DNA of 64,000 nucleotides from Lytechinus pictus (taxonomy: Eukaryota): NCBI RefSeq assembly GCF_037042905.1, contig NC_087256.1, positions 9,982,001 through 10,046,000 on the forward strand, read 5' to 3'. Position 1 is the stretch's first letter, and every line of letters starts with the position of its first letter. Under the pieces are notes generated by a model. That model had not been told where the DNA came from. It did not search any database and saw only the letters and a list, made by a program, of their open reading frames with translations. A program made the position numbers and the translations under genes. This document shows, piece by piece, positions 1 to 64,000 of this stretch.

Positions 1-1085
1 CCCACCTATATTCCAGGCTTAAGCTTAACCCACTTTCTTTTCTCATGTATTTTAATGAATAGCATATCATTGGTCAATTTAGAATGACGTTCATTGATAA
101 TACTGTAGCACTAATTCATCATTGTCTGGACAACAATTTTGCCCTTTGACTAGGGTTAATATCTATAGCCTTATAAAGCATGACCAAACATATTGATGAA
201 CTACAAGATAAAGCATAGCCTGGATTTTCAGTGAAGCTCTACAAAATGCATTTCATGGGCAAAACACACGTACGTAAAGTATTTTCTATTCTTTGTGAAA
301 AATCTTGAAATTTCTTTTGTCTTTTGACTAGGCTTCAGCTAAGACATTATTACAAACACATTTACATCTTTGGCTTGAAAATTTTATCCAGGATTAAATA
401 AAAAGAACACGTGCCCTGACAAAAACGTGACCAAAACTAATTGGTTTTGACCAAGATAAATCAGCAAACAGCACACTATAAAGATCAAAGCTATTTGGAA
501 AATCGTGTCTATTTTGTTTTTAATCTCAACTTCCATGGAATCTAGAAAAAAATTTACAAGAGTAATAGCTTACAAGCTAATGTATCATCTCTATGTAAAA
601 AAACAAAAACAATTTTCTTGTTTTTTTGGCCTCAAAAAATAAAAAATCTGCTAGTTCAATTCAAAATCAAAATGTACAAAATTGTTTCATTGACAGACTT
701 GATTTAACTCATAAAACTGAAAGTAGAGGCACTTTTTGTCAGTCCATTTCAGAAACTGTTTTAAGTTTCAACAGGTCTTGTACAGTAAGCATGGATCATT
801 GAAAATCAAACTCAATAAGATGACTCATCTTATTCTGTCAATTTCTTCCTAAAATTCTTCATTGATTCAAGGAGTTATAAAAGTTTTTTCTTCTTAAAGT
901 AGAAATATATTGAAAATCATAAAAATGAAGAATTATATATCAAATTAAAGGGGAAAATAAGAAGAACACGATGGTGTACATCATTTATCATGGAGACCGA
1001 TGAAACTCACTTAATTGATAGTTTAAAGTTCTCTCTCTGAATGCTTCAAACACGCTCAATTACGTCCGCGAAATTGGGTTTTTTT

Positions 1086-2693
1086 ATGACGTGTATAAGT
1101 GTACGAGAGACGTGATTGGCTCTCCCACGTCAAGATCCACTTGCATGCAAAACCTGTTGCGAGTGTACGTTTTCTCCACACTGTCACTGAATACTGCGAT
1201 CACGAAATGAAAGAAAACCCAGAAGTTATCTAGATTTTGGATTTTCAAATTGATGATTTTGAAGATGAAGAGAATGATAATGAAGTTTCTAGCTCTAATG
1301 ACGTGGATGGAGGTAAATTAGGGGAATTACGTCTATGATGATGAGTCGGACAATTCAACTTGCATGCCGATTCGCTACCAACTCATGCAGCTGCTAGTGC
1401 TAGCTGCACGTAGGCCTACCGCGGGCCAAAATGAATCCATGAAAATTCCAGCTTGACCAGCCATACAGAGTCTCTTCCCTCTGTCAAGGCTCTAAAGAAG
1501 GAAAATAATGCTATATAACTGTACTTACAAACAAGTGAATATATCCGAATCTGAAGGCAAATCAACTCAACGAATAGCAGCAGACGATATTCACCGACGA
1601 TAAACTTCACGTGGCTGGGATAAATGGATAAATTGTCACTCGTTCTGTTAGATATAAATTTACCTCATTATTTTGACCAAATTACGAAACTCGGGGAATT
1701 ATTTATCTATATAAAAATATAGTAACACCTCGTACTATTTTTACATTACAATAAAACCTTTTTTGAAGCAAAAAGTTGAGGTAACTTAAAATTAGATGTA
1801 AAAGATCATCCCCAACATGCGTAGCTCGTATGTGATTGTAAACGAACCATCCAAAATGCCGATTGAGAGCTGTGCAACACATGCATCTACTCTCTCAGCC
1901 AAGGCGAGCAAGCAATGTGTGTTTGTGAAGGTTTGTTTACAATACAATCACATACGAGCTACGCATGTTGGGGATGATCTTTTACATCTAATTCTAATTT
2001 ACCTCAACTTTTTGCTTCAAAAAAGGTTTTATCATAATTGAAAAATAGTACGAGGTGTTACTATATTTTTATATAGATAAATAATTCCCCGAGTTTCGTA
2101 ATTTAGTCAAAATAATGAGATAGAAATTATATCTAACAGAACGAGTGACAATTTATCCATTTATCCCAGCCACGTGAAGTTTATCGTCGGTGAATATCGT
2201 CTGCTGCTATTCGTTGAGTTGATTTGCCTTCAGATTCGGATATATTCACTTGTTTGTAAGTACAGTTATATCATTATTTTCCTTCTTTAGAGCCTTGACA
2301 GAGGGAAGAGACTCTGCATAGTCAGGCTGGAATTTTCATGGATTTATTTTGGCCCGCGGTAGGCCTACGTGCAGCTAGCACTAGCAGCTGCATGAGTTGG
2401 TAGCGAATCGGCATGCAAGTTGAATTGTCCGACTCATCATCATAGACGCAATTCCCCTAATTTACCTCCATCCACGTCACTAGAGCTAGAAACTTCATCA
2501 TCATTCTCTTCATCTTCAAAATCATCAATTTAAAAATCCAAAATCTAGATACACTTCTGGGTTTTCTTTCATTTCGTGATCGAAGTATTCAGTGACAGTG
2601 TGGAGAAAACGTACCCTCGCAACAGGTTTTGCATGCAAGAGGAGCTTGACGTGGGAGAGCCAATCACGTCTCTCGTACACTCATACACGTCAT
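1086..2693. repeat. Large inverted repeat (foldback): arms ~1086-1843 and ~1935-2693, ~90-bp spacer
   Basis: Arms are reverse complements along their length (e.g. gtacgagagacgtgattggctctcccacgtcaag / cttgacgtgggagagccaatcacgtctctcgtac) with scattered substitutions. Confidence 0.95.
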
Positions 2694-2757
2694 CAAATTC
2701 GAGTCAATTCAGAGACCGATGGGAGGCGTATTTTGGAGAGGCATTTTAGCGCTTTTT

Positions 2758-3170
2758 AATTGGCGATTTCCTCCTTATGTATTACTTTCGTTATTTTTGA
2801 ATGACCAAATGATAATCCCCACATCATGACCTTTCCACTGATATATAATAAGACCATATTCATAATCAATATATTTCTCCTTTAAATGTCATGGGTTTTT
2901 AGCTAGATTGACACATATCAGCAAATTTATTTATACTAGCAAACATCTGTTCAATGCCAGAAAATTGGCGATTTCCTCCTTATGTATTACTTTCGTTATT
3001 TTTGAATGACCAAATGATAATCCCCACATCATGACCTTTCCACTTATATATAATAAGACCATATTCATAATCAATATATTTCTCCTTAAAATGTCATGGG
3101 TTTTTAGCTAGATTGACACATATCATTTTATTTATTTATACTAGCAAACATCTGTTCAATGCCAGAAAAT
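2758..3170. repeat. Tandem duplication, ~205-bp unit x2
   Basis: aattggcgatttcctccttatg...gccagaaaat starts at 2758 and again at 2963. Confidence 0.9.
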
Positions 3171-3425
3171 GTTCTTGTTTTGGGAGAAAGAATAAAAATA
3201 GCAAGCCTTTAATATCAATAGCCTTGCAACAAGGCTCCATTGATATAATTTTGTTTTATTTTTCACCATATCGACTTTGGAAGGAGAATACTAATTGGTC
3301 CGTATTGGGGCATGAAATTATTAAAATTTATTTATCAGACTATATCCAGCATCAGACCAGATAGACTCTAGAGCAGGAAGCTTTGATGAAAGACTACCCT
3401 TCACATAGCAACCAATCAACCTCAC

Positions 3426-3664
3426 CTTCTTTTCTGCCTGTTGATGAGGAGTGGTGATTTGAGGACTTGCAACAGATGAGCTGCGAGGACGTTTGTTTTG
3501 GATAGGACTGGGCGTGTCCTGGGGGCGCTCCGTGCGCTTGAGGAAGGATGAGTTTCGCCTGGCTAGTACTGGTTGACTGGGAACCTTGAAGATGCCCTTC
3601 CTGCATCTGGGAGCACCAGAGGGCGTTGTTCGCAAAGTGTTGCAGTCTGCACCACGTTGCAGAG
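3426..3664 (-). CDS. cdc25: Cdc25 exon with 14-3-3-site region and bipartite NLS (RCRKGIFKVPSQP...LKRTERPQDTPSPIQNKRPRS); last exon seen in the window
   Basis: Within ORF 3321..3677; ccttcctag| acceptor, AAG|gtgagg donor, 239 nt phase 1-0; strong match to CDC25B LKRLERPQDRDTPVQNKRRRS. The nine exons sum to 1200 nt without a stop. Confidence 0.93.
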
Positions 3665-4055
3665 CTAGGAAGGACAAAAATGTAATTTAGAAGAAGGGAT
3701 GTTGACTTATGATACTTGAATAGGTAGTCAACCTCGCAAGAAATTCATAAATGCAGTTAAGGTAGATTGTCAAAAGTCTGAGCCGCATCTCTGCCCGCAG
3801 GAAACCAACGCCTCTTTAAATTACCAATTCTCACATTTTATAATAGATGACAAAATTCAAAATGCAGGAAAGCTTCTATATATAGATGCATTTTTCCTTT
3901 TTGAAGGATTCTTGTTAAAAAACGCATAATACAGACCGTTAACAAAGTTCTTAAAGAGGGGCTGTCGAATGTAAAAAGGTCAATCGCAGTGTAGAGCAGG
4001 CAATAAACCCATGTACCATGGATTAATCTTGATGATGTTTGACAAAACAATTGAA

Positions 4056-5048
4056 AACAAGGCAAAAGCAATTTTGTGTCTCGCCCACTTATGAAAATGA
4101 CCAGAAATATCGTGATTTGCGAGGGCACGCAAGAGAATTATATCGAAACTTCATTGTGAAATGACTGGGATGGAATAACACTTGTCATAAGAGCCTTGCA
4201 CGTAAACTTTAATGTTGACCTGAAAATGACCTTTGACCTTACCATGTGACCTCCGACTGCAGCATAACAAGCAGGTTCCCCAAGTCCATCTACCATCCAA
4301 GTTTGTTTGAAAAGCGACTTACGGTTGCGGAGTTAGGTGTCATAAGAGAGTCTTGCATGTAAACTTTAACGTTGACCTGAAAATGACATTTGACCTTACC
4401 ATGTGACCTCCGACTGCAGCATAACATGCAGGTCCCCCAAGTCCATCTACCATTCGAATTTGGTTGAAAAGCGACTTACGGTTGCGGAGTTAGGTGTCAT
4501 AAGAGAGTCTTGCATGTAAACTTTAACGTTGACCTGAAAATGACATTTGACCTTACCATGTGACCTCCGACTGCAGCATAACATGCAGGTCCCCAAAGTC
4601 CATCTACCACCCAAGTTTGGTTGAAAAACGACTTACGGTTGCGGAGTTAGGTGTCATAAGAGAGTCTTGCATGTAAACTTTAACGTTGACCTGAAAATGA
4701 CCTTTGACCTTACCATGTGACCCCCGACTGCAGCATAACATGCAGGTCCCCCAAGTCCATCTACCATCCAAGTTTGGTTGAAAAGCGACTTACGGTTGCG
4801 GAGTTAGGTGTCATAAGAGAGTCTTGCATGTAAACTTTAACGTTGACCTGAAAATGACCTTTGACCTTACCATGTGACCACCGACTGCAGCATAACATGC
4901 AGGTCCCCCAAGTCCATCTACCATCCAAGTTTGGTTGAAAATCGACTTACGGTTGTGGAGTTATGTGTCATTAGGTTTGTGACGGACGGACGACGGACGA
5001 CATTTGGATCCCTAAGTCTTGCCTTCACCTCTGGTGGGCGAGACAATA
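4056..5048. mobile_element. Helentron-associated non-autonomous element (HINE/DINE-1/pearl-like) with internal 157-bp tandem array
   Basis: AACAAG start; subterminal IR TGTCTCGCCCAC 4077-4088 / GTGGGCGAGACA 5034-5045; 3' hairpin; (GACG)n microsatellite at ~4981-5001; five 157-bp units. Confidence 0.75.
4185..4972. repeat. 157-bp tandem repeat x5
   Basis: gtcat unit starts at ~4185, 4339, 4496, 4653, 4810 and 4967; units near-identical. Confidence 0.97.
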
Positions 5049-5391
5049 AATGGAGACGGACAAATCGATGTGTCATCTGTTTTTTTCAATCATGCTGAAA
5101 TTTGACACTTCAAACAAAACAAGTTCTCTGTAAAATCATCTCTCTGCATTACAAAAAAAAAAAATGGAGAGATGTCAGAAGTATTAAAAATTAGTCATGT
5201 TTACATTCATGCACCACCCCAAGGTCAAATTCATCATTATAACTGAATATGTTGTAAAAGAAAAGAAAGGAAAAGACAAAAAGTATCATAAAATTGGCTG
5301 CAAAAATTTTGAAGTGTCTCAACAACTTTCCCTCTAGCTGCGAGATGGATCCAAATAAGACTGATCTGCATGTATCTTCTCGGCAACTTAC

Positions 5392-5512
5392 CGTTCTCTG
5401 ACTGGGAGGATTCAGCTGAAGATACATGGCTTGGAGACCAGTTAGCCTTGGTGGGATTAATGAGGGTCCCATGGATTAGACCAGCTAATCCATCAGGTGC
5501 AGAGGATGAACC
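5392..5512 (-). CDS. cdc25: Cdc25 exon (GSSSAPDGLAGLIHGTLINPTKANWSPSHVSSAESSQSEN)
   Basis: catcttag| acceptor, G|gtaagt donor, 121 nt phase 0-1; PDGLAGLIHGTLI aligns with CDC25B PPGMESLISAPLV. Confidence 0.85.
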
Positions 5513-5844
5513 CTAAGATGAGGGGGATACATCAAACTATTGAAAAGAAACGTGCATACCATCTTGATACTAAGACTAGACTGACAGAGTGTGAGTTCCA
5601 CCCAAGCAATGCCCAAAATGTTGTCACATGCTTTCACGTGGAACCTTTAGAAATATGATTTTAAAATACATGAATATAAGAACAATATTTTTTTCTTTAA
5701 AAAAAGAAAAAAAGAAGAGATAAATTGCTACTATCGCAAATTTAGCCACTACCCAATCACTCATTAATTCATTATCATCCTCTTCATCATCCCTACAATC
5801 ATCTTCATCATCATCATTATCAAGGGACAAGTAGAAAATGGCTA

Positions 5845-6224
5845 AAGATAAGTGAATATAGTTGTAAAAAACACAGATTTCATGTGATGTCTGTAAAACC
5901 AAGGTTTAATTGTCACCATATCATTACTTAGATCCAGATCTGGTGGAGTAACTTTAACTGAACTTTGTGAAATTATTCAATATAAGCTGAAAAAAGATCA
6001 CACTGAAGATAACCAACACATGTAGGACAATGTCAGTTATTTCTGGGAAAAAGACCTAACAATTTGGTGAAATGGCATGCTAATCTCTCAGCAATTATAC
6101 AATTTCTTCCAGAATCCTTCAGCACATACCTTTTTTTCAAATTCATACAGACACTTGTGTGGTCATTTTATTGAATTCTATACAAACTCAATTTGAAATT
6201 GTTACCACAACAGGCATTTATCTT
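5845..6224. mobile_element. Degraded copy of the MITE family also at 13805-14189
   Basis: Shares gtctgtaaaaccaagg, gatctgg, tctcagcaattac, cagaatcctt and ggcatttatct blocks with that copy. Confidence 0.7.
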
Positions 6225-6239
6225 AAATGACAGGCTTAA

Positions 6240-6986
6240 CCCTAAAAAGACTGGGGAGCCCCCCCCCCTCGACATTTTTCGCGATAAATCTGTAACGCGA
6301 AAAGCTGGCGCTATTTGTTCCATGACTTTTTTCTTTCAAGTCTTGCGCAACTTTTGAGACCAAATTTGCGACACCCGGGTACATGGTTCCGAAATTACGC
6401 AACATTTTGTAAGTGCATGTCGGCCCGAAATTGCTCAAAAACGTGAATTTGTGTACAAATCCAATGCAAATTGTGTTTTTAGCCAAAATTCATAAATGTA
6501 TCATTATTTTCAATTTTACTAATCAAACTTTATTAATTTCATCTTGTTTATGGTCAGAATAAAGTAGCGGACGATTTCCATTGAAAAAACAATAAAAAAC
6601 AAAAAGTCGAAAAACAGAGAAATACATAAGAAATTTTAAAAACAATAAAATACATAAGAAAAGAATTGTGATATTGAATTTTTTTTAAAGTACATTTGAT
6701 CAGAATCCTTCAAAGAGTCTGTGAATAAAAAATTAGCAGTTTAGAGGCCTTATTTAGTTAATTAGAGCAAATCTTTGATTTTACGCATAAATTAGCATAA
6801 TTAATGAATTATGAGATTTTTCGGAAAATTTGATCCTACAGTCTTGGAGATTATGCCATGGGTAATGCACGTGCCAATTTTTGTCGCGATCGCTTGGTCG
6901 ACGGCCGAGATCATAGGGGGGGGGGGCTGAATCAGCCCCCCCCCCCCAGTCTTCTTAGGCATCAAAATAGCCCAGTCTATTTAGGG
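6240..6986. mobile_element. piggyBac-like MITE
   Basis: TTAA|CCCTAAAAAGACTGGG ... CCCAGTCTATTTAGGG|TTAA. Confidence 0.85.
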
Positions 6987-7142
6987 TTAAGTGATCTCCT
7001 TTTACGGTTTTGCAAGTTTTAGATGTCCTTGTAATTCACAATTTTCATCATAGTCACTACCATCCATGTTTATGCTATCCACGAACACCATTCATCATCA
7101 CCTTCATCCTCATTCTTATCTACACCAGTATCTTTGTCATAC

Positions 7143-7262
7143 CTCTTGTGAATATGGTTCAAAGCAATCCAAGAATCCATCATCGTTATCATCATCATCA
7201 TGGGAGCTTGTTAGACGATCCTCTTGAAGTTCAATAACGTCATCCTCATCCTCACCATCAAG
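7143..7262 (-). CDS. cdc25: Cdc25 acidic exon (LDGEDEDD...DDDDNDDGFLDCFEPYSQE)
   Basis: atctccag| acceptor, GAG|gtatga donor, 120 nt phase 0-0; DDGFLD is the conserved Cdc25 DDG motif. Confidence 0.9.
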
Positions 7263-7926
7263 CTGGAGATTTATATGATAAAAAGTAGGCCTTTTAATTT
7301 GAAATATACATCTAGATCATCCCCAAAAATCATATTTGCATGAAATTACATACAAGCAGACATTCCGTTATTAAAAACAGATTAATAAAGTGATGCCTTG
7401 CCAAACTTGAAGCTCATCAAACACAAGTGGCAAAACCAATAGCTGAAAAGGTTTACAAAAGCAAAACTTGTTCGCTACGATAGGGAGGTCGATGGTAATC
7501 ATTGCTTCTTTCTATCATTATTTTAAATTTTCCATTATCATTTTCACCATCAACAACACCACTCCTATGACCACCAACACAAAGTCAGCAACCACTCTTC
7601 TTCACCTTCTGGAGACCCATTGCAGAAAGAGCATTTGATAGCAACTCTTTGTGCAAAGTGCCATAGGTGATCTTACAGTCTTTATCTGCTAGGTCTACTA
7701 GCAGATAGTCCAATTCTCAGATCATCTTACACCTTCATGGCAAGACACACTTGGTCTATTTTCAATTTGTTCCAATCAATGTTTGGCCACCTATCACTTG
7801 GCCTAACTGTCATTTACTCCAATGCCCAGATGGTTTAATTACCAATTGGTCTAATTACTATTTTGCATTTTGTCAAATGAAAATTCGGTTCATAATCATA
7901 TAGAGCAAGCGGAGTGTGGATATTAA

Positions 7927-8520
7927 AGGACAAGTCCACCCCAAGAAAAAGTTGATTCAAATAAAAAGAGAAAAATCCAACAAGCATAACACTGAAAATT
8001 TCATCAAAATCGGATGTAAAATAGAAAGTTATGACAATTTAAAGTTTTGCTTAATTTCACAAAACAGTTATATGCACATCCTGGTGGGTATGCAAATGTG
8101 GAGACTGATGACGTCATCCACTCACTATTTCTTGTGTATTTCATTATATGAAATAGGGAATATTCTATTTTTCTCCTCATTGTCAAGTGAAACAACGATT
8201 AATTCATCCCTGAACATGTGGAATGAGCATTGTTTAATACCCTTATGATTCAGTCAAGTTTGGCCTTATTGTCAAATCTATAAAAAATGAAATATTGTAT
8301 AATTCAAACAATAAAAAACAAAAGAAATAGTGAGTGAGGGACATCATCGACTTACTCATTTGAGTTGTGCATATCACTGTTTTGTGAAAAATAAGCAAAA
8401 CTTTAAAAGTGTCATAACTTTCTTATTTTACATCTGATTTTGATGAAATTTTCAGCGTTTTGCTAGTTTGATTTTTCTCTATTTATTCAAATCAACACTT
8501 CACTGCGGTGGACTTGACCT
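7927..8520. mobile_element. TTAA-flanked MITE (Kolobok-like)
   Basis: TTAA|AGGACAAGTCCACC ... GGTGGACTTGACCT|TTAA with long imperfect inverted arms; same family at 21688-22466. Confidence 0.85.
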
Positions 8521-8704
8521 TTAAACAAACTAGGTAAAGCCTTACTGAAAATTAGACAAAATGCTGAATGGGCAAAGTGGTAATTAGACAAAATGATGAG
8601 TAGACAAACTGCTTGTAGAGGAACAAGGATGGACCAAGTGGGATGATACCAAAGGGAATGTAGACAAAGTGGATGTAGACCAATTGGCATTTTAGCCCAC
8701 TTAC

Positions 8705-8869
8705 CAGTGTGGCTGGAGCAGATATTGGTCTAGGTCCTGCCGGTGCAAAACTCAGAGACGTTGATCTTGACGAGGCTTGCCGAGAGGACAGAGGTCTGGG
8801 CATAACGAAGGTGAATGCTTCTGATGGTAAGGTTGCTTCTTCAACTTCATCAGGGGATGGCAGGTCAAG
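8705..8869 (-). CDS. cdc25: Cdc25 exon (LDLPSP...EAFTFVMPRP...RPISAPATL)
   Basis: ccattcag| acceptor, CTG|gtaagt donor, 165 nt phase 0-0; FxFxMP and RPxSAP match CDC25B GFVFKMP and RPSSAP. Confidence 0.92.
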
Positions 8870-9224
8870 CTGAATGGAAATGGGAATGAATTGTGGTGAT
8901 AGGTGATCAGGGTAGTCATCAGAGACTTTTAAGTGGTGGGGTCGGAAACTTGCCTACCACCATACCATAGAGGTTCAGGGAAAAGAAAACTGATCTATTT
9001 TCTATATCAAATGCAGAATATTGTGCATTTTCATTACAATTTTTTTCCAGGTTCCAGACATCCAATTATCAGAACACCAGATTCAAATCTCTGATATTCA
9101 ATCAGAATCCCTCCCCCAATAACTCTGACATGGCTTAGACACTTTGGGCATTATCGTAAAGGTATCCAATGAATTATGCAATATATACCCCAGCCATCAA
9201 ACCTAAAGATCCTCTGGTACATAC

Positions 9225-9459
9225 CTTCATACAATCAGCCTTTCCCTCTTCTACTTCCTTCTCCCCAATATCACTGTCTTTCCTTCTGCCAGCTGGTTTC
9301 ATCCATAATCCTTCTTCCATATCTCCTTCCTTCCTAGACTCAACAAGCCCTTGCTGTCGTATTAACCTTGGTCTATGGAACATCTGAAGCGATGGGCTCT
9401 CCTGGTGTTGCTGTAACCGCAGTGGCATTGAGTTGAACCGTCTAAACTGAGTACTATGT
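9225..9459 (-). CDS. cdc25: Cdc25 exon (RHSTQFRRFNSMPLRL...ADCMK)
   Basis: Within ORF 9174..9587; tattacag| acceptor, AAG|gtatgt donor, 235 nt phase 2-0; RRFNSMPLRL matches CDC25B RRFQSMPVRL. Confidence 0.9.
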
Positions 9460-9924
9460 CTGTAATACATAACAATATTAGTATTAGTATTGCAATTTGT
9501 AGAGTGCTCATATCCACATGGCTGAGTGCTCAAGGAACTAAATGTAATCATTACCATAGCTGTAGCATAGCTGCCATCCCAGTGCACAAGTATTTCAAGG
9601 AATGACTTTTCCTACTTGGTAATCATTCACTATACCCGGGTCGAGTGCAGCACACTGTGGATATATATCTTGTTGACAGAAATAAAGCCATCCTGGATGA
9701 CCCTCAGATTGAAAGGCAAGAGTCAAAATCACTAGATTACGATGCTTTCACTCAGAGAAAATAAAAAACTTCAACCCTTTCTAGCAGATATCTATACAGA
9801 ATGTCCAAACATTGCAATTAATAAGAAAAGGGGTATTGAATTCTTATACATTAAAACTTATTTTATACTTTATTCGCTGGTCTTCATGATTATGATACAG
9901 AATTAAATGATCTGTCATTCTTAC

Positions 9925-9969
9925 CGTGTTGATTCCTGTTGTTCATCGGAGGGGTTGATTGGTTGAAAT
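9925..9969 (-). CDS. cdc25: Cdc25 small symmetric exon (QFQPINPSDEQQESTR)
   Basis: ttttatccatag| acceptor, CG|gtaaga donor, 45 nt phase 2-2, open frame; no recognisable motif, so support is from splice sites only. Confidence 0.7.
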
Positions 9970-10070
9970 CTATGGATAAAAACAAAATTTGAGAAAAATG
10001 TAAGACATCACTCATCAGACTACATCCCCCCCATCCACTTCTTTCACACCTATGCATGCATAGCCACAGG

Positions 10071-10799
10071 TAGGGACAGTGATTTTCCGTTTCTAAAAAT
10101 TGCCTTTTCCGTTTCAGAAAATCTCAAATTCCGTTTCAGCATGTCTAAAAACGGAAATTCCGTTTCCCCATAGACTTTGTGTACATGAAAAAGTGACGAT
10201 TCCGTTTACATAGAAAACCAATAAGCAATGAGTAGCGATGTCAAAATTTGCATCTGCCAATGTACTATCATCGCTTTTAAATCAAAGAGATTCGAGCTCA
10301 AAAACTATCAACATAAATAAATCCTCACCTTTCATATTATTAGCATTATTTTATGGTTAAATGAGGTTTTATCACTGATTTGGGGACTTTTCGGACATGG
10401 TTTTGATCAGTCGACGACTTCCACCTATCCGCCATTTTGGATTTGTTGAATCACCGTGATCATGATATTATGACCGAACGCAGAGGGCAGCAACACACGG
10501 CCGTATTCTGCCTTATATGCAGACGTGAGTGTAAACTAATTTAGATACGATCGAGGGGCTCGAGTGTAGGTACGATGTGTTGATTGTCATGATTGTTGTA
10601 GCAAAGTGAGATCGTGTTTTTTCCAGTTGATATTCGTATTTTGTTGAGGATTTGGGAGTAATTTTTGTTGCTATTTTGTGCATTTTGAGAAAAAACATGT
10701 TTTCCGTGATTTTCCGTTTGAAAAGCCACTTTCCGTTTCAAAAGGCCGATTCCGTGAATTCCGTCCGTTTTCCGCGATCGCGGAAAATCACTGTCCCTA
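10071..10799. mobile_element. hAT-like MITE
   Basis: TIR TAGGGACAGTGATTTTCCG / CGGAAAATCACTGTCCCTA; flanking direct repeat CACAGG; many subterminal TTCCGT motifs. Confidence 0.85.
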
Positions 10800-11713
10800 C
10801 ACAGGCCATTATTCTTTCCTTCATATCTGTCTTTGCGGAAAAGGACTTCCAAGACACTAACTGGCATTAAAATCAAGTTTTGATTACAGTCCCCGTGTTT
10901 CAAGACTTGTTCTATATTCCCTGGCACTTACTTGTACAATACCCAGATATGGGGCCCGCTTTATAGACTTACAAACTTACATCTATGGTTATTTTGCCAT
11001 TATGCCAATTGACAACTACCATGGAAACCTTGATTGTTATTGGCTGTTGAGCTTTGCTAGTTGTCAAAGTTACCATAGTTTTGACTCTGAACAAAACAGG
11101 CACTAGATATTACTCATGTTTATATTACTACCAGTTTATGTATGACAAACATGCTCTTCATACTCTTCAAATATCAGTTGAATAATATTTCATAGGTATG
11201 ATCAGCTCACCTGAACCTCATCTATGCTCCTGACTGTAGTTGCTTTGAAAAATTTCCACTGTTCCCGTGAGATATGCATACCTCCATTAACAAAACAATT
11301 TCTACAATTTTAGTTTGTTTAAAAACGGCATTAAAAAAATGGGGCTGCACGAATGCACGATGCTGCTTTGGGTAAGGTTCAAAATCTAGCTAAGCTTCAT
11401 ATACAGGTGCAATATAAAGAGGGAGTCAGTTTGAGTTCCCTGATCCTTTATCTTGGACCCTGTTGAGTTGGAATTTTCCCACTTATTCCTATCAGTGTAA
11501 TACTGTAAGGTCTAACACATATTGTCTAAAACACCTCCCCACCCACATATCACCCTTCCCCCCCCCCAAAAAAAAAAAAAGTATAGAGATGAAGAAGTAC
11601 CTATACCTGTACCCAATTTCATTTATTTATTGAAGATTTAATGTCACAATATTTAGAGGTTACCATCCAACTTGTCCTGAAACCCTGGAAGTGGAAAAGG
11701 TTGTTCTACTTAC

Positions 11714-11765
11714 TGTCCATGAATAAGAGGGGATTCACACGGGCTTGGGGTTCCTACACTCACAC
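11714..11765 (-). CDS. cdc25: Cdc25 exon (GVSVGTPSPCESPLIHG)
   Basis: ttgtcag| acceptor, CA|gtaagt donor, 52 nt phase 1-2; positionally like CDC25B GLCMDSPSP. Confidence 0.78.
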
Positions 11766-12400
11766 CTGACAATCAAACAAAAGGAGGAAAGTGTCAATGA
11801 GGCAAAAGGGAACAAAAAAGTTTCGATTTACGAAAAAAGTTAATAATGATATCGGTAAAATTAGAAATATAAGCAAGCAATTGTCTATGGCCAGCCATGG
11901 GAAAAGAGACAATAATTGTAAGGACTGATTTGTCACTGCGTCGCCCTTTCTATTACAGTGCTCAGGATCTTGAACCTAAGGCCACTTCTACTTTAGTTGT
12001 GGTAAAAAGAAATATTCCTATCCTATCAATATCTTAAACTGGGCTAATAGTAGAAACCTGCCTATGGTGTCCCCAAATGAGTCGATACCAGGAAAATATT
12101 AAACTGTTGCGTGCACAAAAAGACAGCATATGCTGGATGTGACAGGGGTCAAAGATGAAATTTATAATTATAACATACAATTCATTAACGCACATTGAGA
12201 ATGATGCCAATTCTGAAAGTTAGTATTCCTACCTGTTCTGTATCACTTTCAGGAAGAGTGAAATATCAAGACCTTGTACTAGACTAGAGTCCAATACAAT
12301 ATTGTGTTAGCATATAGTTAATAGTCCCTCTTAGTCCTACACCAAGGAACACATCAACAGCCGTTGCTGTAACAGCTCTTGATGTCTTGATACCACTTAC

Positions 12401-12498
12401 CAGAGCTATGTGAAGAATGCCTTGAGAAACTGGGAGGGGCAGGAGAAGCTTCCCCTATACTTGACATTGACAGTCTCCTCTTGGGAGTACCACCCATG
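12401..12498 (-). CDS. cdc25: Cdc25 exon (CMGGTPKRRLSMSSIGEASPAPPSFSRHSSHSS)
   Basis: ttttgtag| acceptor, G|gtaagt donor, 98 nt phase 2-1; GGTPKR matches CDC25C GGTPKR. Confidence 0.88.
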
Positions 12499-12691
12499 CT
12501 ACAAAAAAGACAGACAAAGATATCTATGGTGAATTTCTCTCACCTATATGCTACACTTTCGGGGTGTTGCAAGAAAATATTAGCAATTACATGTAATTGC
12601 ATATATCTGTTGGAAAATTACAATTGATACACCTATTGCAAATGAGGGGAATTGAGTTTTACTTCTTGTTGCAAGAAACAAACTGGCAATC

Positions 12692-12851
12692 CGGGGAGTG
12701 TTTCATCAACATTTTCATCCGACAAGTTGTCAGATCTGGCATCTTTCTCTGATGTTGATTGGCTGAGAGGTACTGTTACTATGATAACTGTCGGATAAAA
12801 TGGGACTTGTCAGATAAAACGTCCGACAAGTCCTTTCATGAAACGCTCCCC
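12692..12851. mobile_element. Small MITE
   Basis: GGGGAGTGTTTCAT ... ATGAAACGCTCCCC inverted ends. Confidence 0.75.
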
Positions 12852-13011
12852 AGGTGGGAGGATGCAATTACATGTGAGATTTATGATTGATTAGGGAACC
12901 AAAAACCGACTTGCGATTGATTGCAAGAGTCTAGCAATGCCACATTAGATTGTTACTCCTATCTACACACAATTCAAATTTTAAAACAAGATCAATCAAA
13001 TAAACACTGCT

Positions 13012-13144
13012 GGGGCCTGTAACAAAAAGCTTAGTAGTCACCGTAGAACTTTTTTTTTAACGATTGATTGCACTGACTTAAATGTGCAATTAACCATGAA
13101 AATCAAGCGTACGCGTAATCGCTAACCTTAGTGCTACGGGACCC
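13012..13144. mobile_element. Small MITE (family also at 55185-55331)
   Basis: GGGGCCTGTAAC...AGCTTAG / CTAACCT...GCTACGGGACCC ends; internal CGATTGATTGCA shared with the 55-kb copy in opposite orientation. Confidence 0.7.
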
Positions 13145-13277
13145 AGGTCTTTGAAATTTGGGTGCCCATCCAAGAAACTGAACTGTAGTGAAAAAAATAT
13201 AGAACTAGGACGACATTGCCCTAAAATAGGTTTAGAGGAGTATTAATGAATAAACTTGTGAGTGATCTGTTTCTTAC

Positions 13278-13402
13278 CATGAGAGTGTGACCATTGACAT
13301 TGATAATGCCGTGATCGGACTGGCCTGGGTCTGGGAGAAGCATGGTGAGAATATGTTGTCGCTGCTTAGTGGTAACGTTAGCTTCTTTTTGTTGCGTTCC
13401 AT
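13278..13402 (-). CDS. cdc25: Cdc25 phosphatase, first coding exon (MERNKKKLTLPLSSDNIFSPCFSQTQASPITALSMSMVTLS)
   Basis: ATG at 13402 in accATGG context; SPITALSMSM resembles CDC25A/B SPVT(N/T)LTxTM; donor TG|gtaaga; acceptor ttcttctattag| at 13550 gives exon 13278-13549 including 5' UTR. Confidence 0.85.
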
Positions 13403-13804
13403 GGTATCACACTCGTCCAAATAATCCAGCTTGATTCAGGGAAGACTTTAACAGAACTCTAAAGCAGTTTGACTTCGACTTGAACGAGGAAACTGATCAA
13501 GGCAAACAAATGGGAAACTCCTTCAAAGTTGTATTTAAAAAAATCGTATCTAATAGAAGAAAGAGAGAAAATAGTGAAAGTGCAGTAATTCAAAATGGAG
13601 GCATTACTCAGTCATGATAAGCATACTCAACTTGGCATACTACATTACTATTATCATTGTACCACATTTGTTGGGATTCCTTTCAAATTTCAAGAATTCT
13701 GTGATCTCCCTACTATTAAAGTGTTTGAAAGATATGTATACCGGTAATTGGACTGGACGTAGACCATAGAACTAGCTCAATTTTTCAGAAAGTATAACTC
13801 TTAA

Positions 13805-14189
13805 AGCTAAATGAAAGTAGTTGCAGTAAAACACTGATTTCATGAGAAAGTCTGTAAAACCAAGGTTAAGTATTACTATATCATCGTGGATCTAGATCTG
13901 GTAGTTACATACACTGAACTTTGTGTAATCATAACATCTAAGCTAAAAAAAAACATCACACTGAACATCGCCAACACAGATACGCACACGTGGGACAGTG
14001 TATATTATTATTGCTGGAATAAAGACCCGACGGAAGTGCCCAAATCCACGCTTATTTCTCAGCAATTACACAATTTCTTCCAGAATCCTTTGGCACATAT
14101 TTTTTTATTTATACAGACACTTGGGTGGTCATTATGTTGGATTCTGTAACAAGTCATTTTGAGATCGTTACTACAACTGGCATTTATCT
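13805..14189. mobile_element. TTAA-flanked MITE (Kolobok-like)
   Basis: TTAA|AGCTAAATG..AGTTG ... CAACTGGCATTTATCT|TTAA. Confidence 0.7.
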
Positions 14190-15324
14190 TTAATCATAGT
14201 GATGCAGATTTCAGTTTGCTTTTCGCCTCCCATGCCAGGCACTGCCACAAGTGACGCCAAACAAATCATATCAATGTATGGTAAGGTCCCCCAAATCTGC
14301 ACATTGCCCTTGTCTGCACATACCTGTATCTGCGCGATTCTAATAAAACTTTAAAGACACACAGCGACCACAAACTTTACACCTGCAATTACATAGACAG
14401 ACATTCATTAAAAAATCTGACTCGAAATAGTGGGAAAATGTTGAATTTGAGGCATTTCATGTGTCCATTTACACAGCCTTTCTCATCAATCATGTGTTAG
14501 GTGAATGGGTGCACAGACGTTGGGCACCATTTCTTTGTTCGATCTGAAAATGACTGGCCAGGGTTTTATTTCCAAGTCAAGAAAATCATACCTTGCTCTA
14601 AAATTTTGATGAGATTTTTGGCAAACTTAGATCTAAATTTACTCATAAAGATATATAAGGAACATTGTCATTATCAACTTAAATTTTTGTGGAATAAAAT
14701 AAATAGAAATTAATGTTTTTCTTAAGTTAGATCTAGATCTGACGCACACGTCCGTATTAATGTTGGGGAAGAAGAATAGGAAACAAGATGGCGGCGTAAA
14801 CATCGGGCGAGTCTCTCCCATCTTTTCATAACATTTTTCTCATTATTTTGATGAATTCCTGTTTAAAAATGAAATCGATAGCGTAGAAATGTTGGAAATA
14901 AAGTTGTATCCCATTTACAGGATTTAGGGCTAGACCTAGATCTTTTACTAGACTAGTTTTAGAAGGAAAGTAGAAATCTCTGGGGCGAAAGTTTGAGGTT
15001 TTTGGCGGTATAGACTTAGTGAGACCACCACATATCGACAACCACTTTTGAAACCGACCACATTGCGCGCATTAAAATTATTGCGTATTACAAACGATAC
15101 GCGCAGGAGAGTAGGCGCAGTGTCCATAGGAACGGTAAGAATTGATTTTACGAGAGAAAAAGAAGGGAAAAAGGTAAAAAATTTAGTAGAATTTATCAAA
15201 ATTGTTTTGACTAGACCCGAACCCGCCCCGTTTCGATCATTTAGCATGCTGACTTCAAAGAACTGATTTTGGAAGAGTCAAAATATTTCGCCACCGCGAC
15301 AAGAATCGGCCGTAAACTTAGTTA

Positions 15325-15960
15325 GTATGGTTGGAAGTACCCCTTATCGACCACCTAATCTTCTAAGCATCGTATCTGCGAAAATATTCATCAATTTTAC
15401 CCAGTTTTCGTCTCATTTGTGCAGAAAATTGAGCAGATCAGATTCCGATGTTTCGCTCGGCGACTCCGATTTAATCCGCGTATATATCGACGATCAACGA
15501 ATGCGACGATTTTCCATTTGCTCATTTGCACCCGTCTTTTGAAACCGACCACCCGCGGTACACTAAGTTTACGGCCGATTCTTGTCGCGGTGGCGAAATG
15601 TTTTTACTCTTTCAAATCAGTTCTATGACGTCAACATGCTAAATGATCGTCTCACTACTTCCAGTGCGAGCTCCGGCTCATGATTCGACGATTGACGACG
15701 GGTATTTGTTCTAAAGCCGTTTCCTATCGGATTTCTTGGTTTTTCAGCGGGGTTTGGGTTTGGTCAATACAATTTTGATTAATTCTACTAAATTTTTACT
15801 TTTTGTTGCTTCTTTTTTTCTCGTAAAATCGATACGTACCGTTTCTATGGACACTGCGCCTACTCTCCCGCGCGTATCGTTTGTGATACGCAATAATTTT
15901 AACGCGCGCAAGGTGGTCGGTTTCAAAAGAGGTGGTCGATATGTGGTAGTCTCACCATAC
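15325..15960. mobile_element. TTA-flanked MITE (Harbinger-like) nested in an inverted copy of its own family (outer copy ~15019-15320 and 15961-16198)
   Basis: TTA|GTATGGTTGGAAGTACCCCTTATCGACCACC ... GGTGGTCGATATGTGGTAGTCTCACCATAC|TTA; the flanks are the reverse complement of the two halves of the inner copy. Confidence 0.75.
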
Positions 15961-16198
15961 TTAGTGTATCGCGGGTGGTCGGTTTCAAAAGGAGGGTGCA
16001 AATGAGCAAATGTAAAACCGTCGTATTCGTTGTTCACCGATATATACCCCAATTGAATCAGAGTCGCCGATCGAAACATATGAATCTGATCTGCTCAATT
16101 TTCTGCACAAATGAGACGAAAACTAGGTAAAACTGATGAATATTTTCGCAGATATGATGCTTTGAAAATTAGGTGGTCGATAAGGGGTAGTTCCAACC

Positions 16199-17107
16199 TA
16201 GACCAAAAGCTTCGGTCTCTGTTATGTTGGTTGTTCAGCTCAGCTGAACTCCGTTGGCTTCACTCACCAAATACAGAGACCGAAGTTCTAGCGCGATCTG
16301 TACAGGGGACTCAATGGCAATATGTTTATGTACTTAAGATCGGATAAAACGGGGAAGTGAATTTGCGTGACAGCCGAGGTATGTCACTGTTTTTGTTCCT
16401 TTTAACTTGATTTTTCTCCGTTTTTTTGCAATAAATGCCAAGAGGGAATATTAATTTGCATTTTGGTCACGTTAATTTTCAAAATTTTTATTCATTAAAG
16501 ACAATAATTGAAGAGCCCCGACGGGGGGATTTTGCATTGCAAGTCCCCTAATGGTGGCTGCACGCTAGCGAGCCGTCTGTGTTCGAGGAGAAATTAAAAA
16601 AAAAAAAAAAAAGTTAAAAAACTCCTCGAAACAGACGGCTGCCAGCTGTCTAGTTCCAACCTAGACCAAAAGCTTCGGTCTCTGTTATGTTGGTTGTTCA
16701 GCTGAACTCCGTGGCTTCACTCACCAAATACAGAGACCGAAGTTCTAGCGCGATCTGTACAGGGGACTCAATGGCAATATGTTTATGTACTTAAGATCGG
16801 ATAAAACGGGGAAGGGAATTTGCGCGACAGCCGAGGTAAGTCACTGTTTTTGTTCCTTTTAACTTGATTTTTCTCAGTTTTTTTGCAATTAATGCCAAGA
16901 GGGAATATTAATTTGCATTTTGGTCGCGTTAATTTTCAAAAATTTTATTCATTAAAGACAAAAATTGAAGAGCCCCGACGGGGGGATTTTGCATTGCAAG
17001 TCCCCTAATGGTGGCTGCATGCTAGCGAGCCGTCTGTGTACGAGGAGAAAAAAAAAAAAAAAAAAAAGTTAAAAAACTCCTCGAAACAGACGGCTGCCAG
17101 CTGTCTA
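16199..17107. mobile_element. Two tandem copies (16199-16652, 16662-17107) of a ~450-bp element with TAGAC...GTCTA ends
   Basis: GTTCCAACC occurs before, between and after the copies (16190, 16653, 17108); each copy has a hairpin near each end. Confidence 0.75.
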
Positions 17108-17499
17108 GTTCCAACCATGACCCGGTAGTCTGTAGATGAATGCAATAGAATCCCTGGCTTCGTGGAGAGTAAGCATACGTTACTAAATGATTTGTACTCT
17201 CTACGTTAGAAGAAGCCTCCTGGGACCTGGTTAATTATGGATGGGAGTGCTGTGACTCGTGAGTGACCTGTGTTTGATTTGTGATCAGTGACACTGACAG
17301 TGTTACCTAACTAACATTCAATTAATATGCCTAACAGTAACATTAATAACTGATTTATAAGTCCTAACGTTAGATAGACTATTTACATTTGATTATGACT
17401 GAGTGCCCAATAAAAACAGATGGAACAAATTTCGATCTTTGTCTAAACTTGAGTTAACATAGACCAACGATCTAACGTTACCGCCGTTTTCGAACTTAC

Positions 17500-17810
17500 T
17501 GAAGTTAAGCTTGGATTGTTGAGGAACGTCTGCCAGTACGGTACAGTTGCTGGCGCCTTCTTCGTTCAGAATTCAGTTACTGCATGCCATGGCCACACGT
17601 CACGGTACAGCCAGCTAACAAAAAAACAAAGTAAGGCCTTGTCTTGACTCTAAAACTGACTTTAAAGTAACAGAATTACTAGCAAGAAAACCAAACCATG
17701 CCTTCGTTATACAGCAACACCAGTGACTGTAGTCTGTACTTTCACAAGACCTACAACTACCTCAAAATCAATAAATTAGTTGTCCTTTTGTGTATCACAG
17801 AGCTCTCTGC
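17500..17810 (-). other. cdc25: Candidate non-coding first exon of cdc25
   Basis: Donor CA|gtaagt at 17494-17499 just downstream of a promoter-like stretch; exon 13278-13549 has an acceptor, so an upstream exon is required. 5' boundary is a guess. Confidence 0.45.
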
Positions 17811-17814
17811 ACAC

Positions 17815-17970
17815 ACGGAAGTGAATTGCCGCCGAGCGTTTGAATGAAAACACAAGCGCGAGCTAGCGCTCCAGCTAGCTAGCTAGCTGGGTTCAGGGTG
17901 GGTCATGTGACAAAACAAAGGCCTGACAACACATTTTTTAGGAGGATCGCGGGCCGGGAAATTCAAAAAT
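17815..17970. promoter_or_regulatory. Candidate cdc25 promoter with ETS, CHR and CDE/E2F-CHR motifs
   Basis: CGGAAGT 17816-17822; GCCGCCGAGCG-TTTGAA (TTTGAA 17839-17844); GCGGGCCGGGAAA-TTCAAA (17949-17967); CpG-rich unique sequence between repeats. Confidence 0.55.
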
Positions 17971-18329
17971 CATAATCCTGAAAGTGAAAGCTTATAAAAG
18001 TTCGATTTTGGTTCCTTATAAATTCTTCTAAGAATTCAAGGTATACTTTTGGTCTCTTTGTCATCAACAATCAGACGTATAGGACCTAACGAAATTTAAG
18101 ATGATGAATGTGGCACTATTCCCGACTTTCGAATCATAAGAAATTGCTGCAGGTGATGGTTTCAATATATGCTAGGCCTATATTCCAGTCAGTCAATTTT
18201 GTTATTTGAGTAATTGGGAAGTAATTATTATTGTTGTTATCATTATTATTATATTATAATTATTATCATTATTATGATTTTATTAACTTGGGGGTAAAAT
18301 TTAACTATATAATGGTACCTTTGAACATG

Positions 18330-19310
18330 GACCCCGACATGGACCTGCTACTCTGACTCAGAGTAGTAGGTCCATGCTTTGAAAAATCAATTTCAAAGCA
18401 AGTCACAAAGGCGAGAGGAGCATTATTTTGTATGCTAGCTATTAAAGCCAATTGAAAAATGCAATTCAGTGTCATTAAAAGTTGACCATCTAATTTTACC
18501 AATAATCCTGGTGTATAGGAGCGAAATCTGGGGTTATGAAGACATAAGTCTGATTGTGGTGTTACACAGAAAGTTCCGTATTTTAGAACAATATTATTTG
18601 TAAGTGCACATCTGATTGCATGGTCTATCGGGAGACAGGACGGGGGTTGGTTGTAGCATGGTAAGGTCCATGATTGTAGATCGAGTCATTGGCTTCTGGT
18701 TGAGAATTTTAAAAGGACAAGAGAACAAATAACGTGTGCTATATTGAAAGTTATGTTTAGGTTGCATAAAGACGAGCTTACGGTAACTGTAGCTTGGCTG
18801 AAATGAAAATACGTTAAATCAATCTGGCCTATCAAATATGGCTTGATCAATGTAATGGTTACAGTGTAAGGATTAATTGTCATGCATGAATATGGTCAAA
18901 TTGAGGTGATAAGATATCGGCCTATTTTTTGTCAGGACTGGAATGCAGCTGTGTGGTCGAATCGTATTTGCAAAAATGACAGGTTATTTAAAAGTAACCA
19001 TGAATATGAAAATCATTTACAGTGCTTAAACAAGAAAGACGCTATTACACTTTCTAAATTCAGATGTAGATGATCACATGCACTACAGTTACCAAAGGCC
19101 GTTTTGGTGCTCTCATCCCCCATTCTGAAATGCAATGTACACTTTGCCTTTCTTCTGACTTAGGAGACGAATATAATTGTCCCTTTTTTCATAAAGAGAG
19201 GTCTATTGTTAACACATAGTATACGCCGTGAATTGAAGTTCCCAAGTGTATTGGTTATGGAAAAGCTTTTTAATACTAAAAAGTGGGCGTCCTTAAAAAA
19301 TAGCTAAATT
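18330..19310 (+). pseudogene. Highly degraded non-LTR retrotransposon 3' remnant
   Basis: Broken frames give YGAKSGV, MVYRETGR, LSKFRCR*SH...KGRF, CTLC...DLGDEY, typical of a LINE ORF2 C-terminus. Confidence 0.5.
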
Positions 19311-19391
19311 TGTTCACCTCATTATGTTAGAATTTTGTCACAAAGCAAAGAAAGAAGAATGCATTCTTAATCAATGTATAGTACTTCTATT

Positions 19392-20749
19392 CAGTGGCGT
19401 AACTAGGGGGGCATGGGGGGCACGTACGTTCCCCCCCCCAATCGGCTGGCAAAAAAAAACCGGGAAAAGGAGAAAAAAAGGGAGAAAGGAAAAGAATATA
19501 TTATTGTTCATTATAATGTTATATTATATCATAATTATGTTATACTGTATATTACTAAATAAACTTTTTTTTTCATAACATTATGAAACATAATTGCTCA
19601 GGGCCTATGTCTTCATTGTTCCTGGTGCTCGCATTGTCTGTTTAACTAGATATAATAGATCAAATATTTTTTTTTCGGAACACTATAGTTTTCAAGTATA
19701 TTTGAGAGACCTGACGTCAAATCGAATCAATATACACCAAATATATTTCCTCGCACTTTCGAGTTATTATTGTTTTATGAAGTGACGTATGCTTCATTTT
19801 CATGACTACTTATGATTGCCCAATTTTAAGGTCTTAACATAGAACATTTTCTGTCCGTGCTTACCTTCGCATTAGTGGATTGGTGAGATACGTCTGCTCT
19901 TCATGAATTCCTAACTAAAATCAGTCCTTAAAATGACCCTTTTTCTGACCTGAATATAAAAGATTTTCAGCTCGCGCTTCGCGCACGCATCATTTGGTTC
20001 GTGAAATACGTATGGTCTTGGTGAATTCCTACAAACAAGCATTAGAATGCCCCTATTCAGATCTGAATCTCCTAAGTTTTCAGCTCGCGCTTTGCGCTCG
20101 CAATATTTGATTAGTGAGATGCGTATGATAATCATGATTTCAATGACTACCGAACAGAGCTTCATGACTTGTGTTAATAGATGCAATTCTAAAAAATCAA
20201 CAAGCGCTTGGCACTCGCATTAGATGACTATGGTGAGATATGTATACTCTTACTGGATTCCTTAAAAAATAGTCCTTAAAATATACCTTGTTTGGAGTCA
20301 ATTTATACAAGAATTTCAGCTCGCGCTTCGCGCTCGCATAATTTGATTAGTGAAATACGTATGGTATTCGTGAATTCCTACAAACAAGCCTTAAAATGCC
20401 CCTCTTCAGGTCTGAATTTCCTAAATTTTCAGCTCGCGCTTCGCACTCGCAATATTTGATAAGTGAGATGCGTATGTTAATCATGATTACAATGACTACA
20501 AGTGTGTTTATATAGATGTAATTCTAAAAAAATCAGCAAGCGCTTGGCACTCATATAAGATGACTATGGTGAGATATGTATATTCTTTATTGATTCCTAA
20601 AATATACATATCCGTTTAATGGCACTGTCCTTAAAATGTCTCTATTAGGTCAGTATACCTGGCAACTGAGCGCGCTTCGCGCTTTCACTAAGTGTCTCAA
20701 AAAAGTTGCTGGTGCCTCCCCCCATGCCGTGACCCACGGTACGCCACTG
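19392..20749. mobile_element. Non-autonomous hAT element
   Basis: CAGTGGCGTA ... TACGCCACTG; 8-bp TSD CTTCTATT/CTTCTACT; internal tcagctcgcgcttcgcgctcgca repeats; second copy at 32147-33098. Confidence 0.88.
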
Positions 20750-21687
20750 CTTCTACTGCTAGTTCAGTTCGTACCCGAAGTGGTAGGTTAGTGAAACGAC
20801 CACTTCGTTTTCTTGTGTAAATAGATTGTATAATGTGTTATATTACATGTATGTTGATAACTGATACATATTTACGGATACATTAAAAAAAAAATTGTTA
20901 TATGTTGTTTATATGTTATGTTGTACTCTCATGCGTAGCTAGGATTTTTTTTCCGGGGGGGGGGGCACTGCATGGGTCCTTGCTTTTCCATGGTGGGGGC
21001 AACAATTTTTTCTGTGTTTGTATGTATCACAGGGGCGGATCCAGCTTTCGCCAATAGAGGGTGGAGCCCGAAATTATTTCCCCCGATCCGTCGTTCAAAG
21101 TTGATTTCTGTTTCTTTGAATGGGTAGTTCTCACAGTCACTTCTTAGCTATATTCTTATATAACAACATAAATATCAAATATTCTCAAAAGCCCTATATA
21201 AAAAGTGCCAGCGCGAAGCGGGATCTATTTTTTCCCCAACTTTTATGTATTTTGTCCTGAAAATTCAACATTCTGGGCAATGTTTGTGATCCTGAACAAG
21301 ATGCGTACCACGGGCGTAAATCCCGGGGGATGGGGATACAGCATTCCCCCCTCCACTTATCGGAGAGGGGGATGGCATGTACAATCATCCCCCACTTTTC
21401 AAGATAGAAAACATATTTATTTTAATCATCAAATGGTTAATACTACTCTTAATGTGTGGATTCATCTTTAAATGCAGTCATTTAAGTGCTAAAATTTGCC
21501 TAATTTTGCATTCTAAAAATGCAAAATTTGTCGCGTCAACCTAAAGAATTTGGCCGTGACAAATCCCTATACGTTTAGCTTATTGCACTGCATCATGGGA
21601 ATTTAGTTATAATAAGTCTATTTATGAATATGTGATTCCAATGACTTTCAATTTTTTTTATCATAGACGAATTAAAACATCCTTTAA

Positions 21688-22466
21688 AGGTTAAGTCCAC
21701 GTCAGAGAAATGTTGACTTGAATCAATAAAGAAAAATCAGACAAGCATATAATGCTGAAAATTTCGTCAAAATCGTATGTAAAATAAGAAAGTTATGACA
21801 TTTTAAATGTTCACTTATTTTTCACAAAATAGTTATATGCACAATTTATTCACATGCAAATGAGAGAATTGATGATGTCCCTCACTCATGGAGGTGCCGT
21901 GGCCGAGTGGTCTAAGGCGCCTGGCTATACATGGAAAGTCCGGGGTTCGATCCCCGGCTACGACACCTATGTTCTTTTATCCTGCATTCAAATAAAAGGA
22001 AATGCTTTACGCATTATTTGTAACTAGGTGTGCACTTGTTTAAAAAAAAAAAAAAAAAAAAAAAAACTCACTATTTCTTTTGTTTTTTATTGTTCGAACT
22101 ATACATTTTTTCAATTTTTGTAGACTTGACAATAAGGACCAACTTGACTGAACCATATAATGTTAAGCAATGGTAATTCAACATGTTCAGGTAGAAATAA
22201 AATTTTGTTTCACAGACAATGAGGAGAAAATTAGAATATTTCATATAATAAAATACAAAAGAAATAGTGAATGAGTGATGTCATCACTTCCCTCATTTGC
22301 ATACCGACTGGGATGTGCATATAACTGTTTTGTGAAATTAATCGAAACCTTAAAATGTAATAACTTTCTTATTTTACATCCGATTTCGATGAAATGTTCA
22401 ATGTTATGCTTGTTGGATTTTTCTCTTTTTATTCAAATCAAGTTTTTGTTGGGGTGGACTTGTCCT
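21688..22466. mobile_element. TTAA-flanked MITE (Kolobok-like) carrying a SINE insertion
   Basis: TTAA|AGGTTAAGTCCAC ... GTGGACTTGTCCT|TTAA; homologous to 7927-8520. Confidence 0.85.
21889..22065 (+). mobile_element. tRNA-derived SINE
   Basis: A box TGGCCGAGTGG, B box GGTTCGATCCC, ~25-nt pure poly(A) tail, ACTCA target duplication. Confidence 0.88.
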
Positions 22467-24550
22467 TTAAATACACTTTTGTGAATATGGGAGGGGGTCA
22501 TCTGGTATCTTTGTGGAAGCGGGGATTTTGTACTAAAAATATTTGGCCTACCGTATTCTTCAAAATATACGATGAGTTACTGATTACATTGATCAAATCA
22601 ATGTCGTTATTGAAACATTCATCTTTACCATTTTACCCATTTAAAGGGGACTTTGAATCACATTGATTAACACAACAATGTAATAAATATATCATAAATG
22701 AATTTCGCTCAAAATTTGGAATGTTGCATCATCTCCCAATATAATCTTAAAGATTAATTGAAATCTTTAATTTTCACATTCATCATTATGATATTTCCAG
22801 GTTTTTGGAAGTTTATATTGTGTCCTGTAATGTCCTATGATTGTTTCATGTGGCACCCTTATTCCCGATAATCATGATCCTATTTTTGTTTTCATTCTCA
22901 TCTCACTTTTGACCAGTGAGCAAATTGGTTTTCATTGAACAAAACTCGACTATTTAAATCCCTATTTGCTATTTTGATATATTTCTTATTCATATCGTTC
23001 TCATGTTTACGTTATTGATAATAGGGCCTATACCAATATCATCCTCTGTATATAATGCATATTAATTTAAACGACTGAAGCAACTTTTTTTAAGGCTCGC
23101 TAACTACGCTCACCGCCGCAATTTCTCCCATACTGATTACACTCCTTTGAAAGACGATTTGATAATCAAATTTTTGTTGGGGTGGACTTGTCCTTCAAAT
23201 ACACTTTTGTGACTATGGGAGGGGGTCATCTGGTATCTTTGTGGAAGAGGGGATTTTGTACGAAAAATATTTGGCCTATACCGTATTCTTCAAAATATAC
23301 GATGAGTTACTGATTACATTGATCAAATCAATGTCGTTATTGAAACATTCATCTTTACCATTTTACCCATTTATAGGGGACTTTGAATCACATTGATTAA
23401 CACAACAATGTAATGTTGCATCATTTCCCAATATAATCTTAAAGATTAATCGAAATCTTTAATTTTCACATTCATCATTGTGATATTTCCAGGTTTTTGG
23501 AAGTTTATATTGTGTCCTGTAATGTCCTATGATTGTTTCATGTGGCACCCTTATTCCCGATAATCATGATCCTATTTTTGTTTTCATTCTCATCTCACTT
23601 TTGACCAGTGAGCAAATTGGTTTTCATTGAACAAAACTCGACTATTTAAATCCCTATTTGCTATTTTGATATATTTCTTATTCATATCATTCTCATGTTT
23701 ACGTTATTGATAATAGGGCCTATACCAATATCATCCTCTGTATATAATGCATATTAATTTAAACGACTGAAGCAACTTTTTTTAAGGCTCGCTAACTACG
23801 CTCACCGCCGCAATTTCTCCCATACTGATTACACTCCTTTGAAAGACGATTTGATAATCAAATTTTTGTTGGGGTGGACTTGTCCTTCAAATACACTTTT
23901 GTGACTATGGGAGGGGGTCATCTGGTATCTTTGTGGAAGAGGGGATTTTGTACGAAAAATATTTGGCCTATACCGTATTCTTCAAAATATACGATGAGTT
24001 ACTGATTACATTGATCAAATCAATGTCGTTATTGAAACATTCATCTTTACCATTTTACCCATTTATAGGGGACTTTGAATCACATTGATTAACACAACAA
24101 TGTAATGTTGCATCATTTCCCAATATAATCTTAAAGATTAATCGAAATCTTTAATTTTCACATTCATCATTGTGATATTTCCAGGTTTTTGGAAGTTTAT
24201 ATTGTGTCCTGTAATGTCCTATGATTGTTTCATGTGGCACCCTTATTCCCGATAATCATGATCCTATTTTTGTTTTCATTCTCATCTCACTTTTGACCAG
24301 TGAGCAAATTAGTTTTCATTGAACAAAACTCGACTATTTGAATCCCTATTTGCTATTTTTATATATTTCTTATTCATATCGTTCTCATGTTTACGTTATT
24401 GATAATAGGGCCTATACCAATATCATCCTCTGTATCTAATGCATATTATTTTAAACGACTGAAGCAACTTTTTTAAGGCTCGCTAACTACGGTTACCGCC
24501 GCAATTTCTCCCATACTGATTACACTCCTTTGAAAGACGATTTGATAATC
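22435..24550. repeat. Tandem triplication, ~692-bp unit
   Basis: tttttgttggggtggacttgtcc at ~22443, 23171 and 23863; copy 1 has ~40 extra bases; copies 2 and 3 nearly identical. Confidence 0.95.
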
Positions 24551-26989
24551 ATTATATTTCTGTTTCTTACAACTATGGAAAATTTGCTCGCTTTATTCGC
24601 TCGTTCTTGTTTGGAAACTAACTGTAATCCAGTAGTTTACGTCACAACAAATCCATTACAATATAACCATCATTGTGATAGTCCGTCAAGTGAAAGATGG
24701 CAGTATTATGCACACAGTTACATACCCCATAATATACCCCTGCACATAGGCCGTGATCTGATCACTAACATGAAAGAGGTTTTAGCAACATTCTTTCTTC
24801 CACCTACTGGAAATTTGCTCGCTCGCTATGCTCATTCGCAATATCCAAAAATCACACCTCAAGAAAGACGGTTTTGGTCATCAATGTCTTCAAACTACTG
24901 AAAATTTGCTCGCTCGCTTTGCTCGTTTGCATTTGGATATTAACTCTGGTTCAGTAGTTTATAACACAACAAATTCATTATAATAGCCATTAAAAAATCC
25001 TTAGAGGCCTGAAAGATAAAAGGATGAAGTAAACGGCTATATACCCCCGTATACATAGCCTTAGGTGTGGGGTACGTGTCCCCCAATTTTTAATTTTCAG
25101 GTCAATATATCGCTTTCACCCCCCCCCCCAATGCTTGGACCGGATTTACACTCTTAAAATGTTGGGCAACATAATTGTCCACACAACAATTGGTTAAAGA
25201 AATTATCCAACTCTGGGTAGTTTTCACCCAAAGCACACATTATTGGTTTAAAACTACCCCGAGGATTGGATAAAGTTTTAGCCAATAATTGTTGTGTGGA
25301 CAGTATGTGACCCAACATTTTTATGTAACTAGATAATTACTAGTACCGCGAACGCCAAGCGCGAGCAGTAATTTCTAATTAATGTTCTGGCCTGATCTAA
25401 AAGGAACCTATCTGTTTGCAGTTACCGATGAAGACGATACATATTTCGAGCTGAATTTTTTTTACATTCCGACTTAAAAAGAAATTTTCATTCTAAGCAC
25501 TTTTTGTAATCAAGAAATTGATAGGTATGTAACTAAACAATTGATGAGAGCGCGAAGCGCGAGCGGAAGAAAATTGAGATTTTAGACCTAAAACGGACAC
25601 TCTCTTCATGTTTTGTAAATCATGAATAGGATGGGTAATTGGGTATCTTCCTACATTAATAATGCGAGCGTGAAGCGCGAGCAGAAAACTATTAATATTC
25701 TGATCTGAAAACTGGATATTCTAAGCACGTTTTAAATAAAGAACAAGCTGCCCATATCAATAAACATGCGTGCGCCTGTTTTAGATTTAGACCTAAAATC
25801 TGGGCATTCTGTATATACATTTTTTAAATCATGAAGATAAATAATGCCAGCTCGAAGCGCGAGCTAAAACATTTATATATCGATCTGAAAAAGGGTCGAT
25901 TTAAGCACTATTTCAAGCACTATGTAGGAAAATTGTAAACTGGATGTGGATCACACTTAATTAATGATGCGAGCGCGAAGCCCGAGCTGATTTTTTTTAA
26001 TTATTATTTTGACCTAGGACCGGGACATTCTAAGGATATTTTGTCATCATATTAAAATGATGACTATCTTCCTATTATTTCTAAGCGCGAGATGAAACTT
26101 GTCGATATTCCATTCTGAAAAGGGCCAATTTAGTTATTAGGAAATCATGAAAATGTTATTTTCTTATTTATTAATCTAATTTGCTTAGTGAGAGCATGGA
26201 ATGTTTGTTGATATTAAGGCTTGAAACTGGACATTTTAAGCAATTTGTAATTATGAATAGGACGCATGTTGCGCAAATTGCGAGCCGAATTTTTTTCATA
26301 AACTGTAATGAAAAGGGGATTTTAAGTAGCTTGTTATGGAATTAATATATAGGTATACATAACTCACCAATAAAAATGCGAGCGCGCAGCGCTATTTGAT
26401 AGGCATTGACAATCACATCTGGATAGGGATATTTTGAAAACTTAATGGAATACAAAAGAACTTGGAACTTGGAAAGAACTAGGAACACTTGGCAAATCAA
26501 ATAATGCGACCGCGCAGCGTGAGCTGAAATGTTGATATTATAAAACGGACATTTTACAGAGCACTTTGAAAATTAACTTGTAAATAAAAAAATATAATGA
26601 AAGCTCGATGTCCGAGCTGAAATATGTTTGTATATTGACTTCAATACTTGATATTTTAATCTCCATATCAGCCTATTGAGCAAGATATGAATCTCATCAC
26701 ACAGGCGATGCGAGCGCGAAGCGCGAGCAAAAATGTTATATAGGGACATGAAAGATTTTTCGCAAGTCTTCCCCTCACCTTATTTTATTGACTCGTCTTC
26801 CTCCTCTAATTTTCATCTTCTTTTTTTTTCTTTTATCTTTCCCCTTCTTTTTTTCTTTCTTTCTCCCCTTTTTGGTTTTGCTCCGCCAATTTCTTTTAGG
26901 GGGAGGGGGCACGTGCCCACCCCCCGGGAGCTACGCCCCTGGGTCGATAGAGTGAATAAAATATAATCTTATCTTATAAACAAAAAGGG

Positions 26990-27517
26990 ATAGAACCCCA
27001 CTCTAATGCAAGAAATATTTGAGTATCTTTTGACTCATAACTGACTATGGAAACACATATTACCAATGTGCGTAAATCATCATTGCATTATGATATACAA
27101 CCTTAGACGCATACGAAAATACTTTGACGATGAAAGCATGAAAATAATTGTCCATGCATGATTAGTAAGCTAGATTATTTAATTGTAACAGTTTGCTGTA
27201 TGGGCTCCCCTTGTCTCAAATCGGGCGTCTTCAGCGAGTACAGAACACATCATGTGCACGGCTGATTTGTAGTCAACCTAGATTTTCAAGGATCACCCCT
27301 TTCTTAAAAGATTTGCACTGTCTTTCAGAAGTTCACCAAAGAATATCTTTCAAGATTTTGTTAATTGTATATAAGGCACTAAGTGGCCAAGCCCCCAGCT
27401 CGTAATACAAAAGACTTTGGGAGATCGTGCATTCGCCTGCGCAGTCCCAAAACTATAGAATAGCTTGTCATTATTTTGTAATTAGATCCTCTCCATCAGT
27501 AGAAACGTTCAAACTTA
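26990..27517 (+). pseudogene. Degenerate L2/CR1-group LINE 3' fragment, continuing at 30180-30300
   Basis: LDYxNSLLYGLP..QIGRLQRVQN..ARL...ITPFLKDLH..RISFKIL motifs; SVETFK|RLKT joins across the inserted MITE pair. Confidence 0.8.
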
Positions 27518-28814
27518 AGCCCCAGTCACATATAGACACGGATCCTCACGGATCAACACGGCAACGCCGGCATGATCCGGGGAGGTCCGGGATCGTTTTG
27601 CCCCGGATTAAGCGTTGATGACTGTAAACACGGCATCTACACGGCATCTTCACACGGATCTACACGGACCATGCCGGCAGAGCACGTCGTCAACACGGAC
27701 CTACACGTCAGCAACACGGACCTACACGTCAGCAACACGGACCAACACGTCAGCTACACGGACCAACACGTCAGCAACACGGATCAACCCGTCAGCTACA
27801 AGGACCAACACGTCAGCAACACGGACCTACACGTCATCACCAACACGGACCAACACGTCAGCTACACGGACCAACACGTCAGCTCAAGGACCAACACGGC
27901 AGCTATATTGACCAGCACGGCAAATGAAAATCTGTTCATAATAATGAGCTGATATTTATTTATTTTTTCTCATCCTTGTCGCAACATTATATTATGTTGT
28001 TTTTAAAAAAGATATCAAAACTTAAAACTTCCTTAACCAGTAAAAACGCTGTTTTTTATACAACGCAGTTTACTGTTTTAACAGTAGTTGTTAAGTACTT
28101 TAAATATTGAACGACAAATTTAATTTCGATTTGATTTGATATCACTTTATTTAAATCACAGTAAAGGAAAAAAATTTACAAAGCCAATAGAAAACATAAT
28201 AAAAATTAAGATAGTCCCAGGTCATGACGCATAACTGTCGATGCAGGGCAGTGGTATAAAACTTAATGTACAATTTTGATGTAACAGGTACATAACATTC
28301 ATTTTAAGAAAATGAAATGTGAAATAGTAATAACAGACAAAGTTGGGGTGAATATTTAAAAAAAAAGAGAAAAAGAATTATTGATACATGCACTAAGTTT
28401 ACAAATATTAGGTTGCGGCCAATCTCCAAAGCGTAAGAAAATATCCTGAATCGTTAAATCATCCATTTAATCATAAATAAATTAACTCCTGAAAAGTTCA
28501 TAAAGTAAATAGCGTTGTAAATATTTGATGGGAAAAAAGAACACGGACTGCCAAGGATACTCCAGGCAGCCACACGGCAGCTACACGGACCTACACGGCA
28601 GCCACACGGACCTACACGGCAGCCACACGGACCTACACGGACCATCCCGGATGGCTTTGCCAACCCGGCAGTCCACGGATGACGCCGGATATTTTTGACA
28701 GTCAAAAACTGCCGTGTTGGCCTCCCGGACGTTCAAGGACCAACACGGACCACCCCGGACCTCCAAGGATGCCCAAGGCGCCAACACGGATCTCTCCCCG
28801 GACCACCCCGGGCT
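27518..28814 (+). mobile_element. Harbinger-like MITE, copy 1 (right TIR partly deleted)
   Basis: TTA|AGCCCCAGTCACATATAGA ... CCCCGGGCT|TTA; subterminal ACACGG arrays including 21-bp repeats at ~27690-27900. Confidence 0.85.
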
Positions 28815-28817
28815 TTA

Positions 28818-30176
28818 AGCCCCAGTCACATATAGAGCCCGGACCACCCCGGACCATCCCGGATCTGATCCGGGGTGGTCCGGGGAGAGATCCGTGTTGG
28901 CGCCTTGGGCATCCTTGGAGGTCCGGGGTGGTCCGTGTTGGTCCTTGAACGTCCGGGAGGCCAACACGGCAGTTTTTGACTGTCAAAAACATCCGGCGTC
29001 ATCCGTGGACTGCCGGGTTGGCAAAGCCATCCGGGATGGTCCGTGTAGGTCCGTGTGGCTGCCGTGTAGGTCCGTGTAGCTGCCGTGTAGGTCCATGTGA
29101 CTGCCTGGAGTATCCTTGGCAGTCCGTGTTCTTTTTTCCCATCAAATCTTTACAACGCTATTTAATTTATGAACTTTTCAGGAGTTGTTAAACAGTTGAC
29201 ACAAACTTGCTTAATTTATTTATGATTAAATGGATGATTTAACGATTCAGGATATTTTCTTACGCTTTGGAGATTGGCCCCAACCTAATATTTGTAAACT
29301 TAGTGCATGTATCAATAATTTTTTATTATTTTTTTATTTACCCCAACTTTGTCTGTTATTACTATTTCACATTTCATTTTCTTAAAATAAATGTTATGTA
29401 CCTGTTACATCAAAATTGTACATTAAGTTTTATACCACTGCCCTGCATCGACAGTTATGCGTCATGACCTGGGCCTATCTTAATTTTTATTATGTTTTCT
29501 ATTGACTTTGTAAATTTTTTTCCTTTACTGTGATTTCAATAAAGTGATATCAAATCAAATCGAAATTAAATTTGTCGTTTAATATTTAAAGTACTTAACT
29601 ACTGTTAAAACAGTAAACTGCGTTGTATAAAAAACAGCGTTTTTACTGGTTAAGGAAGTTTTAAGTTTTGATATCTTTTTTTAAAAACAACATAATATAA
29701 TGTTGCGACAAGGATGAGAAAAAATAAATAAATATCAGCTCATTATTATGAGCAGATTTTCATTTGCCGTGCTGGTCAATATAGCTGCCGTGTTGGTCCT
29801 TGGGCTGACGTGTTGGTCCGTGTAGCTGACGTGTTGGTCCGTGTAGCTGACGTGTTGGTCCGTGTTGGTGACGTGTTGGTCCGTGTTGGTCCTTGTAGCT
29901 GACGGGTTGGTCCGTGTTGCTGACGTGTTGATCCGTGTAGCTGACGTGTTGGTCCGTGTTGCTGACGTATAGGTCCGTGTTGCTGACGTGTAGGTCCGTG
30001 TTGACGACGTGCTCTGCCGGCATGGTCCGTGTAGATCCGTGTAAAGATGCCGTGTAAATGCCGTGTTTACAGTCATCAACGTTCAATCCGGGGCAAAACG
30101 ATCCCGGACCTCCCCGGATCATGCCGGCGTTGCCGTGTTGATCCGTGAGGATCCGTGTCTATATGTGACTGGGGCT
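28818..30176 (-). mobile_element. Harbinger-like MITE, copy 2, inverted relative to copy 1
   Basis: TTA|AGCCCCAGTCACATATAGA ... TCTATATGTGACTGGGGCT|TTA; both 19-bp TIRs intact. Confidence 0.9.
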
Positions 30177-31089
30177 TTAGACTAAAAACATTTTCCATTA
30201 AATCTTATACTTTCTTTTTCCTCAATGTTTAAATTCGTTTTTCAAGCAATAAGCTCTTAATTACAGCGCAGAAGAATATTATATGCATAGTTTGTGCGCT
30301 NNNNNNNNNNNNNNNNNNNNNNNNNNNNNNNNNNNNNNNNNNNNNNNNNNNNNNNNNNNNNNNNNNNNNNNNNNNNNNNNNNNNNNNNNNNNNNNNNNNN
30401 NNNNNNNNNNNNNNNNNNNNNNNNNNNNNNNNNNNNNNNNNNNNNNNNNNNNNNNNNNNNNNNNNNNNNNNNNNNNNNNNNNNNNNNNNNNNNNNNNNNN
30501 NNNNNNNNNNNNNNNNNNNNNNNNNNNNNNNNNNNNNNNNNNNNNNNNNNNNNNNNNNNNNNNNNNNNNNNNNNNNNNNNNNNNNNNNNNNNNNNNNNCG
30601 ACTTATACCGAAGGCAGACATATCCCAAACACTTGTTTGTAATTTTTAACTGAGGATGAGTAGCCTATGTATCTCACTTTAAAAGTAATGAAAACTAGAA
30701 TCGCTGGCCAATAATTTGTGCATGATATCATTGATTTGTAGCATCATACTCTTATCCTCTTGAGCCGATTATTATCTCACTCCGAGAGATTTTTTTTATA
30801 ATGACCGGAAAAAGTTTTCAGTTCACCTGGCTTCTTCTGTTTTTCTTTTCGACCCTTTTTTTATGGGGGGGGGGGGGGGGGGCGACAATAATATATAAGG
30901 AAGGGGCCGCCTGTATGCATTGGCATGTGTCCCGAGCCTGTGATAGCAAATACATCTAGGCATATTTGCTGCCTCCGTCTACTTCGATACATTAATATAA
31001 ACTGCATCTCTTTAACTGCATGGAACGCTCCACTGGTAGTTAAATACTTCCCGGATGAAATGGTTTTGGAAAGATTGGAGAGTGGATAT

Positions 31090-31600
31090 AATTATGTAAT
31101 AATAATCCGTTTTTATATAGCGCTTAATACATCGGACCGACGTGTCTAAGCGCATTACAGATATATTATTACCCCGGTCATCGGATTCAATCAGTCATTC
31201 CTGCACACAATGTATGCACAAACTCCACTCCCTGGGGAGAATTCCAGTCAGTCGCCGGTGAGGCGCACACAGTACTGGGGCCCGTTTCATAAAGAGTTAC
31301 AACTGTTGTAACTTTGCCATTATGGAAACTACCATGGCAACAGGGCTCAGCAGCCAATCAAAATCAAGGTTATCATGGTAGTTGCCATAATGGCAAAGTT
31401 ACAACAGTTTCAACCCTTTAGGAAACAGGCCACAGGACAAGCTACAATGTCTTTCACATCTTACCGGGTACCCATTTAGCACCTGGGTCGAGAGGGGCAA
31501 AGTGTGGATTAACGCCTTGCCAAAGAACGCCAGACCGCGGTGGGATTCGAACACACGACCCTCTGTAAAAGCGAGAGTCAGAACCACTACATCACGACTC
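31090..31600 (-). mobile_element. tRNA-derived SINE interrupted by a small MITE (~31277-31432)
   Basis: Minus-strand head GTCGTGATGTAGTGGTT...GTTCGAATCCC; core TCGACCCAGGTGCTAAATGGGTACCC; (ATT)n tail. Related remnant at ~9520-9750. Confidence 0.75.
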
Positions 31601-31714
31601 CTCCACCCACTGTACACTGTAATGGGCATTACGCGTATTTGGAAAAACACAGCTCACTGCGCTTGGTCGTATTTCGGAAGCCAACAATAATTGGAACTGC
31701 ATAATCGTTATAAG

Positions 31715-33204
31715 CACTGGCGTAAATCCCGGGGGGGGGGGGATGGGGGGGATATACCCCCCCCACTTTTCGAGGAGGGGGGGGGTGGCCTGTACAAACA
31801 TCCCCCCACTTTTTACGAAAAAAATGAAGAAAAAAAATCACAAGAGATAATTGTTTTATTGGTGAAAATTCTTCCTAAAATACCGCTTAACAAATAAAAC
31901 AATATTATTAAATCATAAAATGCAAATAAAGAGCCATTTCACCATTTCCAAACGAAATACTTATGTCCTTATTATAACATTGAAGAGAAACCCCTGTTTC
32001 TTCCAATTCATCAATGTTGGGGTCTTTGGAAAGGAATTAAGATGGAATGTCAAATTTTTTTAAATGTAATCTCTAATAAAACCATTAAACCATCATGGGG
32101 TAAAAAAATATAATAATATTGGAGGGGTATTCGCCATATGGACATACAGTGGCGTAACTACGGGGGGCATGGGGGGCACATCCCCCCCCCATCGGCTGAC
32201 AAAAAAACGGGGAAAGGGGGGAAAAGGAGAAAAAAGGGAGAAAGGAAGAGAAACGTAGTGGGAAAGAAAAAAATATTATTCATTATAATGTTATATTTTA
32301 TTATAATTATGTTATGTTACATTACAACTTTATGAAACATAATTTGCCCAGGGCCTACGTCTTTTTTTATTGTTCCTGGTGCTCGCATTGTCTGTTTAAC
32401 GAGAAATATAATCCTGTAACATCCCGTTTTCAAGTTAATATAAACCAAATATATTTCCTAGCACTTGAGTTATCATTGTTTTATGTAGTGACATATGCTT
32501 CTTTTTCATGACTCAAAAGTGATTGCCCCATGTTAAGGTCTTCGTATATATGAAACATTTCCTGTCCGTGATTACGTTCACATTAGTGGATTGGTGAGAT
32601 ATGTCTGCTCTTCATGAATTCCTAAAATCGGTCCTTAAAATGTCCCTTCTTCTGATCTGAATATCAAAAATTTTCAGCTCGCGCTTCACGCTCGCGGCTC
32701 GCATCATTTGGTTAATGAAATACGTATTGTCCTAGTTAATTCCTACAAAGAAACCTTAGAATGCCCCACTTCAGGTCTGAATTATCTAAGTTTTCAGCTC
32801 GCGCTTCGCGCTCGCATTGTTTAGCGAGACAGGTACCTATCATGATTACACAAATTTGATTATATTGTCCCTTTTTAGGTGTGAATATAAAAAAAATTCA
32901 GCTCGCGCTTCGCGCTCGCATTATTTGATCAGTGAGATACACATCCGTTTAATGACATTGTCTTTAAAATGTCTCTATTAGGTCAGTATAACTGGCAACT
33001 TAGCGCGCTTCGCGAGCTCACTAGCGCACTCACTTAGTGATTCAAAAATTTTGCTGGTGCCCCCCCTCCTCAATGCCGTGACCCACGGTACGCCACTGTG
33101 GACATATCAATGACAATTCCTTGCATATCTAAAAACATGATTGCAAAAAATGCCAAAATATTTCAGTCATCAACCCCACCCATCAACACGGATTTACGCC
33201 AGTG
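31715..33204. mobile_element. Non-autonomous hAT element (outer)
   Basis: CACTGGCGTAAATCC ... GGATTTACGCCAGTG with perfect 8-bp TSD GTTATAAG. Confidence 0.92.
32147..33098. mobile_element. Non-autonomous hAT element nested in the previous one
   Basis: CAGTGGCGTA ... TACGCCACTG with perfect 8-bp TSD TGGACATA. Confidence 0.92.
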
Positions 33205-33499
33205 GTTATAAGCGTACTATAATTCACATTAGAAGTAATCGCAAAATCCCTTACCTCCTCCAAAATGAATGGGTCTTCTCCTTTTAGTGAAGGGGCCTTT
33301 ACAGCAGTAGCCTATACTCTAGGCGGAGGAAGCACTATCTTTGCTGTGACGCCAAGAAAGCGATGTGTCTGATGCGGCGAGACTACCAGTTTGTGTGTTA
33401 TTCTATTGAGGAAAACAACTCGCCCTTAGGTTGCGTATAGTCTTACCGCATCAGACGTATTGGTTAATATAGGCCTTTGTTTCATTTAACCATGTTAAC

Positions 33500-34150
33500 A
33501 ATTTCAATTCAATTCAATTCAATTCAATTTATTTTCATTCTTCAACATAATACAAATAATTACATGATAAATCAATTCAATTAAAAATAAAAGCATGAAC
33601 AAAGTTCAACATTGAATAAATAATATACATATTCAATAAGTGATTCAAATATATTTAAATCAATATAATCAATATAATTAAATATAATTAAATCAATATA
33701 ATCATATATCATGAGAAGAATGGAGGGGTCCACTGAAAAGCAAAGCTTGTAAAATGTGAACCCCTCAAAAGGTTAGGATAGAAAAAATATTGAAATATAT
33801 GTAAAGGAATACATGAAGATAACGAAAGGGGCAAAAAAATCTTATATACAGGATTGTGAAATTCAGAGACAAAAGACAATAACACGACACAACACAACAC
33901 AACACAGGACGGTACATGAGGGTGGACAATAGTACGATGACAACTGCCTAGAATATAGAAAGAAAAATAGAGATAGGGAGAGGGATGCAAAGCTAATCTG
34001 CTGCATATATATTATGTCTACACATACATATACATCATGTACATATATATACACACACACATATATATATATACATACATATACACACATACACACGCAC
34101 CCTTACACACACACATACATACGGACATACACACATACACATATACAATA
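33500..34150. repeat. Simple repeats: (TTCAA)n, (ACAAC)n, (CA/TA)n
   Basis: Visible at ~33503-33530, ~33882-33906 and ~34020-34150. Confidence 0.9.
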
Positions 34151-34829
34151 CAAAAAGTAGAATATGTATGTCTAATTGGAAAAAAATATGTCATGTTCTG
34201 TATAAACATAGATAACAGACTAGCAATAAGGCAAAATTTTAGTTTAGAATAATAAACATAATTCATTAAGACTTTAGGAGCATCGGCAAAGAAAAATAGA
34301 CAAAGACAAAAAGATAATTAGCTGCAGACTCCGCTTAATCCAAGTGAACAACAAATGAACAGCACATTTTGCGTCTATACTTTACTTATCACGGTAAAGT
34401 AACACGCAGGCACAAACACACGCATACACACCTTCCCTCACACACAGTCTCTTACGCACACACACCCTCCCTTTACTTGTTCATAACATTTTATGGAATG
34501 TTAAAAGTGCCACCCAGATCCAGATTATCATCTCGTTATGTCTACCTCTCGGATCAGATGACGAGATCTCGCATCTCGTCGTGTCTGCACCCTGTTAACA
34601 CAATGATCATCTATTTTTACAGGATGTAGACATGAGGAGGTCTTATGCTAATCATCTATCCCAAAGGGTATAGACAAGGCGAGATCCAAGAAAAGTAATT
34701 ATTTTGACGATCTCTTCTACAGGATGTATATAGACATGATGAGATCTAAGATCGTGTCATCTAATGATTTTTTTTTCAAAGGAAAGTGGACATGACAAGA
34801 GCCCAGAGATGGTTATCTGAACATCAGTA

Positions 34830-36517
34830 TCGGCCGCACAGAAACGCTGTTAGCTTAACACTGCGCTAACAAAGGGCCCTGTTACAACCGGTAATCTCGT
34901 CGCGATGGCTATAATGCATTATTTAGATCTGGGATCAACGCTTGACACCACAATCTGTATAGTATTATCCATTAACAAATCAGCTCCTAACACATGGGTA
35001 GAATTACCGCACAGAAGGCACAGAAAGCTGTTGTTAGGGGATTAGAGTTAGGCAAAATCTATAATTTGTGCGTAGTGATCTAGATTTAACTTAGATTTAG
35101 TTATGATTATTTGCACATCCTACAATTTTAAAATCTTGTCTAGGAAAGGGTAAAGGAATGTAATTCATTATCATATAGGCCTACAAAATGATTTATTATT
35201 ACAGTTTAAACATGAAATGGCAGCAGGTAGTAAATATATATTTACTAATTTAATTTAAAAAATATCGAATAAGCTTCAAAAAGAAAGAAAAGATATTACG
35301 ATGGAGATTCTGTAAAAAAAAAATGCAATCCCACTTTTCATCGGTTTCTTTTGTTTGAAAATGCTCTTCACAGACTTCACTCATCATGCTCATGATAGAG
35401 TATTTGCCAATGATGGTTATCATGCGATAAATTTCATCAGCTTTTGTTCTTTCTAATGTAGGGTCTATTCATAAAAATGTCTTCAAACACCTTAATAAAT
35501 GATATATCTTGGAAGAAAAAGAAAATCTTTGAAATCTTGGCACTAATCAACATCCCCCGCTATATACCTATTCCTAAAGGGGTATATACTCCAGGCTGAA
35601 GAAAATAATACGGTTTGCAGAGTAAAGTGAGAGAAACAAAACACTGACAAATTGATAAAAATTGGAAATGAATACACAAAATTATGGTATTTTAAAATTT
35701 TGTATTAGGCCCTATTTCGGTGAAATATATATTTATGTCTTCAGGAATATGCAATGAGGGTCTGTTGTATCATACAAAATTAGGTTTATTTAAATTTTGT
35801 CCACCCAGAATATTGCTTCAAAGATCATCATTTTGTTACTCGGGCGACATACACACATTTGAGACAATTACGAGTTCAATTCAATGAAATCAAAATAAGG
35901 GGAAAGAGCTAGAGGATATGGCATCATCGTTCCATTTATTGCATATTCATGGCCACATGCTGGGAATGAGAATGAATGAGAATTTGAGAATCTCCAAAAC
36001 AGTGGAGGGATCACCTAAGAGAGAGAGCTGCTCAGTAATATCATTTGCAAAATACAGTGTTTAATTTTTGATATTAAAGAATTTTGTTATTTTTATCAGA
36101 GTTTGATGAAATTTTTAGCAATTTGCTCATCTAATTTTACTCAATTTATTCATATATTGTTGTGTGGGCCAAGAATACCCCTTTAATTCGATCGAGGTAT
36201 ATTTTAAATTACTTGGTATAAGAAAGGGAGACAAGTTTTAAAGAGAGAAATTATTCACTAACATCGTCACTATTGGTGACCTTGGCACTGTTAGTGATTT
36301 GTATTAATATTAGCGCCACTGTTAGATTCTGCTAAGCCTTTTATTGTTAGATTATTAGGAATTCGGCTAAGCTTCTGTGAGTTTATCAATACCGGTAGGC
36401 CTACTTTTAGTGCTCTGTTAGTGAAAACAATGCGTCAAGGCGGTGGTCACCCGTGAAGGTGTGACTGGCCCTAATGTTAGCGTTCTGTTACGCTAACAAC
36501 GCTTCTGTGCGGTCGCC
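34830..36517. mobile_element. Old TIR element containing a degraded TTAA-type MITE (~35578-36182)
   Basis: GGCCGCACAGAAACGCTGTTAGCTTAACA / TGTTACGCTAACAACGCTTCTGTGCGGTC inverted ends; inner AGGGGTAT...ATACCCCT|TTAA. Confidence 0.55.
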
Positions 36518-36852
36518 ACAGCAGGATGGTACTCTCTAGAAACACAAAGGCGAAAATGGTGGAAAAGGCCGAGGAGTGATAGTGGTTTACGCCCTTATTA
36601 AGAACGTTGTAACTCCCTGGTCCTTCAGATGATTTGTTCCTTTATTAATATATCCTTTCATTTTATAGTGTACCAATATGACTAAAACATTTCTATATAT
36701 TATTTTAATTTGGGATAATAGAGCACTGTTGATAACATGCCCTCCCGTAGAACACTAAGTTGCCGTGACCGTGAATTGTACCCCGGACTTTCACGTTATT
36801 AGTCAGGCGCACCTTTGACCAATATTAGGTCACGGTACCTCGACAACCATCA

Positions 36853-37112
36853 CCCACACACACACTCCTCCCTACCATAGGGCTACCTCGCCCTCTCTCT
36901 CCCTCACACACACCCACCCACCCATCCACACATCCTCACATATTCCCTCTATATAGTACAACCAGACACACAACCACACGGTCCACTTTATAATATGCCT
37001 CACACATACACGCACACACACATACCCCACACACGCAAACGCATATTATAAAACACCCGCACATTAGCACCGGCATCACACACACCCGCTCACACACTCA
37101 CGATTGACACAC
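36853..37112. repeat. CA-rich low-complexity tract
   Basis: Degenerate (CA)n and CACC runs. Confidence 0.8.
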
Positions 37113-37200
37113 CCAATCCTTACTCCCATTAGCTCTATCAGTTTCTTCATCCTTTCACACCTCACCATGTCCTAGGAGATCCATGGCGCATAGCCTTTTT

Positions 37201-37381
37201 GGTGACACGACATTTGCTCCTGCGACAATTTCTCTGGGCTTAATTTCGTCTAAGATGTAGGTTTAGTGTTGCAATAGGATTTTATTTTAGGTTTAGGGTA
37301 TGGTATAGTGTTAAACCCATGGTTGAAGTTGGTCATTCGATTACTGTGTGGAAATTAGAGCGGAGCAAATGTCATGGAACC
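37201..37381. mobile_element. Small MITE
   Basis: GACATTTGCTCC ... GGAGCAAATGTC inverted ends with internal TTAGG-like units. Confidence 0.65.
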
Positions 37382-39913
37382 ATATTTTGTATGGTCTTCA
37401 CTTCGATTTCATAAGTAACACAACATTATTCCTATAAGATTGAGAGAGAAAAGGAAAAAGATGTAACTTTTGATATAAAGAAGTGACTGTGCCAATTCCA
37501 GCACCTTTTATTAGGTTCGTGTTGATAATGGTCAGATGATTAGGGGATGATTATCTTCTACAGAATATAGTACAGAGCAAAATTCAAAATGTATCTCACA
37601 ATCAGTTTGATCATTAATATGATAATTCAATACCATGCAATTTATGTATCTGATATTACGATGATACAACATGTACAGAAATCAAGAAGGATGGAGCCTA
37701 TTCATTCTGCATTCGCAGATGTTTGTATACTTATTTAAGAGTACTTTAAAGATGAAATCGTAATATGACGAACATATAATTACACTAATGATATATAATT
37801 AGTTAACGAACAAAAACTTCAATTATTTCACAAAAGAAATCACTCAAGGAAAATATGGCATGAATTTGCAGAATAGAAGATTATGATAACAATGGTAATT
37901 AGGTCTCATTTCAATATGAAGCGTATATTATTTTCTAACTAAATATGGCAATATGATTAGGAGCGTCGCTTGGATATTCTTGTCTGTCGATGTTTCATCA
38001 AATGTGCTATATACACTGCTGCTGTAACAAAGAATGAATACGATGAAACATGAGAATACTGAACGTTGCAATAACAAAAGAGAACTGAAATGAGGTTAAG
38101 AACCCGGATGATTTCATATTTTCATCGGCATCCCACCTCACTTCTCAAATACAAACTAAGAAATACTGAATACACTGTTATTTTTCCGAGTCCCCTAAAC
38201 AAAATAAACCCTTTTGATTAAAATTATCATCACACGCCTTATAATAATTATCCGCATTTATAAACGACAGAAAATTTCAATATTTACATGCAACATACAC
38301 TAAATTTAAATATAGTTCATAGCATGAAATAATGATATCAACACCCAGTGACTGTAAAGATATTGAATGGCGCCAGCTAAAGGTCACATTTTGAAATGTC
38401 TGTGTTCCAAGATGAACTCTCAAATTCAATGTACGATGTTAGAAAATCATCGGTATGAAACTGAATGGAAGTGTCGGGTTGCCCGCCTAAGCTTGGATAT
38501 ACGGATACGGTGTGAGAGATTTTCTGATACTTTAAGTAATCCATTCATAACTTTCATTAAAATTCCATTGTATTTCTGCATTGTATTACTCAAAATTAAA
38601 CCTACAGGGGCACCTGACTTCGGGGGGGGGGGGGGGGGGGCTGGACACCGTGGTCTATTATAAGAGCACGTAGGTATAAAATGGTTGTTTTCACACCATC
38701 GGACGATGTACGCGCGTACAGTGAAAAGTTGCATGAGCAACCAAAATAATATAGTTTTTAACAGCCTTGTCTGGTCGCTTCAATCTTATTATCCCTATTA
38801 ATGACGCTCATTTGTTAAAATTGATATGTATGTGACCTGAACTCTCGGTCAGCAGTTCGTCCTTTGGTCACAGGCAAAATACTATACACCTAATGTTTTG
38901 CATCTGTGGTGAGTCTAACATTTATGTTGATGATTTGTCTTTGTTCTCACTCGATTAAGGATAGTTATGATTTAAGATCATAACGAAAATGTAATTGAGC
39001 TCAAATGGGTGGAAAAAAACATTAAAAATACTTGGATGGCAAATCACATTACGATCACAGAAAATATAACTTTCAGGAGAGACATTCAATTCAAACTCCA
39101 TCTAACGATCATTCAGGTAGGAAAATAAAGTTTTATATTTAGTTCTCTGCAATGTCTAAACGGTCCCATTTAAAAACCACCTGTAGTTTACATTTATACC
39201 GGCTGTAGTGAGTTACAGACGAATTTACACGTACACTGCATGACCTGTTGTTTACGTAGATTCAAATTCTTTTTTAAATCTTCTGACTGTAAAATTGTTA
39301 ATTGTAATCATTTAAGTAGGATATTAAGAAATTCTGTCACACTTTGTTGAAACTCTAAATGATAAATTGGGTTAACTGATTTAGTACAAGACATTACATT
39401 GCTTACGGAGAGTTTAATGAAACATACTCTCACTCTTTAAGATTAAGGGGCCGTCATCCCCTGACAGTTTATTACGTTCTCCTATTATAATAACCACTTC
39501 CGCGTTTTCCTGTTAAAATTATGTTCTCAGACTTTACAAAATATAAGCCATTATCAAACATTATCAGTAGGCCTACATACAATGACGATCATAGTTTGAC
39601 ACACGATAACATACATGATAAAATCAGTACTGACTCAGACAATAAGTTTGCTGTTGTATAAGCTGTACCCAATCATTCTTACCAGCGCATTGGATTCAGA
39701 TATGAGTACGAAAATACAACAATTATCAAATTCGGCGTATGAATCCCGTAATAACCTTTAGCTGACAGTGATAAATGCATATCCCTAACGAATGCGACAA
39801 AAAAATGGATAGGTCGGAAAAGATGATGTTATAAGAACTAAAGTAAATTACAAGGTCAGACAAAACTGTACACCGGGATAATTAGTTTTGAAAAGACACC
39901 ATTGCGTCCAAAA

Positions 39914-40162
39914 TCAATTTAATGACATCGACGTACAGGTCGGGTCAAGGTGACAGGCGCCCTCTGCGGCAGAACAGCAGATGCCATTTGCGACACACTG
40001 CCCTTCAAGGCCACAGGAAGGGGCATTGAGTTGACACGGGGACACATCTTCGGTCATACAAGCTGCAGCTTCGGGCGTGAACAGGTAACAGCCGAACTGT
40101 GGACTACAGCATGTACCCACCATTACGCATCTTCCCTGACTTCGTGGACCGCATGGTCTGCA
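39914..40162 (-). CDS. NGFFFamide: NGFFFamide precursor, last coding exon: neurophysin domain (CRPCGPRSQGRC...CHLDPTCTSMSLN*)
   Basis: Within ORF 39914..40297; acceptor ccttctgtgcag|TGC at 40163; TGA at 39914-39916; 82 aa with 14 Cys in neurophysin spacing (CxxCGP, TCC, GC, SPC, CG, ICC); phase 0 fits the 56204 donor across a ~16-kb intron. Confidence 0.95.
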   Translation of the reverse strand, partial: CRPCGPRSQGRCVMVGTCCSPQFGCYLFTPEAAACMTEDVSPCQLNAPSCGLEGQCVANGICCSAAEGACHLDPTCTSMSLN

Positions 40163-43100
40163 CTGCACAGAAGGAGACACAAAAAAGATTGGAGGAAAAA
40201 AAGGTAGAAAAATATGATTAATCCTTACTGTAAAAAAAACTCGAACATCAAAATGATTGCAATTTTCTGTTCTAAAGCATAATCCAAGCAATATCACCGT
40301 GATGCAGAGCGATGAATCAAGTCGGTAAATAAACTTGAAGTTGATAACGAATTTGATTAATTAAAATTGATACTATATTATCAGCAATGTTTGATCTGAA
40401 ATGAATCAAAATATCTTATTCAATAAATGTATGATAATAATGAAACATAAAACGATTTTATATCCTATAAAATATATAATATGAACAAATTAAAGATATG
40501 GGAGAAAATAAATGAGGACTGAGTAAAACAATGTTGAACTTAACAGATAAAAAAAAAACCGAAAGGGATTCCTTAAATACCTAAATGCCGAAATACAATT
40601 TTAAGTTATAGTCGAAAAGACGTGAAGTGTCTAGAAACTCTAAAATAACAACAACAAAAAAAGATAAACATGGAGGGGAAGAGCGGATAAAATAAAGTGG
40701 CAGGAGGAAGAATACCATATTTTATCCACCAAGATTATTCTACTGCATAAGATCATCTTGCTGTATACAAGTTCTCTATATATACCATGTATACCGTGTA
40801 ATCAGGGATTTGAGAGTAGATAGAGTAGTAGGTATTCTCTCAAAGGGAATCAATGCTTGGCCGATGTTATAAAAGTGTTGAATAACTGTGTTGAGGGGTT
40901 AGTACTCTTTTCGGCTTCTTGTCTACATTAAATCTACAACTGAGGTGAAGACGTCTATTTTCTTTCTGGTTGTCCAGTATGTACCAATATATAAGCTCTC
41001 TCTGTGCATCCGTTGCGGAATATAACACAAAATGCTTAAAAATCTACATGAAGGTCTACATATATCACAAAAAAAAATAAAACGGAACTAGAAAATTGCC
41101 ACCACATTAGCTGATTCACGATTTGGTATCTGTTGTGATGAAGCCAGTCATGCTCGTGATAGCGAAAGCGCACGTGTGGAAGATACCAATGAATACCTAT
41201 GTTGATGTGGCGTCATTCTTATAGAAATAGTTTTGATATCGGAATGCGTTATTTCCTGTTGGTTCGATAAAAGTCATGTTTACATCGCTCTCATATATCG
41301 GCAAGTTGGATAATTATTGAAACATCTACATCCGCTTTTTTGGACAGAAAATATAGGACGAGGGGTAATCAAACTTATAGGAATTATAGCTGTTCATGAA
41401 TATCAAGGGGTTCAAAGGGAAGAGTGAGAGAGAAGAGAGATATGATTGAAAAAGAAGAGAAGAAAACAAAAAAAGAAGAAAAGAAAAGAGAAAGAGAAAA
41501 GGGACAATTGATACAGTGGGTGGAGAGGGTGCGGAGAATAAGATATAGAAAAAAGTTATACGTAAAGAGAGAGAGAGGGGGATGTAAGAGAGAAAGGGGG
41601 AGTGTAGTACAAGACATATTCCCGCTATTATTGAAAGAGGCTGCGGAACCAGAGGGGGGGGGGGGTTCAACCCGATTCAGCCTCGCCCCCCTTTTTGTGC
41701 ATGGAAAAGTCCACCATTTTGCCTCTCTTCCCCACTTTCAAAACCGTTCCACGTCCCCTGTGTAGTCATAATGATATAATGCGAATCGATCCAATATTAT
41801 ACTTTTTATAACTATGAGTAAAACGGTACATAGATGGCATCATTCTGTGCATTCCAAATGCTAACCTGGGAATGGCATATACATCTCTGGTAGATCAGAC
41901 GCGGATATTATTTTCCAATGCGTGAATGACATTTCGACAATATTATTTTTTATCTGTATCTCAAAGGATCGCAATTGCAAATATGACCTGGGTTTCTCTA
42001 TCCACGTATAAATCATGAATCAATAAATCATTCTGCAACATTTATCATCGTTTAGTGATGCCGTGCGTGCCGAAAGTGAAGCAATCTCGTTCCATTGATG
42101 TTGGTATAACTGCTATGACGTTGCCAAAGACATTTAAAATAGATAGGACGTTGCCATCTTCCACAGAAACGTGTTATCGGCTTCAGGGCACGTGCTCCAT
42201 GAACCTCGTGCTACAGCCACATCGGCGAAACTGCTCCAGACCGATCAAAGCCATTACATATCACATACCTTTGCTCGATTTCGAGTCGGTTTGTGGTATG
42301 ACTGTAGCATTGTTTTAAATGGTTTATCATTGGTAAGTTTTAAACTCGGTTATGGTGGTGTGATTATGGTATTAGGGCCTACATGAACGTGTTGATAATT
42401 TGCTATTTTGGAAGACTATGGCATCTCAAACTGGAGATTTTTTTATTATTCTTACATCCGACCACCCTCCCCTCCGTCAGACGCGATGAATAATATAGCA
42501 AAGTGAATCAATAAATCAATGCACATGACACCTGCAGTGTTGGGTGACGTTGATAGTGACACATGCAACATTAATAAACTAAATGATTTAATGAACCGTG
42601 GAGTGAAATTAAGTGCGATAGAAGTATTAACAAAAGACTATCGACCTGATTCGACGGAATGATCGGAAAATAAAATAGTTAAACTAACATTTAATTTGAA
42701 AATGTAAACTTGAAATGATCTCTTGATTCTGTATACCATTGCTGATTCAATTGATGAAGAGCTTCTATTATAGTCCTGATCTTTTTTTGTAATATAATTG
42801 CAACAATCCGTCATTTCGTCAGTTCACGTCGTTGGGGATATGAAAAGTGTGTGATTATGCAGAGCATTAAGTTTTGTAATGGGATTTCTAAGCATATAAG
42901 CACCATGGACCAAAAGATTAAGAACTGAGAATTTTGAAGTAATTTCAGAAAGTGTAAACTCGTTCAGGTGGAAAAGATGTTGAAGGAGGACACGGAGGAT
43001 GATCGTGATGATGATGGGGATGTTTGTGATGATGGTTATGACAANNNNNNNNNNNNNNNNNNNNNNNNNNNNNNNNNNNNNNNNNNNNNNNNNNNNNNNN

Positions 43101-46100
43101 NNNNNNNNNNNNNNNNNNNNNNNNNNNNNNNNNNNNNNNNNNNNNNNNNNNNNNNNNNNNNNNNNNNNNNNNNNNNNNNTGACGGTGGTATATAGTGGTA
43201 GCGGTTTTATTTGTATCATACCACTACCAATATATAAATATATATACATGATAAAGAATGAAATAAGAATGGAATAACAATTTAAAAATGGGACTATTGG
43301 GCTTTCGTTTTTTAATCATGTATTTCACGTATTCGAAAAAATTAAAATAAGTTCCATATTCTGATTAAATGTCCGTTTATATATATATAGGTTATATCAT
43401 GGAGCTATTGTAATAGCTCTATGGTTATATTATTCACAGTCCTGCAGTCCAATACTACCAATAAAAAAGGATTCCGCCAACCATATAGCATTAAATCACA
43501 GCAGACAGGTTTATTAGGGAGCGAATTACATTGACAGTGTATACGGTGCAGTGGCGGATTGATTTGTCTCTTGATAGCAACTCTCTTGGCTTAAAGGATG
43601 CTCCCATCAATCAAACCAATGTGACAATTGAATACACCCACGCTATATACGCAACCCTCGGTATTCATAAGTCGACAATCAGAAAGCAATTTCAACTAAA
43701 ATTGATCCATCATTCTCTTCCCAAGCTATCTCACTTATCTCCGATCGTTTACATCTAATTCTCCGTTACTGAGAAATGATACAATAGAAATTTACTCTAT
43801 ACTCTCATGAATATTGGATGAAAGGTATATTTCCAGGGGTTTTATATTACAAAAATGAAAGATAAGTAAGACTAGAATTGCAATCGTATCAAAACGATAT
43901 GCATGCATTTGTTTTGGGTTGAATTTTTTTTTATATTAAGAAGTTTTGACGCATTGAAGTATAGATGCATGTGATCGATTAAATAGGGGGCAAGAAACAA
44001 AGCCAGACTAAAAAAGAGAAAACTCTATACTGTAGAGGATGATTCATATGCAGTAACTTCCATGACAATTATGTGAAATTAGGTTTCCGCTAGGAGCCGA
44101 TTTCTGCCATAGACATTTTGTATAATTATGTTGCTGATAAACTATGCATTGTATAGTATGCCACGTGATCAAATCGGATTATCTCAAAATTTAATGTTAT
44201 AACTTATATCGTATTTGGTGTCAATGTAAAGTAAATTCCAATGCAGCGACATTGCTACCAGCTTTATTTGTGCGCAAGCAACAAACCGGAAGTAAATGGA
44301 ATATAAAGTAATGAATAAAAAAATGAAGGGTTTTCGCGATAATTTTAAGCTGACGTCAGCTCTTTGTCAGTTCCTGTCAAAAAGGTCGAAGAACAGTTGT
44401 GGTATACATCAATCCTGATATCTGCCAAGTTGGAAAGGTTTCGCTCGAATGATAAAGAAGTGCGAGCGAGTTGAAGTTCTTCTTGACATTATTGTGCATT
44501 TTTTCGTATTTTGAGATTTTCAGGAGCACTTTTGATATATATTTTGTCAGTTGTAAAGTATATATTTTTGCTAATGCCTTCAAAGAGCATAACTTGAAGA
44601 ACTCAAATCCAAGAGAGGGTACGGGTTTGACCTTGCATGACGCAATGAGGGTCAATCGAAGATAAACATTTTCAAAACATTAGAGGGTGCTATTTCTAAA
44701 AGTAATAGTCATTGATGCTTGAATTATGACAGATGATACCATAATGCAATCTCTGAAAATATGAGACCAAAATGAATGAAAACACAGAATTATGGCCATT
44801 ACACGATTTTATGACTTTGCATTTCAATAAATACGAAGTTTTTGAAGGTAAACTATTTCGGATATGAATTAAGGGCATGAAAATGGCATTTCGAAGGGCA
44901 TGTTATGTATCGCAGATAAAAGAGCAACTCTTAAACAATCTACAACAATTTGTTAGAAGTCTGTACCATGCAGGATAAGGGAGATTCGATAGAATTAGGA
45001 ATGGTATGAAAATGGGTCTGAAATGGACAAAATGGTGCATGGATGGTCACGCATGAACGATTTTGGATAACGGAATGTAAGGTGTACAATTAGGGGTTCT
45101 GGACAATATTCCTACCAAATTTGGAAGAATTTGGAGGAGGAACAAGGCCAGAGCAGGAGCCACAATCTCTATGTATTAACTGAATGGGATTTTGGCGGAA
45201 GAAAAAAAGAAGATTGCGGAATCGGAATGGAGAACAGGAAGAAGACATTGTCGCCATTTGGCGTCAATGCAAAAAGATGAGAACAAAATAAAGAAGACGA
45301 TGTATTGGAAATAAATGCCGACATATGAACATTTCTAGCATGGGGAAATGAGTAAAAAAAGATCAGGAAAGAAAAAGGGTTTAAATATAATATTATTTTA
45401 TAAATATAATCCATCACAACTCAGGTTTACTGTTTTCGTTTTTTTTTTTCTCCCGACTTTTGAGCAATTTTGTTCCATAAATCACGTTTGTCCCCCTCAA
45501 ATTTGTACGGATCAATACGCCACTGGACTGCACAAAACATTGGGTGAAATAAAATAAAAATCGAATTCTTTTATTGATTTTATTTACTATGATTATTAAT
45601 CTTCTTCATACATTATTGATATTATCATCATCATTTTAATTATATTATGATAATAAGTATATCGTAATCGCTATCATCATCCCCATTATTGTCGTTTTAA
45701 AATACTTCTTATACTTTATCAGCTCTTACCGTGCCCATGATTGTTTTGGAGTTTGGTTTCAAATTTCATTTGATATGGTAAATTAGATTTTTGTTTATTA
45801 ATTAAATTGTAATGAAAACTTTACAACATCTTGCAATTCATTACATGTGAAGCTTCCAATGTCGAGGTTTCATACAAAAATATCAAAGTTGATACTATAT
45901 CTCATCTAGCATAGATAAAACGCAGCCCTAATTACTTCTGCGCAAGTGGCTGCTTCGAATACCATTCTTTTGGTTGTAAAGCAAGCTTTCTTAAACCGAT
46001 GACCTCAAATACTTAGCATTGTTATACCATCGAGGATATATCTCATATCATCTCTAACTTGCCATGAAATCATTTTTAATAATGTACATTTCCCTGCAAA

Positions 46101-47599
46101 TAATTACATTCGACCATTGAAATAGCTATCCTTGGTAACCGTTGCCATGGTAACTTGGCTTTTATCGGTTCTGTTGAGCTTTTCATTCTCTTCTTAGTCA
46201 CATGCGTTCATAATAGTATTCATGAAGAAGAAATCGTTGAAAAAAATACTCGTTCATGACAATATGGAGTATAGTAAGCATAGCGAAGGATCAATGGGAT
46301 AAATACTCGTCAATATTCGAATGGTCGGATGACACACTGCCCTTCTTTCAGATGATATTTGGTCTTTGGCTGAACTGAATGAAAACAAATAATGTAATTA
46401 TATTCATTTAATTTTAAGTGGCGCATGAAAGGTAAGTTAAAACATGAATACGTGTTTAGTATATAATAAATCAAATTATTGTTCATCGTTCTTGCATTCC
46501 TATTTCAAAGAAAGTTTGATAGCTACAGATACACCACTTTTCGTTGATTTATTCTTTGTGAAAATCTAAATTTTTCATAAAAGTCCCTAAAACAACGTAG
46601 CCTATTCAAAACCTCTCTTATACGAAGAATGCATCCTGAATTTTCTATCCCATCTCAGGTTTATATTAAGTGGTTTTATATCCCTCCTCCCTAAACAAAC
46701 AAATTAAATGAGTAAAAGAGATTAGGATCGACTTTATCAAAATAATCTTGGCAGTTCGATTCAACTTTGATTAAGGTCATATTCGGAAAATAGGTTTTAA
46801 TAAGAAAACAGGTTATATAAATAAGAAACCTAATAAGAAATAAACAAACTATATAGTATTTTCATTAGATTAAATGTGTTTTACAATGATATGATTACAT
46901 GATGTATGTGTATATCAGTGATAAAAATTTTGAAATTAAATGGAAAAAAGGTTATCCAAAACACCGCGAGCAATACCACGCAAAATGTCATGGGGGATCA
47001 AACTCAGGGAATTTCCGGGGTTCTTTCGGCGTCGGCTGCATACAGTGTGCTGCTGCTGATGATGTTTGATTTAATTAAAGTCTTTTCCTGCCCTTTCGTG
47101 ATATTGACGACGGATGTTTCGCCCAAATATCATCATTGAACTCTGTTGATGAAAATAACACTTGGGAGTTAAGGTAACCAAGGGCAACGTGGCCCGTGAA
47201 AACACTCCGAAATGAAGGGATGTGTGGCCTTCGGGATACGAATGATATCTGATTTAGTCTTTTAGACTCCTCAACTCCCTCTCTCATTTTCTTCTCCCAT
47301 TTCCCCTCTCATCTACTCTTTATTCAGTCTTTTACATCCCATCTGTGATAATAACTTCCAACGCGCTTCCAACAGGGCCCTTTCAAATTAACATCTATGA
47401 AAATCCGATATTCTGTCACCCTATTATTTTCGTCTCCATTAATGTTTTTTGCGAATGATTACCATAAATGGTAACACCTGAACATTTCTTTCCCAACCAT
47501 TTTCACTTTAACACGATGTCTTACTACTGTCCAAAAATCAAATATAAAAGAATGAAAAACAGAAAGTGCGGAGTGAACGGATATAATTCTGTTTCTGTT

Positions 47600-47845
47600 T
47601 ATGGTAACTCCCGTAGGAACTCGGCAGGACAGCGTTTTGCTGGTTAACGCCAAGCTGGTATATAACCAATTACCTAGGAATCATTTTACGTCTACGTTAA
47701 TCAGTCATAGTGGCTGGCCTTATAGACGACAGATATTACTCTCGGGCCTTTTTATCAAAGGGGAGACAATGGCAGAGTAGGGATTCAAACTCACAACCTT
47801 TGCGATTATGAGTCCAATGCTCTAACCACTAGACCACACGACCCG
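47600..47845 (-). mobile_element. tRNA-derived SINE
   Basis: Minus-strand GGGTCGTGTGGTCTAGTGGTTAGAGCATTGGACTCATAATC...GAGTTTGAATCCC followed by a non-tRNA body. Confidence 0.7.
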
Positions 47846-50602
47846 TATATAGTAACGAGATGATCATAAAAATGGTGTCAGTTAGATACCACAATGTACA
47901 TTTTTACAAAATCAACAGTCTGCTTATTTCGGCACATATCCGTATCCCAATACATTGTTAGTACCACCCCCTCCCCCACCTCCGGGAGAAGGTTCTAACA
48001 GGTTTGTCAGACAAGTTGGGTGTCAAGCCTGAAATGGGACTCCGCACAAGAACGATTTGCGAAAGCTATAAAAGAAAGAAAAAAGGCTCCCAAGAGGCAA
48101 AATACAACTTTAGAAATTTTTCCGAATGTGGGTGTACAGGTTGGAAGCATACGTGGTAAACTTTTGTGCGGTATGTGACAAAGTTCGTACAAACCCTTTT
48201 TTTAATTCTGTCGAACTAAAGAGAAATAAACGGAGATTTGAAATTGTGAAAAGTGAAGTATAAGATTCTTGATTTTTATCGTTCAAAATACAACAGTTAA
48301 AATCTGTATTAAATAGCAACTCATTTAAATGCCTCAATCAGTCAATATTAGGTCCACAAGATTAAAATTTTCTTTTAAAGGGCCTAAACTGTAAGTATGA
48401 TAAGGCACTATTAATACGGTTCAAGCAGATAGCGAGATTCGCAAGGCAGGTTTGATGGTCCTTGCGCCACTTCAAGATTGTCATACTACTTTTCTGTCGT
48501 GGCCGCACCAACGGAACCGTCCCATATAGACCAACCTAATACAATTATTACCAATGATATACCATCAATCAGATTGGAATAGATTCTTTCGGTGTGACTG
48601 GACTTTGGAGACTAATCACGACGCTCTCATATATATAAACCTAGCAAACAGATACAATATTGATGAATAGAGTACTTCGTAAATTAGGTTCTCTGCATAA
48701 TAACAGAGTAGAGAGTCGTGACAATGAAAAAAGAGCTCCCATTGAATACCAGGAGTACTTCGGGATGCTTGTCACTGATTAATAACTAGGTATATGTGTG
48801 ATGAAATTTATAAATGGGATAACGCCACGATTAAGTGTAGTTTTATCATGCTTTGGTGTAATTTTCTGCTTCAATGCGAAGTAGTCCCAATTGGATGTGT
48901 ATATAGGCTTGGCTTGATCGCACCAAGAAGTGCATTGACCGAGTTCCGTAGTAATTTGAGCGGGTACGGAATTACATCATAATCATAATTCCGTTTTAAA
49001 TAATTTGACATTACTCTCGCTTGAGCGGGGCAATTATTCGGATTGGATCGGCGTGTAAGTTGTCAATTAGTCGAAGCGCAAAGCGCCATGAAAGGACAAA
49101 TATCAGGGAAACCACACCAAAATACATGTGAATAAATTGAAAAATGAATAAAGAGAGGCACTATCACTGATATTATATTTTCTATAATTATTAAAAGTAA
49201 AAATCTGACGATCATCAGAGATATGCCGGATTCAAACGATTATGCTAGTACAGGGGAGGGTTGTCGAGTGTAAGTGGTGAAGAATCGAATTACTTTTTTT
49301 GTTAAAAAACGTTTAATTTACTTTTCGAGTTCTTGTAGACATCGAGCATTCATTAATCCATTTTGGAAACTTCGCGCTTCAAAAAAAAAAAAAAACTCAA
49401 ATCCCGTATGATAATACAACTAGGAACGTTTACATTTATCTTTTTAGATATGTTGACACCACTTCAAAATCACAAAACTACCTCTTTAAGGGAAGTAAAA
49501 AATGACATTTTATATTTCCGAAGTTATAACAGATCATCGTTTCCAAATATTGGTTCAAAATTTCACAACTTAAATACTTATAATTATGATACTTCCATAA
49601 TACCATTAACAGACCTGAGCCAACACGCAGCAATGTGGCATGGTTCAGTCAGATAAAATGATCTTCATTATTATTGTTCGGTCTTATATTGCTCTCTTGT
49701 ATTCGATCCAAGGCGCTGTTTAGTGTGATTTGGGCACGGAGCCGGTTTTAAGCTTTCCAATGTTTTATCCCTAATAGCCATTGATTGGTTTCTGCCATAG
49801 ATTAAAGGGGAGTATCTTGTTCTGATTTCTGATCGCGTGTACATCTAGGTCACAGGGAGTCTGTATCAACAGAATTGGTATAAATCACAACTGCTAATGC
49901 AATAACCTCCACACTTCTTTGAAACAAAACTGGTGCAATTAATTGGGCGCGGTGCGACCAGCGATATTGGGGTTAATTGCTCCTAAACAACCTGCTCTCT
50001 CAAACCAATATGGATTTTCAATGCAAAACCTTTGTGTTAATCCAGCACCAGCCGCCTGGTAGCCTGGTATGTGACCCCAGAGAAGTATTAAAGTAATAGA
50101 GGTTTGGGCTCAGTAACACCAAAAAGGTGTTTAGACAACACTGGTCGGTGTTAAAAGAACGTCAGTTTGAGTCTTAACAGGTTTCGTAATTAGGGAGTTT
50201 CGCTTCTACGACACAAGAAGTCTTTGACGAAAATTGATAAATCAAAACAGAAGTTTTGTCCTGAACTCTGGGCAAACGACATATTTCCACTTTTTCGACA
50301 ACTCTGAAACTTAGGACGAAACTTCTGTTCCTGTTTACAAATTTTCGACAAAGACCTCGAAGTTTTTTTGGTCATATGACTTGTGGGCATTTTCAATCTA
50401 TTTACTGTGTTCTTGCCTCCGTCCCCGTTGCGAAACTCTCTGTTATGTTGAATTGAAAATGGAGCTTATGCAGTGTAATGGCCGGGATAAATTCCTTTTT
50501 TATGGAAACGATTTAAAAATCATGTGTCTCGATTTTTTTTTTCTTCAAGTTTTTAGTTTCGTATGATATTTATGAAAAATGAAACTAAATATAATCATAC
50601 AT

Positions 50603-52380
50603 CTTCTTCTTGTCAGGTCACTACACAAGACCTGTCCAGTGGAGGGTACAGGATCTGGCTTTGGGGTTAAAGGACTCCAGATCTTCGGCAGTGCACGGCT
50701 CTGGTAGGAGGGGGCAGACCAGAAGGTGTTGCATCGTCTGATCCTCCCCACACTCGCAAGCAGTGTCCCCATCTATGTTGTAGCCCCATTTCTGCATAAG
50801 GACTTTGCACCGTCCTGTCCCAGACCGTAGGCGATTACGACATAGCCAGGTTGGCCATTGAACCCGGGGGAGTGACTCGCTAGGTCCATAGGAAAGCTTG
50901 TGCGTCACAGACTGGAGGTGGTGGGACCATAAGTTGACCCTTTGATTGTGAGCAGAGCCATCGAGGGGTTCAGTCGAGTGAAGGAAACTACGTCTTGATT
51001 TGAGTATCTTTTTGGCGGGTTCATGGTTGTAGAGTGGATGAAGAGGATTATCTTCTTGTTTAGTTTTTTTCAACCTGTGCTGCAACCTCTCTTCTGATGT
51101 TATGTTGTTATACCGAGGTTGTTATGTTATACCGAGGTTGTTTTACCTGACTGCTAAGAAAGCACGAATGCCTGTGAGCAAGCAACCAGGGGACCAACGG
51201 CTTAAGGTCCTCTCCGAGGGACCTGGTAATGAGGATAAATGCCTTACCAAAGGGCACTAGCGCACCACTTGGGAATCGAACCCGGGTCACCGGAATCCGA
51301 AACCCCCGCTCTACCGACTGAGCTATGCCACACAGTAGGTAAAGATCATCTACTCTTGTTGGTCGCAGGCAGCCAGTAATTGCTCTGCAGGTAGCATTCA
51401 GGGCTGGATCAAATTTTGCAGCATGGGATGACCTACACCAGACAGGAGCTGCATACTCTTCAGTTGAGTAGCATAGAGCAAGAGCTGTTGTACGGATGGT
51501 TTTGGCATCTGTTCCCCATTTCGTATTGCCAAGCTTTTTCAGGATGCTGTTCCTTGCTCCAACTTTAGCCTTTGTCTTGGCAACATATTCTTTGTATGTT
51601 AGGGAACGGTCAAGGGTGAGACCGAGGTAGATAGGCTTGCTGGTGTGTGCCAACCATTTTTCATACCATCTGACCCTCAGTCTCCGGTCTGCATCTCTGT
51701 TCTTAAGGTGGAAAGCACTGAGTTGGGTTTTCTCTGGATTTGCCCGGAGATGATTTGCTGCATAGTAAGGGGTCAGGCCTGCCAGTGCATCACTGAGTGC
51801 TTTTTCCACCTCTTCAAAGGACTGCTTCTGCAATGTAATGCAAAGGTCATCAGCGTACAGGTAGCTCTTAATAATTGGGTGGATTTTTTGGTCGTTCGTG
51901 TAAATGTTGAAGAGGAGTGGGGCGAGGACGCTTCCTTGTGGGAGACCATTTTTCTGCCTCCACCATCTGCTGCTGGACCACCAAGATTCACAAAAAACGT
52001 CAGTGTGAGAGCATGTTCTGGATCAGCTGTGTCAGCTTAAAGACTTTCCTCGTGAGTATCAGATGATTTACCGTGTCATAAGCTGCAGAGAGGTCAACAA
52101 AGGCTGCTCCAGTTATCAGCCCTTTCTAAAAACCATCTTCGATGTACTGTGTCAGATTCAGCAGTTGACTAGTACAGGACTTTCCTGGCCTAAATCCTGC
52201 TTGTTCTGGAATAAGAAGCTCATCCACAAAGGGAGCAATGCGATTGAGAAGGAGCCTGTCAAAGAGCTTGTATGTGTGACAGAGCAGCGATATGGGTCTG
52301 TAGCTTTTTTGGCTGGCTGTGTCTTTGCCTGGTTTAAGTAAAGCGACTACCCTTGATTTTCTCCATATTTTTGGCATACA
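50603..52380 (-). mobile_element. 5'-truncated, frameshifted non-LTR retrotransposon (Ingi/Vingi-like RT)
   Basis: YRPISLL, QAGFRPGKS, GLPQGSVLAPLLFNIY, YADD, YLGLTLD, WGTDAKTIRTTALALCYS, C-terminal CECG...HLLVC, (AAG)n tail; ORFs 52126..52377, 51108..51833, 50621..51085. Confidence 0.9.
51098..51325 (-). mobile_element. tRNA-derived SINE inserted in the Vingi-like LINE
   Basis: TAGCTCAGTCGGTAGAGC A box, GGTTCGATTCCC B box, tandem AACAACCTCGGTAT tail; splits LLCGIA|..IRRE. Confidence 0.85.
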
Positions 52381-52549
52381 TTAGCGCTAATCTTTGTGTA
52401 AAATTACAGAATCTATTTAAATTGACCATAATAAAAAAAATCAATATGTATCAGTTTGGAGACATGTCCTACTCCCATGCATGATTACATGGATTCTATC
52501 TAAACATCATACGAAAATCGATGTGGTTACCACTGGATAATTTATCTAG

Positions 52550-53850
52550 GCCACAGCAATGTAAAGTCAGCATGGTTTCAGAAAATAACATTCCTGCGAA
52601 ACACAGCTCATACAAACCATGCATGACCTCTCTATTTCTTTTGACAAACGGACTCAGACTGACATAATAATAACCGCCTTTTCTAAGGCCTTCGACACTG
52701 TGCCCCATCAACGACTTCTCCTCAAACTCAAGCAATATGGTATCAATGGGAAGATTAATCAGTGGATCTCATCTTTTTTACAGAATAGATACCAGAGAGT
52801 AGTATTAGGGGGGGGGATATTCACAGTGGGTTAGGGTACAGTCAGGCGTCCCGCAGGGCACAGTGCTCGGATCATTATTGTTTATCATCTACGTGAACGA
52901 CCTACCAGACGGCTTGACCTCAACTGTACGACTATACGCGGACGATTGTATCATATACTCTAACATCAAATCCCAAAACGACGCTACTAGACTTCAGAAT
53001 GACCTGGACAAACTTTCTGCATGGGAAAATAAGTGGCAAATGAAAGTTAACCCAGAGAAATGTTTTGTTCTTAGGATAACTTCTTCTAGATCACCTTTCA
53101 CAACCAAATACAACTTGGGTGGCGTAGATCTACAGGAGACCACTCACCATTCATACCTTGGTGTCAATATCTCTCAAAATCTTAAATGGGACAAGCATAT
53201 TTCCAAAACCACAACTTCTGCAAATAAAGTCAACGGCTTTATTAACAGTAACTTGACATCATGCACAAAACAAACAAAAGCTACAGCTTACACAACTTTA
53301 GTCCGACCAATCTTAGAGTATAGTTCTAGTGTTTGGGACCCATATACAAAAGAACATATTCATGAAATTGGTAAGGTGCAAAGAAGGGCAGCCAGAATGG
53401 TATGTAATGACTATAGACAAACCACCAGTGCTACAAAACTAATGCAGGGGTTGGGATGGGATCTCCTTTCGAAAAGAAGGAAAGTTTCGAGGGTTGGTAT
53501 ACTGCACAAGGCCTGGGGGGGGGGGGCACTTGGCCCTGCCGGTGTCGGACTATCTACGTCCGGCAACTCGAGCTACCAGACGCACATCCGGAAAATCTTT
53601 CATCCACTGCTCTACTCGCACCAATTGCTTTAAAAACTCATATATTCCACGTACCATCAAGGACTGGAATTCTCTACCCCCCGACATCCAGTCAATCTCA
53701 GTCTCCGATAACTTCAGAACACATGCAACCATATACTTTCGCAACAAACACTTAAGCAAAAAGGACTAATAATAAACTAAGTGCGCACTCCCAATTCCTC
53801 CTCGGGTGGTTCCTGATAGGGACGTTGAGGAGTATACACAAGAAGAAGAA
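52550..53850 (+). mobile_element. 5'-truncated CR1/L2-group LINE (RT), frameshifted
   Basis: FSKAFDTVPH, SGVPQGTVLG, YADD, YLGV, VRPILEY, IPRTIKDWNSLP; frameshifts in G runs; (AAG)n tail. Confidence 0.9.
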
Positions 53851-55072
53851 AAGTACCTATCCTCTATAAAACCGTATTTCCATTTGTAATATTCCGGTGC
53901 CCACTAACCTGGCGGTGTGTTTGGTATGATTTCAAACCTCTAGACTGAGAGTAAACTTCATAAACCACTACACCCATCCAAACAAATATTACTGATAGAT
54001 GGCTTGTGACATATCATTACAAACCATCATATTTGAATGATCTTATGAATCTCAAGTAACTTCGAACAAGTTACCCATCTTTTAAGGTGAACTCTATAGA
54101 TTGTAGGTTTTATAGATATGTAAGTGGTTAAGTCTGCACATCATGTCACGTCATACATGCTTAAGTGCGGTATCTTAGATTAGCTAAAACATTTGACGGC
54201 AGCTAAAATCAGGCTGGCATTGTCTCATTCACATTCGTTGTATTTTACAATATGTCTAAAGCATTCACTTGATGAATTACATGCAAATGGGGCAAAGTGA
54301 CCAAATGTGTTTTTGTCGAAGCGAAATAAGGCCATGAGCTACAGTTATAAGCCCTAATGTACGGTGAAAGTGTGACATTATTACGGTTAAAAGACTTGCC
54401 GGTAGAGTTTTGTTTGTCGGCAAATTTGCATCATTTTTCATTGAGTAAATGGACGTGATGGGTGATGTGAATGGAAGGCAAAAGAAATCAGTCAATATAT
54501 TCTTATTCTTTAATTGAGAAGATGGCAAAATGGGATACGTAATAAATCTGATAACTTGGACTTTGGCTACGGACAGTTTTCTGAATGCGGTAAAGTTTAA
54601 AGATTCAGGCATTCCCACTTTTGTCACGAGATCACAAAATTACTCCGAATGTAACACAAGCTTTTCCGCAAAATTATACAGATAAATTTTATGACTTGAC
54701 TTTTTTGGTATCTAAATTGTGATGTTTCCAATTCGTAAATATCATTAGAGATTCTGGATTTTCTGGGCTAATAGACCAATGAATTCATGATTCACTTTTA
54801 AAATCTCATCCGGCACATTCATGTTTTGCCTGTGGCATTATGGATCCCCAGTAGGCAACTCAAGCTACATAAGCTTGAAATTAAATGAGACAACTGGGCT
54901 ATGACTTGACATGTTGAATTCTTAATCATAATTATGGATATTTAATAATGCATGAGGGATTTAAGGCCTGTTTCGTATGGTAGATGAAGATAAACTTGTT
55001 ATTGAAGGTAAGATTTGCAAGACTATCGGACCTACTATGAGATCAATATCTTTTCAAAGGGTAACTCTTTTT

Positions 55073-55864
55073 TTTACGGCAAACGTCACGTGTGTAGTCC
55101 TGAAAAGGACTGTTTGTTGTTTTTTCTTAATTGTATTTTAGCTCTGAAAAGAACCGTTAACGACGTTTCGACCAGCGCGTCCTGGGTCCCGTAACACAAA
55201 GGTTAGCGATTGATCGTACGCTTGATTTTCACTATTTTTTTTCACGATTTTCACGATTGTGCATTGTAGTCAATGCAATCAATCGTAGAAAATAGTTCTA
55301 CGATTATTGCTAAGCTTTGTGTTACGGGCCCCAGGGGACCGTTTCATAAAGCTGTTCTTAAGTTACGAATGTCTTTACGCACGACTGGTGACCCTTTCTT
55401 GTGCTATATGATATATCGCTATATAGCTGACTTATGTACACTCTTAAAAATGTTGGGCAACATACGGTCCACACAACAATTGGTTAAAACTTTATCCAAT
55501 TCTGGGTAGTTTTACACCAATACTGTGTAGTTTTCACCCAAAGCACACATTATTGGTGTAAAACTACCCAGAATTGGATAAAGTTTTAACCAATTGTTGT
55601 GTGGACCGTATGTTGCCCAACATTTTTAAGAGTGTATAAGAACATGTTCCAGTCGTTCTTAAAGTTGTGTGCAACTTTACGAACAGCTTTATGAAACACC
55701 ACCCAGGTCGTCATCAGGAATGATGATCCACTTGAAAACTCGGGTATACGACCAGAACACGCTGGTCGAAACGTCGTTAACAGTTCTTTGCAGAGCTTAC
55801 ATACAATCAAAAAGAATAACAAAGAGACCTTTTCAGGACTACATACATTGCGTTTACCGTAAAA
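55073..55864. mobile_element. Inverted pair of Penelope-like pLTR fragments with three nested MITEs (55185-55331, 55335-55703, 55439-55634)
   Basis: CGCTGGTCGAAACGTCGTTAAC..GTTCTTT..CCTTTTCAGGACTAC on both strands; MITEs show clear TIRs with CWG or TA flanks. Confidence 0.7.
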
Positions 55865-56203
55865 ACTTCCATTATTCTCTCCTCCATGGAAACCTTCAAA
55901 GATCATCTTAAGTAACGATGAAGCTGTTCAATTTGATTGCATTGTTATCAGCCATCTCCCACCAATTCAACATTGACAATGGTGCACAACTTATGTCATA
56001 CAATCCTGTAGATTCCGGTTCATTTTCCTGTTTAATCTTTGCCTGTGAAAGTTTAACTTGGGCTACCTATTTATCTCTGGGCAAATAGAGTTTACTTATT
56101 AAGCCTCATACTTCAAGAATGTCGGGATGGAAATAAAAAAATATTTAATCTAATATTATAAGGGAGATCATGTATTAGTCACAAAATATCCCTAATCACC
56201 CAC

Positions 56204-56644
56204 CTTATCAAACGATCCCGACGATTCGAATTTCGATAGTCTGTCATCATCAACTTTGGTCGCTGATACTTCGCTACCCGATCTCTTGCCGAAGAAAAAT
56301 CCATTCCGTTTTCCAAAGAAAAATCCGTTTCTCTTGTCCTCATCAATGGGTGTTTCCGCCTCGTAGTTTCCTAGAGGTGAGTTTGGTGAAGCGCCCTCTA
56401 ATATGAAGAGTTGATCAGCCGAGACGTCCGCAGGAAGCTGCGGCAGTGGTTCTTGTAGGCCGTAAGCGGTGATGTCTGTCCTGTCTCTGCTTCGTGATGA
56501 TGGGTTGTGTTTTCTAAGCACGTTTCTAAGATTACTAAGAAGCTCGTCTTTCCACTCTTCGTTGCTAATCTTCTCCTCTGACGGCCCCATCTGATTCTCC
56601 CGCCATTTTTGGATAAGCGGTGACGGTACTATATTCCTGAATTG
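56204..56644 (-). CDS. NGFFFamide: NGFFFamide precursor, second coding exon: acidic propeptide + KR-NGFFFG-KR-NGFFFG-KR + spacer
   Basis: Within ORF 56192..56701; acceptor ttctctcctcag|CAA at 56645; donor AAG|gtgggt at 56203; 441 nt = 147 codons, phase 0-0; peptides and cleavage sites at 56282-56335. Confidence 0.97.
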
Positions 56645-57001
56645 CTGAGGAGAGAACAAAGAAAGAACTGGTTCACCATCTTTCAGCCCAATATTTAGCA
56701 TTTCAGAAGTATTTTAACAAAAAGGACAGCAAATCAAGGATGAGCAAAATACTTTATATTTTGGTCATTAGGTTTATTCATAAGTCTTACGGATTCACCG
56801 ATTACCTGTCCTCGACACCGATGTTTACTCGTCGTATTCATAATTATATTATAAATCAATTAAATTCATGTGTATAAAAGTCCCCTTAGCCAATACGGAA
56901 AATTGCATATAATGGAAAGATCCGATCATGCATCATAATTAACTATTTGTGTCTAAGCTTTCTTTTGAAAGTAGATTTAAAAAAAGTGATATTCATGTTA
57001 C

Positions 57002-57109
57002 CTTTTGTTGCATAAAGTTGTTATCCCTGTCCCCATAGACTGTGACGAATGATGCTAAAACTATAGAAATTGACAATAAAGTCCTCAGTATTCGTCTCTC
57101 GTAACCCAT
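57002..57109 (-). CDS. NGFFFamide: NGFFFamide (NG peptide) precursor, first coding exon: signal peptide MGYERRILRTLLSISIVLASFVTVYG + DRDNNFMQQK
   Basis: ATG at 57109; 108 nt = 36 codons with a hydrophobic core; donor AAG|gtaaca at 57001; acceptor ...tttgtcctcag| at 57151 makes the whole exon 57002-57150, implying an upstream non-coding exon. Too short for the ORF track. Confidence 0.93.
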
Positions 57110-57760
57110 CTTACGGTTCGGTACCTTCTCCTCACGAATCGACCCGCGATCTGAGGACAAATAGGAAATGAGAATGCTGCTAAGTTATAATGAAAACTGA
57201 GCAGAATTAGGAAACAGCAATTTATGTTTGGTTAAGAATGAAAGCCAGATTGGTAAAAATCAATCTTAAAGAATTAGCATTTTGGATGAATATATATATA
57301 CGCCACAACATTCTTGATATAGCGTTGGCCATGTTTGTAAGAATGCTGTTTTGAATTCATCTTTTTCGTCCAAAAATGAACATAACTGGACAATGGCGTT
57401 GAACACATGAATATTTGTCTTAAGTAAAAGCCACAATTGTAAAATTAAATTGGCATTTTGATAATCGGATCGAACTAAATTTATTTCAGGTTAAGGTAGA
57501 TTTACATGCTGAACATAACTTCGTTCAACTGCTTTTGCTGTCCCTAGCCATGTCCCTATAGCATACTTAAGCGTACATTCTGGTTTTTGTGTGGGCGCGC
57601 GTATTTGTGGTTGTGTTTTACTCTTTATATAATTTTTCTAGTTTATGGACATTGTATAAGCGTCAGTTGAATAGAATTCAACAAAAATATGGCTTATCCT
57701 TTATTTGATCGATTCTCATTTCACTATTTCATATTCAAATGGTGGTATTTGAGTTTTGTC

Positions 57761-57910
57761 AGACGTGTATCAATCAGATATGATTATTTACGTCTGTGAC
57801 CGACCTTTAACGTCACCATCCCAAAGACGTAACGAAAGGCTCGAACCTATGCATCAATGTGTAACTTCCCCACATAGCTTGGATTACAGGCGCATGCCAC
57901 AACGCCCACT
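57761..57910. repeat. Dispersed repeat (SINE-like), second copy at ~61065-61212
   Basis: agacgtgtatcaatcagatatgattatt...ggctcgaacc...cttccccacatagcttggattaca...gccacaacgccca present twice. Confidence 0.8.
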
Positions 57911-58453
57911 TTCATATTCAAAGGTGGAACTAGGACATTTATATTGGGGGCGGGTGCAAGACGATCTAAAGAAGACGAAACTATTTCCTTACATTTATAT
58001 AACAAGATACTATGGCGTTAAAAATCAATAAAAACCTTTTATCTATGCTCTCCTTTCTTTCCCCCTTTCCCCATTTTCTTTTATTTTGCCTCCTTTTTAT
58101 ACTTTTTTTTCACTCATTGACAAATCATTGTGCAATACTCTCTCAATAAAACTTCCATGAGGGCTCGCATGCCTCTGGGCAATAGTACTGAATTTTACTT
58201 TTGCGAGCCCTGGCCCATGGAAAAAAAACATTTTCTTATTATTTTCTTCTTTTCTTTCGTTTCTACTTATCCATATTCAATTATCCAATTTCAAATGGTA
58301 TTTTCGTAATTACATTATACAATTTTTTTATGTTTTTTATGGCCAAATAAATAATAATAATAATAAAATAATAAAAGGCCGCCCCCGTGGTATCGCCCTT
58401 GTTCACACCAACGTCTTAATTTCCACGGCTTAACCAATCGTTCATAATATCCT

Positions 58454-58456
<3 letters not shown>

Positions 58457-58492
<36 letters not shown>
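58457..58492. repeat. (TA)n microsatellite
   Basis: Direct. Confidence 0.95.
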
Positions 58493-58497
<5 letters not shown>

Positions 58498-60033
58498 AGG
58501 ATAGACATTTCTTGATAAAATAATACTTTCACGTGCAGGAGAATGTGCCTTCATTTCTGCTTGCTTTTATTATGAAGCATTCAAAGGTTTTTCCTCTCGA
58601 CGAGTTGATAGCAGAGAAAACAAGACGAATTTTCTACATTTAAAAAACACCATGCAGTTCACGTTGTATATAACATCGAGAATATTTTAAATGTCGACAT
58701 AAATCGAACAATAAATTCAAACAGATTCTATTTATGCATCATCACAACGCTTCAGCTATTCTTGTTTAAGGAATAACTTCATACCCGGGATGACTTGTGT
58801 TTTTATGTGACGTCAGCCACTCCCACACGGCAACTAGAACAAATGATTTGTTTGTACCTACTTTCCACTGTCACGAATTGCGCCACGATTCAAATGGCGC
58901 ACTTGATCGTGGAGTAATCGTAGTGATCTTATCGGATCATATCAGATCAGTCGTGGTAATCGTGTACATCGTAGAAAGGTTTTGAATGGCTCAACAATTT
59001 TAGCGATCAGTTACGAAAGGCCAATCGTGGCGGTCGTAAAGGATCGCACGACAGTGATGGGAACGAGGTTACGAAGCCATGCGATCTGCTGCGATTTGAT
59101 ATTGAAAATTTATCATACTAACCAATCGATCTTTACATAGATCCGTTATTTTTGTTCGATCAAGATTCTGAATAGCCATAGTAAAATCGGAATTACCGCT
59201 TCGTACTCATCGCTTTTCCCTGCTTTGCACTGATATCGAGATTGAGATTAAGATTTATTGTGACGTCGCAACAATCATACTATTGCGTGCGATTTGTAGC
59301 CGATAACCGGTGAGAAGGACAAACCTCACCTAAATTTCAAGTGTATTCATATCATTGTTAAATCAAGCAGATTTGATTTGCCAAAATAGTTCAAACGGTT
59401 AGCAAAGTCGGATCGCAACGAATTGCATTGAAGGTTTAATGATATCCAAAGACTTATGGATTCGATGACCGTGAATTAGGTACAGTGATACGGTGAATTA
59501 AAGCAAGTGAAGCACACGAGAACCAGACGTTGCTCTGTTCACGAACAGAATGAAGTGAAAAGAAAAAGGACAAAGACATAAGATAACAACCCTACGTCAA
59601 GAACTTTTTCTTAGATCATGAAGGCCCTTCACAAGCTCAACAGAACATTCTTAATGAAATGTTATAACCGGATATCCTGGGCGAAGTGTGGGAATTCGTT
59701 GGTTTAGAATTACAGCCTTCTATCTCGTCACTGAAGACGTTGTAAAAAGTATGTATAGTGGAAATCAATGTAATGCAATTAGAGACTCACATGACAGTAT
59801 TGAATGTTCGTCAACATCAAACATGTAAGATGATTTCATTTTAAGAATACAAGGCAACACTTTTACCAAAAGTGATATTGCCCGAGAGGCCGCGATTACA
59901 CCGTGGTCACAGCATGGACGTCGCGGAACCATCTTCGACGGGTACTCGCAGCAAAGTACAACGAATATTATCGGCTCATGACGACCAAAAATGATGTTCC
60001 TATAAAAGAATGAAGCAGTTATCACATAATTAT

Positions 60034-60286
60034 ACACTGTAAAAAAGTTGGGTAAAATTTTAACCAGCACGAGGGTAGTTATGTGTCCAACCAATTTTGG
60101 GCAGTATTTTACTCAATGCGGGAAGCATAATTGTCCAGTAAGGTTAAAAAATAAGCAGCAATTACTTTAGAATGGGCAAAATTTGTATCACAATGGATAA
60201 GTAAATTGCCCAAAAGAAAAAGTCCAATATTGGTTGGACACATAATTACCCTCATGGAGCATTTTTACCCAATATTTTTTTAGAGT
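60034..60286. mobile_element. TA-flanked palindromic MITE (related copies at ~25150-25320 and 55439-55634)
   Basis: TA|CACTGTAAAAAAGTTGGGTAAAA ... TTTTACCCAATATTTTTTTAGAGTG|TA. Confidence 0.75.
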
Positions 60287-63200
60287 GTAATGACATTTTC
60301 TTGTTCATCTTTAGTTTAAAATGAAAGAGAAGAAACCTCCACGATCCCAGCCTGCGTACTCGGCTATCTATGTTCAAAGGTAAAGCAACAGACCCTTTAA
60401 TACCAAGCTCTATAAACTGTCAATATACTCCTTTGGCAGGGTAAACCTTCAAATCATTAGAGAATGAAAAGCACTTGAAGTAAGACTTACACAAAATATT
60501 ACCCATCATCGCCGGAGCGTCAAGATCACTGCTTCTCCTTCACGGGTAACATGACGATTGAGAGCAAACATCTCGCTGTAAAGGCATGCTATTAACTCAA
60601 CTATTGATGTATTGACATGTACATGGAAGGACTAGCGTACTACAAAGCCACTTCAGAAATAGAAAAACGGGGGAAGGAGCGTAGGAAGGAAAATGAAAAA
60701 AAATCTAAAAAGAAAACACTTTTGTACTAGGATCTAATTAAAGTTGTTTCAAAATATAAAACCAATAGTCCTCACTGCTGGTGTTGAGCAAGAGTAATTG
60801 CTAAAAAATAATATCTGACTGCTTATCAGAAAACGGGTGGGCGTATTAAAAGGGCTGAAGAATTACCTAATGACGTCTTTAACATCATTCACACGTTTCA
60901 ATAAAAATTGGTCTTAAATTATAACATTACTTACGGAATGATGAATCTAAAGAAAAGGTAGTTTGATATATAATTGATATTCAACTGATACATCAGAAGT
61001 ATATTCGGAAGTCGGGAGCGTAAATAGTGACAAGACCAGGCGTGTGTTGTATTTGAAATTTGCTAGACGTGTATCAATCAGATATGATTATTTACGTCTG
61101 GGACCGACCTTTAACGTCAACATCCGGAAGACGTGAACAGGGCTCGAACCTCTGCATCAATTTGTAACTTCCCCACATAGCTTGGATTACAAGAGCACGC
61201 CACAACGCCCATTACAACCCATTAATACGTCATTTCATTTAAATAATTATTTATGGTTAAGATAACAAAAAGGAGTATTGGATATTTCAGTTTATCGATT
61301 CATGACCTTACATTAATGGTTTCGACTTCTTTTTGCTTCATGTATTAAACAAATCATGAATTTCCTAGTGATGTCCTTCTGAAACCTTTCCTGGTATTCT
61401 ACCATCTCATCAATCTAATCTGGTCCTGGTGAAGAGGCAAATACTGTTGTTTATTATTTGTTACGTTGGTGGAGCATCATTATCCGCTTGAGTCCTCTTG
61501 TCAACTTGTTTTACCATCAATTAGGCTCCCTCAGAGATCATTGATTGGGGGACCCTAGTCGCTTGATTACCCGTTTTATGGTTCGCCTCGCACCGATGAC
61601 TATACTCGGTTCGTCCGACGCAGAATTGGCCATAGATCGACAAAATAAATTGAACGAAATACATGCGACGAGCATTGTGTCATCGTATTATCCCTCATTT
61701 TTACTTGGGCCTTCAATGGGGAAGGGTTTTACTAGATGAAGAAAGAGGCGCCATTAATATTTTTAACAGGTACGACTCTTCTGAAAATGTTGAATAAAGA
61801 AACAAATATAGAGAAATATTAGTGGACATGGCAGAGCTGATGTTAACCCAATAATGTCTCTTTTGCATGCTTAATGCATTAATTATAATCTCTCGTAAAT
61901 TTTTGCTAACCTTACGACCCGTTTTGTGAAACCCCTTCTCCTAGGGATCAAGAGATACTGTAGCACATCTCAAGGGCAGTGGCAATTAATGTTAAGATCA
62001 CGATTGGTAGAATGATTTCATGGTCAGTGCCTTGATTTGTCACGGTAGTAGCCTTTGGTCATCCAATTGAATACAAGTATTACGGTAGGATGAAAGTTGT
62101 AACATTTATACTACAAGAAGCTGCGATTCATTATCATTGCATGGGGAATTTCTTATAACGTGATGTTTATATTCGCAAAGATATACCAGATGAATCCAAT
62201 GAATATGCACACTTTTGATAATAAGTATTCAGGTGATTATTCATGAATAACAAATAATTTCAAATTACTTGAAACTTTGCGTCGAATAAAGGGACAAAAA
62301 ATATTGTAGTCATGCCCTCAAAATTATCGTTTCAAATGGTTATATGACATGAAAGGAAAAATGAATGTTCGATATTTTAGAAAATTATCAGTACATAAAT
62401 ACCTCATCAGTATAATTTATCAAATTTAAAGGGCGTACAAAGTTAGTAAAGGCATCACTGGAACATTAAGATATATTGTCGAATTCAAATATAATCATGT
62501 CGATTTTGAAAGTTTCATCGAGAGCGATGGGGCAATGTAAAATAGGAATTCAGCAAATATGTGTTTATCGTATTAAACACGCATGTCAACTGAGTTGAAA
62601 GTAAAGTGAAAACACGGAATGAAAGGCATAATAACGATAATATCACTTCCCAGGAGTAGAATTGAAAGCAATGAATATAGGAGGAATGATACCAATAACA
62701 TGTTTAGAAAAGTGGGATCGTGTGAGATGCTGAATGTTCTCATAGTCTCATTCGTGTGATACGTGTCTTCAAGCTAATGAATCACTTCCTTTTCCTTGAA
62801 CGTGACGTAACAATGCAGAAAGTGGAAGTAAGTGGAGAGAAAGGCAAGTAGATTGTGAATAAAAGAGCACTTCAAAGAAAAATAAAAGCGTCAAATAATT
62901 TTCTTCTCAAAGAGAGCAAACAAAGCTTATCATAATATTTTGGAGGCAGTCCGGTAAACAAGCATTGATAACCATTCTACATTACGCGGCAACGTGAGGA
63001 TAGTAAGACCGAAGATGATTTGGAACGAAGGTCATAAATATTATCAACCTCCCACCCGGGAATTTGAAAACTTTCCTTAGCCAACAAAGAATCCCCGGAG
63101 ACGAGGCTGGACAGGTACTAATGGGCACGCGTCTTTTTGTTGATTGTGTGTTTTCGTGACAGTAATACCAGAAGACTTCCAGATGATTCTCACAGGGATA

Positions 63201-63399
63201 GCATCAAATAAGTTATGGCCAATCCTGAGAAAGTCTACCTAGATTGCAGAGGCGTGCAAAGAAGGGTAGAAATAAAGAGACGAGAATAAGACGGATTCGA
63301 CAGGGCTTTCCGCATACTTTTCTTCGGGCATGTCGGAATTATGTGCTCCTTCGTTTAAATTCAAGTCCACCAAGAAATAGAAGTCCATAACACATACCC

Positions 63400-63650
63400 A
63401 TTTTCGTGGAAAACGTAGCTAATCAATAATTTAGTAAGTTTGATGTAAATGAGATGGAATGATTGTTTTGGTGATTATCAAAGGAAACAAACGAAAATGC
63501 TTGTTTATATAAAAGGAGAGTTAATACACTAGATGGTATACCGATATCCCTCTGTAAGCCCCTCCCCCCCTAAGGCTAGGTCTTTATTTTCGTGGAAAAC
63601 GTAGCTTATCAATAAGTTAGTAAGTTTGAGGTAAATGAGATGGAATGATA
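63400..63650. repeat. Short direct repeat, ~65 bp x2
   Basis: attttcgtggaaaacgtagct...gtaaatgagatggaatgat at ~63400 and ~63586. Confidence 0.8.
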
Positions 63651-64000
63651 TATTTACGGATCCAGTACCTATCGGGTATCATCTCACGGTAATCGTTAAA
63701 GCTCGAGTATATTGTAATCTAAGATCTTCCCCAAAAAACATTTTATTTCTAATAATTACCTCATAAACATGTGATAGAGGTGCAATCTTATATCATGGAA
63801 GATGTAATTTCGGAGTTATGTACTTCATGAAAATAGAGGTTTACAAACTATCATGCAATATTAAATGCAATGATTTTTTGTCATCATAATTCGAAAATTC
63901 AAAATCAATCAATTTTCATATTCCTTTCATTTTTCAGAAAATAATGAATGGATAGAAATGAGAAAAAACAATCATACTGATGGTAATACACTTTGTTTTA

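What the first reader, a model, noticed from the sequence alone, without database searches (positions are those of the whole stretch)
39914..57150. Neuropeptide precursor joining two NGFFFamide copies to a neurophysin domain (NG peptide system)
Seen: three phase-0 exons splice into a 265-aa secreted precursor with signal peptide, KR-NGFFFG-KR-NGFFFG-KR and a 14-Cys neurophysin; the ORF track shows only two unlinked pieces 16 kb apart. Established: neurophysins are classically the carriers in vasopressin/oxytocin precursors; NGFFFamide is known from S. purpuratus as an NG peptide of the neuropeptide-S/CCAP family. So this is not new to science but is the key biology here: a neurophysin attached to a linear peptide with no disulfide ring, whose role is still unclear.
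Basis: partly seen in the sequence, partly recalled or inferred. Interest (0 to 1): 0.85.

Follow-up and report, generated by a model that had tools for sequence, protein, structure and literature searches.

The report
Sea urchin NGFFFamide–neurophysin precursor gene
This is the Lytechinus pictus copy of an already described sea urchin neuropeptide gene, which makes two NGFFFamide peptides and a neurophysin, so the gene is ordinary; it also lies about 0.2 Mb from its vasopressin/oxytocin-type sister gene, a linkage I did not find in the papers searched.

Summary
On the minus strand, 57109-57002, 56644-56204 and 40162-39917 (stop 39916-39914) join through two phase-0 GT/AG introns of 357 nt and 16,041 nt. 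The product is 265 aa: a signal-peptide-like N-terminus, KR-NGFFFG-KR-NGFFFG-KR, and a 14-Cys neurophysin (Pfam Hormone_5, E 3.4e-16).

The product equals residues 21-285 of RefSeq XP_063963665.1 (Lytechinus pictus LOC129272917, "uncharacterized protein"), annotated on a contig of the same length as the window's. It is 89% identical to the S. purpuratus 266-aa precursor.

The assembly gap 43045-43179 lies inside intron 2 and does not touch the reading frame. Conserved blocks colinear with S. purpuratus flank it.

Read-level proof of the 56204/40162 junction was not obtained. Support is indirect: the RefSeq model, the same exon structure in five echinoderm species, dN/dS of about 0.07 on the neurophysin exon, and run contigs that hold exon 3 but not the adjoining intron.

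Three points go beyond the finding:
- The genome's only other neurophysin gene, the echinotocin (VP/OT-type) gene, lies 183 kb away. This linkage holds in four urchin species.
- Both genes share a phase-0 intron directly before the first neurophysin cysteine. An earlier scan note on this same stretch (s1-311782) had raised that point.
- Gene models predict isoforms without neurophysin.

The parts
60491..60574 (-). Upstream 5' exon used by RefSeq isoform X2. The 5' limit is approximate. It ends at 60491 with donor GT at 60490-60489 and carries in-frame ATGs at 60509 and 60506, which give the MMGNILY extension of the model.
   Evidence: tblastn of the P0001 N-terminus. The sequence was read. The block 60574-60485 is 74% identical to S. 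purpuratus upstream of its ATG exon.
59791..59932 (-). Alternative 5' exon used by RefSeq isoform X1. It encodes MVPRR...HSILS in frame with the next exon.
   Evidence: tblastn 47/47 identical. It has no match within the 3 kb of S. purpuratus sequence held upstream of that species' ATG exon, so its significance is unknown.
57002..57150 (-). First coding exon. Acceptor AG at 57152-57151, 5'UTR 57150-57110, ATG at 57109. It encodes 36 aa including the signal-peptide-like MGYERRILRTLLSISIVLASFVTVYG.
   Evidence: The start MGYERR/MAHERR is conserved in L. variegatus, S. purpuratus and Diadema.
56645..57001 (-). Intron 1: 357 nt, phase 0, GT...AG.
   Evidence: The position is conserved in four urchin species and in the starfish Patiria.
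56204..56644 (-). Coding exon 2 (147 aa): the spacer propeptide and both NG peptide copies.
   Evidence: Held at 1.00 of sampled words by contigs of runs from two studies of the same organism.
56312..56329 (-). NGFFFG copy 1 (KR before, KR after). The expected product is NGFFF-NH2.
   Evidence: Processing is inferred from the dibasic sites and the C-terminal Gly. The peptide was detected by mass spectrometry in S. purpuratus (PMC4422128).
56288..56305 (-). NGFFFG copy 2 (KR before, KR after).
40163..56203 (-). Intron 2: 16,041 nt, phase 0, GT...AG. It contains the assembly gap 43045-43179, reverse-transcriptase fragments, an inverted repeat and conserved non-coding blocks.
   Evidence: The intron sits directly before the first Cys codon of neurophysin in all five NG genes examined.
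47040..47260 (.). Strongly conserved non-coding block inside intron 2. A core of about 200 nt is about 95% identical to S. purpuratus, compared with 83-84% for the coding exons.
   Evidence: It is single-copy in the genome and has no Rfam match. Its substitutions show no third-position bias. I infer a regulatory element; this was not tested.
39914..40162 (-). Coding exon 3 (82 aa plus stop): the whole neurophysin domain, with the 14 Cys spanning 40162-39935.
   Evidence: Pfam Hormone_5 E 3.4e-16. PDB neurophysins E about 4e-13. dN/dS is 0.075 against S. purpuratus. AF2 pLDDT is 75-88.
39450..39913 (-). Probable 3'UTR, with AATAAA at 39473-39468.
   Evidence: Conservation with S. purpuratus runs to 39520. 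Run contigs hold up to 0.48 of the stretch 39650-40650, of which the exon makes up 0.51.
40157..40162 (-). Tandem acceptor CAG|TGCAG|ACC. Use of the second AG (exon start 40157) shifts the frame and gives a 200-aa product without neurophysin.
   Evidence: The same isoform is in RefSeq for L. variegatus (P0008) and S. purpuratus (P0013). The motif is conserved in four species. Usage was not measured here.

Best explanation
This is the single-copy Lytechinus pictus gene for the NGFFFamide precursor, an NG peptide precursor of the neuropeptide-S / NG peptide / CCAP family.

It is transcribed from the minus strand from one or two non-coding 5' exons. Three coding exons give a 265-aa preproprotein.

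Shown here: the exon structure, the identity to the RefSeq model, the neurophysin domain, and strong purifying selection.

Inferred from the sequence and from work on S. purpuratus:
- The N-terminal 26 residues act as a signal peptide.
- Prohormone convertases cut at the three KR sites.
- Carboxypeptidase and amidating enzyme turn each NGFFFG into NGFFF-NH2.
- The peptide acts on an NPS/CCAP-type G-protein-coupled receptor and contracts muscle.

The C-terminal neurophysin is a paralogue of the vasopressin/oxytocin carrier. It is the most constrained part of the precursor. It most likely serves folding, aggregation or sorting of the precursor into the regulated secretory pathway.

It probably does not clasp the peptide the way vasopressin is clasped. 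The NG peptides have no free N-terminus until they are cleaved, they lack the Cys1-Tyr2 head, and the loop that carries the hormone-binding glutamate is two residues shorter.
For: - Splice sites, frame and 265-aa product.
- 100% identity to residues 21-285 of XP_063963665.1, whose contig length of 32,129,000 equals that of the window's contig.
- 89% identity to the S. purpuratus 266-aa precursor and 67% to Diadema.
- The same three coding exons and intron phases in L. variegatus, S. purpuratus, Diadema, Patiria and Amphiura.
- Pfam Hormone_5 E 3.4e-16. All 14 Cys align to bovine neurophysin.
- dN/dS is 0.075 and 0.064 on the neurophysin exon, against 0.12-0.20 on exon 2.
- Run contigs of two studies hold all of exon 2. 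Run contigs of the same two studies hold at most 0.48 of a stretch that is 51% exon 3 and 49% intron; runs X15 and X17 are in both lists. This is what spliced RNA would give.
- NG-type neurophysins form one clade with support 95/89, apart from the echinoderm VP/OT-type clade.
- Cys7-Cys8 loop: CMTEDVSPC here, against CMRENEISTPC in echinotocin neurophysin and CQEENYLPSPC in bovine neurophysin.
- Literature for S. purpuratus: NGFFFamide was found by mass spectrometry and has an EC50 of 0.4 nM at the NPS/CCAP-type receptor (PMC4422128). The precursor is expressed in larval neurons (PMC6209648).
Against: - No read or cDNA from L. pictus was seen to cross the 56204/40162 junction.
- The runs that hold the exons are only guessed to be RNA.
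- RefSeq models in three species also predict isoforms without neurophysin, so the 265-aa form may not be the only product.
- The signal peptide was judged by eye, not with a dedicated predictor.
- The role assigned to neurophysin is inference. The glutamate matching bovine Glu-47 is kept in urchin NG-type neurophysins, so a hormone-like clasp is not excluded.
Confidence: 0.93

Rival explanations
1. The neurophysin exon at 40.1 kb belongs to a separate vasopressin/oxytocin-type gene. The NG peptide exons end without it, so the 265-aa product is an artefact of joining two genes.
For: - The exons are 16 kb apart.
- An older L. pictus model stopped at 186 aa after read-through of the exon 2 donor (P0010).
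- No junction reads were obtained.
Against: - No C-x4-C-x2-G peptide exon exists on either strand of the window.
- The genome's VP/OT-type gene is complete elsewhere, with its own three exons at C12:9814848-9838855.
- Exon 3 groups with NG-type, not VP/OT-type, neurophysins.
- The same join is modelled in L. variegatus, S. purpuratus, two Diadema species, Patiria and Amphiura.
- According to its source name, the Ophionotus NG peptide precursor with neurophysin comes from a transcript (PMC4422128).
Confidence: 0.02
2. The gene is real, but its main products lack neurophysin. These would arise from the acceptor 5 nt downstream (200 aa) or from read-through of the exon 2 donor (186 aa, ...DKVGD stop). 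The neurophysin-bearing form would then be a minor or tissue-specific isoform.
For: - RefSeq lists such isoforms for L. variegatus (200 aa), S. purpuratus (201 and 187 aa) and formerly L. pictus (186 aa).
- The tandem acceptor CAG|TGCAG is present in all four urchins.
- The premature stop would lie in the last exon, so by general knowledge the transcript should escape nonsense-mediated decay.
- Sea cucumber NG precursors lack neurophysin (PMC4422128).
Against: - The tandem AG is forced by the Cys-Arg codons TGC AGA, so its conservation needs no splicing function.
- dN/dS of about 0.07 on the neurophysin exon shows that it is translated and needed.
- The Logan contigs that encode the ...VGA ending start at an internal Met, as unspliced genomic DNA would.
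- Isoform usage was not measured.
Confidence: 0.1
3. The locus is a decaying or silent copy (pseudogene) of the NG peptide gene.
For: None beyond the lack of read-level data.
Against: - The frame is intact and the splice sites are canonical.
- There are zero non-synonymous changes against L. variegatus in exons 2 and 3, while pS is 0.05-0.10.
- Only one NG-type neurophysin match exists in the genome.
- Run contigs hold the exons but not the adjoining intron.
Confidence: 0.01

Closest known systems
Strongylocentrotus purpuratus NGFFFamide precursor (LOC752998, XP_030841418.1, 266 aa; Elphick & Rowe 2009 as cited in PMC4422128)
   Same: Two NGFFFG copies between KR sites, the same signal peptide start, a 14-Cys C-terminal neurophysin, 89% identity, three coding exons with two phase-0 introns at the same positions, and a long second intron (15.6 kb against 16.0 kb).
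   Different: One residue shorter, with scattered substitutions in the spacer. The L. pictus models add 5' exons carrying in-frame upstream ATGs.
Lytechinus variegatus LOC121425404 isoform X1 (XP_041477383.1, 265 aa)
   Same: Same length, one amino-acid difference (D27E), same exon structure.
   Different: Intron 2 is 18.2 kb. RefSeq lists a 200-aa isoform from the 5-nt-downstream acceptor.
Echinotocin (VP/OT-type) precursor of the same genome (G000:C12:9814848-9838855)
   Same: Signal peptide, then peptide, then dibasic site, then a 14-Cys neurophysin. There is a phase-0 intron directly before the first neurophysin Cys. It lies on the same chromosome, 183 kb away.
   Different: - One cyclic CFISNCPKG peptide directly after the signal peptide, instead of two linear NG peptides after a spacer of about 115 residues.
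- The neurophysin is split by a second, phase-1 intron.
- The Cys7-Cys8 loop is two residues longer.
- It has a C-terminal extension.
- It falls in a separate clade in the tree.
Starfish and brittle star NG peptide precursors (Patiria XP_038071263.1, Amphiura XP_072039361.1, Ophionotus NG peptide precursor)
   Same: Two NG peptides plus a C-terminal neurophysin, with the same three-exon structure and intron phases.
   Different: - The peptides are NGFFY or mixed.
- Overall identity is 36-38%.
- The residue matching bovine Glu-47 is not Glu (H, N or S).
- The intron before neurophysin is 0.5 kb in Patiria and 34.7 kb in Amphiura.
Vertebrate neuropeptide S and arthropod CCAP precursors
   Same: According to PMC4422128, they belong to the same peptide-receptor family.
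   Different: They have no neurophysin domain. CCAP keeps a disulfide ring. This was not compared at sequence level here.

Membership tests
NG peptide precursor (NPS/NG peptide/CCAP-type family) | N-terminal signal peptide | tested here: met
   MGYERRILRTLLSISIVLASFVTVYG has basic residues, then a hydrophobic core, with V at -3 and G at -1. It is conserved in four urchins. This was judged by eye; no dedicated predictor was available.
NG peptide precursor (NPS/NG peptide/CCAP-type family) | Two or more peptides with an Asn-Gly motif, each bounded by dibasic sites and ending in Gly for amidation | tested here: met
   KR-NGFFFG-KR-NGFFFG-KR at 56335-56282.
NG peptide precursor (NPS/NG peptide/CCAP-type family) | C-terminal neurophysin domain with 14 Cys (present in most deuterostome invertebrate members) | tested here: met
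   Pfam PF00184 at 60.3 bits against a cut-off of 27.2. All 14 Cys align to bovine neurophysin. It falls in the NG-type clade with support 95/89.
NG peptide precursor (NPS/NG peptide/CCAP-type family) | Orthology to the characterised S. purpuratus gene | tested here: met
   89% identity, the same exon/intron structure, and colinear conserved intron blocks.
NG peptide precursor (NPS/NG peptide/CCAP-type family) | One mRNA carries both the peptide exons and the neurophysin exon | tested here: inconclusive
   The RefSeq model joins them. Run contigs hold exon 2 and exon 3 but not the intron next to exon 3.
NG peptide precursor (NPS/NG peptide/CCAP-type family) | The mature amidated peptide exists and activates an NPS/CCAP-type receptor | not testable with these tools
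   Shown for S. purpuratus only (PMC4422128).
Vasopressin/oxytocin-type precursor | A single cyclic C-x4-C-x2-G peptide directly after the signal peptide | tested here: not met
   No such motif occurs in any frame of the window. The precursor has no Cys before residue 184.
Vasopressin/oxytocin-type precursor | Three exons, with a phase-0 intron before neurophysin Cys1 and a phase-1 intron inside the C-terminal part of neurophysin (PMC10532012) | tested here: not met
   The first intron is shared. The second is absent, and the whole neurophysin lies in one exon.

The most novel reading that the evidence does not exclude
The NG peptide gene and the vasopressin/oxytocin-type (echinotocin) gene are still chromosomal neighbours in sea urchins because they are the two daughters of an ancient tandem duplication.

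The gaps between them are 183 kb in L. pictus, 240 kb in L. variegatus, and about 207-220 kb in two Diadema species. They are the only two neurophysin genes in the L. pictus genome. Both keep a phase-0 intron directly before the first neurophysin cysteine.

If the linkage also holds in starfish, hemichordates or amphioxus, it would be positional evidence for the proposed common origin of the VP/OT and NPS/NG/CCAP systems. So far that origin is argued from receptors and domain content.

I found no mention of this linkage in the held literature.
Probability: 0.5. Interest if true: 0.55.

Novelty: already known. Interest (0 to 1): 0.33.

Why it matters
The gene gives L. pictus, now a genetically tractable urchin, a named NGFFFamide/neurophysin locus. 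RefSeq still calls it "uncharacterized".

The unresolved question is the one the field already asks: what does a neurophysin do next to linear peptides? This locus offers handles for it:
- a neurophysin exon under tighter constraint than the rest of the precursor;
- a shortened hormone-binding loop;
- predicted natural isoforms that drop the domain.

The conserved linkage to the echinotocin gene and the shared intron position add positional evidence on how the two peptide systems arose.

Tried and rejected
- **Read laying.** There are therefore no junction counts, no isoform ratios and no transcript ends.
- **The look-up of encoding contigs for the 265-aa product and for S. purpuratus echinotocin.** Neither is on record, so no transcript contig was found and the S. 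purpuratus linkage could not be tested.
- **Complex prediction, neurophysin domain against the 40-residue NG peptide region.** No answer. This is not evidence either way.
- **AF2 of the whole precursor.** Neurophysin folds confidently. The NG peptide region is disordered (pLDDT below 40), so the model says nothing about docking.
- **Patiria and A. rubens.** There is no second neurophysin gene within 10 kb. The 0.2-Mb scale could not be examined.
- **GPCR gene 8.5 kb from the Patiria NG gene.** Its nearest solved relatives are somatostatin, opioid and NPFF receptors, not NPS or vasopressin receptors, so I dropped it.
- **Rfam on the conserved intron block.** Nothing.
- **Coding reading of the conserved intron block.** Rejected, because the substitutions are not concentrated at third positions and S. 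purpuratus has a 7-nt deletion just after the block.
- **Literature search for Glu-47 of neurophysin.** It gave only a cited title (Yuasa et al. 1993, in the reference list of PMC3932059). The structural paper is not held. The residue's role is therefore taken from that title and from my own knowledge.
Full report
**1. Observation.**
The ATG at 57109 opens a 36-codon exon ending AAG|GTAACA at 57002. A 357-nt intron ends CCTCAG| before 56644. Exon 2 (147 codons) ends AAG|GTGGGT at 56204. After 16,041 nt the acceptor GTGCAG| precedes TGC at 40162, and the frame closes at the stop 39916-39914.

Both introns are phase 0. The product is 265 aa with 14 Cys, all in exon 3, and holds KR-NGFFFG-KR-NGFFFG-KR at residues 140-157. 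The mechanical ORF list shows only the two unlinked pieces.

**2. The gap.**
The Ns at 43045-43179 lie inside intron 2, far from either splice site, so they cannot affect the frame. Blocks conserved with the S. purpuratus intron lie in the same order on both sides, at 43818-43456 and 41316-41270. This argues against a misjoin.

**3. Identity.**
- Exon 3 matches Pfam Hormone_5 (neurophysin) at E 3.4e-16, 60 bits against a cut-off of 27.
- It matches solved bovine neurophysins at E about 4e-13, with every Cys aligned.
- The spliced product is identical to residues 21-285 of XP_063963665.1, Lytechinus pictus LOC129272917 isoform X2, named only "uncharacterized protein".
- That model's contig length of 32,129,000 equals the length of the window's contig, so the window is from that assembly.
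- Orthologues: L. variegatus (265 aa, one substitution), S. purpuratus (266 aa, 89% identical), and Diadema antillarum and D. setosum (256 aa, 67%). More distant relatives are the brittle star and starfish NG peptide precursors.

The S. purpuratus protein is the published NGFFFamide precursor. The peptide was detected there by mass spectrometry. It activates an NPS/CCAP-type receptor with an EC50 of 0.4 nM (PMC4422128), and the gene is expressed in larval neurons (PMC6209648).

**4. Is the 16-kb join real?**
I could not lay reads. The indirect evidence is consistent:
- The same three coding exons and phases occur in L. variegatus, S. purpuratus, Diadema, Patiria and Amphiura. The intron always falls directly before the first neurophysin Cys codon.
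- The neurophysin exon is under strong purifying selection. dN/dS is 0.075 for L. pictus against S. purpuratus and 0.064 for S. purpuratus against Diadema. That is tighter than exon 2 at 0.12-0.20.
- Contigs of runs from two studies of the same organism hold all sampled words of exon 2.
- Contigs of runs from the same two studies hold at most 0.48 of a 1001-nt stretch that is 51% exon 3 plus 3'UTR and 49% intron. Runs X15 and X17 appear in both lists. Spliced RNA would give this pattern; genomic DNA would not.
- No VP/OT-type peptide exon exists in the window.

**5. Gene limits.**
RefSeq's two isoforms differ only in 5' exons, one ending at 60491 and one at 59932-59791. Both join the acceptor at 57150. 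Each carries an in-frame upstream ATG, which explains the 285- and 326-aa models. The start conserved across species is MGYERR. The 60.5-kb exon has a 74% match upstream of the S. purpuratus gene. An AATAAA lies at 39473-39468, 440 nt after the stop.

**6. Predicted isoforms without neurophysin.**
The acceptor is a tandem CAG|TGCAG. Using the second AG (exon start 40157) shifts the frame and ends after 200 aa. RefSeq lists exactly this for L. variegatus and S. purpuratus. It also lists a read-through form ending three codons into intron 2. The tandem AG is conserved in four urchins, but the Cys-Arg codons TGC AGA force it. Usage is unmeasured, so I treat this as an open point and not a finding.

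**7. How neurophysin might work here.**
This part is inference. In VP/OT precursors the hormone sits directly after the signal peptide, so its free amino group can pair with Glu-47 of neurophysin. That role is taken from the title of Yuasa et al. 1993, cited in PMC3932059, and from my own knowledge.

In this precursor the NG peptides are internal and gain a free N-terminus only after KR cleavage. The loop between Cys7 and Cys8 is CMTEDVSPC. It is two residues shorter than CMRENEISTPC in the echinotocin neurophysin and CQEENYLPSPC in bovine neurophysin.

The glutamate is kept in urchin NG-type neurophysins. It is H, N or S in brittle stars and the starfish, whereas it is present in 21 of the 22 VP/OT-type sequences I tabulated (listing).

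The domain is clearly needed, given its dN/dS. I favour a role in folding, aggregation or sorting over classical one-to-one hormone clasping. The field regards this as unresolved (PMC4422128, PMC5818035). A predicted-complex job gave no answer. An AF2 model left the peptide region disordered. Neither counts as evidence.

**8. Beyond the finding: linkage to the sister gene.**
Pfam Hormone_5 hits the 812-Mb genome only twice, both on contig C12. The second hit is the echinotocin gene:
- exon 1 at 9814848-9814985, encoding MMPIK...CFISNCPKGGKR...RQ|;
- exon 2 from 9836420, starting CLECGP;
- exon 3 at 9838691-9838855.

Its 3' end is 183 kb from the 3' end of the NG gene, and the two genes converge. 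A random pair of genes would lie this close with a chance of about 5e-4.

The linkage holds in other urchins:

| Species | Gap | Orientation |
|---|---|---|
| L. pictus | 183 kb | convergent |
| L. variegatus | 240 kb | convergent |
| D. antillarum (both haplotigs) | about 220 kb | same direction |
| D. setosum | 207 kb | same direction |

A neurophysin tree puts the six NG-type domains in one clade (95/89), apart from the echinoderm VP/OT-type clade (91/97). The duplication is therefore older than the echinoderm classes.

Both paralogues share the phase-0 intron before neurophysin Cys1. This agrees with an earlier scan note on the same stretch (s1-311782) and with the VP/OT gene structure described in PMC10532012.

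I could not test S. purpuratus, starfish, hemichordates or amphioxus at the 0.2-Mb scale. The held literature does not mention the linkage.

**9. Intron 2 content.**
The intron holds:
- reverse-transcriptase fragments on both strands at about 52.1-53.6 kb;
- nested inverted repeats spanning 55071-55865;
- six blocks colinear with the S. purpuratus intron.

The strongest block, around 47040-47260, is about 95% identical over about 200 nt, against 83-84% for the coding exons. It is single-copy, has no Rfam match and does not look coding. I read it as a candidate regulatory element.

**10. Verdict.**
The gene is a known kind and is already modelled, though unnamed, in RefSeq. Its interest as a discovery is modest. 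The conserved linkage with the echinotocin gene is the one item that may be new.

Noticed in passing
G000:C12:9814848-9838855 (loci L016, L014, L015), 183 kb from window 39914: This is the genome's only other neurophysin gene, the echinotocin (CFISNCPKG) VP/OT-type precursor. It lies on the same contig and converges with the NG gene. The linkage of about 0.2 Mb also holds in L. variegatus, D. antillarum and D. setosum, with a different relative orientation in Diadema.
   Followed up: partly
window 47040-47260 (also 54521-54267, 49889-49719, 49173-48778, 43818-43456, 41316-41270): These are colinear conserved non-coding blocks in intron 2 against S. purpuratus. The 47-kb block has a core of about 200 nt at about 95% identity, higher than the coding exons. 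It is single-copy, has no Rfam family and does not look coding.
   Followed up: partly
window 40157-40164 and 56192-56203: A tandem acceptor (second AG 5 nt downstream) and read-through of the exon 2 donor would each give a precursor without neurophysin (200 and 186 aa). RefSeq lists such isoforms in L. variegatus, S. purpuratus and an older L. pictus annotation. Usage is unknown.
   Followed up: partly
window 60491-60574 and 59791-59932: Two alternative 5' exons join the acceptor at 57150. Each has an in-frame upstream ATG, which lengthens the RefSeq proteins to 285 and 326 aa ahead of the conserved MGYERR start.
   Followed up: partly
window 52129-53630 (ORFs 52129-52377 minus; 52619-52831 and 52863-53630 plus): These are reverse-transcriptase (Pfam RVT_1) fragments on both strands inside intron 2, that is, decayed retroelement insertions. 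Neighbouring long ORFs at 50624-51833 gave no Pfam match.
   Followed up: partly
window 55071-55865: Nested inverted repeats lie 340 nt downstream of the exon 2 donor. The arms are 97 nt at 97% complementarity with 6 nt between them, plus outer arms of 55-65 nt. Together they could form a foldback of about 800 nt.
   Followed up: no
window 3324-3677 (-): This ORF matches Pfam M-inducer_phosp (cdc25-type phosphatase, E 1.9e-7). A cdc25-like gene therefore lies on the side of the NG gene that faces the echinotocin gene. An earlier scan note (s1-311783) raised possible ancient linkage. I did not test that.
   Followed up: partly
L011 and L012 (L. variegatus CM031026.1:12792110-12826527 and 12286191-12314699): Two genes 0.5 Mb apart encode the identical 165-aa echinotocin precursor in L. 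variegatus. This is either a real duplication or an assembly duplicate.
   Followed up: no
window 56192-56200: The read-through codons are GTG GGT GAT TAG (VGD) here. An older L. pictus model, L. variegatus and S. purpuratus all read VGA, which is a single-base difference in the intron.
   Followed up: no
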